This document shows, one piece after another, positions 1 to 32,000 of a stretch of DNA of 32,000 bases (the first letter of the stretch is position 1; every line of letters begins with the position of its first letter). The position numbers were made by a program, and so were the translations under genes. Location: contig NZ_CM001976.1 of the NCBI RefSeq assembly GCF_000406145.1, positions 2,674,379-2,706,378 on the forward strand, in the 5' to 3' direction. The notes under the pieces were generated by a model. That model made no database searches. It was not told the origin of the DNA and was given only the letters and a program-made list of their open reading frames with translations. This stretch comes from Dickeya dadantii NCPPB 898 (GTDB lineage: Bacteria; Pseudomonadota; Gammaproteobacteria; Enterobacterales; Enterobacteriaceae).

Positions 1-932
1 GCCGCACCGGCCGCATGCTGCCAGACCTGAACCAGTGGCTGAATGACCCACAGGCGCAGGCTATCCCGCCCTATCAGGCGTTCGATAATGTCTACTTCGT
101 CGGGGTTTGCTGGGTTTCCGCCTGGCTGATTAAAACCAGCGGCGGTCCGGTGCTGATTGATACGCTGCATGAACCGTATGTTGACCGGTTGATCGCCAAT
201 ATCCGGCAAGTCGGCGTCGACCCGGCGGATATTAAACTGGTGTTGATGACCCACGGTCATTTCGACCATGTGGGCGGCGCTTATAAAATCAAAGCGTTGA
301 GTCAGGCGCGATTCGTCATGACCCAGGCCGGCTGGGACGAAGCGCGGGAAGACGCCGAACAATCGCAACATTCGCCCCATCCCTGGAAAATGCTGGATAA
401 CGCCGACATCGTGGCGCAGGACGGCCAGACCTTCACCGTCGGCGATACCACCTTTTACGCTTACGCCACTCCCGGTCATACCTGGGGAACCACGTCCTAC
501 GCCTTTGATGTCAAAGACGGCGGCAACGCCTATCGGGCTATCACCATCGGAGGAATGGGGTTGAATGCCATCGAAAATGCCCGGCAGGTACAAGCCTATA
601 TCGCCAGCATCGACCGTCTGAAGCGGCTGATTACCGATCCGCAACACCCGATCGCGGTTCACCTGACCGCGCACCCGTTCAATACCGGGTTAACCGAAGC
701 GAAAGAGCGCCTGAAGACACGCCAGCCGGGAGAGCCGCACCCGCTGGTCGACCAGGCCGCCTTGATTAAACAGCTGGATAGTGCCCGCGACGCGGCCGAA
801 CAACGCCTGCTCGCCGAGCAGAAAAAAGAAACAGGAAAACAAGAAGTAAGCGACATAAGTTCCGATGCTATCCGCACCGATGGCGCTGAAATCTATCGTG
901 CCGGGGCTCACCGCCCCGGCACGATACGATGA
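1..932 (+). CDS. Metallo-beta-lactamase-fold hydrolase (class B3-like), probably 5'-truncated by the window edge
   Basis: The frame is open from the window start. First ATG is at 15 and stop TGA at 930-932. HxHxDH zinc motif in LVLMTHGHFDHVGG, with later ATPGHTWG and HLTAHPF. The stop lies 8 bp from the convergent narK stop. Confidence 0.8.
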   Translation, partial: RTGRMLPDLNQWLNDPQAQAIPPYQAFDNVYFVGVCWVSAWLIKTSGGPVLIDTLHEPYVDRLIANIRQVGVDPADIKLVLMTHGHFDHVGGAYKIKALSQARFVMTQAGWDEAREDAEQSQHSPHPWKMLDNADIVAQDGQTFTVGDTTFYAYATPGHTWGTTSYAFDVKDGGNAYRAITIGGMGLNAIENARQVQAYIASIDRLKRLITDPQHPIAVHLTAHPFNTGLTEAKERLKTRQPGEPHPLVDQAALIKQLDSARDAAEQRLLAEQKKETGKQEVSDISSDAIRTDGAEIYRAGAHRPGTIR

Positions 933-940
933 GACAAACA

Positions 941-2332
941 TCAGGAACGGGTTTTACGTCCGTAACACAGCCAGGTGATAACCACGCAGGCAATGTAGAA
1001 CACCACGAAGATCTTCATAGCGCCGGCCGGCGAGCCGGTCATCGCCAGCGATGTGCCGAACGCTTTCGGGATGAAAAAGCCGCCGATAGCGCCGATGGCG
1101 GAGATGAATCCCAATGCCGCGGCGGTATCGGTCACCGCGCTGCGCTGCGCTTCGTCTTCGCCACCGCCCGCTGCGGTCACCCGCTCTACCGTCAATCCAC
1201 GGAAAATCACCGCGATCATCTGGAAGGTCGACCCGCTCCCCAGCCCGGCCGTCAAAAACAGCAGCATGAAGATACCAAAGAACAGCAGGAAGGAACCGGG
1301 CTGATTGTCACCCGGCAACGCGGTGAACAACAGCACGGACAGGATCGCCATGAACACGAAATTGATCAGCGTCACCCGCACGCCGCCGAAGCGGTCCGAC
1401 AGCATGCCGCCCACCGGACGCGCCAGCGCCCCTAACAACGGACCGCAAAAGGCGTAATGCAGGATAATCACATCCGGGAACTGGGTTTTCGACAGCATGG
1501 CGAAACCGGCGGAAAAACCGATAAAAGAGCCGAACGCCGACAGATACAGTACGCTGAGGATCCACAAATGCGCCCGCTTAAGCACCGGCAACTGCTGACG
1601 CAGCGACGCTTTGGCGGTGGACAGATCGTTCATGCCGAACCAGGCCGCCGCCGACGCGATAAGCAGCAGCGGCACCCACACCCAGGGGGCATTCTGCAGC
1701 CAGACCTGACCGCCGTCCGGCTGCGCCACGCCATTGCCGGTAAAACTCAGCACCGGCAGAAAAATCACTACCGGCACCAGCAACTGCATCACGCTGACGC
1801 CGAGATTACCGAAGCCGCCATTCAAACCCAGCGCGCTGCCCTGCTGTGCTTTGGGAAAAAAGAAGCTGATATTAGCCATGCTGGAGGCGAAATTGGCGCC
1901 GGCGAACCCGCACAACAACGAAATAACGATGAATACGCTGTAAGGCGTTTGCGGGTCCTGTACCACGAACCCCAGCCACACACACGGGATGACCAAAATC
2001 AACGTACTGAAGGTGGTCCAGCGGCGCCCGCCCGCCAGCGGAATAATAAATGAATACGGCACCCGCAGCAGCGCGCCGGATACCGACGGTAAGGCGGTCA
2101 GCATAAACAGCTGATCGGTGGTGAAATGGAACCCAACCTTGTTCAGGTTGACGGCCACGGTGCTGAACAACATCCAGACACAGAAAGCCAGCAACAGACA
2201 AGGAATTGAAATCCACAGGTTGCGTTGGGCGATGCCGCGCCCCTGTTTTTGCCAGAACTGAACGTCTTCCGGGCGCCAATCCCGGATAACAGTCTGTCGT
2301 GAATCGCCTGGCGTAATGGTTGACTGCGTCAT
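941..2332 (-). CDS. narK: Nitrate/nitrite transporter NarK (MFS)
   Basis: 463 aa and essentially colinear with E. coli NarK as recalled (DWRPED..FW, NLWISIPCLLLAFCVWMLFS, GFAGANFASSMANISFFFPK, GSTFQMI). GAGG RBS precedes the ATG at 2332. Confidence 0.95.
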   Translation of the reverse strand: MTQSTITPGDSRQTVIRDWRPEDVQFWQKQGRGIAQRNLWISIPCLLLAFCVWMLFSTVAVNLNKVGFHFTTDQLFMLTALPSVSGALLRVPYSFIIPLAGGRRWTTFSTLILVIPCVWLGFVVQDPQTPYSVFIVISLLCGFAGANFASSMANISFFFPKAQQGSALGLNGGFGNLGVSVMQLLVPVVIFLPVLSFTGNGVAQPDGGQVWLQNAPWVWVPLLLIASAAAWFGMNDLSTAKASLRQQLPVLKRAHLWILSVLYLSAFGSFIGFSAGFAMLSKTQFPDVIILHYAFCGPLLGALARPVGGMLSDRFGGVRVTLINFVFMAILSVLLFTALPGDNQPGSFLLFFGIFMLLFLTAGLGSGSTFQMIAVIFRGLTVERVTAAGGGEDEAQRSAVTDTAAALGFISAIGAIGGFFIPKAFGTSLAMTGSPAGAMKIFVVFYIACVVITWLCYGRKTRS

Positions 2333-2401
2333 AAAAAGCCTCGGTCAGTAAAAATACCTCTATCACTACGCGCCACATTAGAAGGTATGTCCGGGGCAAA
2401 G

Positions 2402-2415
2402 TTGATATACATCAA
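2402..2415 (-). promoter_or_regulatory. FNR box of the narK promoter
   Basis: TTGATATACATCAA is a perfect TTGAT-N4-ATCAA. A TAATGT -10-like hexamer (complement of 2375-2380) places the box near -41.5. The box centre is about 76 bp upstream of the narK ATG. Confidence 0.75.
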
Positions 2416-2572
2416 CAGGTTGTTGGGTAAAAAAATGCACCTCTTTCGCTACCACTCCCAAGGGGGTAAGCGACAGTGACAAGTTAATGTCGTAGTTTCA
2501 TACTGTTATAGTCATTTGCTTTGTCACTGTACTCACTACTACCCCCTTATTGAAATTAAGTGGTACTTCTTT

Positions 2573-2592
2573 AGGGGTATGGGGTTACCCCT
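2573..2592. promoter_or_regulatory. Candidate NarL/NarP heptamer pair (AGGGGTA-N6-TACCCCT)
   Basis: Both arms are exact TACYYMT heptamers (TACCCCT) in inverted orientation. They lie about 205-225 bp upstream of the predicted narK start, the region where E. coli narK carries NarL sites. Further full or near heptamers: TACCTCT 2355-2361, TACCACT 2451-2457, TACCCCC 2540-2546. Confidence 0.45.
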
Positions 2593-2752
2593 GAAAATAA
2601 GAAAAAATGACCTTGTGATGCGTGAGGCTGCTTCCCACGGCAGGCAGCAGGATTCGGGTTTCTGTCGATCTCCATCAAAGCGTAGCACCATACCCGCGGT
2701 ATAGTTTTTATCACACAAACGCGTTTCCACTTTCGTCACAGGCGGTTTCCCG

Positions 2753-4564
2753 ATGTTCAGACGCTTTCGGCTTCCACTCTCGCTGGTCAATCAGGTGGCG
2801 TTGCTGATGTTGCTGCTGGGCCTGTTGGGGATTGCGGGCATGGCGGTTTCCAGTTGGATGTCGCAAAGCATTCAGGGCAACGCGCACGCCATCAATACCG
2901 CCGGCTCTCTGCGTATGCAAAGCTACCGGTTGCTGTCGATGGTGCCGCTCAACGCCGACAGTGAGCGCTATTTGCAGGAACTGGAACGGGATGAAAACGA
3001 CGACGACCTGCGTCAGGCGGTGATGCGCGAGGGATTAAGCGAACAGTTCATCACCTTGCGACATTACTGGGCGGAACAGCTTAAACCGCGCCTGCGCCAG
3101 GCTGAACGCCCGACCGACGCCGCCGCCGCGGCGGCCGATTTTGTCCATCATCTGGATACGCTGGTGCTGGCCATCGACCAGAAAACCGAAGCGCACCTGC
3201 GGCTGGTGACGCTAGTGCAACGCGTTTTTATCGGCATCATGCTGTCGCTATTGCTGATCACCTTTTTCTATTTGCGCCACCGCCTGCTGGCCCCCTGGCG
3301 TAAGCTGGTGTCGATGGCGCAGGCCATCGGCCAGGGCGAATTCCATCAGCGTGTAACGCTGCGCGGTCAGGACGAAATGAGCACGCTGGCGCAGGCGCTG
3401 AACAATATGTCGGATGAGTTGTCGGCGATGTACCACGATCTGGAGCGGCGGGTAGCGGAAAAAACCGCCGACCTGCAGCAGAAGAACGACACGCTGGCGT
3501 TTCTCTACCGCTCCAGCCGTCGGCTACATACCAGCACGCCGTTATGCAGCCGGCTACTGCCGGTGCTGGATGAGCTGAGCGCGCTGATGCCGCTGTCCGA
3601 TATCCGCTTACAGCTCTACGAAGACAATCATCAGGCGCATGTCACGCCGTCCAGCCTGACGCTTATTCCCGACCCCGACGCCTGCCCGGACAGCCACTGC
3701 CAACGCTGCGATCACCTTTCGCCGCCCCGCATGACGACAGAAGGCAAACCGGTAAGCTGGAATCTGCACGACAAGCTCGGCCATTACGGCGTGGTGCTGG
3801 CGCGGTTGCCCGAAAATCAGCACCTGACGCCCGACCAGCACCAGTTGCTGAATACCTTACTGGAGCAACTGACCAGCACGCTGGCGCTGGAGCGGCAATC
3901 CAGCCATCAGCAGCAGTTGATGCTGATGGAGGAACGCGCCACCATCGCCCGCGAACTGCATGACTCCATCGCCCAGTCGCTGTCCTGTCTGAAGATTCAG
4001 ATCAGTTGCCTGCAGATGCAGCACACCGCGCTAACGCCGGAGATACAACAGCAACTGAACGCCATGCGCGATGAAACCAATACCGCCTACCGGCAGCTAC
4101 GCGAGTTGCTGACCACCTTCCGGCTCAAGCTGTCGGAATCCGGCCTGCTGGCGGCATTGCGGGCCACCACGGACGAATTCAGTCAACGCCTCGGCTACGA
4201 TATCGCGCTGGACTACCAGCTACCGTTACAGGCGGTGTCCGCCCATCAGGGCATTCATTTGCTGCAGATCGTGCGTGAGGCGTTGAGCAATATTTACAAA
4301 CATGCGCAGGCTACGGCCGTTAACATCACCCTGCGTCAGCAACAACGACACATTGAGCTGCGCGTGCGCGATAACGGCATCGGTATCAGCGATGACATCG
4401 GCCGCGCCAATCATTACGGTTTGATTATTATGCGCGACCGCGCCCGCAGCCTGCACGGCGACTGTACTATTCAACGTCTTGCGTCCGGCGGCACAGAAGT
4501 CTGCGTCAGCTTTCTGGCAGACTACCGCCAGCCACCCGTACTATCAGGAGAAAACCATGACTAA
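2753..4564 (+). CDS. narX: Nitrate/nitrite sensor histidine kinase NarX
   Basis: 603 aa. The N-terminal P-box region ([10 protein letters not shown]) matches E. coli NarX as recalled. So do the H-box ([19 protein letters not shown]) and the C-terminal ATPase motifs ([34 protein letters not shown]). Confidence 0.95.
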
Positions 4565-5204
4565 CGACGCCGCCACCGTGCTGCTGATTGACGACCATCC
4601 GATGCTGCGCAACGGCGTCAAGCAGTTGCTTAGCATGGCGCCCGACCTGCGCGTAGTCGGCGAAGCCAGCCACGGCGAGCAAGGCGTTACGCTGGCGGAA
4701 CAGCTGGATCCGGATTTGATTCTGCTGGATTTGAACATGCCCGGCATGAACGGGCTGGAAACGCTGGCCCGGCTGCGCGAAACCCCACTGTCCGGGCGTA
4801 TCGTGGTGTTTACCGTTTCCAACCACGAAGAAGATGTGATCAGCGCGTTTAAAAGCGGTGCCGATGGTTATCTGCTCAAGGATATGGAACCGGAAGACCT
4901 GCTGGTGGCGCTGCATCAGGCCGCCGCCGGCAAAATGGTGCTCAGCGATGCCCTGACGCCGGTTCTGGCGGCCAGCCTGCGGGAAACGCGCAGCAGCGAT
5001 ACGCGGGATATCCAGCAACTGACCCCGCGGGAAAAAGATATCCTGAAGCTGATCGCCCAGGGTCTGCCCAACAAGGTCATCGCCCGTAAGCTGACGATTA
5101 CCGAAAGCACGGTGAAAGTACACGTCAAACATCTGCTGAAAAAAATGAAATTGCGCTCCCGGGTGGAAGCCGCAGTCTGGGTGGTGCAAGAGAAGATTTT
5201 TTAA
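4557..5204 (+). CDS. narL: Nitrate/nitrite response regulator NarL
   Basis: The ATG at 4557 ([20 protein letters not shown]...) aligns with the E. coli NarL N-terminus. AGGAG lies upstream. The start overlaps the narX stop (ATGACTAA). LuxR-type HTH at the C-terminus ([19 protein letters not shown]). The tracked ORF start at 4479 is an in-frame upstream extension. Confidence 0.95.
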
Positions 5205-5228
5205 CCGGCGGCGGCCGGACGCCGCCGG
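5205..5228 (+). terminator. GC-rich hairpin after narL (weak terminator candidate)
   Basis: CCGGCGGCG (5205-5213) pairs perfectly with CGCCGCCGG (5220-5228) across a 6-nt loop. No T-run follows. Confidence 0.3.
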
Positions 5229-5463
5229 CCAGCACCGCCACGCCGATGTCGCGCTTACTTTTTGAGGTCAAAAATTACAGTAAAATACACCCACCTACAC
5301 TTCTATACGTTTATTTGCGTTACGGCTGATAAAGTAACGCCCGTTCATGGTTTTTAGTACTTTATCGCCATTTTCCTAGATATTTCCCCATATTCCTTTC
5401 CTAGACTCACCTTGTTCGGCGTTTCATTGCGCTTTCGCCAGGCTTAACCGGAGGAAAAAGAGA

Positions 5464-6732
5464 ATGAAAGTCAGAGAACGATATATTGGACTGGAATGGC
5501 TCCGGTTTCTGCTTGGATGCTATGTCATGGTCTACCACACCGTACATGTCTATCCGCAGCGTGAAAAGATCCTCTTTCTGAACGAACTGACCAGCATGGG
5601 ATTCTTCGCCACCAGTACTTTTTTTGTGTTATCCGGCTTTCTGCTGACGCACGTTTATCTGCGTGACGGCCAGTTGCGGGAACCCGCCCGGCACTTTTTA
5701 GCCAAGCGGTTGTTTAACCTCTACCCGATTCATATCATCGGTCTGGTGTCATCCATCGTCGTGGTCAGCCTGATGCACTGGCTGGCGATTCCGCCGGAAG
5801 GTCAGGTCGCCAGCGCCCGCTTCGTGATTTACGACAGCAACGACCCCAGTGTCGCGCCGGAGACGTTACGCCACTACATGGACAACGCTGAACTGGCTTT
5901 TAACGGCTTGTTGCAATTACTGATGTTGCAGGCGTGGAACCCCTACTTTCTGACCTTCAACGCGCCGTTGTGGTCGGTGTCGACACTGTTCTTCTTCTAT
6001 TTGCTGTTCCCACTGCTGGCGCCGCGGCTGTTGGGCAGTCGTCACCCGCGCCTGTGGCTGATGGCGATGTTCGTGCTGTATTTACTGCCGCCGATATGGG
6101 TGATCTGGCATCAATTATATGGCGCGCCATACACCGGCCTGCTACAACGCAACCCCTTGCTGCGCCTGCCGGAATTTCTGGCCGGGGTGCTGGGCTACGC
6201 CATTTTCCGTCAATACCGCGACGGCACGCTGCCGGCGCTGACCCGTATGCAGCGCAAAGCGCTGGGCGCCTTTATCTGCCTGAGTTTTATCATCGCTACC
6301 TGGTTGTTTACGCATGGCGAACGCTACTGGTATTTCCTGCTGCACAACGGTCTGTTGTTGCCGGCACAGGTAGCGCTGGTGTGCCTGTGCGCTCACTTCC
6401 GCGAACCGGACAGCGAAACGCTGAAAACCTGGGCAACCCGGCTGGGCGCGGCATCGCTGTCGATCTTTGCCCTGCATGTGCCGCTATTTAACCTGTTCCG
6501 TACGCTGGAACAGCTGTTGCGCGGCGACCCGCTACAGTGCTTCAGCGACTGGACGGCCTGTATCGACGCCGCCGGAAGAGTCGATCTGTCCATGACCGGC
6601 TATGGCGTGTTCCTGCTGACCACCGTCGCACTGTGCGTGGTATTGCAGGAACAGGTGGTCATCCGCATGAAACAGGCATTGACCGAACGCTTCCTGGGCC
6701 GCCGTTTCCACCCCTCCCGCAGCGCGGCCTGA
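5464..6732 (+). CDS. Integral-membrane acyltransferase (acyltransferase-3 / OafA-OpgC-like family)
   Basis: 422 aa and polytopic. The N-terminal signature IGLEWLRFLLGCYVMVYH is typical of acyltransferase_3. GGAGG RBS lies 7 nt upstream of the ATG. Confidence 0.7.
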   Translation: MKVRERYIGLEWLRFLLGCYVMVYHTVHVYPQREKILFLNELTSMGFFATSTFFVLSGFLLTHVYLRDGQLREPARHFLAKRLFNLYPIHIIGLVSSIVVVSLMHWLAIPPEGQVASARFVIYDSNDPSVAPETLRHYMDNAELAFNGLLQLLMLQAWNPYFLTFNAPLWSVSTLFFFYLLFPLLAPRLLGSRHPRLWLMAMFVLYLLPPIWVIWHQLYGAPYTGLLQRNPLLRLPEFLAGVLGYAIFRQYRDGTLPALTRMQRKALGAFICLSFIIATWLFTHGERYWYFLLHNGLLLPAQVALVCLCAHFREPDSETLKTWATRLGAASLSIFALHVPLFNLFRTLEQLLRGDPLQCFSDWTACIDAAGRVDLSMTGYGVFLLTTVALCVVLQEQVVIRMKQALTERFLGRRFHPSRSAA

Positions 6733-6736
6733 TGAT

Positions 6737-6780
6737 AACGGCTATCGCGGTGATGTGATCATCGTCACCGTTATAGCCGT
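6737..6780 (+). terminator. Long imperfect hairpin after the acyltransferase gene
   Basis: ACGGCTAT (6738-6745) pairs with ATAGCCGT (6773-6780). An inner GGTGA/TCACC pairing is also present. No T-run. Confidence 0.3.
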
Positions 6781-6953
6781 AAATCATTAATCACACGGTT
6801 TATAACAATTTCCATTCTAATTATGGGACACTTATACCTAGAGGCGCAGCGCGATTCCTGTTAATGTTTGCCTCGCCGGAAAAAACCGGTACATCGATGC
6901 ATCGTCTGAACGGCGTCTTTCACTTTTAGTCACCCACTGTTTTATCTGACATC

Positions 6954-8009
6954 ATGACACATTCCAAACACGCACTTTCGTCGCTGAGTCTGTTTATCGC
7001 CCTCAGCGCCGCAGGCATTTCCACCAGCCATGCGGACACCGTCTGGTTAACCAACGGTGACAAGATCAGCGGCCAGATTACGCTGCTGGACAGCGGTAAA
7101 TTGTTTATCAAAACCGACTATGCCGACACCGTGTCGGTCACCTGGGACAAAGTCAAAACCTTCCAGACCGACCACGGGATGGTGATTCAGGGACAACGCT
7201 ACGAGAAAGGCGTGCTCTACCCGTCCATCAAGGCCTCCGATAGTTCACGCGCCATCGTTGCCCAGCCGGCAAGCGTAGATGGCCAGCAGGTCAGCGCCGG
7301 TCAGGAAACCCTGCCGCTGTCTGATATCAACTCGATGGTGGTACCGCGCCGCTGGGTGGAAGATTTCTCCTGGAAAGGCAATGTCGACGTCAGCCTGGCT
7401 CACAAGAAAAGCTCCACCGAAACCGACAACCGCGATGTCACGCTGAGCACCCGCCTGCGTCACGGCACCTGGCGCCACAATCTGGATGCCAGCTACCACA
7501 TGACCAAAGAAGACAATGTGGAGAGCACCAAAAACGCCGCCGGCGAATACGCGCTGGATAAATTCATCGACGAGCACTGGTTCTGGCAGGGTCGTTATGA
7601 ATACAAACGCGACTGGGTGGAAAACATCAAGATCAACCGCTCCGTCGGTACCGGTCCGGGCTACCAGTTCTGGGATAACGATCTGGGCTCCTTCTCCGTC
7701 ACCACGCTGGTGAACTCCCAGACCTTTATTTATCAGAACAACAGCGAAGACAATTTCTACTCCGGCGGCCTGAAGTGGAACTACGATCGTTTCCTGTTCA
7801 GCAAGCGCACCGAATTGTTCACCGATGGCGAAGTGGGCCGTTCGTTTGACAGCACCACTCCGCTTTACTTCAAAGCTGGCGCCGGTTTGCGCTTCAAGGT
7901 TACCGACTGGTCATCCGTCAGCATGAAGGTGTCCCGCAACCGCACCGAAAGCGTTCAGGGCAACGTCAACGATACCCTGTACTCGCTGGGTCTGGGCGTC
8001 GGCTGGTAA
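6954..8009 (+). CDS. DUF481-family outer-membrane beta-barrel protein (YdiY-like) with N-terminal extension
   Basis: Signal peptide ending SHA|DT. N-terminal DTVWLTNGDKISGQI motif common in DUF481 proteins. Alternating beta-strand pattern and an aromatic C-terminus (LGLGVGW). Confidence 0.7.
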   Translation: MTHSKHALSSLSLFIALSAAGISTSHADTVWLTNGDKISGQITLLDSGKLFIKTDYADTVSVTWDKVKTFQTDHGMVIQGQRYEKGVLYPSIKASDSSRAIVAQPASVDGQQVSAGQETLPLSDINSMVVPRRWVEDFSWKGNVDVSLAHKKSSTETDNRDVTLSTRLRHGTWRHNLDASYHMTKEDNVESTKNAAGEYALDKFIDEHWFWQGRYEYKRDWVENIKINRSVGTGPGYQFWDNDLGSFSVTTLVNSQTFIYQNNSEDNFYSGGLKWNYDRFLFSKRTELFTDGEVGRSFDSTTPLYFKAGAGLRFKVTDWSSVSMKVSRNRTESVQGNVNDTLYSLGLGVGW

Positions 8010-8106
8010 TTCCCGGCCCGGTTCCTGCGATTGCCGCAGGAACCGTTCCCCACTATCACCGTACGTTTCATCTATAAAAGCGCTACACATAAAAAGTTCC
8101 GCGCAT

Positions 8107-8138
8107 AAAAAAGCCCGGTTTTCTCACCGGGCTTTTTC
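8107..8138. terminator. Bidirectional rho-independent terminator between the DUF481 gene and prc
   Basis: AAGCCCGGT (8111-8119) pairs with ACCGGGCTT (8126-8134) across a 6-nt loop. An A-run flanks it on the left and a T-run on the right. Confidence 0.8.
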
Positions 8139-8158
8139 TTTAGTGCTGTTGCTCGCCT

Positions 8159-10180
8159 TTACTGCGGTTTCGGTTCCTGTTTAGACAGGTCTTCCGCAAT
8201 CTGGACGGTTTCATTCAGGTAAGCGTCCGGATCCTGATAATCCTTCGGCAAATCATCCAGCGACTTCAACGGCGGTTTACCCTGACGTTTCAGTCGATCG
8301 TTGATGCGCTGCAGGCGCGTAGACTCGTCTTCGTTGTTTTCTTTCTGGCGCTGGACCAGATTCAGCGATACATGGTTACGCTTATCTTTCAGCTCCTGGT
8401 AGCGAGCCACATCCTGCTGGATGTACTGGAACTCCGGATCCCTGGCGATACGCGCGTTATGCTGATCGATCAGCCCCGGCAACAGCGGTTTCATGTCGCC
8501 CATCACCGTATAACTGGCCGGCTTGATGCTGTCCCACGGCAAGGCGTTGTCTTCAAACTTCTCGCCGGTATCGACCATCTCGTTGCCGGTCGGCATCACG
8601 ATATCAGGTGTGACCCCTTTACGCTGGGTGCTGCCGCCATTGATACGATAGAACTTCTGGATGGTGTATTGCACCGAACCCAACGCCGGCCATTCCGGGC
8701 GCAGCATCTGATCGTAAATGCGGTTGAGAGAACGGTACTGTTGCACCGTGCCCTTGCCGAAGGTCGGCTCGCCGACAATCAGCGCACGGCCGTAATCCTG
8801 CATCGCCGCGGCGAAAATCTCCGACGCCGAGGCGCTAAAGCGGTCAACCAGCACCACCAACGGACCTTTGTAATAGATAGTGTCGTCGGTATCGCTGTCT
8901 TCGCGCACTTTGCCGTTGTTGTCGCGCACCTGCACTACCGGCCCGGTGGGAATGAACAACCCCGACAGGCTGACCGCTTCCGTCAGCGCACCGCCGCCGT
9001 TGCCGCGCAGGTCAATGATGATGCTGCTGACATGCTCTTTCTCCAGCTTCTGCAACTGCACTTTCACATCATCCGTCAGTCCGACGTAGAAACCGGGGAT
9101 ATCCAGCACGCCGACTTTGTCTTTGCCCGCGTCCTTGATCGACATTTTCACCGCGCGATCTTCCAGCCGGATACGTTCACGAGTCAGGGTAATGGTTTGC
9201 GTTTTGGTGCCCTTGCCTGCCGGCAGCACTTCCAGACGCACCTTGCTGCCTTTCGGCCCCTTGATCAACGCGACTACATCGTCCAGACGCCAGCCGATCA
9301 CATCCACCATCGGCTTGCCGGTCTGACCGACGCCCACGATGCGATCGCCAACGCTGATGCGTTTGCTTTTCGCCGCCGGACCGCCCGGCACCATGGAGTT
9401 GATCACGGTGTAATCTTCATCCATCTGCAACACGGCGCCGATGCCTTCCAGCGACAGGCTCATTTCGGTATTGAACTGCTCGGTATTGCGCGGCGACAGA
9501 TAACTGGTGTGTGGATCGATTTCCCGCGCGAAGGCGTTCATGATCAACTGAAACACGTCTTCGCTGTTGGTTTGCACCAGACGGCGAATCGCAAACTGAT
9601 AACGTTTGGTCAGCGTTTCCTTGATTTCCGCATCGGTCTTGCCGGTCAGTTTCAGGCTCAGCCAGTCATATTTGACTTTGGCATCCCACAATGCATTGAG
9701 CTCATCCACGTTTTGCGGCCACGGCGCCTTGGCGCGATCGAGATCGATAACATCGTTGCCGTTCAGATTGACCGGTTTTTCCAGCAGCGTCAGCGCGTAC
9801 TGGTAACGTTCGAAACGGCGTTTCTGGGCCAGATTGTACATTGCGTACGGCAGGCTGAGCTTGCCGCTTTTCAGATCGTCGCCCAACTCGCCTTTCTGAC
9901 CGGAAAACTGCGCCACGTCGGAAGCCAGCAGCACGTTATGGCTGTAATCCAGCATGTTGAGGTAACGATCAAAAATCTTGCCGGAAAACTGTGCATCCAG
10001 CATGAACTGGCGATAGTGGGAACGCAGAAAACGCGACGCGACGCGTTCGCTAACGGTGGAATGCTGCGCTTCCGGCTGCAATTGGGGGATTTGATCCGCG
10101 CGGGTGATATTCTCACTGGCAAAACTGCATCCAGACAGCAAAAGCCAGATTAAAGCCGCTGCTTTGACAAATTTGTTCAT
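8159..10180 (-). CDS. prc: Tail-specific (C-terminal processing) periplasmic protease Prc
   Basis: 673 aa, near-colinear with E. coli Prc as recalled (ITRADQIP, EGIGAVLQMD, FSASASEIFAAAMQDYGRAL, GKGTVQQ). Confidence 0.95.
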   Translation of the reverse strand: MNKFVKAAALIWLLLSGCSFASENITRADQIPQLQPEAQHSTVSERVASRFLRSHYRQFMLDAQFSGKIFDRYLNMLDYSHNVLLASDVAQFSGQKGELGDDLKSGKLSLPYAMYNLAQKRRFERYQYALTLLEKPVNLNGNDVIDLDRAKAPWPQNVDELNALWDAKVKYDWLSLKLTGKTDAEIKETLTKRYQFAIRRLVQTNSEDVFQLIMNAFAREIDPHTSYLSPRNTEQFNTEMSLSLEGIGAVLQMDEDYTVINSMVPGGPAAKSKRISVGDRIVGVGQTGKPMVDVIGWRLDDVVALIKGPKGSKVRLEVLPAGKGTKTQTITLTRERIRLEDRAVKMSIKDAGKDKVGVLDIPGFYVGLTDDVKVQLQKLEKEHVSSIIIDLRGNGGGALTEAVSLSGLFIPTGPVVQVRDNNGKVREDSDTDDTIYYKGPLVVLVDRFSASASEIFAAAMQDYGRALIVGEPTFGKGTVQQYRSLNRIYDQMLRPEWPALGSVQYTIQKFYRINGGSTQRKGVTPDIVMPTGNEMVDTGEKFEDNALPWDSIKPASYTVMGDMKPLLPGLIDQHNARIARDPEFQYIQQDVARYQELKDKRNHVSLNLVQRQKENNEDESTRLQRINDRLKRQGKPPLKSLDDLPKDYQDPDAYLNETVQIAEDLSKQEPKPQ

Positions 10181-10199
10181 GCCCAGGTTGGCCTCCGTA

Positions 10200-10931
10200 T
10201 CAGAACTGCAAATGTTCTGCGCGTACGATCATCGCCAGACCGGAAGCCAGTTGTACCCTGACTCCATCTTTGGCGATCTCAAGCACAGTGGCATCCATGG
10301 CGTTTTTGCCAGCCCTGACTTTGATTTCCTGGCCGATTTGCAGGCTGGAAATATCCGTCACCGCCTGCCGCTCCGGCTGCGCCGCACGGGCCGCTTTGGG
10401 CTGACGGGGTTGGGATTTTTCGGATGACGGAGAAGCGGTCTGTGCGGAACGGGAAGAAGCAGGACGCGGCTTGCGCGGCGCAGTACCGGCGCCATCACGC
10501 TCACGGCGCGGGGCATTTCTGCCGGCAGCCGGACGCGGACGGGACGGTTCGGCTTCGCCGGCTTCGCGTTTCTTCGCCTGCTGTTCCGCCCGCTGGGCCT
10601 GAACGCGGGCTTTGGCTTCTTCCAGCTGCTTACGCGCATGTTCTACATGCTGCTGTTCAAGTTCGCCGCACGCATTGCCATCGAGATCGACGCGCTGAGC
10701 GCCCACTTTGACGCCATACAGATAGCGCCAGCTTGACGTGTACAGACGGAGTGCGGAACGCAACTGCGTCTTGCTGACGTGTTCAGATTCGGACACGCGT
10801 TCGACCAGATCCTGAAAAATACCAATCTTTAACGGACGCGCTTCGCCTTCAAGGGTGAAACAAAGCGGAAAACGCTCTGCCAGATAGGCGATCACTTCTT
10901 TACTACTGTTCAACTTAGGTTGATTTTCCAT
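10200..10931 (-). CDS. proQ: RNA chaperone ProQ
   Basis: [22 protein letters not shown]..., with the central basic linker and C-terminal Tudor-like [16 protein letters not shown]. Lies 19 bp upstream of prc, as in E. coli. Confidence 0.95.
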
Positions 10932-10979
10932 GAAATTTCCTGATTACAACGGGTTTGCCAACCAGCGCAGGCATGAACA

Positions 10980-10999
10980 GGCGTCATTATAATGACGCC
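10980..10999. other. Perfect 20-bp palindrome in the msrC-proQ spacer
   Basis: GGCGTCATTATAATGACGCC is self-complementary. It could be the msrC terminator stem or a proQ promoter element. No clear T-run. Confidence 0.3.
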
Positions 11000-11015
11000 A
11001 TCGGCAATTGCTACG

Positions 11016-11522
11016 TTATCCTTGTCGCAACGTAAGAGAATTGATGAAAGCCAACACGTCGCTCTGTGACAACTGGCGGCATAGCGCAGCCGTCACAGCA
11101 TTCAGCCCGTCTTCGTCCACAGCATCAAAACGGTGATGAACGGTGCTGTCGATATCCAGTACGCCAATCAGTTGCCCATCGACCGTCAGCGGTAACACAA
11201 TCTCGGCATTGCTGGCGGCGTCGCAGGCGATATGACCGGGAAATTCATGCACATCGCCGACCCGCTGCACGCGGTTTTCCAGAACAGCCCGACCACAGAC
11301 CCCTTTTCCCGCCGGAATACGCACGCAGGCCGGGCGCCCCTGAAACGGCCCCAGAAACAACGTATCGCCATCCAGCAGATAAAAGCCGGCCCAATTCACA
11401 CCATCCAGTCGCTCAAACAGTAACGCGCTACTGTTTGATAATATCGTGATGAAGCGATCTTCACCGGCAATAAGCGCGGTCAGATCACGCACCAACTCAT
11501 CGTAGAATTGTTCTTTTTTCAT
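11016..11522 (-). CDS. msrC: Free methionine-(R)-sulfoxide reductase, GAF-domain protein MsrC (YebR)
   Basis: Matches E. coli YebR as recalled (NWAGFYLL, LGPFQG..ACVRIP.GKGVCG, HIACDAASN.EIVLPL). The ATG at 11522 is preferred over the TTG at 11531 used by the ORF track. Confidence 0.9.
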   Translation of the reverse strand: MKKEQFYDELVRDLTALIAGEDRFITILSNSSALLFERLDGVNWAGFYLLDGDTLFLGPFQGRPACVRIPAGKGVCGRAVLENRVQRVGDVHEFPGHIACDAASNAEIVLPLTVDGQLIGVLDIDSTVHHRFDAVDEDGLNAVTAALCRQLSQSDVLAFINSLTLRQG

Positions 11523-11832
11523 AGCTTGCAATAGGCATAAATTGTCTTTACGGACCGCCTGACGGCTGACGCCCGCAGCACATTAATAAAGTTTCGGATC
11601 AGGATGCTACAGGATTTCTCTTGTTAGCCCAACCTTCACCGCACGGCACCATCACAGGGGCTTATCGCTTTTCGCCTGGCTCCTGTCGCTGCCGTACGGA
11701 CTACCGTCTGGTGACGCCATCAATGTCGACTGACCATCAATGTCAACGGACAAGGTTAGCAGTGATTTTGTGTCGTTCATCATTCAGTTACACTATGATA
11801 ATACCTGTCCTGTTAACCTGCCCGCAGGAAAT

Positions 11833-13071
11833 ATGAAAATTTATAACGCCGCACCGTCCGCCGGGTCGGCTGACTCGCCGCCCGCCGCGCCGCGGCGTCT
11901 TCAACGTTGCCCGCAATGCGACCTGCTGTTCACGCTGCCCCGGCTCAAACGCCATCAGCACGGCCACTGTCCGCGCTGCGCGGCGCATATCGCCAGCGGC
12001 CGCGACTGGCCGATTACCCGGCTGGTGGCGATGGCGCTCGCCATGCTGGTGCTGATGCCCTTCGCTTATACCGAACCGCTGCTCAATATTCGGCTGCTGG
12101 GGGTGTCCATCAACGCCAGCCTGCTGGAAGGCATCTGGCAAATGACCCGTCAGGGGCACCCGGTCACCGCCAGCATGGTGGCGTTTTGTATCATCGGCGC
12201 GCCCGTGACGCTGGTACTCGCCCTGCTATATCTGTTTTTCGCGCCGCGGGTCGGCATGAACCTGCGCCCGGTACTGTTGCTGTTTGAGCGACTGAAAGAG
12301 TGGGTCATGTTGGATGTGTATCTGGTCGGTCTGGCGGTCGCCTCGATTAAGGTACGCGAGTTTTCCGAGGTACTCCCCGGCAATGGGCTGCTGGCGTTTC
12401 TGGCGCTGATGGCGCTCAGTCTGCTGACCCTGATTCACCTTAATCCCGAACAGCTGTGGCAACGCTTCTATCCGCAGCGCGCCTGCCCGGCCTCGCCGCA
12501 GGCGCTGGTCTGCCTGTCCTGCCGTTTCACCGGCGCGCCGGACGATCGGGGCCGCTGTCGCCGTTGTCACGTACCGCTGACGCTGCGCCGCCCTTATAGC
12601 CTGCAGAAATCCTGTGCCGCGCTGATTGCCGCCGTAATCCTGCTGTTTCCCGCCAATTTGCTGCCGATATCGGTAATTTACGTCAATGGCGTTCGCCGGG
12701 AAGACACGATTTTTTCAGGCATTATGTCGCTGGCCGCCGGAAATGTCCCCGTGGCGCTGGTGGTTTTTGTCGCCAGTATTCTGGTGCCGTTCAGCAAGGT
12801 GTTAATCACCTCGACCTTGCTGCTCAGTATTCATTTTCGGGTCAAACACAGTCTGATGGCGCGCATGCGGCTACTGCGCCTCATGACCTGGATCGGGCGC
12901 TGGTCGATGCTCGATCTGTTCGTGATCGCCCTGACCATGTCGCTGGTTAACCGTGACCAATTGCTGGCTTTTACCATGGGACCGGCGGCGTTCTATTTTG
13001 GCGCCGCCGTTATTCTGACAATACTGTCTGTCGAGTGGCTGGATAGCCGACTGATGTGGGATAACACTTAA
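11833..13071 (+). CDS. letA: Intermembrane transport protein LetA (YebS, PqiA family)
   Basis: The ATG at 11833 has an AGGA RBS. Cys-pair zinc ribbons are present ([12 protein letters not shown]; CLSCRF..CRRC). Colinear with E. coli YebS as recalled ([44 protein letters not shown]). Confidence 0.9.
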
Positions 13072-13087
13072 TAGTCGTAGGATAACA

Positions 13088-15718
13088 ATGCACAACCAAA
13101 CGCCGATGACACCAACTGAGGCCAACGTCAAAACCCGGCGCCGCCTGTCGCCATTCTGGCTGCTTCCGTTTATCGCCATGCTGCTCGCCGGCTGGCTGCT
13201 CTACACCAACCAGCAGGAACGCGGCGCGACGGTGACCATCGATTTCGTGTCGGCGGACGGCATCGTCCCCGGCCGCACGCCGGTGCGCTATCAGGGCGTC
13301 GAGATCGGCACCGTGCGCAACATTAAACTCAGCGATGATTTGCGCACCATTCAGGTTATCGCCAGTATTCGCAACGACATGAAAGAGGCGCTGCGCAGCG
13401 GCACCCAGTTCTGGCTGGTTACGCCTAAAGCGTCGCTGGCCGGCGTGTCCGGTCTGGATGCGCTGGTCGGCGGCAACTACATCGGCATGCTACCCGGCGG
13501 CGGCGATCCCGCCAGTCACTTCACCGCACAGGATACGCAGCCCAAATACCGCGTTAACAGCGGCGAATTGCTGATACATCTGCGCGCCGACGATCTGGGT
13601 TCGCTGAACGCCGGTTCGCTGGTCTATTTTCGTAAAATGCCGGTAGGGAAAGTCTACGATTACAGCGTTAACCCCGATCACGGCGGCGTGACGATCGATG
13701 TGTTGATCGACCGCCGTTTTACCGGGCTGGTGAAAAAAGACAGCCGCTTCTGGAACGTGTCCGGGCTAAAAGCCGACGTCAGCCTCAGCGGCGCGACCGT
13801 CGAAATGCAGAACCTGTCCGCGCTGGTCAACGGCGCCATCGCGTTCGACTCCCCCGCGCAGGCCGAAGCGGCGGCGGCCGACCAGAATTACACCCTGTAC
13901 CCAGACCTGGCGCACAGCCAGCGCGGGGTTCAGATCACGCTGGATTTGCCTTCCGGCGATAAACTGCGGGCCGGGCATACGCCGCTGCTGTATCAGGGAC
14001 TGGAAGTCGGCACGCTGCAGCGCATCGCGCTGGAGGCAGACCAGCGCGTTACCGGAGAGTTAATCGTCGACCCGTCGGTGGTGCCGCTGATGCGGGAAAA
14101 CACCCGCATTGAACTGGCCGCGCCGCGTCTGTCGCTGAGCGACCTTAATCTGCCCAGCCTGTTGAGCGGCACCACCCTGACGCTGATCCCCGGCGATGGA
14201 GAACCGAAGCAGCGTTTCACCGTGCCTGACGCCACCCAACAGCAGTTGCAGCAGCCCGGCGCGCTCACCGTTGAGCTGACCGCCAGCCAGAGTTACGGCA
14301 TCGACAGCGGCCAGCCGGTTATCCTGCACGGCGTGCAAATCGGCCGGATTGTTCAGCGCGCGTTAACCGATAGCGGCGTCAGTTTTATCGCCGTTATCGA
14401 TCGTCAGTACCGCCATCTGTTGCATAAAGACAGCCAGTTCATCGCCAGCAGCCGGGTCAACGTCAAGCTGGGGCTGGACGGTGTTCAGGTGCTGGGCGCC
14501 AGCGCCCAGGAATGGCTGAGCGGCGGCGTGACGGTGCTGCCGGGGCGCACCGGCGACGCCCAGCCGCGTTATCCACTCTACAGCGACCGGGAAAAAGCCG
14601 GCGCCGGCATTCAGGGCGTTACCCCGCCCACCACCCTGACGCTGCTGACCGACAGTCTGCCGGACATTCAGGAAGGCTCGGTGGTGCTGTACCGCAAGTT
14701 TCAGGTGGGTGAAATCACCCGCATTCGCCCGAAAGCCGACGCCTTCGAAATCGATGTGTATGTCCGGCCGGAATACCGCAATCTGCTGACTGATAACAGT
14801 GTTTTCTGGGCGGAAGGCGGCGCGCGGGTGCAGCTTAGCGGCGCCGGGCTAACCGTGCAGGCCTCCCCGCTCAGCCGGGCGCTGAAAGGCGCCATCAGCT
14901 TCGATAACGTGGACGGCGCCGCCGACGTGCAGGGCGGCAAACGTCCGTTGTACAGCAATGAAACCGCCGCCCGGGCGATTGGCAGCCGGATCACGTTGCG
15001 CACCTACGATGCCAGCAAACTCTCCGCCGGGATGCCGATTCGTTATCTCGGCATCGATATCGGTCAACTGGAGTCGCTGAAACTGGCGGAGCAGCGGGAT
15101 GAAGTCCTGGTTCAGGCGGTGTTGTACCCGGAATATGTCCGCAACTTCGCCCGCGCCGGCACCCGCTTCTCGGTGGTGACGCCCGAGATTTCCGCCGCCG
15201 GGGTCAACCATCTGGAAACCCTGATCCAACCCTACATCAACGTCGAGCCGGGCAGCGGCGTGTTTACCCGCAGCTTTGAACTGCAAAAAGCCACCATTTC
15301 CGACTCCCGCTATCAGGATGGGCTGAACATCAGCGTTGATACCGCCGAAGCTGGGTCATTACAGGTCGGCACCCCGGTGCTGTTCCGCGGGATTGAGGTC
15401 GGCACGGTGACCGGTCTGTCGCTTGGGGCCTTGTCCGACCGGGTATCGGTGGCGGTGCGCATCAGCAAACGCCACGCCCATCTGGTACGCGACAATTCGG
15501 TGTTCTGGCTGGCCTCCGGCTATAACCTGCAGTTTGGCCTCACCGGCGGCGTGATCAAGAGCGGCACCTTCCAGCAGTTTATCCGCGGCGGCATCGCCTT
15601 CGCCACGCCACCGGCTACCCCACTGGCCCCCGCGGCGCAGGCGGGCAAGCATTTCCTGCTGCACGGCGAAGAGCCTGGCGGCTGGCGCGACTGGGGAACC
15701 GCGCTGCCGGAACGATAG
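13088..15718 (+). CDS. letB: Lipophilic envelope-spanning tunnel protein LetB (YebT), multi-MCE-domain
   Basis: 876 aa versus 877 aa for E. coli YebT. Colinear by eye (RRLSPFWLLPFIA, GRTPVRYQGVEIGTV, FWLVTPKASLAGVSGLDALVGGNYIGM, C-terminal GKHFLL..WR.WGTALP). Confidence 0.93.
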   Translation: MHNQTPMTPTEANVKTRRRLSPFWLLPFIAMLLAGWLLYTNQQERGATVTIDFVSADGIVPGRTPVRYQGVEIGTVRNIKLSDDLRTIQVIASIRNDMKEALRSGTQFWLVTPKASLAGVSGLDALVGGNYIGMLPGGGDPASHFTAQDTQPKYRVNSGELLIHLRADDLGSLNAGSLVYFRKMPVGKVYDYSVNPDHGGVTIDVLIDRRFTGLVKKDSRFWNVSGLKADVSLSGATVEMQNLSALVNGAIAFDSPAQAEAAAADQNYTLYPDLAHSQRGVQITLDLPSGDKLRAGHTPLLYQGLEVGTLQRIALEADQRVTGELIVDPSVVPLMRENTRIELAAPRLSLSDLNLPSLLSGTTLTLIPGDGEPKQRFTVPDATQQQLQQPGALTVELTASQSYGIDSGQPVILHGVQIGRIVQRALTDSGVSFIAVIDRQYRHLLHKDSQFIASSRVNVKLGLDGVQVLGASAQEWLSGGVTVLPGRTGDAQPRYPLYSDREKAGAGIQGVTPPTTLTLLTDSLPDIQEGSVVLYRKFQVGEITRIRPKADAFEIDVYVRPEYRNLLTDNSVFWAEGGARVQLSGAGLTVQASPLSRALKGAISFDNVDGAADVQGGKRPLYSNETAARAIGSRITLRTYDASKLSAGMPIRYLGIDIGQLESLKLAEQRDEVLVQAVLYPEYVRNFARAGTRFSVVTPEISAAGVNHLETLIQPYINVEPGSGVFTRSFELQKATISDSRYQDGLNISVDTAEAGSLQVGTPVLFRGIEVGTVTGLSLGALSDRVSVAVRISKRHAHLVRDNSVFWLASGYNLQFGLTGGVIKSGTFQQFIRGGIAFATPPATPLAPAAQAGKHFLLHGEEPGGWRDWGTALPER

Positions 15719-15729
15719 GCGTCATTTCT

Positions 15730-15759
15730 ACGACTCACCGGCCGATACCGGTGAGTCGT
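15730..15759 (+). terminator. Perfect 12-bp hairpin after letB
   Basis: ACGACTCACCGG (15730-15741) pairs with CCGGTGAGTCGT (15748-15759) across a 6-nt loop. No T-run, so terminator function is uncertain. Confidence 0.35.
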
Positions 15760-15827
15760 CATCCCTTCAGGCGGTCGAGATATGGTAAGATTCGCGTCCT
15801 GATTGTAGCTGTAACGGAACCGTTTCT

Positions 15828-17276
15828 GTGGCCAAACCTATTCCCGCGTCCCTCACTCCCGATTTTCTGACCGCCATGCAAGCTATCATGCCCGCGCACC
15901 TGAGCATGGACGCATTCATCGACGCCTGCCAGCGGCCGCTGCGGCGTAGCATCCGTATTAACACCCTGAAAATCAGCGTGGCCGAATTTCTCGCGCTGGT
16001 CGCGCCCTACGGCTGGGAACTGGAAGCGGTGCCCTGGTGCGATGAAGGGTTCTGGCTGCTGAACGCGGATGAAGAAGCCATACGGCTGGGCAACGCGCTG
16101 GAGCATCTGGCCGGCCTGTTCTACATTCAGGAAGCCAGCTCAATGCTGCCGGTCAGCGCGCTGTTCATGGGGGATGACGCCCCGGAGCGAGTGCTGGACA
16201 TGGCGGCCGCCCCCGGCTCCAAAACTACCCAGATCGCCGCCCGGCTCAACAATCAGGGATTAATTGTCGCCAATGAATATTCCGCCAGCCGGGTTAAGGT
16301 ATTGCACGCCAACCTGCACCGCTGCGGCGTCAGCAATACCGCCCTGACGCATTTTGACGGCCGGGTTTTCGGCAACGCCTTGCCGGAAACGTTTGACGCC
16401 ATCCTGCTGGACGCGCCCTGCTCCGGGGAAGGCGTGGTGAGAAAAGATCCCGCTGCCATGAGTCACTGGTCGCTGGAGAGCATCGCCGATATCGCGGCGA
16501 CCCAGCGCGAGCTGATCCTGAGCGCTTTTCATGCCCTGAAGCCGGGCGGCGTGCTGATTTATTCCACCTGCACCCTGAATCATCAGGAGAACCAGCACGT
16601 TTGCCGCTGGCTGATGCAGCAGTTCCCCGACGCCTGCGAGGTCGAATCGCTGAAAGATCTGTTCCCACAAGCGCACCACGCCCTCACCGAAGACGGCTTT
16701 TTGCACGTTTTCCCGCAGATTTACGACAGCGAAGGTTTTTTTGTGGCGCGCCTGCGTAAAACCGCCGGCGTACCGCCGCTGGCGGCGCCGGATTACAAAC
16801 TCGGCAAGCTACCGTTTACCCCCCTCAGCCACAAGGATGCGCAGCTGATTCGCCAAAGCGCGCAGCGGCTGGGCCTGCAATGGTCGGAACAGCAGTTACA
16901 GTTATGGCAGCGGGACGATGAAATCTGGCTGTTTCCGGCGGCTTTGCAGCCGATGCTGGGCAAAATGCGCTTCTCCCGCATGGGCGTCAAACTGGCGGAG
17001 CGCTTTGCCAAAGGGTATCGCTGGCAGCATGAAGCCATTGTGGCGCTGGGCAACCCGGACACCCCAAACACCTACGCGCTCAGTGCGGAGCAGGTCGTTG
17101 ACTGGTTTCGCGGCAAAGACATTTATCCGCCCTCGCCCGTCAATCACGACGAGGTTCTGCTGACCTGGCAACAAACCACGCTGGGATTGACCAAGCGTGT
17201 CGGACAGCGGCTGAAAAACACCCTGCCTCGCGATCTGGTTCGCGACGGCGCCAACCTTATTTCCCCTATCGACTAA
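15828..17276 (+). CDS. rsmF: 16S rRNA m5C1407 methyltransferase RsmF (YebU)
   Basis: GTG start. Colinear with E. coli RsmF as recalled ([63 protein letters not shown]). Confidence 0.93.
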
Positions 17277-17282
17277 TCTTTA

Positions 17283-17321
17283 ACCGGGTCGCCGCACTGG
17301 GCGTTCCCGGTGCGTTTTTTT
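17283..17321 (+). terminator. Rho-independent terminator of rsmF
   Basis: ACCGGG..CGCC pairs with GGCG..CCCGGT, followed by GCG and a 7-T run (17315-17321). Confidence 0.7.
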
Positions 17322-17325
17322 CATC

Positions 17326-17592
17326 TATACCCAAAATAATTCGAGTTGCAGGACAACACGCTAGCGTGTTGAACAACGCAACGCGTTGGCCCTTTAGGGC
17401 AAGGCGAGTAACGAGCCTTGTAACGCGGCGACGCAGCGAATCCCCAGGAGCTTACTCAAGTAAGTGACTGGGGTGAGCGACAAATCGGCTTAGCCGATTT
17501 GAACGCTGCTTGCAGCGGCCCGTAGGGCGAGGCCCATTTATGGGCCGAGTAAGAAAGCCAACGCACCTGCAACTTGAAGTATGACGGGTATA
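17326..17592. repeat. ERIC (enterobacterial repetitive intergenic consensus / IRU) element, enlarged form
   Basis: The core at 17458-17479, AAGTAAGTGACTGGGGTGAGCG, equals the ERIC2 primer sequence. Bases 17438-17455, GAATCCCCAGGAGCTTAC, are the complement of the ERIC1R core. Terminal inverted repeats are TATACCC...TTCGAGTTGCAGG and CCTGCAACTTGAAG...GGGTATA. Internal palindromes ACACGCTAGCGTGT, AATCGGCTTAGCCGATT and GGCCCATTTATGGGCC suggest inserted modules. Confidence 0.85.
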
Positions 17593-17640
17593 CACTCACA
17601 ATCAAGGCGTAGCATCAGCATTCAACCTGTTGAGGAATCT

Positions 17641-17832
17641 ATGTTCGCACTGGTGATCTTTGTCTGTTACCTGGGAGGTAACTGCGAGAGTCTGGTCGCG
17701 GGAACCTATATCAATGAACCACAATGTCTGGGTGCCATGGAGGAACAGCAAATCCGTAACGGCGGCTGTTTTCCGATTGACGATTTTCGCAGTGGGTACT
17801 GGAAACCGGCGCGCGAGTATCGTGACCGCTGA
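17641..17832 (+). CDS. yebW: Small DUF1482-family protein (YebW-like)
   Basis: 63 aa, MFALVIFVCYLGGNCE...QCL...GGCFPIDDF, resembling E. coli YebW as recalled and in the syntenic position after rsmF. GAGGAA RBS. The tracked start at 17581 lies inside the ERIC element. Confidence 0.7.
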   Translation: MFALVIFVCYLGGNCESLVAGTYINEPQCLGAMEEQQIRNGGCFPIDDFRSGYWKPAREYRDR

Positions 17833-17835
17833 CGC

Positions 17836-17902
17836 TGATCGCACTGACATTGATCGCACTGGCACGGATTTGCACTGACACGGATTGCACTGACACGGAT
17901 TG
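17836..17902. repeat. Degenerate 15-16-bp tandem repeat (about 4.4 copies)
   Basis: TGATCGCACTGACAT / TGATCGCACTGGCAC / GGATTTGCACTGACAC / GGATTGCACTGACAC / GGATTG. It starts 4 nt after the yebW stop. Confidence 0.6.
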
Positions 17903-18027
17903 AACCGTGCGCATCTTTCACGGATTCCTGCCTATTGCATCGCAAAAAAAGCAACGTCGCAGCTGTGACGGCGTTGCCCAAACAGGTGTGATGGTTATTG
18001 CCTGTTATTATTAGAATTTCATGATTA

Positions 18028-20025
18028 TCAGAATTTCACCCACTCATCTTCGGCGGGATGATGTTTCGCCGACTCTGTCGCCTTGCGGTGAGTATCTTTC
18101 TTCTGCGTCGGTTTCCGGCCGGTTTGGCCCGGCTTATTCAACAGTAATGTCTGATGGCTTGCCGGTGAACTAACATGGTGAGGGTGCGAATCGTCGCCCA
18201 AATGAAACACCGATACCGCCTGCGCCAGTATCCGCGACTGCTCTTCAAGCGAATTGGCCGCCGATGACGACTCTTCCACCAGCGCCGCGTTCTGCTGGGT
18301 CGTGGTGTCCAGCTCCGACACCGCCTGAGCGATCTGGGATATTCCCCGGCTTTGCTCATCCGAAGCCGAGGCGATTTCCCCCATAATGTCAAACACATGG
18401 GCTACCGATTTGACAATATCCTGCATGGTTTTTCCCGCCTCTCCCACCAGCGCTGAACCGGTATCGACCCGCGATACCGATTCATGGATTAACCCCTCGA
18501 TTTCCCGTGCGGCCTGAGCGCTACGCTGGGCCAGATTGCGCACCTCACTGGCGACCACCGCGAATCCGCGCCCTTGCTCGCCGGCTCTCGCGGCCTCAAC
18601 CGCCGCATTCAGCGCCAGAATATTAGTCTGAAAGGCGATACTGTTGATCACCGTCGTAATATCAGAAATGCGTTTGGAGCTGCTGGAAATGTCGTCCATG
18701 GTCTTCACCACGTTATTGACGATTTCACCGCCCTTGACCGCGTTCTGCGACGCTTCCGACGCCAGCTGCGACGCATGGTGGGCGTTTTCGGAGTTCTGTT
18801 TCACCGTCGAGGTCAACTGCTCCATGCTGGCGGCCGTTTCCACCACCGCCGCCGATTGCTGTTCGGTACGGGACGAAAGATCGGTATTACCCGCCGCGAT
18901 TTCCGCCGAGGCGGATTCGACATGCCCCACCCCTTCGCGGATATCCCGGATCATGGTGCGCAGCTTGTCATTCATGTTGCCCATTGCGGTGAGCAACTGC
19001 CCCAGCTCGTCGCGACGCGTCGTACTGACCACAGATGAAAGGTCGCCGCTGGCGATCCGTTCCGCCACCGACAGGCTCAGTTTCAGCGGGACAATCAATT
19101 GCACCGAGATACGCCACGCCATGATGATACCCAGCAGGATCACGGACAGACCGGTCGCCACCATGTTGAATTCCGATGACTGGGTAGTTTGATTGGAATT
19201 AGCCAGTTGTTGATTGAATAGACTGCCGACATCCGTATTCAGTTTTTCCGCCGCCTCACTCATTGCCTGGCTGGCGCGGGTTTCATCCTTAAAAGCGGCC
19301 AGATAGGCCGGCGCAGAACGGCGGTAGCCTGCGAAATAATCCCAGGCGGTATTCAGCCATGCCTGCTGTTCCGCGGATAACCGCCCGGCCTTTTCCTTAA
19401 TGGCCGCTTCGGCGGCATCAATGTTTTTAAGGGTCATTCCCAGCGTATTATCCGAGGGCCCCAGCAGCAGATCATGCGCTACGTCGCGAATATCAGACAT
19501 GTACTCGCCCAATTGGTACAACAGCACCTGAATATCTGACGATACGCCCGCGACCTGCTGCCACTTATTATGGAATGCTTCCAGCACGCTGCCGCTTTCA
19601 TCCTGACCAATAGTCAAACCAGCGGCATCCCGCTTTTTACTGGCGGCGATGAATGCGTCCCGCATGGCCCGATACGTTTTCAGGTCCTGCTCAATGCGGT
19701 TCACATCGTCGATCGTATCCTTATCCCAGCTCAGCGTCTTGGCCTGCCTGAGAATGTCATCCATCTTATTAATCAGCTCGCCATTTTTATCGATAAAGCT
19801 GTAGTCATGCGTGAACTGAAATTGCGTGCGCAGGATTCGAGCCTGCGCCAATGTGGCGTTGAGTTGATTGCTCGCCTGTGCCTTATCGTTATTATCCGCC
19901 ACACTGCGAAATCCAATAACCCCGGCCATCAATACCACCAACGACAATAACAAAACCGAACCAAAGCCTAATGACAGTTTGGTTCCCAGTTTAAGATTTT
20001 CGTATTTTCCACCCAGAATATTCAT
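18028..20025 (-). CDS. Methyl-accepting chemotaxis protein with large helical periplasmic domain
   Basis: The ATG at 20025 (MNILGGKYEN...) is preferred over 20049. Two TM segments flank a ligand-binding region of about 250 aa, followed by a HAMP domain. The cytoplasmic signalling domain is conserved (EQSAAVVETAASMEQLTSTVKQN, FQTNILALNAAVEAARAGEQGRGFAVVA.EVR.LA). The C-terminus ends EWVKF after a long linker. Confidence 0.9.
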   Translation of the reverse strand: MNILGGKYENLKLGTKLSLGFGSVLLLSLVVLMAGVIGFRSVADNNDKAQASNQLNATLAQARILRTQFQFTHDYSFIDKNGELINKMDDILRQAKTLSWDKDTIDDVNRIEQDLKTYRAMRDAFIAASKKRDAAGLTIGQDESGSVLEAFHNKWQQVAGVSSDIQVLLYQLGEYMSDIRDVAHDLLLGPSDNTLGMTLKNIDAAEAAIKEKAGRLSAEQQAWLNTAWDYFAGYRRSAPAYLAAFKDETRASQAMSEAAEKLNTDVGSLFNQQLANSNQTTQSSEFNMVATGLSVILLGIIMAWRISVQLIVPLKLSLSVAERIASGDLSSVVSTTRRDELGQLLTAMGNMNDKLRTMIRDIREGVGHVESASAEIAAGNTDLSSRTEQQSAAVVETAASMEQLTSTVKQNSENAHHASQLASEASQNAVKGGEIVNNVVKTMDDISSSSKRISDITTVINSIAFQTNILALNAAVEAARAGEQGRGFAVVASEVRNLAQRSAQAAREIEGLIHESVSRVDTGSALVGEAGKTMQDIVKSVAHVFDIMGEIASASDEQSRGISQIAQAVSELDTTTQQNAALVEESSSAANSLEEQSRILAQAVSVFHLGDDSHPHHVSSPASHQTLLLNKPGQTGRKPTQKKDTHRKATESAKHHPAEDEWVKF

Positions 20026-20580
20026 AGAATCACCATTTATGGCTCTCATAATGTGAACGTCATTCCATGTATATCAATGACATATCATGATAAATATTAC
20101 ATATCGCTATTTAATAATTGCAAAGGTAATCAACATCCTTTTTTACTGTCATCCTGCCGCCAAAAACCTATTGATGCGTTAAAAAATCTATTGATGCGTA
20201 TAACACTCAATTCAGCAAAAAGTAGAAATAATGAATAGCTGGATGCTTGACACCGTCTCGCACGATTAAAATAACAAATAAATCATGTGATTATGAATAA
20301 ATTGAAACACCATTAAGAATGGTGAGAGAAAAACGATTTACGCTGATTATCAGGATTTTAGTTAACCGTTTTAATCCCTCATAATCTATATATCATCCTT
20401 CCAATAATAGAAAGATATATAATGCAAGGGTATAAGAACCCCCGCTGATCTAGCATGACTGGATATTTCGATGAAAATAAATAGGTCGTTATCAATGGCG
20501 GGAAGACAGAATAAACATCGGGGATAATACGCCGTTGCGAGCAACCTTAATCGCCACGGCTACGCTTTACCTGCGGATGG

Positions 20581-20615
20581 GAACACCCGGCGCAGCCTGC
20601 ACGCACCGGGTGTTC
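20581..20615 (-). terminator. Hairpin immediately downstream of the CI-like repressor gene
   Basis: GAACACCCGG (20581-20590) pairs perfectly with CCGGGTGTTC (20606-20615) across a 15-nt loop, 6 nt after the stop codon at 20621-20623. No clear T-run. Confidence 0.4.
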
Positions 20616-20620
20616 GGATA

Positions 20621-21490
20621 TCAGAAGCTGGGGGTTAGCGTCAGCACCACCACACCGCGCGGCGTGACCTCATCCACCCCGCACTGGAATTGTGAGCCGC
20701 CGCCTTCGACCTGCATTTTACGCCCCGGCAACAGCGCCACATCGTAGATGTCGCTCTTGCCGTCGATATCCAGCAGCCAACGACCATTGCTGATACTGGT
20801 AATTCCGGTATCCACCAGCCAGGAAGACGAACTCCCTTCCACCAGCAGAGGCGCATGCAATCCCGCAGGAATAAACTGCGGATCCGCCTTCCACTCACCC
20901 GCATCCTGCAGTTTTCCGGTTTTCAACAGATTACGCGGGATCAGGCAAATGCCGCTGTCGTCGTGACGGCTGACGGGCGCGTCATTCTGCTGCGGCGAAC
21001 CTCTACCGGTTGCCAGCCACGCCAGCGACACACCGGTATCCAGCGCACAGGTGACCACCACATCCCCCGGAAAGAAATCGCGGCGAATCCAGGTGCTGAT
21101 CGTACCGGGCGCGATGCCCAGCAGATCGCCCAGCTCTTTTTGCGTGCTGAAGCCATAGGCATCAAGCATACGACGCAGTACAGCCTTGCCGCCCGATGAC
21201 AGAATCTGCTCATAAAGCGCTTTGCCTTTCAGCGGCGATTTATACGTAAACACATTCGCATTTGCGAACTCCCCGGTGACCAGCCATCCGGCATCCGCTC
21301 CGGTATCAAGCGCGCACTTCAAAATAATATTACCCGGCACATTCCCTCGCTGAACCCAGTTACTGATTGTATTGGTAGGTATCTCAGTCACCTCGCTCAG
21401 TTCCTTCTGAGTCTTTACTCCGTAGCTTGACATGATGCGCTCAAGCACGAAGGCCGCAGACACGGCATTACTATTTGTATTCAAAAACAC
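20621..21490 (-). CDS. cI: Phage CI-type repressor with two tandem CI-repressor HTH domains and a C-terminal beta-rich (S24-like or oligomerisation) domain
   Basis: 289 aa. Residues 15-73 and 104-162 both carry the 186-CI-type HTH pattern (VL.R....YG..TQKEL......TIS.W..R...PG.....CALDTG....WL.TG). The gene is divergent from the early operon. The start is GTG 21490, or possibly TTG 21484 behind GAGG. Confidence 0.8.
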   Translation of the reverse strand: MFLNTNSNAVSAAFVLERIMSSYGVKTQKELSEVTEIPTNTISNWVQRGNVPGNIILKCALDTGADAGWLVTGEFANANVFTYKSPLKGKALYEQILSSGGKAVLRRMLDAYGFSTQKELGDLLGIAPGTISTWIRRDFFPGDVVVTCALDTGVSLAWLATGRGSPQQNDAPVSRHDDSGICLIPRNLLKTGKLQDAGEWKADPQFIPAGLHAPLLVEGSSSSWLVDTGITSISNGRWLLDIDGKSDIYDVALLPGRKMQVEGGGSQFQCGVDEVTPRGVVVLTLTPSF

Positions 21491-21500
21491 CTCACGAGTA

Positions 21501-21530
21501 TTTACATATACACGTTACGTGTTTTATAGT
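21501..21530 (+). promoter_or_regulatory. Candidate early (pR-like) promoter with an operator palindrome in the spacer
   Basis: TTTACA (21501-21506), an 18-nt spacer, then TATAGT (21525-21530). The perfect 13-bp palindrome ACACGTTACGTGT (21510-21522) lies in the spacer. A leftward TATAAA (complement of 21523-21528) and GTTACA (complement of 21545-21550) could be the repressor promoter. Confidence 0.35.
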
Positions 21531-21587
21531 GTCTACACAGCACATGTAACACCATAGAACACCCTGGCCTGGGGGAGATATTGCTTT

Positions 21588-22058
21588 ATGTCGGACGAGA
21601 TTTCAATTCTAACGCACATTTCTGAGGAAAATCCTACCGCAGCGAGTTCATCCGCAGTGGCAGAAATCAGCTTTTTGGCTGTCAACCAACGGTTTCATGC
21701 TATACCCGACCGGGCGTTAACTTCTTTCACCGGCTTGCGCAGCGCGGTATATAACGCCGCGTCAGTCCCCATGACGCGGCGTGCGTCCTGCCGCACAAGC
21801 ACGTCATGGATCCAGTCTGCCCACATCGTGCCTCAGCGCAATTTTGCAAATGCAAAAACGGCATTCATCACTGCTACGACGACAGCCGTTTTTTCCAGCC
21901 TCATCACCGCCCGAGCGCCATCGGCGCAGTACAGCCGTTCAACCGTTGTGAATGGCGGCAATGATTTTAACACTAAGTTCGGAAATTCGAATTCAGCGGA
22001 TATTTCGCGTCGGTTGCCGGAGGCTGACGGCCGCGATGGTAAACGGGCGTCATCATGA
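21588..22058 (+). CDS. Hypothetical first early-operon ORF (doubtful coding assignment)
   Basis: GGGGGAGA RBS lies 9 nt upstream of the ATG, and the stop overlaps the next ATG (ATGA at 22055-22058). However, the 156-aa product is Ser/Thr/Ala-rich and Leu-poor, and the antisense frame looks more protein-like (see findings). Confidence 0.35.
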   Translation: MSDEISILTHISEENPTAASSSAVAEISFLAVNQRFHAIPDRALTSFTGLRSAVYNAASVPMTRRASCRTSTSWIQSAHIVPQRNFANAKTAFITATTTAVFSSLITARAPSAQYSRSTVVNGGNDFNTKFGNSNSADISRRLPEADGRDGKRASS

Positions 22059-22603
22059 AGCCCCATTATGCCTTTACCGCCGAACATCTGCAGACCTTGC
22101 CGCCCAATTTGCGGGCGCTGATCGGAAAACACTTCGCGGATTCGCGCTGGGCGCAGACGTGCGTTTTTTATCGGCGGCTCTCCGAACGCTATCGCCGCAC
22201 GCTGTGTTTTCATGCCGCGCTGCACCACCGCTGGTGTGTCTATCAACTGGAAGAGATGGATGAAATGGCGCGCGAAAGAATCGTCAGCGCGCTGAATGAA
22301 CTGCGTAGCGCATTCGACTTGCCGGAAAAACAGGAGCCAGGCCAGCTCCTGTACTCGGTTCGGGTCCTCACCCTCAGCGAACGACGCACGCTGTTTTTCC
22401 ATGCCGGGCTCACGACCCAGGAATTCGATCAACCTTTGCGGCGCATTGATGAGTCGGATTGCCAGTGGGCGAAAGCGCTTAACCGCGCCCTCGGCGAGTT
22501 GCATAGCCTGTTTGCCGAGGCGCCGGACATTCTGACCAGCATCAGACCTGAACACTATTTCAACGCCGAACACTATTTCAGCGCCGAACACCATTCGCGT
22601 TGA
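22055..22603 (+). CDS. Hypothetical phage early protein with internal duplication
   Basis: 182 aa with high third-position GC and CTG-rich codon usage typical of this genome. Same orientation as gpA. Internal repeat LSERYRRTLCFHAAL / LSERRTLFFHAGL. Confidence 0.7.
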   Translation: MKPHYAFTAEHLQTLPPNLRALIGKHFADSRWAQTCVFYRRLSERYRRTLCFHAALHHRWCVYQLEEMDEMARERIVSALNELRSAFDLPEKQEPGQLLYSVRVLTLSERRTLFFHAGLTTQEFDQPLRRIDESDCQWAKALNRALGELHSLFAEAPDILTSIRPEHYFNAEHYFSAEHHSR

Positions 22604-22722
22604 CGACAGTTTCGCTGACGGCAGATCGCGTCAGTAAAAACGACATCGTTAACTCAACCGCCAGCACACAGGCCACCGTTCAGGATGGTCCGCCTTGTTG
22701 CTGCTTAACATCAGGAAATTGT

Positions 22723-22938
22723 ATGAAAAATACACAAACGAATCACAAGACGTCGTCCCTTACCAGGCGGCATATCCCAAATGACGTCTGGCGTACCGAC
22801 CTTGCTCATCGCTATAGCGAGCATCTGGAGCAGCTGGCGCAACACGCCCGGCAGGAACAGCTGTCCGCTCAGGAACTGGTGGCGTTGCTACAACAGGAAG
22901 CCGAAAACATTCGGCACCAGATTTGGGAGGCGCACTAA
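22723..22938 (+). CDS. Hypothetical small phage protein (predicted helical/coiled)
   Basis: The ATG at 22723 follows an AGGA RBS. The 71-aa product ends in TAATG, overlapping the next start. The tracked start at 22600 is an unsupported upstream extension. Confidence 0.55.
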   Translation: MKNTQTNHKTSSLTRRHIPNDVWRTDLAHRYSEHLEQLAQHARQEQLSAQELVALLQQEAENIRHQIWEAH

Positions 22939-23162
22939 TGGCAGACAGTATGGACATTTCCCAGGAGCAGCAAGCCATGCTGCTGGATGCGCAAATCGCC
23001 CATGCCCGCAAAGCCCCGGTCGCTCACACCGCCCATGTCTGCGAGGACTGTGATGCGCCGATTCCCGAAGCCCGCCGTCAGGCGATCCCCGGGGTGACGT
23101 GCTGCGTGGCGTGCCAGGAAATTCGCGAACAGAAACAACGTCACTACCGTTCACCGTCCTGA
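22938..23162 (+). CDS. TraR/DksA-family C4 zinc-finger protein (P2 orf82-like)
   Basis: CEDCDAPIPEARRQAIPGVTCCVACQ is a C-x2-C...C-x2-C motif typical of phage TraR-like proteins located just before gpA. GGGAGG RBS. Confidence 0.85.
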   Translation: MADSMDISQEQQAMLLDAQIAHARKAPVAHTAHVCEDCDAPIPEARRQAIPGVTCCVACQEIREQKQRHYRSPS

Positions 23163-23258
23163 GCATGTTTTCACTGACTGACAAGCCAGGGTCGATCTGC
23201 GGCTATTCCCGCCGGTAATCCGGCAAACATTCATCGGGTAGGTAAACGCTGGCTGGTT

Positions 23259-25385
23259 ATGACGTCTGACGAAACCGAAAAAAACGCCGACAACCGGGGC
23301 GACCGCTGGGCATACCCGTGGAATGCGCCCCGCCCCGCCATACTGCCCGAATCCAGCGCATTGTCTGCGGACACCTTGCAGCAGGGACAGGCGGTACTGT
23401 ATCTGCTGGCGTTGCTGCCGCGTTTTCTGGCCGGCCATTTCCGCCGTCGCTTCGATTATCTGAAGCAGCATCAGGGGCTGGCCGCCGCGTTCAGCTACCT
23501 GTTATCGGTGGTTCAGCGGCGGCTCTGGCCCCGAATCGACGCCGTCAACGCCCGCTACCGGATGAACACGGCCTTATCTTCACGCTTCATCAGCGAAGCG
23601 GAGCAGTATCACCAGTTGCCGGATATGCCGGACAAGGTGCTGCGCGCGTTCGCCGGCCGCATCGCCGCCCACATGAACGATGCCTACCATGCCCACTGCG
23701 AACGCTACCTGCAGGAATGTCCCGGCGATGCTCAGGCGACGTTATTCAACGATGAAACACAAGCGCGCATCTATGGTCGGTTAGCGACACTGGCGCAAGC
23801 CCTGAACGTGACGCCCGCCCACTGGCATCGCCATCAGAACGGAACGCTCACGCTGGAACAGGCGTGCGCCGGCATTATGCGGCTGGTCAACCCCCGCTGG
23901 TGGGAACGCCAGTTGAAGATTCAGCGAGCCCGCTGGCGCGAGGCATTGTGGATTGCCGGCGGCGAGGTGAGCCGGGCCGCGTCTCCCTTTCTCAGCCGCC
24001 AGGCATTGCAGGATATCCGCTACCGCCGTCTGGCGACGCTGGATTTTCTGAAAAGTCGCGAGCTGGAGAATACCCGCAACGGCGAGCGGGTCGATTTGAT
24101 CGATAAAGTCATGGGCAGTATCGCCAACCCGGAAATTCGCCGAATGGAACTGATGACCATGCTGGCGGGTATTGAGCGTTACGCGACCGCACACCACCAC
24201 ATCGGTATGCTGGTGACATTCACCGCTCCCGGCCACTACCATCCCACCCGTACTCGCGGTCACGAGCGAGTATTGGTCAACACCGGATGGATGCCGGACT
24301 GCCCTTCGCCCAAAATGACCCAGCATTATCTGGTCAAGCTATGGGGAAAAATCCGTACCGCGCTCAAAGACCGTAAACTGCACATCTACGGATTACGGGT
24401 CGTGGAACCCCATCACGACGGCACGCCGCACTGGCACATAATGCTGTATTGCGAACGCGCACAGCGTCAGGCGATCGTCGAGATCCTGCGTCGCTATGCC
24501 CAGCCTGGTGAAAGCGAGCGCACGGTGGCGCATAACCGCCGGTTTGACTGCAAGCACATCAACAAGGGCGGCGCGGCGGCGTACGTCGCCAAATACATCG
24601 CCAAAAATATCGATGGCTATGCGCTCGACGGTGAAGCAGACCACGAAACCGGAAAGCCGCTAAAAGAGATGGCCGCCGCCGCCTCGGCCTGGGCCTCGCT
24701 CTGGCGCATTCCGCAATTCCATTTCATCGGGTTGCCCACGATTGGCGCGTACCGCGAATGCCGTCGAATTCGCAGCCGGTCATTGCAGGACGAACTGGGC
24801 GAACAGGCCGAAGTGGTGAGATTTGCGGCGGATCGCGGCGACTTCGCGGCCTATATCGAAGCGCAGGGCGGCGCGAATGTCGCCAGGCAACGCCAGTCGG
24901 TTCGTGTCGCCAGAGCCGCCAGCGAACGGCTGAACGCCTACGATGAAACTATCGTACGCACCATCGGTATTTTTTCCGCCCAGCGCGGTCGCGAGCGTGT
25001 CTTCACCACCCGGCTGGACGAATGGCAAATCGTGGCCAAACACCACGCCGGCGGCGATGTTGCCAACGGCCGTCGCCCGGCTCTGCCTTGGAGTTCTGTC
25101 AATAACTGTGGGGGCGCGTTTTCGTCCGACGCGCTCCCTTACCCATTTCGCGATATTCCTCGCGTTCCTTCAGCGCGGCTAACCTATTTTCAGCGCGATC
25201 GACTGGCGTCGTTGCGCCCCCGCCTGAGCCAGCAAGGTATTGATATCTCACGCTGGGAACGGGAGGCGTTGGTGCGCGGCGCCAGCGTGAAAATTGACGG
25301 CCAACTGATTGATGAATTTAGGAATAAAGCTATATCCGCCGTTGATGAAAAGCGCATCATGGGCAAACAGGTCCTGCACTTATGA
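23259..25385 (+). CDS. gpA: P2 gpA-family replication initiation endonuclease (rolling-circle HUH nuclease)
   Basis: 708 aa with the HUH motif EPHHDGTPHWHIMLY and the catalytic tyrosine pair AAAYVAKYIAKNIDGYALD, matching P2 gpA as recalled. Confidence 0.92.
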   Translation: MTSDETEKNADNRGDRWAYPWNAPRPAILPESSALSADTLQQGQAVLYLLALLPRFLAGHFRRRFDYLKQHQGLAAAFSYLLSVVQRRLWPRIDAVNARYRMNTALSSRFISEAEQYHQLPDMPDKVLRAFAGRIAAHMNDAYHAHCERYLQECPGDAQATLFNDETQARIYGRLATLAQALNVTPAHWHRHQNGTLTLEQACAGIMRLVNPRWWERQLKIQRARWREALWIAGGEVSRAASPFLSRQALQDIRYRRLATLDFLKSRELENTRNGERVDLIDKVMGSIANPEIRRMELMTMLAGIERYATAHHHIGMLVTFTAPGHYHPTRTRGHERVLVNTGWMPDCPSPKMTQHYLVKLWGKIRTALKDRKLHIYGLRVVEPHHDGTPHWHIMLYCERAQRQAIVEILRRYAQPGESERTVAHNRRFDCKHINKGGAAAYVAKYIAKNIDGYALDGEADHETGKPLKEMAAAASAWASLWRIPQFHFIGLPTIGAYRECRRIRSRSLQDELGEQAEVVRFAADRGDFAAYIEAQGGANVARQRQSVRVARAASERLNAYDETIVRTIGIFSAQRGRERVFTTRLDEWQIVAKHHAGGDVANGRRPALPWSSVNNCGGAFSSDALPYPFRDIPRVPSARLTYFQRDRLASLRPRLSQQGIDISRWEREALVRGASVKIDGQLIDEFRNKAISAVDEKRIMGKQVLHL

Positions 25386-25386
25386 G

Positions 25387-25429
25387 TTGACGAATATTAC
25401 TGAATAAAGTACTGTATATAAATACAGTC
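25387..25429 (+). promoter_or_regulatory. SOS-regulated promoter: TTGACG -35, TACTGT -10 overlapped by a LexA box
   Basis: TACTGTATATAAATACAGTC (25410-25429) has a CTG-N10-CAG core and matches TACTG(TA)5CAGTA at 18 of 20 positions by my count. TTGACG (25387-25392) lies 17 nt upstream of TACTGT. Confidence 0.8.
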
Positions 25430-25448
25430 TCACAATGGAAGAGGTACC

Positions 25449-25670
25449 GTGGAACAGACTGAAAACAGAGAGCTGACCTTGTCAAGGATTCGATTAATTG
25501 CCGATATATCATTGATATCACAATGCAATCCTGAAGAAATGAAAATCGCCATGTCGTTGATCGCCGACTTATCTCACGGCGAACTCCCGGACAGTGATTA
25601 TCAACAGTTTCTGAAAAACAGCAGTGATGGACAGCAGCTTAAAGCATGGTTCGAACAACAAATGTTGTAA
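25449..25670 (+). CDS. Small LexA-controlled ORF, candidate Tum-like antirepressor
   Basis: GAGG (25441-25444) precedes GTG at 25449. The ORF is 73 aa, AT-rich and acidic, with an internal repeat LIADIS / LIADLS. It sits immediately downstream of the SOS box and after gpA, as tum does in phage 186. Confidence 0.5.
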   Translation: MEQTENRELTLSRIRLIADISLISQCNPEEMKIAMSLIADLSHGELPDSDYQQFLKNSSDGQQLKAWFEQQML

Positions 25671-26243
25671 GGGATTTCGATGGATAATAATGACCGACGT
25701 GAAATTCCCTGGCCGATAGCCAGAGGCACGTGCAAATTAATGGATTTTCTCTGTGGCTAACACGCCCGACTAATACGCAGCAAAATTTTTTTCGTATCCA
25801 GACCGTTCAATAAAAAGGTCTGACTGGCCAAAGCCGGTATATACATTTTGGTATAAATTTTAATTCTGACTCAGTGCAAACCTGTTCGTTGGTCATGTTT
25901 TTTCTTTAACACAGCAGTACGGAATTAGGGTATTCCCATGTAAAAACGTCTGGTAGTGATATTACCCCCGGCCTTCCCGGTACCTTTAACGTACAATATC
26001 CCCTGCCAGCAAGGATCGGCAGGGGACATAATAAGCGGGCACCCTAAAAGAACCATAATAAGCCGCGCGAACAATAAACAAGGGACATGCTAACCAGACA
26101 CCCCTGACACCATTTTCCGCCTGTTGTTGTGTCATCCGTCCAACGCCTTTCCCGCATTGCGACCGCTATCGTTCCTCTGGAGGATAAAGGACCCGAGATA
26201 ACCCGTTTTACTCGATCTTTTTATCTGAACTTAAAGGTATCAC

Positions 26244-26447
26244 ATGAAAGTTTACGCCCATCAGGACGACACCCTGGACGCGCTCTGTTACCGCTACTAC
26301 GGCCGCAAGCAAGGCGTGGTGGAAACGGTTATGCTGTCCAACCACGGGCTTGCGGACCTTGGCCCGATTCTGCCGCACGGCACCGCCGTCACCCTGCCCG
26401 ATATGAATACTTCCGGCTCACAGGAAAGCGTCAATATCTGGGAATAA
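26244..26447 (+). CDS. gpX: P2 tail protein X (LysM-like)
   Basis: 67 aa, the same length as P2 gpX. MKVYAHQDDTLDALCYRYYGR...LP resembles gpX as recalled. Confidence 0.88.
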   Translation: MKVYAHQDDTLDALCYRYYGRKQGVVETVMLSNHGLADLGPILPHGTAVTLPDMNTSGSQESVNIWE

Positions 26448-26522
26448 TGCCGGATCATCAGGCTCCATGCTTGCCTTCGGCTGATAACACATGGAGATCG
26501 CCGCCACACCAGGAACCTTATC

Positions 26523-26984
26523 ATGCAAAAACCACAAAGCCTCAAACTTGCACTGACCAGCGCGCTACCCGCGTTGGGCAATGCGTTACAGTTTCGGATC
26601 CAGGAGGGGGAAATCGCCGCGTTGCAAGAGCCGTCCCTGTCGTTTGAATACCGCTATCAGTTGCTGCTGACGTTGACTAATTTCTCTGACAATCCCGACA
26701 CCCTTTTCGTCACCCTGCTGCTCTGGGTGCGTCAGAATCAGCCGGACCTGCTAACGCGTGAAAGTATCCGCAACAAAGGCATCAGTTTTACGATCGACAA
26801 CAACGCGGATAACACCAGCACGCTGTCCGTACGGCTCAACCTGACTGAGCGCAACCGGGTCAATGAACAGAATCAAAGCCTGCAGGTGCATTATGAACCG
26901 GAGCCAACACCGCCCGAACCGGTTAGCCGGCCCACGGCACTGTATATCGCCGGTGAACCGGTCAGTCAGTGGAAAGGGAACTGA
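26523..26984 (+). CDS. gpR: P2 tail completion protein R
   Basis: 153 aa versus 155 aa for P2 gpR. Shared blocks by eye: SLSFE.RY.L, LL.W.R.NQPD, FT...DNN.D.S, LTER, EPPPPEPV.RP..LYI.GE.VS.W. Confidence 0.85.
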   Translation: MQKPQSLKLALTSALPALGNALQFRIQEGEIAALQEPSLSFEYRYQLLLTLTNFSDNPDTLFVTLLLWVRQNQPDLLTRESIRNKGISFTIDNNADNTSTLSVRLNLTERNRVNEQNQSLQVHYEPEPTPPEPVSRPTALYIAGEPVSQWKGN

Positions 26985-27012
26985 CCCCTCTAGATATCAT
27001 TTCCTTCGTGAT

Positions 27013-27037
27013 GGCCGTTGTGAATACGGCCTTTTTT
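27013..27037 (+). terminator. Rho-independent terminator after gpR
   Basis: GGCCGT (27013-27018) pairs with ACGGCC (27026-27031) across a 7-nt loop, followed by TTTTTT (27032-27037). Confidence 0.8.
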
Positions 27038-27312
27038 CCTGAGAAACTATAAGTAATGATTATTTCATGATCTAAAACTTTCATCTTATTTATTTCCATC
27101 CCGTAATTTTCATAATAAACTTTATCTCCGATCTACCTACACGCCTTCTTTATTTTCTTCATCGCAAATTATTTCAGAAATCGTTTTCTACTGTTATCGC
27201 CGGGGATTAATCAGTAATACCCTATTACCTTCTATGCCTCATCAGCGAAAACCTGCTGACGCTATTACCTCATCCACTCTCTTTTGGATTGAATAACTGA
27301 AGGGAAACACCA

Positions 27313-28074
27313 TTGGATAACAGCCGAAGTTTGCCACGTAATATACGAAAGGAATTACTCCATTTTAAACATTTTGGTAACAATGAAGGATTTCTTTATT
27401 ACCCAAAAATCATGGAAGATATTCGCCCTTCTCTGCCTGAAAACGCCATCTCCCATTGCGGCGGCAATGGTGAAAAGTTCAGAAAGTTGCTTACTCTGTT
27501 CGGCGGTCATTTGGGCGACCCGTATAGCCCGACCGCCGTTCCCGGCGCGTCACCGCAGCTCACCAGTATTTTCTCTTCTTACGGATTGCTGACGGCCAGA
27601 GCGGATTCGCCAACGCCGGTGTTTACCCAGCCCGACTTTCTGCTGCTGTATTGCCGGTGTGAAACGTCCGTCTTCAAAATACTGGTTGGCATCGCCAGCC
27701 TTCGTCATGTTATTACGCATATGGACCGGCAAACCCGCATCGAATTATGCCTGCCGCAGTATACGCTGCGCCCCGGCGCCATCAGCCAGGAGCAAACGCC
27801 GTTCAGTCTCCTCAGCGCCGACCGCGACCCCTTTTTGACCTGTACGCCTGACCTGGCGTATCCCCTGACCTCGCCCGCCAGATATGCGTTGCTGAAGTTC
27901 GACCCGCTGCTGAAAAACAGCATGCAATGGCTCAATCTGAAACGGGGCGATCTGCTCATTATCGACAGCCGTCGCAGTACCCACACCTGTGTGCCATTTA
28001 CCCCGTTTTTCCGCCAGGATTCCCCTTACCTGGCGCACATGTTCATCAACAAACCGAACCCGACACAACACTGA
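27313..28074 (+). CDS. Orphan protein in an AT-rich island; C-terminal half resembles TauD/TfdA / clavaminate-synthase-like Fe(II)/2OG oxygenases
   Basis: TTG start behind GGGA; an alternative ATG is at 27412. Motifs QPDFLLLYCRCE (aa 106-117), DPFL, and GDLLIIDSRRSTHTCVPF (aa 212-229) resemble the CAS-like pattern RPDYL.L.C ... GD.L..DN.R..H.R.PF. The GC content is visibly lower than in the flanking tail genes. Confidence 0.6.
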   Translation: MDNSRSLPRNIRKELLHFKHFGNNEGFLYYPKIMEDIRPSLPENAISHCGGNGEKFRKLLTLFGGHLGDPYSPTAVPGASPQLTSIFSSYGLLTARADSPTPVFTQPDFLLLYCRCETSVFKILVGIASLRHVITHMDRQTRIELCLPQYTLRPGAISQEQTPFSLLSADRDPFLTCTPDLAYPLTSPARYALLKFDPLLKNSMQWLNLKRGDLLIIDSRRSTHTCVPFTPFFRQDSPYLAHMFINKPNPTQH

Positions 28075-28221
28075 CGCCTTACACCGGTGCGCCACGCCAC
28101 GGCGTGTTACCGTGATGCCAGGATCGCAATGCAAAGGCCGTGGTGCAAAGATCGGTGGGGCCATCCGCCACACAACCACGGCGAATTGTCTCACTGCGCG
28201 GGAAGACGCATGCTTCCCACC

Positions 28222-28863
28222 ATGAATACATACGAATATCTCTCCGAAATCCAGCGCGCGCTGCGTAACCTGATTCGTATCGGCGTCATCACCGAGGTCG
28301 ATACCCAACAGGCACGCTGCCGCGTGCAGACCGGTGGCATGGTCACCGGATGGCTCCACTGGCTGTCCCGTCGTGCGGGGAGTTCCCGCGAATGGTGGGC
28401 GCCGTCGGTGGGTGAACAGGTGTTATTGCTTGCAATAGGAGGCGAACTCAATACGGCATTTGTCTTACCGGGTATTTACAGCGAACATCATCCGGCCCCA
28501 TCGGCTTCTGCGGATGCCTGCCACATCCGCTTCCCTGATGGCGCGGTGATGGAATACGAGCCGGCCAACGGCGCGCTGACGGTCACCGGTATCAAGAGCG
28601 CGACGGTCGTCGCATCGGAATCGGTGACCGTCACCACGAAAAACGTCACCGTCAACGCCAGCCAACGCATCACGCTGGACACCCCGGAAGTCGTCTGTAC
28701 GCACAAATTAATCACCCAGACTATCGACGTGCAGCAAGGCGGCAGCATTACCGGCAGCGTCACCCACTCGGGGGGAAGCTTCTCCTCCAATGGCGTGGTG
28801 GTGCATACCCATCAGCATAGCGGCGTACAAAATGGCGGCGGCACAACAGGAGGACCTCTATGA
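28222..28863 (+). CDS. gpV: P2 baseplate spike/assembly protein V
   Basis: The sequence from the ATG at 28222 (MNTYEYLSEIQRALRNLIRIGVI...CRVQTGGM..WL.WL..RAG.SR.WWAPSVGEQVL) is colinear with P2 gpV, including C-terminal HTH.H.G..GGTTG.PL. The tracked start at 28087 is an extension. Confidence 0.92.
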   Translation: MNTYEYLSEIQRALRNLIRIGVITEVDTQQARCRVQTGGMVTGWLHWLSRRAGSSREWWAPSVGEQVLLLAIGGELNTAFVLPGIYSEHHPAPSASADACHIRFPDGAVMEYEPANGALTVTGIKSATVVASESVTVTTKNVTVNASQRITLDTPEVVCTHKLITQTIDVQQGGSITGSVTHSGGSFSSNGVVVHTHQHSGVQNGGGTTGGPL

Positions 28864-29210
28864 CCAGCACGTCATACACCGGCATGAATCGCAACACCGG
28901 CGGCAGCCTCAGCGATCTGGAACATTTGCGTCAAAGCGTGCGCGATATCCTGACCACCCCGCAAGGCAGCCGGGTCATGCGGCGCGATTACGGTTCGCTG
29001 CTTTCCACCCTGATCGACCAACCGCAAACGCCCGCGCTGAAGTTACAGGTGCAGGCGGCCTGCTATGTCGCCTTGCTGAAGTGGGAGCCGCGGCTGACGC
29101 TGACGTCCATCGCAATGGAAAGCCACTACGACGGCCAGTTGATTGTGGATATTTCCGGCACCCTGGCCGGCAACGGCACATCCCTTTCGTTAACCATTCC
29201 CGTGAGCTGA
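28860..29210 (+). CDS. gpW: P2 baseplate protein W (gp25-like)
   Basis: GMNR......DLEH..QS..DIL.TP.GSRVMRRDYGSLL...IDQPQTPAL and C-terminal LSLTIPVS match P2 gpW. ATGA overlap with gpV. Confidence 0.92.
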   Translation: MTSTSYTGMNRNTGGSLSDLEHLRQSVRDILTTPQGSRVMRRDYGSLLSTLIDQPQTPALKLQVQAACYVALLKWEPRLTLTSIAMESHYDGQLIVDISGTLAGNGTSLSLTIPVS

Positions 29211-29214
29211 GATC

Positions 29215-30123
29215 ATGCCTCTTATCGATTTAAGTCAGTTACCCGCCCCCAGCGTGGTCGAAACGCTGGATTATGAAACCCTGTACGCCACACGCAAAGA
29301 AACCCTGCTGTCGCTCTACAGCGCCGACGAGCGCGAAGCCATTGCGCGCGCCCTGACGCTGGAATCGGAGCCGATGGTGAAACTGCTGCAGGAAAACGCT
29401 TACCGCGAGCTGCTGCTGCGCCAGCGCATCAATGAAGCCGCTCAGGCCGGGATGTTGGCGTTTGCTCAGGGCAACGATCTGGACCAGTTGGGCGCCAACG
29501 TCAACGTCTCCCGACTGGTGATCACCCCGGCTGACAATACCACCGTTCCCCCGATCGCCGCCGTGATGGAGTCCGATACCGATTTCCGCCTGCGTATTCA
29601 GCAGGCTTACGAAGGCCTGAGCGTGGCCGGCTCCATCGGCGCCTACCAGTTCCACGGGCGCAGCGCCAGCGGTCAGGTAGCGGATATCTCGGTCATCAGC
29701 CCCGGTCCCGCTCAGGTGCTGGTGTCGGTCCTGTCGCGGGAAAACGACGGTACGGCCAGCGATACGCTGATCGCCACCGTCAATGCGGCGCTCAATGCCG
29801 AAGACGTTAGGCCGGTGGCCGACCGGGTTACCGTCCAATCGGCAGTGATCGTTCCTTACGATATCAATGCCACGCTTTACCTGTATCCCGGCCCGGAGGC
29901 CGAACCTATCCGCGCCACTGCCGAGAAGAAACTGCAGAGTTACGTCAGCACCCAGCATCGACTGGGCCGTGATATCCGCCGTTCCGCCATCTACGCCGCA
30001 CTGCATGTGGAAGGGGTTCAGCGGGTAGAACTGGCTCGTCCGGCGGCGGATATCGTGCTGGACGATACTCAGGCGTCGCACTGCACCGGCTATACCCTGA
30101 CGCTGGGGGGAACGGATGAATAA
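29215..30123 (+). CDS. gpJ: P2 baseplate protein J
   Basis: 302 aa. MPLIDLSQLPAP.VVE, ESEP.VKLL.ENAYRE, VMESDTD.RLRIQQA.EGLSVAGS.GAYQ.HGRSA and DVRPVADRVTVQSA match P2 gpJ. Confidence 0.93.
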   Translation: MPLIDLSQLPAPSVVETLDYETLYATRKETLLSLYSADEREAIARALTLESEPMVKLLQENAYRELLLRQRINEAAQAGMLAFAQGNDLDQLGANVNVSRLVITPADNTTVPPIAAVMESDTDFRLRIQQAYEGLSVAGSIGAYQFHGRSASGQVADISVISPGPAQVLVSVLSRENDGTASDTLIATVNAALNAEDVRPVADRVTVQSAVIVPYDINATLYLYPGPEAEPIRATAEKKLQSYVSTQHRLGRDIRRSAIYAALHVEGVQRVELARPAADIVLDDTQASHCTGYTLTLGGTDE

Positions 30124-30727
30124 AAGCCCCCTGCTGCCGCCCGGTTCATCGCCGCTGGAACACGCCGTTGCCGTCACCGGCGCCAGCCTGGAAACCGTGC
30201 CGATTCCCCTGCGCCAACTCTGGAATCCGGATACCTGCCCGGTCGAGCTGTTGCCTTATCTGGCCTGGACACTATCGGTTGACCGCTGGGATGAAAGCTG
30301 GACGGAAACCGTCAAACGCAAGGTCATCAGGGACGCGTTCTTTATCCACCGCCACAAGGGCACCATCGGCGCGCTGCGCCGGGTCGTTGAACCGCTGGGA
30401 TACCTGATTCGCATCAAGGAATGGTGGCAAACCGGCGACACTCCCGGCACCTTCCGGCTGGATATCGGTATTCAGGAATCCGGGATCACCGAAGAGTCCT
30501 TTCAGGAGCTGGAGCGCCTGATTGCCGACGCCAAACCGGTTAGCCGCCAGATGCTGGGGTTAAACATCAATCTGGACAGTTCCGGCCCACTGTTAATGGG
30601 CGCCGGCGCCTATAGCGGCGACGAACTCACCATCTACCCCTATTTCCCGGAAACCATCAGCGTTTCTGGCGAAGAGATCAATGGGGCGGCGATTCACCTG
30701 ATTGATGACATCTACGTCGGTGGTTGA
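30116..30727 (+). CDS. gpI: P2 baseplate/tail protein I
   Basis: LLP.GSSPLE, LWNPDTCP..LLP.LAW..SVDRWDE.W, HKGTIGA.RRVVEPLGYLI, PGTFRLDIG..ESGITE and RLIADAKP.SR match P2 gpI. 8-nt overlap with gpJ. Confidence 0.92.
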   Translation: MNKSPLLPPGSSPLEHAVAVTGASLETVPIPLRQLWNPDTCPVELLPYLAWTLSVDRWDESWTETVKRKVIRDAFFIHRHKGTIGALRRVVEPLGYLIRIKEWWQTGDTPGTFRLDIGIQESGITEESFQELERLIADAKPVSRQMLGLNINLDSSGPLLMGAGAYSGDELTIYPYFPETISVSGEEINGAAIHLIDDIYVGG

Positions 30728-30743
30728 TTTTCCCTCTCGTTCT

Positions 30744-30768
30744 AAGCCAGCCTGCGCTGGCTTTTTTT
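30744..30768 (+). terminator. Strong rho-independent terminator directly after gpI
   Basis: AAGCCAGC (30744-30751) pairs with GCTGGCTT (30756-30763) across a 4-nt loop. The T-run extends to 30768 (7 T). Confidence 0.85.
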
Positions 30769-30790
30769 ATGGCTGAATCGCCGCCGGATG

Positions 30791-30810
30791 TTGTCTCCCC
30801 CCGCTAACAA
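30791..30810 (+). promoter_or_regulatory. Candidate P2 Ogr/Delta-type late-promoter activator site (TGT-N12-ACA)
   Basis: TTGT-CTCCCCCCGCTA-ACAA has perfect dyad arms with a 12-nt spacer, centred at about 30800.5. A CATACT -10-like hexamer at 30844-30849 predicts a start near 30856, putting the dyad at about -55 as in P2 late promoters. Confidence 0.4.
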
Positions 30811-31086
30811 CGCCCGCCGGATGCGCCAACAGCGCCGACTTCGCATACTACCTCTACCCAGGCTGTGCCCCGGGTAACGCACTTCACGACCGACGCGGGC
30901 GCGCACCTACCCCGGTGCAGCGCCCATAACCTGATAACGCCTTTGGGCCTGCGCCCGCACCCAGATATCCGGCGACACAGCCTACCCACAGCCGGGCATA
31001 CCGGCTGGTCATCGCCCGTCGGCCAGCCCGGCTTCTCCGATGCCGCTCTGCGGCATCCTCTCCTGTCAACAAAATGAGTAATCTGC

Positions 31087-32000
31087 ATGAGTACAAAATA
31101 CTTTGCTTTACTGACGAACACCGGCGCGGCGAAGCTGGCTAACGCCACCGCGCTGGGTAGCCATCTGGCTATCACGCAAATGGCGGTGGGTGATGGCGGC
31201 GGCAGCCTGCCGACGCCGACACCCGCTCAAACCAAACTGGTCAATGAGAAACGCCGCGCCGCGCTCAACGCGCTAAGCATCGACCCGCAAAACACCAACC
31301 AGATCATGGCCGAGCAGGTAATTCCTGAGAATGAAGGCGGCTGGTGGATCCGCGAAATCGGTCTGTACGACAGCGACGGCGATCTGATCGCTGTCGCAAA
31401 CTGCGCCGAAACCTATAAACCGCAGTTGCAGGAAGGGTCCGGCCGGGTGCAAACCGTGCGCATGATCCTGATTGTCAGCACGACCGAAGCCATTACCCTG
31501 AAGATTGACCCGGCGGTGGTGCTGGCCACTCGTCAATACGTCGATGATAGCGCCATTCAGGTCAAGGCCTACGCCGACACTCAACTCAACGCACATCTTG
31601 CAGCCCCCAACCCTCACCCGCAGTACGCACCACTCAATAGTCCGGCGCTGACCGGCGCACCCACCGCGCCAACAGCGGAGAAAAGTGTGAACTCCACACA
31701 GCTGGCGACTACCGCGTTTGTCAAAAACGTCGCTCTGCTCAAAGAGCAGAACGGCGCCGACATCGCTAACAAATCCGCTTTTCTCGCAAACCTGGGTTTA
31801 AGCGACGTGCTGAAAAGCGCCGACCTGGCCGGCATCCCGCTGCCCTGGCCGCAGGCGACGCCACCGGCCGGCTGGCTGAAATGCAACGGTCAGGCGTTCG
31901 ACAAAAACGCCTTCCCCAAACTGGCGCTGGCGTACCCCGGCGGCGTCCTGCCGGATCTGCGCGGCGAATTTATTCGTGGCTGGGATGATGGGCGCGGGGC
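31087..32000 (+). CDS. gpH: P2 gpH-like tail fibre protein (3'-partial) with a phage tail-collar domain
   Basis: This ORF is not in the ORF track because it runs off the window. My hand translation from the ATG at 31087 is open to 32000. MSTKYFALLTNTGAAKLANA...ITQMAVGDGGG...GGWWIREIGLYD..G.LIAVAN.AE.YKP...EGSG matches the gpH N-terminus. LNSPALTGAPTAPTA is also conserved. The end carries the collar motif PAGWLKCNGQAFDKNAFPKLA...LPDLRGEFIRG. Confidence 0.9.
   Translation, partial: MSTKYFALLTNTGAAKLANATALGSHLAITQMAVGDGGGSLPTPTPAQTKLVNEKRRAALNALSIDPQNTNQIMAEQVIPENEGGWWIREIGLYDSDGDLIAVANCAETYKPQLQEGSGRVQTVRMILIVSTTEAITLKIDPAVVLATRQYVDDSAIQVKAYADTQLNAHLAAPNPHPQYAPLNSPALTGAPTAPTAEKSVNSTQLATTAFVKNVALLKEQNGADIANKSAFLANLGLSDVLKSADLAGIPLPWPQATPPAGWLKCNGQAFDKNAFPKLALAYPGGVLPDLRGEFIRGWDDGRG

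Follow-up and report, generated by a model that had tools for sequence, protein, structure and literature searches.

What kind of element is a P2-type cluster of tail genes that stands, with no capsid genes, next to an immunity repressor and a replication module? We examined such a locus in Dickeya dadantii NCPPB 898, at positions 20621–32000 of a 32,000-nucleotide stretch of chromosomal DNA (the window). Genes were assigned by matches to Pfam and PHROG families and by tblastn with P2, 186 and PSP3 proteins. Every gene named in the initial annotation was recovered at its place, in the order CI (minus strand), early open reading frames (ORFs), gpB-like, DUF2732, TraR-like, gpA, an ORF with an SOS box, X, R, an orphan, V, W, J, I and the start of H.

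A tblastn search with all P2, 186 and PSP3 proteins against the 32-kb window and the orthologous downstream loci of related genomes found no Q, P, O, N, M, L, Y, K, lysA, lysB, lysC, S, int, cox, apl, cII, old or tin. No tRNA was found, and the locus contains no cos-like sequence and no holin, endolysin or spanin gene. The intervals between genes match the earlier reading: X and R are 75 bp apart, with no room for lysis genes, and the 858 bp between gpA and X (earlier put at about 860 bp) include the 222-bp SOS-box ORF and hold neither old/tin nor cos nor Q–L. Similarly, no gpS lies between R and V, where the orphan sits. To the left, 571 bp of AT-rich DNA (20050–20620, GC 41–46%), previously described as 570 bp of non-coding sequence, join CI to a host chemoreceptor gene; they contain no integrase remnant by tblastn with P2, 186 and PSP3 Int, no att and no tRNA. 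The 20 kb left of the locus are host DNA (rsmF, pqi/Mla-type genes and an MCP gene) with zero matches to P2, 186 or PSP3 proteins. The locus is collinear with an integrated P2 or 186 prophage, from which it very probably arose by loss of int and att, of the whole block between the SOS operon and the end of L (old/tin, cos and Q-P-O-N-M-L), of the lysis cassette between X and R, of gpS and, past the right edge of the window, of most of the tape-measure gene.

Correspondence to dickeyocin P2D1

Positions 20621–32000 very probably represent the left two-thirds of the dickeyocin P2D1 locus in a D. dadantii strain, in line with the earlier suggestion that the cluster might be a tailocin already described in Dickeya. 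P2D1 was published from D. dadantii 3937 (NC_014500.1, about 2,730,482–2,757,061; Borowicz et al. 2023, PMC10719855), where a chemoreceptor gene and guaD delimit it. gpA is 98.4% identical to WP_013318205.1 of strain 3937, the SOS-box ORF matches ADM98762.1 of that strain at 72 of 73 residues, and a gene count onward from gpA reaches WP_013318212, which is gpJ in PMC10719855. The genes follow the order of the accession series published for P2D1, the chemoreceptor gene at the left flank is the one known from that locus, and the published locus tags, coordinates and flanks fit the window locus. The two loci are orthologous within one species, with proteins 98–99% identical, the same gene order, the same flanking genes (MCP to the left and guaD to the right) and head genes absent from both. 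The strains differ, and the nearest Dickeya genome compared, in which the sheath and tube genes continue, is about 98.6–98.7% identical to the window DNA (~1.3% divergence).

The P2D1 cluster is already known, and its residual interest, which is modest, lies in the retained replicon and the regulatory circuit. Tailocin particles and proteomics have been assigned to the locus in strain 3937 (PMC10719855), and particle production and induction by mitomycin, fluoroquinolones and peroxide are documented in the literature for that strain. SOS-type inducers of the dickeyocin have been reported, with the regulators stated as unknown (PMC12297226), and the dickeyocin CI of 3937 is essential in Tn-seq, its loss being lethal (PMC13566846). 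The P2D1 papers examined make no mention of a LexA box or TumA-like gene, of selection on gpA, gpB and ori, of the missing lysis genes and gpS, or of invertase-mediated fibre switching, and they state that a tape-measure gene is absent, whereas here a short T-derived ORF is seen in the orthologous loci.

Immunity switch and replication module

CI (20621–21490, minus strand) combines a duplicated N-terminal helix-turn-helix domain with a CI C-terminal domain (Pfam Phage_CI_repr twice and Phage_CI_C, E = 2e-46) and is 55% identical to PSP3 CI over its full length and 34% to 186 CI. By homology the immunity module is of the 186/PSP3 CI type, not the P2 C type. The initial description of a P2-type locus with intact immunity and replication modules agrees with their presence and low dN/dS, and needs correcting for the type of immunity. 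In the adjoining switch region (21491–21587), a promoter scan identified a pR-like early promoter (TTTACA-18-TATAGT, 21501–21530) with the palindrome ACACGTTACGTGT in its spacer; the region is nearly invariant, with 97 of 100 positions identical in three Dickeya species. The first early ORF (21588–22058, plus strand; 156 aa), at the apl/cII position, evolves fast and stays open (dN/dS about 0.5), and it has no Pfam, PHROG or NCBIfam match. Two conserved DNA islands within it, TTTGCAAAT (21843–21851) and AAATTCGAATTC (21983–21994), recur before ogr. The presence of these motifs at both places, in the early region and at the ogr promoter, points to direct control of ogr by CI, as at 186 pB.

The SOS promoter (25387–25428, plus strand) has a −35 element TTGACG and a −10 element TACTGT overlapped by the LexA box TACTGTATATAAATACAGT (25412–25427), a perfect SOS box and the sole CTGT-N8-ACAG site in the 32-kb window; its layout is that of 186 p95/LexA/tum. 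It precedes a candidate TumA-like antirepressor of 73 aa (25449–25670, plus strand; dN/dS 0.15), which shares 40% identity with PSP3 TumA across 43 aa (pairwise E = 3e-12) and lies directly after gpA, as in PSP3, 186 and a Yersinia phage. This ORF also aligns with the N terminus of 186 Tum, a link that runs solely via PSP3 TumA, as BLASTP gave no direct similarity between the two. Just downstream, a 26-codon ORF (25680–25760, plus strand) is conserved in D. undicola with synonymous changes. From the LexA box before a TumA-like gene and the PSP3-type CI, we infer a switch of the 186/PSP3 type, which this analysis adds to the published accounts.

The replication genes, all on the plus strand, begin with a gpB-like protein (22055–22603; helicase loader in P2) that matches Phage_RepB in Pfam and is 48% identical to P2 B over residues 3–165. 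A DUF2732 early protein (22600–22938; Pfam and PHROG) belongs to the Pfam family of P2 Orf80 and 186 Orf79, with no direct tblastn match to either, and is followed by a TraR/DksA-type zinc-finger protein (22923–23162; Pfam zf-dskA_traR, E = 8e-12) that is 55% identical to P2 Orf82. The rolling-circle initiator gpA (23259–25385; Pfam Phage_GPA, E = 3e-87; PHROG) is full length at 708 aa and, in alignment with P2 and 186 A, retains the HUH-type metal motif HHDGTPHWH and the tyrosine pair YVAKY. Within gpA lies the ori nick-site sequence TTGGAGTTCTGTCAATAACTG (25088–25108, plus strand), with one mismatch to 186 and two to the annotated P2 nick region, where 0 matches are expected by chance; three Dickeya species share a 26-nt core without a single difference, despite diverged flanks. 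gpA, gpB and the ori core are conserved across Dickeya and Musicola; with dN/dS of about 0.1 for gpA and gpB, the module is under purifying selection and so presumably still acts. Its role would most likely be nicking and in situ replication of the locus, supporting late gene expression as in P2-type phages.

Late genes and the right end

With a pattern derived from the annotated P2 and 186 late promoters, we found an Ogr-type activator site upstream of X (26123–26142, plus strand; GTTGTT-N11-CCA), whose GTTGTTGTG half does not vary among three species. In this species, the activator site at pV has a degenerate left half. The late genes lie on the plus strand. gpX (26244–26447; Pfam Phage_tail_X, E = 1e-26; 64% identical to P2 X) is followed by the tail terminator gpR (26523–26984; Pfam P2_Phage_GpR; 44% identical to P2 R) and an intrinsic terminator (27013–27031). 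The orphan at the P2 S/orf30 position (27313–28074; 253 aa, GC 46–48%) has a weak, sub-threshold clavaminate-synthase match (E = 3e-12) and nothing else, which may reflect a TauD-like dioxygenase fold; it is missing from the D. oryzae, D. aquatica and Musicola loci and is probably a moron outside the tail. Next come the spike gpV (28129–28863; Pfam Phage_base_V, Phage_spike and Apex; 66% identical to P2 V), with a P2-like start at 28222 and the start annotated in the nearest genome corresponding to 28129, the baseplate wedge gpW (28860–29210; Pfam GPW_gp25; 60% identical to P2 W) and the baseplate proteins gpJ (29215–30123; Pfam Baseplate_J; 74% identical to P2 J, in one 90% cluster with Dickeya gpJ proteins) and gpI (30116–30727; Pfam Tail_P2_I), the latter with an intrinsic terminator at 30744–30763. 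A further Ogr-type site in the I–H gap (30790–30809, plus strand; GTTGTC-N11-ACA) has a counterpart upstream of H in one orthologous locus.

The constant N-terminal part of the fibre gpH (31087–32000, running off the window; Pfam Phage_tail_fib N-terminal and Collar; 57% identical to the P2 H N terminus) contains a gix/cix-like crossover site (31781–31806, plus strand; TTCTCGCAAACCTGGGTTTAAGCGAC) at the outer edge of the left inverted repeat (31774–32000). The inverted repeat and an inversion are seen between two orthologous loci; the invertible fibre segment is 4.9 kb, the invertase gene lies just outside it, and H variants diverge at residue 307. Because the window stops inside H, the sheath, tube, T-like ORF, U, D and Ogr are known from orthologous genomes alone (98.6% identical at best). 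There, the start of H is followed by the invertible segment, the invertase, a fibre chaperone, intact sheath (389 aa) and tube (172 aa) genes with no frameshift, E/E', T-like, U, D and Ogr. The right end, from FI, FII, E, E', T-like, U and D to Ogr and then guaD, has an identical order in 12 Dickeya genomes. The earlier statement that all P2 homologues are full length holds in the window, where tblastn alignments cover essentially their whole length, and fails downstream for T, the tape measure, in whose position lies an ORF of 353–369 aa. This ORF seems too short for the published 166-nm particle.

Together these elements suggest a sequence of events. DNA damage would lead to LexA cleavage and open the promoter at 25387–25428, as its perfect SOS box and 186 p95 layout imply, and the TumA-like protein, by homology to PSP3 TumA, would inactivate CI. 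The pR-like promoter would then transcribe the early operon (156-aa ORF, gpB, DUF2732, TraR-like and gpA), and ogr would be derepressed too. Ogr may in turn activate late promoters at the consensus sites before X–R, H and FI; tails would assemble, and death of the producer would release them, a step for which the locus supplies no lysis gene. Binding of TumA, LexA, CI and Ogr within the locus is predicted from sequence.

Selection, rival readings and related systems

All retained homologues have dN/dS values of 0.02–0.22, except DUF2732 against D. oryzae (0.48); the host gene rsmF has 0.06. Values are 0.09–0.12 for gpA (705 codons), 0.10–0.13 for gpB, 0.07–0.08 for the TraR-like protein, 0.02–0.05 for CI and 0.02–0.15 for tail genes, at a dS (0.17–2.1) similar to that of the host gene. 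This supports selection, not decay, as the initial annotation had argued. The same head-less order adjoins rsmF in D. undicola, D. oryzae, D. aquatica and Musicola. gpA is full length in all species compared, and its identity falls with species distance, from 92% in D. solani and D. fangzhongdai and 89% in D. dianthicola to 81–85% in D. undicola, D. oryzae, D. zeae and D. chrysanthemi, 67–68% in D. aquatica and D. lacustris and 60% in Musicola. A position by rsmF fixed in two genera and divergence that tracks the host indicate vertical inheritance rather than mobility.

These data bear on whether the locus might be an inert, decaying prophage remnant that produces nothing and whose early and replication genes are leftovers. 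Several deleted modules, the truncated tape-measure gene and the degenerate pV half-site would fit such a remnant, as would the one published Dickeya strain in which the cluster yielded no particles. The intact homologues, their low dN/dS (≤0.22 apart from the one DUF2732 comparison) at these dS values and an architecture kept across Dickeya and Musicola speak against it, as do the particles, proteomics and induction known for the 3937 orthologue (PMC10719855) and its essential CI (PMC13566846); this reading is already largely refuted and very improbable. A complete but rearranged prophage, with head, lysis and integration modules elsewhere nearby, has a still smaller, almost negligible probability. 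The window ends within H, which had kept the right end from view, but in the 12 orthologous Dickeya loci Ogr is directly followed by host genes (guaD-like amidohydrolase, GGDEF and MCP), which excludes head and lysis genes of this element beyond the window. A capsid, terminase, lysis or int gene is absent from that end, and the 20 kb on the left are host DNA.

The initial annotation had proposed either an R-type tailocin or a helper-dependent element. The latter, a satellite-like element mobilised or packaged by a P2-like helper or supplying tails to one, draws on the intact gpA, gpB and ori and on the presence of a repressor and an antirepressor candidate. The lack of both a cos-like sequence and an integrase leaves it unsupported; excisionase and att are likewise missing, and the place beside rsmF is fixed in two genera with divergence following the host. 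We consider it as improbable as the remnant. The tailocin part of the proposal held: in all likelihood, P2D1 is a domesticated P2/186-family prophage that has become fixed in the chromosome and makes contractile tails only.

Compared with P2 (Peduovirus P2, NC_001895), the locus has homologous B, Orf82 and A as well as X, R, V, W, J, I, H, FI, FII, E, U, D and ogr (44–79% identity), the prophage gene order and the ori nick sequence, but no Q–L, cos, Y/K/lysABC, S, int, cox, C, old, tin or fun(Z). Its T is not recognisably P2-like, its immunity type differs, and its I–H gap holds a terminator as well as a late-promoter-like site of its own. With 186 and PSP3 (Eganvirus) it shares a homologous CI, an Ogr/B-type activator at the far end and, directly after gene A, a LexA-boxed promoter, with the box over the −10 element, that drives a TumA homologue; in contrast, it has no Apl, CII, Fil, Dhr, TumB/DinI part or Int, and its gpA and gpB are nearer to P2 than to 186 (47% versus 34%).

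Other P2-derived tailocins, likewise head-less P2-type clusters for contractile tails, fixed in the chromosome and induced by DNA damage, are the R-type pyocins of Pseudomonas aeruginosa and, in Xenorhabdus, xenorhabdicin (xnp1). Unlike the present locus, those of the R-pyocins include genes for a holin, a lysin and a spanin, and their regulators are PrtN/PrtR, not a phage CI; to our knowledge, the R-pyocin loci do not retain gpA or gpB. In the sister genus Pectobacterium, the fibre of the tailocin carotovoricin Er is switched by DNA inversion. Among these systems, xnp1 is mentioned in PMC13280938, and carotovoricin Er has a Mu-type ancestry and no dedicated repressor (PMC13566846); its sheath is a mere 34% identical to that of P2D1.

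Gene content and identity with dickeyocin P2D1

Pfam and PHROG searches, together with tblastn using every P2 protein, reproduced the gene content and order proposed in the initial annotation, which had described a head-less P2-type, tailocin-like locus. A chemoreceptor (MCP) gene (18028–20049) lies directly left of a CI-type repressor gene assigned by Pfam and PHROG (20621–21490, minus strand). Next come the first early gene, a 156-residue ORF with no family match (21588–22058, plus strand), and genes for a gpB-like protein (22055–22603; 48% identity to P2 B by tblastn), a DUF2732 protein (22600–22938), a TraR/DksA zinc finger (22923–23162) and gpA (23259–25385; 708 residues). These are followed by a 73-residue ORF (25449–25670), X (26244–26447), R (26523–26984), a low-GC orphan ORF (27313–28074), V (28129 or 28222 to 28863), W (28860–29210), J (29215–30123), I (30116–30727) and H, which starts at 31087 and continues beyond the window end. 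Neither Pfam nor alignment with P2 shows any truncation of X, V, W, J, I or the N terminus of H. The annotated spacings also hold: X and R are 75 bp apart, gpA and X are separated by 858 bp (given as about 860), and 571 bp of 41–46% GC separate the chemoreceptor gene from CI (given as 570 bp, AT-rich).

Tblastn with P2, 186 and PSP3 proteins returned no match, in the 32-kb window or in the orthologous downstream loci, to portal, terminase, scaffold, capsid or head-completion proteins, to holin, endolysin, LysA/B/C or gpS, or to Int, Cox/Apl, CII, Old or Tin. This agrees with the annotated lack of capsid, lysis, gpS and integrase genes, and gpS is missing in every species examined. No remnants of integrase, Apl/Cox or CII were found in the AT-rich left junction or elsewhere, the locus contains no tRNA or att candidate, and a search for cos between the SOS operon and X yielded only random 11–14-mers. 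Rfam identified no known RNA family in 19500–32000, and PADLOC returned nothing for the ORFs of unassigned function. The sole megablast match to phage genomes is 50 nt in P2 H, indicating that the locus is not closely related to any phage in DNA sequence.

Protein comparisons led us to dickeyocin P2D1, the published tailocin of D. dadantii 3937. The gpA protein is identical to WP_013318205.1 of strain 3937 at 697 of 708 residues (98.4%) and belongs to a 90% cluster of 708-residue ‘replication endonuclease’ proteins from D. dadantii, D. solani and D. fangzhongdai, with ~92% identity to the D. solani and D. fangzhongdai members. The 73-residue ORF differs from ADM98762.1 of strain 3937 at a single position (72 of 73 identical), gpJ shares 99.7% identity with a D. 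dadantii protein, and the tube protein of an orthologue is annotated ‘MULTISPECIES [Dickeya]’. Borowicz et al. (2023, PMC10719855) traced the tailocin proteins of strain 3937 to these genes, assigning WP_013318212 to gpJ, WP_013318223 to the sheath and WP_013318224 to the tube. Counting genes from gpA (accession ending in 205) through the 73-residue ORF, X, R, the orphan, V and W places J at 212, in agreement with the gene order of the window. The dickeyocin region is bounded by a chemoreceptor gene and guaD (2025 paper, PMC11974492); the left flank is present in the window, and the right flank, a guaD-like gene directly after ogr, was seen in orthologues only. Every testable feature of P2D1-family membership was thus found. 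Protein identity, accession order and matching flanks establish that the window holds P2D1 in a D. dadantii strain other than 3937, a finding that is already known; the P2-like Dickeya tailocins mentioned in the initial annotation as possibly the same locus are the same. In strain 3937, SOS induction yields contractile bactericidal particles of ~166 nm (PMC10719855, PMC12297226).

Orthologous loci: right end, fibre inversion and inheritance

The right end beyond H was read from orthologues, namely the nearest genome (GCA_030168535.1; 98.6–98.7% DNA identity to the window) and twelve further Dickeya loci with the same continuation. The rest of H is followed by a 4.9-kb segment with phytase-like, PcaK-like MFS transporter and SmrA genes (replaced in some species by an alternative Gly-rich fibre end), a Hin/Gin-type invertase gene, a collar-domain fibre ORF and a tail-fibre assembly protein. 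Sheath (389 residues), tube (172 residues), E, E′, an ORF of 353–369 residues at the T position, U, D and Ogr complete the locus, and host genes for a guaD-like amidohydrolase, a GGDEF protein and chemoreceptors come directly after Ogr. The initial annotation had allowed for head, lysis or integrase genes just beyond the window and for frameshifted sheath and tube genes; the orthologous loci contain none of the former, and both sheath and tube are intact in well-assembled orthologous genomes. The downstream genes that it proposed to look for (G, FI, FII, E/E′, T, U, D and ogr) were found in the orthologues, except that the ORF at the T position is short.

This S/G/N/Q-rich ORF lies between E′ and U in all Dickeya loci (11015–12079 in the orthologous locus L007), and only its last 64 residues are homologous to the 775-residue tape measure of Prodigiosinella (39% identity, E = 2e-10). 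The cluster has been said to lack a tape measure, with particles of 166 nm (2023 paper, PMC10719855). Because about 355 residues, even fully extended, would span less than 166 nm, the setting of particle length is unexplained, and a tape-measure-derived ORF that seems too short for the reported particle leaves a gap in the current picture. A syntenic relative occupies the same guaD–GGDEF position in Prodigiosinella confusarubida/Serratia sp. ATCC 39006 (L030; CP025084.1, 3273044–3293565). Its order is two pairs of H and chaperone genes, phytase-like and Smr genes, FI, FII, E, E′, a full-length T (775 residues), U, D and Ogr, with no invertase in the locus and no V, W, J or I within 2 kb upstream of H. 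This order indicates that phytase-like and Smr genes lay between fibre and sheath before Dickeya and Prodigiosinella split.

A gix/cix-like crossover site is found in H at 31781–31806, at the edge of a ~230-bp inverted repeat (left copy, 31774–32000). The repeat bounds the 4.9-kb segment (11655–16537 in L001, one copy of the locus in the nearest genome), which is invertible and has the invertase gene just outside. Inversion swaps the C terminus of H (401 versus 386 residues, diverging at residue 307) and, unusually, also flips the phytase-like, PcaK-like transporter and SmrA genes; both orientations are found among closely related genomes. ‘Orientation’ differences of these genes have been noted in print, and we found no mention of an invertase or fibre switching in published work on the locus. 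The same locus also stands at both ends of one 4.97-Mb record (GCA_030168535.1, CP110362.1: 4947891–4968502 and 1945–22556). These two copies, L001 and L002, are 99.9% identical apart from small indels and carry the 4.9-kb segment in opposite orientations. They are most simply explained as an untrimmed circular overlap of ~26 kb from a culture mixed for the inversion, which would constitute direct evidence of an active fibre switch. Apparent frameshifts in gpA or the sheath gene, in one copy each, are probably assembly errors.

Distribution was established through protein searches and genomic-context look-ups; a single genome-collection scan with gpA, which relies on exact peptide words, gave two Dickeya species only. 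The same order (CI, early genes, gpB, DUF2732, TraR, gpA, 73-residue ORF, X, R, V, W, J, I) adjoins rsmF in D. undicola, D. oryzae, the basal species D. aquatica and Musicola paradisiaca-type DNA. In protein searches, full-length gpA orthologues lose identity with host distance, from 89% in D. dianthicola to 81–85% in D. undicola, D. oryzae, D. zeae and D. chrysanthemi, 67–68% in D. aquatica and D. lacustris and 60% in Musicola, followed by a gap to about 50% in phages of other genera. Pairwise Nei–Gojobori dN/dS against D. undicola and D. oryzae is 0.09–0.12 for gpA (705 codons, dS 0.67–1.14), 0.10–0.13 for the gpB-like gene, 0.02–0.05 for CI, 0.07–0.08 for the TraR-like gene, 0.15 for the 73-residue ORF and 0.02–0.15 for tail genes, compared with 0.06 for host rsmF; among the genes compared, the 156-residue ORF alone evolves fast (about 0.5). 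The shared order near rsmF, the host-tracking divergence and the low dN/dS together indicate that the head-less state is old and vertically inherited. Judged by these ratios, the retained P2 homologues, replication genes included, are under purifying selection, which excludes random decay. Selection had been favoured over decay in the initial annotation, and both the low ratios and the common architecture across Dickeya and Musicola bear this out. The left junction is variable, since D. undicola has no chemoreceptor gene between rsmF and CI (L011, 5560–8284). In a Musicola-type contig (L032, 15833–18167), a phytase-like gene directly follows gpI, and no H with an N-terminal domain is present.

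Predicted SOS switch and late control

The immunity module is intact as annotated, but it is of the 186/PSP3 CI type rather than the P2 type. The repressor, a member of the Phage_CI_repr/CI_C family and not a P2 C, is 55% identical to PSP3 CI over its full length, has a duplicated HTH, as in the PSP3 CI alignment, and is encoded divergently from the early promoter. CI and the first early ORF are separated by 97 bp that hardly vary among three species and contain a predicted pR-like promoter (TTTACA-18-TATAGT) with a palindrome in its spacer. Directly 3′ of gpA, there is a second set of promoter elements (−35 TTGACG, −10 TACTGT) whose −10 is overlapped by a LexA box, TACTGTATATAAATACAGT (25410–25428). 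No other CTGT-N8-ACAG site occurs in the window, and the layout is shared with p95, the LexA-controlled promoter of 186. The 73-residue ORF is homologous to PSP3 TumA (40% identity over 43 residues, pairwise E = 3e-12), which is annotated in PSP3 as ‘similar to 5' end of 186 tum; UV induction of prophage’, and a homologue likewise follows gpA in a P2-like phage of Yersinia. Direct BLASTP against 186 Tum was not significant, and the link runs via PSP3 TumA only. These features point to a candidate gene for a LexA-repressed tum-type antirepressor 3′ of gene A. The ~230 nt 3′ of the TumA-like gene (25671–25900) are conserved across species and contain a 26-codon ORF (25680–25760; MDNNDRREIPWPIARGTCKLMDFLCG) with synonymous changes in D. 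undicola and no Rfam match. By analogy with PSP3, which has the DinI-like tumB there, this ORF may encode a second small SOS-operon product.

At the position of Apl/Cox and CII, which gave no matches, sits the non-homologous 156-residue ORF (21588–22058). It is S/T/A-rich and open in every species examined, with 34–48% identity between species, and its stop overlaps the start of the gpB-like gene. The motifs TTTGCAAAT and AAATTCGAATTC, each with one copy in the 32-kb window (21843–21851 and 21983–21994), form conserved islands within this fast-evolving ORF, 330–470 bp right of pR, and recur side by side just upstream of ogr in orthologous loci (L026, 13808–13827; L007, 13778–13794). The CI of 186 has distal (FR) operators and pB operators, and by analogy the two motifs are possibly distal and late-activator CI operators.

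Using a pattern taken from annotated P2 and 186 activator sites (GTTGT-N12-CCA/ACA), we identified Ogr/B-type sites before X, H and FI, with the GTTGTTGTG half of the X site invariant across species. A site before V is present in Musicola and D. aquatica and degenerate in this species, where its left half is GGTGG instead of GTTGT (28129–28222) and the strict pattern finds none. In the nearest genome, V is annotated with an earlier start that lengthens it by 31 residues. Transcription of V may come from read-through of the orphan's transcript. R and I are each followed by a terminator. Whereas V-W-J-I-H-G form one operon in P2, the I–H gap here (30727–31087) contains an intrinsic terminator (30744–30763) and an Ogr-type site (30790–30809) that split I from H, so H and the fibre switch may be transcribed separately.

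The predicted induction circuit would run from the LexA box through the TumA-like antirepressor and the PSP3-type CI to Ogr. It is complete and testable, and would explain how mitomycin C, fluoroquinolones and peroxide induce the tailocin, as published; a 2025 paper states that the tailocin regulators ‘remain to be elucidated’ (PMC12297226). The dickeyocin CI was essential in a 2026 Tn-seq study (PMC13566846), and derepression by itself is therefore lethal.

Element class, lysis and the retained replicon

From its gene content, this P2D1-family locus is predicted to work like an R-type tailocin controlled by a 186/PSP3-type SOS switch. The tailocin-like reading of the initial annotation is sustained by intact baseplate, spike and fibre genes, the lack of head genes and the intact sheath and tube of the orthologues. 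A lysis cassette of their own is typical of R-pyocins and is not strictly defining for R-type tailocins; unlike R-pyocins, this locus has no homologue of a P2 or 186 holin, endolysin or spanin. A search for a hidden holin or lysin found no intergenic ORF with a membrane-span-like segment. The orphan was considered as a lysis gene and ruled out, because its only match is weak and dioxygenase-like and it is absent in several species; on that match, we assign it as a putative, weakly dioxygenase-like moron. Published work infers release by lysis and names no gene (PMC10719855, PMC12297226), and a P2D1 locus without lysis genes is a further gap in the current picture.

Two phage-like alternatives were also weighed. 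A functional P2/186-like (Peduoviridae) prophage is rejected for want of Q, P, O, N, M and L, cos, integrase, excisionase and att. The initial annotation had also entertained a helper-dependent element. The locus has no Int, Cox or Apl and no att, and its lack of a cos-like sequence argues against a packageable satellite; the reading as a helper-dependent prophage failed all tests.

The replication module was annotated as intact, and our analysis concurs. In alignment with P2 and 186 A, gpA keeps the HUH-type HHDGTPHWH motif and the YVAKY tyrosine pair. The ori nick sequence lies within gpA (25088–25108), with one mismatch to 186 and two to annotated P2, and its 26-nt core is identical in three Dickeya species with diverged flanking codons. 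Together with the gpB-like gene, these features suggest that the components of a P2-type rolling-circle replicon are present. In P2, late gene expression depends on A/B-driven replication, a possible reason for the retention of gpA, gpB and ori. By this analogy, we tentatively propose, with more doubt than conviction, that the replicon has been kept for in situ replication after SOS induction, on which late tail expression would depend. Here, gpA would nick the conserved ori after induction and, with gpB, replicate the non-excisable locus in situ; this would raise template copy number and may add to producer killing, and full late (tail) gene expression would depend on it, as in P2-type phages. 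If true, P2D1 would be a domesticated tailocin with a built-in gene-dosage amplifier, which would help to explain the lethality of CI loss despite the absence of lysis genes. In the usual account, tailocins have shed their replication functions; in contrast to this picture, gpA, gpB and ori have been kept under purifying selection across the sampled Dickeya and Musicola.

Follow-up and report, generated by a model that had tools for sequence, protein, structure and literature searches.

A predicted TumA-type antirepressor gene behind a LexA box as the likely SOS input of a headless, P2/186-derived cluster of the dickeyocin P2D1 type

Coliphage 186 needs Tum because the type of CI repressor that it carries cannot respond to RecA. 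Tum combines an antirepressor with a DinI-like half in one fused protein (PMC3121763), and for phage PSP3 the same source relays, as a personal communication via Bunny et al. 2002, that the upstream one of the split genes carries the antirepressor activity. In another P2-like phage, DuoHS, the dependence of induction on Tum and LexA has been shown genetically. Among phage-derived bacteriocins, the pyocins of P. aeruginosa are controlled positively by PrtN and negatively by PrtR, with LexA as gatekeeper (PMC12297226), and for the xenorhabdicin loci a CI phage repressor, DinI and OgrK are described as conserved beside P2-like tail genes, as a gene list without a mechanism. For the tailocin of interest here, dickeyocin P2D1, the inducing agents described are mitomycin C, ciprofloxacin, norfloxacin and hydrogen peroxide (PMC12297226), and in 2025 its regulatory proteins and mechanisms were said to "remain to be elucidated" (PMC12297226). 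Our search of the P2D1 literature found no report of a LexA or repressor test in P2D1 control, the papers searched other than that of 2025 make no mention of LexA, and a literature search by locus tags and protein accession found no paper that mentions the TumA-type gene which we describe below.

The DNA that we analysed, referred to as the window, is a stretch of 32,000 nucleotides from Dickeya dadantii NCPPB 898 (contig NZ_CM001976.1). Compared with D. dadantii 3937 (CP002038.1, 2,731,902-2,744,123) it shows 98.6% identity over 12.2 kb, and this interval of CP002038.1 falls within the region, 2,723,487-2,757,061, that has been shown as the P2D1 cluster of strain 3937 (PMC10719855). Tail genes X, R, V, W, J and I are present in the cluster, which occupies the locus of P2D1 in strain 3937 and in which neither an integrase nor head genes were found; P2-like tail genes lacking head genes at this locus are what we take to define a P2D1-type cluster. 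In the 3937 counterpart of the site analysed here the promoter region is identical, and the TumA-type protein differs by one residue. We think it likely that this site is the SOS input of a 186-type switch which has been kept in a headless P2/186-derived tailocin cluster of the dickeyocin P2D1 type, and that its 73-aa gene is probably what triggers the dickeyocin. The argument proceeds from sequence anatomy, homology, conservation and genomic pairing, and from these we infer every step of binding and induction. The site consists of the following features:

25387..25392, plus strand: -35 hexamer TTGACG of a p95-like SOS promoter, by direct reading; invariant in the Dickeya, Musicola and L021/L022 clusters.
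25410..25415, plus strand: -10 hexamer TACTGT, after a 17-nt spacer from the -35; identical with the first 6 nt of the LexA box.
25410..25429, no strand assigned: LexA (SOS) box TACTGTATATAAATACAGTC, with 2 mismatches to the consensus TACTGTATATATATACAGTA.
25441..25444, plus strand: Shine-Dalgarno sequence GAGG, 4 nt ahead of the GTG; the block GAAGAGGTACCGTG is conserved.
25449..25670, plus strand: TumA-type antirepressor gene (predicted function), 73 aa, GTG start, acidic, predicted all-helical, matching phrog_1993.

The gene A (gpA) stop codon, by direct reading, is at 25383-25385, and the SOS promoter begins just 2 nt past it. The LexA box overlaps the -10 of TTGACG-17-TACTGT, as it does at p95 of phage 186, and TACTGT is itself the -10 annotated for p95 in the 186 record. 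From the end of the box to the GTG the distance is 19 nt. All of the coordinates and sequences that a first-pass annotation had given for the promoter, the box, GAGG, GTG and the 73-aa frame were confirmed when we read the site again, and its description of the box as near-consensus, matching at 18 of 20 positions, agrees with our count of mismatches. In the whole window the box at 25410-25429 is the one LexA site with at most 3 mismatches, and none of 100 shuffled windows yielded any; the core CTGT-N8-ACAG likewise occurs a single time, at the LexA box, where chance would give 0.30 occurrences per window. A generic sigma-70 scan did not call the promoter at 25387-25415, because TACTGT fits TATAAT at only 3 of 6 positions.

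What does the gene behind this promoter encode? The frame, which ends with its stop at 25670, has a GC content of 41.9% as against 60.5% for gpA, and its product has a computed pI of 4.45. In the first-pass annotation it was called an orphan that might represent a new antirepressor family, and neither description survives comparison with the phage protein families in PHROGs. The 73-aa ORF matches phrog_1993 with an E value of 1.6e-27 over profile positions 1-63 of 64, that is, over essentially the full profile, and the same profile is matched by TumA of phage PSP3 (2.7e-32), by the Yersinia phage protein gp14 (5.3e-26) and by residues 1-61 of 186 Tum (1e-22). Against phage genomes, tblastn matched a protein annotated as hypothetical in Yersinia phage vB_YenM_31.17 and, less strongly, the TumA of Salmonella phage PSP3; by BLASTP the ORF aligns to PSP3 TumA at 3e-12, with 40% identity over 43 residues. 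Direct pairwise BLASTP between the ORF and 186 Tum gave no match, so that the two are linked through profiles, with PSP3 TumA as the intermediate. At the profile level, hhalign sets the Pectobacteriaceae/Yersinia alignment against 186 Tum in an ungapped match, residues 6-52 to residues 6-52, with an E value of 1.4e-4. A multiple alignment shows an invariant core of I17, C26, A34, L37 and I38. The internal repeat LIADIS/LIADLS to which the first-pass annotation had drawn attention is real and is kept across the family, as a twofold hIA(D/E)h motif that reads LIADIS/LIADLS in Dickeya, FIAEVS/LIADLA in PSP3 TumA and MIARLT/LIAEIA in 186 Tum.

Thus what had been put forward as an analogy to 186 tum, in position and in control logic, holds for the position, for the LexA-box promoter and for the pairing with a 186-type CI, and it goes beyond mere analogy, since homology is now found through phrog_1993 and hhalign. 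Of the HHpred and structural comparison that had been suggested, the profile part gave the hhalign result above, and the structural part gave less: an AlphaFold2 model built with 23 sequences predicts four helices at low confidence (pLDDT 63, pTM 0.35), and a search for a related solved structure for the family found none. The family is small: a search of 1.84 billion proteins yields 41 representatives with E <= 1e-3, mostly of 58-74 aa. At the nucleotide level, neither blastn of the region against a phage collection nor megablast against E. coli genomes returned anything.

These results bear directly on the view that the ORF is the first member of an antirepressor family with no relation to Tum, or else is a DinI-like RecA modulator. 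The negative pairwise BLASTP against 186 Tum would agree with it, as would the family databases: Pfam gives the ORF a sub-threshold EH-domain only (E 0.11), which we take as noise, NCBIfam gives no match, phrog_1993 itself bears the label "unknown function", and every database copy of the protein is named hypothetical protein. Against this stand the full-length phrog_1993 match common to PSP3 TumA and the 186 Tum N-terminus, the colinear hhalign to 186 Tum, and the lack of any DinI part, as Pfam finds no DinI domain in the ORF and tblastn with PSP3 TumB is empty both in the window and at every Pectobacteriaceae, Yersinia and Serratia locus, so that no DinI-like gene follows downstream. We therefore regard a new family or a DinI-like modulator as very improbable. 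Because of the phrog_1993, TumA BLASTP and hhalign matches, together with the missing DinI part, we classify the 73-aa ORF, from its sequence, as TumA-type: it corresponds to the antirepressor half of Tum and lacks the DinI half.

An antirepressor requires a repressor to act upon, and the presumed target lies upstream, beside the start of the early operon:

20621..21490, minus strand: 186-type CI repressor, presumed target of the TumA-type protein, with a duplicated N-terminal HTH (Pfam).
21501..21530, plus strand: candidate early promoter pR, TTTACA-18-TATAGT, proposed from a pattern scan with 10 of 12 matches.
21510-21522, in the pR spacer: candidate CI operator, palindrome ACACGTTACGTGT, proposed from its inverted repeat.
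23259..25385, plus strand: replication gene A, last gene of the early operon (Pfam Phage_GPA, 2.7e-87).

In Pfam the repressor shows Phage_CI_repr twice (1.8e-46) and Phage_CI_C (3e-20), and its residues 102-281 match the whole 186 CI structure 2FJR at 3.9e-23. The kinship with 186 CI that had been noted at first is borne out by these domains and by the structural match. The window CI has an extra HTH copy that is not in 186 CI, and the TumA-CI interaction could accordingly differ from that of 186. The Pfam scan of the CI found no Peptidase_S24 (autocleavage) domain. Since it lacks this domain it cannot respond to RecA itself, and so it needs an antirepressor.

On these grounds the switch would operate as follows. 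In undamaged cells LexA would sit on 25410-25429 and cover the -10, so that the 73-aa gene is silent. After DNA damage, active RecA would lead to self-cleavage of LexA and the promoter would fire. The TumA-type product would then bind the 186-type CI (20621-21490) and stop it from holding its operators. With CI inactivated, the rightward early promoter beside cI would be freed and the genes that follow pR, namely RepB, DUF2732, a DksA/TraR-like protein and gpA, would be expressed. Finally, the tail operon from gpX would be switched on, either directly or through an Ogr/B-type late activator. A gene for such an activator was not located in the window and would lie outside it, if it exists.

A genome scan for homologues of the SOS gene gave 14 loci, which belong to Dickeya, Brenneria, Pectobacterium, Serratia, Yersinia and Symbiopectobacterium. 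With the reference phages counted, 17 of 18 loci have a CTGT-N8-ACAG box at a distance of 15-30 nt ahead of the homologue, the one exception being an endosymbiont genome, and across loci the arms of the box are fixed while the central N8 is variable. The LexA box is also present in Musicola, in L021/L022 and in D. dadantii 3937. Aligned, the Dickeya, Musicola and L021/L022 loci show no variation in TTGACG, the LexA box, the RBS block or the GTG, and most changes in the coding region are synonymous. A 186-type CI accompanies the homologue in Dickeya, Musicola, L021/L022, S. rubidaea, Symbiopectobacterium and Yersinia; co-occurrence was judged where the flank reaches, and at the Pectobacterium and Brenneria loci the CI lies beyond the flank covered. 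Where the element is a full prophage, as in Pectobacterium, Brenneria and Yersinia, the gene is found between gpA and the portal gene Q, which is the position of tum in 186.

The same comparisons allow us to weigh the idea that the SOS gene is a prophage remnant which no longer controls the tailocin, P2D1 being induced by some other route. The cluster is indeed a decayed prophage, having lost integrase and head genes, and Musicola retains the SOS module even though its tail cluster is truncated after gpI. Against the idea, the 73-aa ORF has a dN/dS of 0.08-0.15 across genera, with dS up to >1, behind a promoter, box and RBS that do not vary. The CI is intact as well, and conserved at 93-98% in other Dickeya. 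Moreover, in the most reduced cluster, that of S. rubidaea, the replication genes are gone, and CI and the LexA-box gene, which are among the few non-structural genes retained, are adjacent to each other ahead of the tail genes. Lastly, with a CI that has no RecA-sensitive domain, induction of the SOS type requires an antirepressor of some kind. Taken together, these points make a relic quite unlikely in our judgement, and favour an SOS input that is still in use.

How would the signal reach the tail genes? The region downstream of the ORF contains the following:

25680..25760, plus strand: 26-aa open frame, probably not a gene (open frame alone).
26128..26145, plus strand: candidate P2-type late-promoter dyad TGT-N12-ACG, ~100 nt upstream of gpX, its sole support being positional conservation.
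26244..26447, plus strand: gpX, first tail gene of the headless cluster (Pfam Phage_tail_X, 1.1e-26), followed by R, V, W, J and I.

The tail assignment is supported by further Pfam matches, to GpR (5.8e-34) and to V spike domains, and neither a portal gene nor any head gene intervenes between the 73-aa ORF and gpX. The open frame at 25680-25760, proposed initially as a possible second gene of the transcript, exists as described, and its coding status is unsupported. It is confined to Dickeya, its stop codon is lost in D. oryzae, its dN/dS of ~0.2-0.5 on few sites speaks for weak constraint, it has no PHROG or Pfam match, and it is overlapped by a hairpin at 25709-25723 whose pairing is preserved by a compensatory change. 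We reject it as a gene. Rfam over 25200-26400 returned nothing credible.

It is conceivable that the LexA-controlled promoter drives the tail genes simply by read-through, the small ORF being a passenger or an accessory. Deletion of the head genes has left the promoter ~800 bp upstream of gpX and on the same strand; a generic scan found no intrinsic terminator between 25670 and 26244, and folding of the RNA from 25665-25850 gives no significant structure (z = -1.6). Read-through would nevertheless have to cross the spacer between the ORF and gpX, which is the least conserved part of the locus and, in D. undicola and D. oryzae, is interrupted by large ERIC-like insertions, and in S. rubidaea a clear intrinsic terminator stands between the LexA-box gene and gpX. 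The strong purifying selection on the ORF is also not what we would expect of a passenger. A further argument comes from the dyad. At the position aligned with 26128-26145, D. undicola, D. oryzae and S. rubidaea have TGT-N12-ACA, and the conservation of this P2-type dyad ahead of gpX suggests a separate late promoter of the Ogr/B type. Exact TGT-N12-ACA has 5 matches in the window, a frequency expected by chance, and the site at 26128-26145, with its one mismatch, is outside those 5. On balance we hold direct read-through to be unlikely, and retain the antirepressor as the more probable way in which DNA damage is communicated to the tail genes.

A more elaborate variant can be imagined, in which the 186 switch has been rewired. 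Its antirepressor would be TumA alone, extended at the C terminus in a lineage-specific way (residues ~46-73), and would have co-evolved with the tandem-HTH CI, a covalent 'dimer' of DNA-binding heads. A single TumA, pseudo-symmetric with its two hIA(D/E)h helices, would neutralise one CI chain, and the retained RepB and gpA would serve, during induction, to amplify the tailocin genes in situ. We offer this as a speculation and consider it doubtful in this full form.

For the simpler 186-type switch, our results provide a concrete three-component model of P2D1 regulation, consisting of the LexA box, the TumA-type antirepressor and the 186-type CI, each with its coordinates. They also fill a gap in annotation, in that the TumA family is without a Pfam or NCBIfam model, its PHROG is labelled as being of unknown function and its Dickeya copies are all called hypothetical. 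More generally, the loci suggest that a 186-type SOS switch can persist when a prophage is domesticated into a bacteriocin, and can do so even where the replication genes have been lost, as in S. rubidaea. The mechanism itself is known and the outcome is expected from phage biology; its use for a Dickeya tailocin is something that has not been described before.

Among the closest described systems is p95-tum of phage 186. In both cases the LexA box starts with, and so overlaps, a TACTGT -10, and the gene stands behind replication gene A and has as its partner a 186-type CI without an autocleavage domain. The start regions match in arrangement: the GTG of tum is 18 nt after the putative box with GGAGG 4 nt upstream of it, and in Dickeya the corresponding figures are 19 nt and GAGG 4 nt upstream. 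The N-terminal ~60 residues of Tum belong to phrog_1993 and have the same two-helix hIA(D/E)h repeat. The proteins differ in what follows, since Tum has 146 aa with a Pfam DinI domain at residues 87-145, whereas the Dickeya protein stops at 73 aa and has a short Pectobacteriaceae-specific extension in place of the DinI part. They differ also in what they serve, as the Dickeya host element, unlike 186, makes tails only.

In its stand-alone form the Dickeya protein resembles PSP3 TumA, and the split tum of Fels-2, which are likewise small acidic proteins equivalent to the antirepressor half of Tum. PSP3 tumA, whose annotation notes a similarity with the 5' end of 186 tum, has a LexA box directly upstream and follows gene A, just as the Dickeya gene does. 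However, PSP3 TumA has 60 aa and an ATG start, and in PSP3 tumA is followed by tumB, a DinI homologue, which has no counterpart in the Dickeya, Pectobacterium, Brenneria, Yersinia or Serratia loci. The principle of a LexA-repressed small antirepressor directed against a repressor that does not cleave itself is shared, beyond the 186 group, by GfoA/GftA of the Gifsy phages, FsoA of Fels-1 and AntC of N15. These proteins target other repressor families and come from lambdoid or N15-type phages, and our family searches with the 73-aa ORF (Pfam, PHROGs, NCBIfam) gave no match annotated as an antirepressor of the GfoA/GftA, FsoA or AntC type. With the pyocins and xenorhabdicin, the Dickeya cluster shares the coupling of a phage-derived bacteriocin to DNA damage. 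In the pyocin system, PrtR is inactivated by RecA-dependent cleavage, with no known antirepressor step.

Conservation across the locus is lowest in the spacer between the gene for the predicted 73-aa TumA-type antirepressor (25449-25670) and the first tail gene, gpX. In the window we mark two features there:

25709-25723, + strand: hairpin CTGGC-cgata-GCCAG, within the 26-aa frame that is probably not a gene
26128-26145, + strand: TGT-N12-ACG dyad, roughly 100 nt before gpX

The D. oryzae stem of the hairpin reads CTGGTT/AACCAG, a C>T change together with a G>A change keeping the pairing, which over three sequences is an anecdotal observation. The dyad resembles the one at Ogr/B-dependent late promoters of P2-like phages. 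In D. undicola, D. oryzae and S. rubidaea the position aligned with it reads TGT-N12-ACA, a motif that in its bare form occurs in the window at chance frequency. In D. undicola and D. oryzae the stretch between the homologue of the 73-aa gene and gpX also contains large insertions that include ERIC-like repeats (containing AGCTTACTCAGGTAAGTGACTCGGGTGAGCGA; about 6400-6900 in locus L005 and about 6400-7050 in locus L006). The window lacks these insertions.

Two further features lie in the tail cluster, one within the window and one downstream of its end:

27313-28074, + strand: 253-aa ORF between gpR and gpV
L023 12359-15865, a Dickeya locus: non-phage block (phytase-like, MFS sugar transporter and Smr genes) inside the tail cluster, downstream of the window's end

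The 253-aa ORF weakly resembles clavaminate synthase/TauD-type Fe(II)/2-oxoglutarate dioxygenases (E 2.8e-12, sub-threshold), and because it is missing from the clusters of Musicola and of the related loci L021/L022, it looks like an inserted cargo gene. The non-phage block is flanked on one side by a tail-fibre gene and on the other by a DNA invertase that is accompanied by alternative fibre segments. Its host assembly, CP110362.1, contains the whole cluster twice (L023/L024, 4,947,891-4,968,502 and 1,945-22,556), near either end of the chromosome record, and one of the copies has a split gpA (467 + 212 aa) and an inverted phytase/MFS/Smr block; the doubling could reflect either an error of assembly or a true duplication.

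Two related genera carry reduced clusters. That of Musicola paradisiaca (L019/L020, 3264-12153) ends after gpI and gives way to genes for a phytase-like protein and an MFS transporter, the fibre, sheath and tube genes being absent from their place. It nevertheless retains CI, gpA and the LexA box, and its 73-aa gene is intact; M. paradisiaca served in the tailocin spot test of the P2D1 methods. Serratia rubidaea (L013, 4667-6609) has a minimal arrangement, devoid of replication genes, in which a CI with tandem HTH domains is followed by about 430 nt of intergenic DNA, a LexA box with a TumA-like gene of 65 aa, a terminator and gpX:

L013 6231-6256: intrinsic terminator, after the 65-aa TumA-like gene and before gpX

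The early region of the window holds the following:

21501-21530, + strand: candidate early promoter TTTACA-18-TATAGT, adjoining the cI start
21510-21522: palindrome ACACGTTACGTGT, in the spacer of that promoter
21588-22058, + strand: putative 156-aa ORF, occupying the apl/cox position
22055-25385, + strand: replication genes RepB and gpA, apparently intact

The putative 156-aa ORF matches no family in Pfam, NCBIfam or elsewhere, and is called by gene callers in Dickeya and not in Musicola or L021/L022. RepB is 182 aa long and gpA 708 aa, with 81-85% identity across Dickeya species for the latter. That both are retained, apparently intact, in a headless tailocin cluster raises the possibility that the cluster could be amplified in situ during tailocin induction.

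The palindrome is a possible operator for CI (20621-21490, - strand). This repressor contains two tandem Phage_CI_repr HTH domains (residues about 15-80 and 102-166), with the 186-type C-terminal domain behind both, an architecture whose tandem HTH is found also in Musicola, S. rubidaea and Symbiopectobacterium. The whole of 186 CI corresponds to residues 102-281 alone of the window's CI.

Follow-up and report, generated by a model that had tools for sequence, protein, structure and literature searches.

A shortened clavaminate-synthase-like gene, probably encoding a pseudo-enzyme, in the R–V cargo slot of the Dickeya dadantii P2D1 tailocin cluster

Introduction

P2-like phages carry a known hotspot for cargo genes, the orf30 slot, between genes S and V. 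The slot contains an AT-rich, nonessential insert of ~0.8–1.2 kb, and its content differs between relatives. The P2D1 "dickeyocin" tailocin cluster of Dickeya dadantii 3937 has a gene between R and V, which are separated by 1237 bp, and this gene receives no discussion in the paper describing the cluster (Borowicz et al. 2023). Mass spectrometry identified six proteins in P2D1 particles, and the product of the R–V gene, here termed ORF253, is not one of them; P2 gpS has no match anywhere in the 3937 genome (Borowicz et al.). Active tailocins are also produced by strains of D. zeae, D. oryzae, and D. chrysanthemi. Our searches of the literature on the locus tags and on CAS-like genes in prophage tails returned nothing relevant.

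The closest described relatives of ORF253 itself are the clavaminate-synthase-like (CAS-like) Fe(II)/2-oxoglutarate oxygenases of the TauD superfamily (CAS1/CS3, AsnO, VioC, OrfP, and KDO1; PF02668). Here, we compare the R–V junction of a second D. dadantii strain with the P2 orf30 slot and ORF253 with the CAS-like enzymes.

Results

The window, a 32,000-nt stretch of the D. dadantii NCPPB 898 genome, is the P2D1 cluster in a D. dadantii strain other than 3937. The identification is based on agreement of its gene order (cI, B, orf82, A, X, R, ORF253, V, W, J, I, and H, adjoining a methyl-accepting chemotaxis gene) with the published cluster and on the identity of ORF253 residues 34–253 to D. 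dadantii RefSeq protein WP_038911323.1; the R-to-V distance is the same in both strains. The flanking tail proteins are related to those of P2, with identities of 44% across 153 aa for gpR and 66% for gpV. The features of the junction are listed in Table 1. An alternative ATG for gpV is present at position 28210.

Table 1. Features of the R–V junction (positions are those of the window)
Feature	Coordinates	Strand	Evidence or description
gpR, tail completion gene, last of the X-R unit	26523..26984	+	Pfam P2_Phage_GpR, E 5.8e-34
Intrinsic terminator after gpR	27013..27037	+	6-bp GC stem, 7-nt loop, T-run (terminator scan)
AT-rich spacer 5′ of ORF253, with unmapped promoter region	27038..27312	.	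GC 0.35
AAGGGA, Shine-Dalgarno-like element	27300-27305		
ORF253, shortened CAS-like/TauD-fold protein with a probably dead active site	27313..28074	+	Homology, ligand loss, dN/dS
Spacer 3′ of ORF253	28075..28154	.	Poorly conserved, 53–72% identity among ORF-bearing species
Degenerate Ogr-type late-promoter dyad (predicted), GTGGG-N12-ACAAC	28155..28176	+	8/10 vs GTTGT-N12-ACAAC
gpV, spike gene, first of the V-W-J-I unit	28222..28863	+	Pfam Phage_base_V, Phage_spike, Apex

The layout described in the initial annotation, comprising a clean terminator after gpR, about 275 bp of AT-rich DNA, a 253-aa ORF, and gpV 147 bp further on, was borne out in each element. Specifically, the terminator, with its stem at 27013–27031, has a folding free energy of −10.7 kcal/mol (z −2.1) and is retained in D. 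solani, D. undicola, and D. oryzae. The DNA 3′ of it (27040–27312) has a GC content of 0.348, versus 0.569 across the window, with identities of 82–89% to D. solani and 66–76% to D. undicola; it is not alignable with the D. oryzae spacer. The sequence ATCGCAA, repeated at 27161 and 28123 (7 bp), might have been an insertion or deletion scar; this reading was dropped, as the D. oryzae spacer could not be aligned with the AT-rich DNA. An Rfam search of 25300–28400, including the AT-rich spacer, gave no match.

ORF253 comprises 253 codons starting from TTG 27313, and the gap between it and gpV has a GC content of 0.63. RefSeq places the start at ATG 27412, giving a protein of 220 aa (WP_038911323.1). 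The homology to active enzymes begins at nt 27322, in codon 4, and the first 33 codons retain 91–94% DNA identity, versus 53–66% in the least conserved segments of the flanking spacers. The GC content of the ORF had been described as lower than that of the tail genes. This holds for the ORF overall (0.531), but not from codon 34 onward, where GC (0.56) and GC3 (0.61–0.71) resemble those of neighbouring genes; the lower value is almost wholly due to the first 33 codons (GC 0.32, GC3 0.27).

ORF253 is genuinely, if distantly, homologous to CAS-like oxygenases, as both profile searches and fold indicate; sequence comparisons make this remote homology secure, and it upholds the resemblance noted in the initial annotation. 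In particular, ORF253 matches NCBIfam ClavSyn_CS1 with an E-value of 2.8e-12 across aa 4–248 (46.8 bits, below the curated cut-off of 450) and PDB CAS1 with E-values of 1.5e-6 as a single sequence and 6.6e-9 with a profile. A direct Pfam search gave no match to TauD (PF02668) at E ≤ 1. An exhaustive HMMER search returned 78 matches, most of them aligned end to end, and Pfam TauD was present in all 8 of the 8 that were checked. An AlphaFold2 model built from 39 sequences reached a pLDDT of 76 and a pTM of 0.78, versus a pLDDT of 29.6 with six Dickeya sequences alone. A Foldseek search, an avenue already raised in the initial annotation, matched the model to the CAS-like double-stranded beta-helix fold, with KDO1, AsnO, CAS, OrfP, VioC, and NapI as top matches in the PDB (E 3e-14 to 1e-10) and TM scores of 0.64–0.70 (KDO1, AsnO, CAS, VioC, and OrfP); this fold match is partly circular, as the alignment behind the model consists mostly of active CAS-like enzymes.

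In addition to the fold and collinear sequence across aa 4–248, ORF253 shares with the CAS-like group the conserved blocks QPDFLLLxC, DPFL, and GDLLIIDNRRxxH. It differs from the group in being ~75 residues shorter, with ~45–50 N-terminal residues gone and internal deletions. It differs also in setting, as its gene belongs to a tailocin cluster and not to a biosynthetic or metabolic one. The active relatives occur in cells, in transporter or HalD contexts, and not in phages. The DNA 5′ of the TTG contains no remnant of the missing N-terminus.

The motifs reported for the ORF are all present: QPDFLLLYCRCE (residues 106–117), DPFL (172–175), and GDLLIIDSRRSTHTCVPF (212–229), together with ARADS (95–99), THMD (135–138), and AHMF (241–244). 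In the 34 active relatives, H, R, D, R, and R are invariant (34/34) at the columns of ORF253 residues H224, C226, S237, P238, and H242; CAS1 residues H279, R281, R293, and R297 align to H224, C226, P238, and H242. Of the HxD/E...H facial triad, ORF253 has the distal metal histidine alone (H224, corresponding to CAS1 H279). The column of the HxE motif contains R96/D98 or A97/S99, depending on the alignment, in a segment (88–103) that is modelled with low confidence, that differs among orthologues (ARADS, SSASS, and SAAGS), and that in the window falls within a stretch with no histidine between H66 and H132. The column of the 2-oxoglutarate arginine, 14 residues past the distal histidine, is arginine in all active relatives (CAS1 R293, the anchor of the 2-oxoglutarate C5 carboxylate in the CAS1 structure) and proline (P238) in all Dickeya orthologues. 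Two further invariant arginines are replaced by cysteine (C226) and histidine (H242). The loss of the HxD/E motif, the 2-oxoglutarate arginine, and the two other arginines would therefore preclude canonical Fe/2-oxoglutarate chemistry. The initial annotation had raised the loss of the iron and 2-oxoglutarate ligands as a possibility, and alignments with active relatives show them to be largely gone; judged from these alignments, ORF253 is a probable pseudo-enzyme. Residues H132, H136, D138, H224, C226, P238, and H242 are invariant in all Dickeya orthologues, and the invariance of the substituted positions could reflect a new site rather than mere loss.

The ORF253 family was found only in D. 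dadantii, D. solani, D. fangzhongdai, and D. undicola, in line with its earlier description as an orphan. It is absent from the clusters of four other species, D. oryzae, D. zeae Ech586, D. chrysanthemi, and D. lacustris, which are otherwise collinear, and the R–V spacer of D. oryzae contains no ORF253 remnant. (A scan of the genome collection with gpR yielded two loci only; the other species were reached through gpR homologues.) A tblastn search of 50,697 phage records with ORF253 gave no match, the IMG/VR matches are fragments of the same Dickeya cluster, and comparison with the PADLOC anti-phage defence models identified no family at E ≤ 1.

The R/S–V junction of Dickeya is the orf30 hotspot of P2-like phages. 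In particular, the two slots are situated alike with respect to R/S, the operon terminator, and the V promoter, and both contain AT-rich inserts of ~0.8–1.2 kb that vary between relatives. They differ in that gpS is gone from the Dickeya clusters examined and in that the host element is a domesticated tailocin rather than a phage. P2 Orf30, which is encoded on the opposite strand, was rejected as a homologue of ORF253, as its sequence is unrelated. Position and presence or absence among relatives place ORF253 with the orf30 cargo genes ("morons"); it is presumed to be nonessential, as species that lack it produce tailocins.

Discussion

The reading we favour, and hold to be probable, is that ORF253 is an accessory cargo gene ("moron") in the R/S–V slot, descended from a CAS-like oxygenase, and that its product has a dead active site, is non-catalytic, and is not a tail component. 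The ancestor would have been a cellular clavaminate-synthase-like Fe(II)/2-oxoglutarate amino-acid oxygenase, and ORF253 has lost ~45–50 N-terminal residues along with the HxD/E motif, the 2-oxoglutarate arginine, and two other arginines. The protein most likely retains the jelly-roll fold and persists in a non-catalytic form, with a putative role in binding a ligand or another protein. The gene is probably transcribed separately, as a unit that follows the gpR terminator. Its product would be neither a tail component nor needed to build the tailocin, and its presumed dispensability for assembly follows from tailocin production by species that lack the gene, the producing strains being different from those sequenced. 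A gene inside an experimentally studied cluster can be described as a lineage-specific truncated CAS-like pseudo-oxygenase in the orf30 slot, and the content of this slot has stayed variable between Dickeya lineages despite the element being a domesticated tailocin.

ORF253 is a real gene under moderate purifying selection, with a dN/dS of 0.20–0.35 and a frame that is open across species (D. dadantii, D. solani, and D. undicola). This bears on the alternative that it is a functionless relic, a truncated and inactivated oxygenase gene that is merely decaying, which we consider unlikely. In its favour, ORF253 has lost its catalytic residues and its N-terminus and is held under a constraint 3–5 times looser than that of the tail genes. 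The gene is missing from half of the Dickeya species compared, some D. fangzhongdai and D. solani assemblies have it split or frameshifted, and gene calls are shortened in several strains. A decaying gene is nevertheless hard to reconcile with a dN/dS far under neutrality (D. dadantii versus D. undicola: 53 nonsynonymous differences at 550 sites and 63 synonymous differences at 170 sites) at a dS like that of neighbouring genes, or with a frame that is intact between species with a synonymous divergence of ~0.5. The invariance of the substituted active-site residues, the near identity of residues 106–250 among Dickeya orthologues, and the conservation of the first 33 codons above that of the spacers also argue against it. 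If a selected non-catalytic role is true, ORF253 would be a rare bacterial 2-oxoglutarate-oxygenase pseudo-enzyme on a phage-derived element; if there is none, it is an ordinary decaying cargo gene.

A more speculative proposal, to which we assign a low probability, is that the oxygenase fold, though catalytically dead, has taken on a new tailocin-linked job, or that the ORF253 unit has partly taken over expression of V-W-J-I. The job might be that of a small-molecule or amino-acid sensor or of a protein-binding factor, perhaps acting through a Cys/His site comprising H224, C226, and H242, and might concern tailocin production, self-protection, or phage exclusion. The takeover might have occurred as the Ogr half-site decayed in the lineage of D. 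dadantii, D. solani, and D. undicola.

That the island is mainly transcriptional, with its promoter driving or boosting V-W-J-I where the Ogr site has decayed, is very unlikely. In its favour, no terminator was detected between ORF253 and gpV, and an exact TGT-N12-ACA motif is absent from 28075–28221, as had been stated earlier. Furthermore, it is precisely the ORF-bearing species that have the most degenerate left half-site (GTGGG) in the dyad preceding gpV, versus GTGGT in D. zeae, D. oryzae, and D. chrysanthemi and GTTGT in D. lacustris. The dyad itself, however, may mark a promoter belonging to gpV. Its core matches TGT-N12-ACA at 4 of 6 positions, its right half-site, ACAAC, does not vary among seven species, and the homologous dyad is perfect in D. 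lacustris and matches at 9/10 positions in D. zeae, D. oryzae, and D. chrysanthemi. The distance from its centre to the V ATG is 56.5 bp, versus ~57 bp for the annotated PV activator site of P2, and the ~75 bp 5′ of gpV that include it are 89–93% conserved, versus 53–72% in the spacer just upstream, with conservation extending to species without the island. The cluster also has an Ogr homologue of its own, which shares 60% identity with P2 Ogr; scans of the AT-rich spacer for a sigma-70 consensus on the + strand and for an Ogr-type dyad detected no promoter 5′ of ORF253; and island-less species express functional tailocins. The suggestion that V-W-J-I might depend on the island is accordingly weakened by this conserved dyad at a P2-like distance; on sequence grounds, gpV appears to keep its own Ogr-type promoter dyad, in a form that is degenerate in the window. 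Two other readings of the region were set aside: a TGC-N12-GCA dyad at 28130–28147, which is not conserved, and a GTGG-N9-CCAC reading of the V-upstream dyad, which was replaced by GTGGG-N12-ACAAC after alignment with D. lacustris.

Highly improbable is the alternative that ORF253 is an active enzyme catalysing a new reaction in a non-canonical site, formed by H224 with H136/D138 (the THMD that the initial annotation proposed as an alternative HxD) or by the Cys/His pair C226 and H242. The candidate residues, and H132, are among those invariant in all Dickeya orthologues, and active relatives hold other residues at columns 136 and 226–242. Nevertheless, in active relatives positions 136 and 138 vary and are of a surface type. 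In the model of ORF253 they fall at a helix boundary following the strand, outside the jelly-roll core, and the arginine that would anchor 2-oxoglutarate is missing. We know of no CAS-like enzyme that lacks the first histidine.

The idea that ORF253 is a divergent tail completion protein or structural gpS substitute, for which only its R–V position and the absence of gpS speak, is effectively refuted by an unrelated fold, by the lack of a Phage_tail_S (PF05069) match where P2 gpS itself matches at 5.5e-44, by the failure to detect ORF253 in particles, by its lack of relationship to P2 Orf30, and by gpS being equally missing from the ORF-less clusters. In agreement with the initial annotation, which saw no gpS-like ORF, tblastn with P2 gpS gave no match to the window or to the related Dickeya loci. 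These loci include the clusters of D. oryzae, D. zeae, D. chrysanthemi, and D. lacustris, so that the ORF, although it occupies the place of gpS, does not replace its function. In all Dickeya clusters examined gpS was lost, and ORF253 would have been gained after that loss, an order of events (gain rather than loss of the ORF) that depends on the species tree assumed.

ORF253 in the published P2D1 dickeyocin cluster

Our analysis indicates that ORF253, the 253-codon gene between tail genes gpR and gpV, is a lineage-restricted, predicted catalytically dead cargo gene of the clavaminate-synthase-like (CAS-like) type, located in the orf30 slot (the P2 cargo site between S and V) of a published tailocin cluster. 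The genomic slot is of a known type; the degenerate variant of a CAS-like protein is new.

The locus is the published P2D1 dickeyocin cluster. In particular, the published cluster is flanked by a methyl-accepting chemotaxis gene and guaD (Borowicz et al.), a methyl-accepting chemotaxis gene is present in the window, and the R-to-V gap of strain 3937 (R, RS12040, end 2739457; V, RS12050, start 2740694; Borowicz et al., Data Sheet 3) is 1237 bp, as in the window. The gene order is the same as in D. solani loci: cI-type repressor, B, DUF2732, TraR-like, A, a 73-aa ORF, X, R, the ORF253 homologue, V, W, J, I, and the tail-fibre gene, followed by phytase-like and transporter genes. According to the published table, the cluster ends with an Ogr homologue (60% identity). 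gpX is directly followed by gpR (26447-26523), and no P2 lysis cassette (Y, K, lysA, lysB) is found in the window; holin and endolysin homologues are placed elsewhere in the 3937 genome (Borowicz et al.). In several D. solani and D. lacustris assemblies gpA, gpV, or gpJ is split, which could reflect sequencing errors or real tailocin decay in those strains.

Features of the tailocin cluster and the gpR-gpV interval
Feature	Position	Strand	Details
Methyl-accepting chemotaxis gene	18028-20049	-	
AT-rich stretch between gpA and gpX	25386-26243		GC 0.44
TACTGTATATAAATACAGT	25412-25427		sole CTGT-N8-ACAG (LexA/SOS-box-like) match in window
73-aa low-GC ORF	25449-25670		PHROG 1993
Ogr-type dyad before gpX	26123-26144		9/10 match; 110 bp before gpX
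gpX	26244-26447		Pfam E 1.1e-26
gpR	26523-26984		Pfam E 5.8e-34
Intrinsic terminator 3' of gpR	stem 27013-27031, then T-run		-10.7 kcal/mol, z -2.1
AT-rich DNA after terminator			~275 bp; 35% GC vs window mean 57%
ORF253	27313 (TTG)-28074	+	253 codons
Spacer ORF253-gpV			147 bp
Ogr-type dyad before gpV	28155-28176		centre 56.5 bp before V ATG
Inverted repeat GGGAAG-ACGCATG-CTTCCC	28200-28218		directly 5' of gpV start; encloses alternative ATG 28210
gpV	28222-28863		followed by gpW, gpJ, gpI
Ogr-type dyad after gpI	30790-30811		perfect GTTGT-N12-ACAAC, between gpI and tail-fibre gene

The terminator, AT-rich island, ORF253, and gap to gpV are all present as the initial annotation described, and every ORF253 motif that it quoted is found in the sequence. 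Its statement that ORF253 has lower GC than the tail genes holds for the gene overall (0.53), owing to the first 33 codons (GC 0.32, GC3 0.27); the remaining codons resemble the neighbouring genes.

ORF253 is a predicted CAS-like protein lacking catalytic residues

Sequence comparisons support the proposed CAS-like/TauD assignment, with ORF253 as a remote homologue, and methods other than Pfam (no match at E<=1) agree. Specifically, aa 4-248 are matched by the NCBIfam model for clavaminate synthase CS1 (E 2.8e-12; 46.8 bits, equivalog cut-off 450), and the best PDB sequence matches are CAS1 (E 1.5e-6 with the single sequence, improving to 6.6e-9 when a family profile is used), CS3, AsnO, and the lysine hydroxylase KDO1. 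When 1.84 billion representatives were searched exhaustively with HMMER, the Dickeya family came out as a single cluster, and a further 77 hits were remote relatives (E 1e-18 to 1e-3). Most of these are 300-600 aa long, and most span the whole query; all eight checked bear Pfam TauD. AlphaFold2 modelling reached pLDDT 29.6 with six sequences and pLDDT 76 (pTM 0.78) with a 39-sequence alignment. Foldseek with the latter model retrieved KDO1, AsnO, CAS, OrfP, VioC, and NapI (E 3e-14 to 1e-10), a match that is partly circular, as active family members dominate the alignment; the sequence evidence is independent of the model. The product is very unlikely to be a divergent gpS (the P2 tail completion protein) or a member of an unrelated family. 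Close homologues occur only in D. dadantii, D. solani, D. fangzhongdai, and D. undicola; WP_038911323.1, "hypothetical protein [Dickeya dadantii]", has the same sequence as residues 34-253 of ORF253.

Alignment to 34 active relatives and CAS1 supports the suggested loss of iron and 2-oxoglutarate ligands. Every active relative has H, R, D, R, and R, respectively, in the columns of H224, C226, S237, P238, and H242, which correspond to CAS1 H279 (iron ligand), R281, D292, R293, and R297; in CAS1, R293 anchors the 2-oxoglutarate C5 carboxylate. The relatives' HxE falls opposite R96/D98 (HMMER), A97/S99 (MAFFT), or a gap (a third alignment), and no histidine lies between H66 and H132 of ORF253, so no HxE is present in any register. 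Because H224 alone is kept, the HxE histidine is missing, and P238 replaces R293, ORF253 retains just one iron ligand of three and has lost the residue that anchors the cosubstrate. The HxE-equivalent segment (ARADS, SSASS, SAAGS) varies more than any other part of the protein and is of low confidence in the AlphaFold2 model. None of C226, P238, H242, H132, H136, and D138 varies within the Dickeya family, and H136 and D138 (the THMD motif) occupy positions variable in active enzymes.

About 45-50 ancestral N-terminal residues are missing, because tblastn homology with active relatives starts at nt 27322 (codon 4), equivalent to their residue 45-100, and an in-frame TGA directly precedes TTG 27313; nothing recognisable as their N-terminus was found upstream of nt 27322. 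In RefSeq the gene begins at ATG 27412 (220 aa). TTG 27313 is favoured as the predicted start, because it is preceded by an AAGGGA element 7 nt away, residues 4-33 align with the conserved LPxxxRxxxxxFxxxGNxxGxL block of active enzymes, and the first 33 codons (27313-27411) have dN/dS of 0.10-0.27 and 91-94% DNA identity between species, with 53-66% in the least conserved flanking spacer segments. Despite their low GC3, these codons surpass all other DNA of the R-V interval in conservation, which may reflect overlapping coding and translation-initiation or regulatory constraints.

ORF253 was probably gained after loss of gpS

In P2 the order is R, S, terminator, orf30 (261 aa, minus strand, nonessential), PV activator site, V. 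P2-like phages are known to carry horizontally acquired genes at three sites, of which the orf30 position is one. ORF253 is not an Orf30 homologue, the sequences being unrelated. As initially annotated, the window contains no gpS-like ORF: tblastn with P2 gpS gave no match there or in any Dickeya locus examined, and neither P2 S nor P2 orf30 has a BLASTp match in the whole 3937 genome (Borowicz et al.). Describing ORF253 as occupying the gpS position is not supported, since in the clusters of four other species R is directly followed by V, with neither gpS nor ORF253 (R-V spacers: D. oryzae ZYY5, about 310 bp; D. zeae/parazeae Ech586, 327 bp; D. chrysanthemi, about 409 bp; D. lacustris, 187 bp). 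All Dickeya clusters seen thus share the loss of gpS, which is independent of ORF253. D. lacustris is basal in Dickeya, and the four ORF253-bearing species (D. dadantii, D. solani, D. fangzhongdai, and D. undicola) belong to a single clade; the simplest history on this phylogeny is that ORF253 was gained in that clade once gpS had been lost. The D. oryzae spacer is unalignable and so offers no scar to prove the gain. The nearest active relatives are encoded in non-phage settings, adjoining amino-acid or peptide transporters or a HalD-like gene, which would fit capture of a cellular amino-acid oxygenase gene.

We infer that ORF253 is dispensable for tail assembly, because D. zeae, D. oryzae, and D. 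chrysanthemi strains make active tailocins and its product is absent from the six proteins identified in P2D1 particles (Borowicz et al.).

Among D. dadantii, D. solani, and D. undicola, Nei-Gojobori dN/dS is 0.20-0.35 for ORF253 versus 0.02-0.17 for A, X, R, V, W, and J, with similar dS; ORF253 therefore co-diverged with the cluster under purifying selection, with constraint 3-5 times looser than on the structural genes. The main alternative is that ORF253 is plainly decaying: one D. fangzhongdai copy is broken into two pieces of 180 aa and 60 aa, and one D. solani allele has a frameshifted stretch. Most likely, ORF253 keeps a non-catalytic role.

gpV very probably has its own late promoter

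The initial annotation found no TGT-N12-ACA dyad before gpV, which is correct for the exact form, and proposed that V-W-J-I may depend on an island promoter or read-through. This dependence is disfavoured by a conserved dyad of the Ogr type (P2-type late-promoter element GTTGT-N12-ACAAC) at a P2-like distance: in P2 the distance from the centre of the annotated PV activator site to the V ATG is about 57 bp. Conservation is 89-93% across the 72 bp preceding gpV, against 53-72% in the adjoining spacer, and a seven-species alignment shows the dyad in this 72-bp stretch, with an invariant right half, ACAAC. The left half is GTTGT in D. lacustris (a perfect dyad), GTGGT in D. zeae, D. oryzae, and D. 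chrysanthemi, and GTGGG in D. dadantii, D. solani, and D. undicola. Two-mismatch patterns are common by chance (17 in the window versus 10.7 expected), so the gpV site is identified by homology and position, not statistics. Read-through from ORF253 may make some contribution to gpV expression, as a terminator scan found no terminator between the two genes and the left half-site is weakest in ORF253-bearing lineages.

With at most one mismatch, the only dyads in the window are those before gpX and after gpI, and none precedes ORF253. These two sites suggest that X-R and the fibre gene each have a late promoter of their own, unlike the single V-to-G operon of P2. The inverted repeat at the gpV start is kept in six of seven aligned Dickeya species and may affect V translation.

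In P2, tin/old, cos, and head genes occupy the place of the AT-rich stretch between gpA and gpX. Here TACTGTATATAAATACAGT sits between the gpA stop and the 73-aa ORF, which is conserved and present in all Dickeya clusters. The arrangement resembles the SOS-controlled Tum antirepressor of phage 186, and the SOS-box-like element could be a reason for P2D1 induction by mitomycin C.
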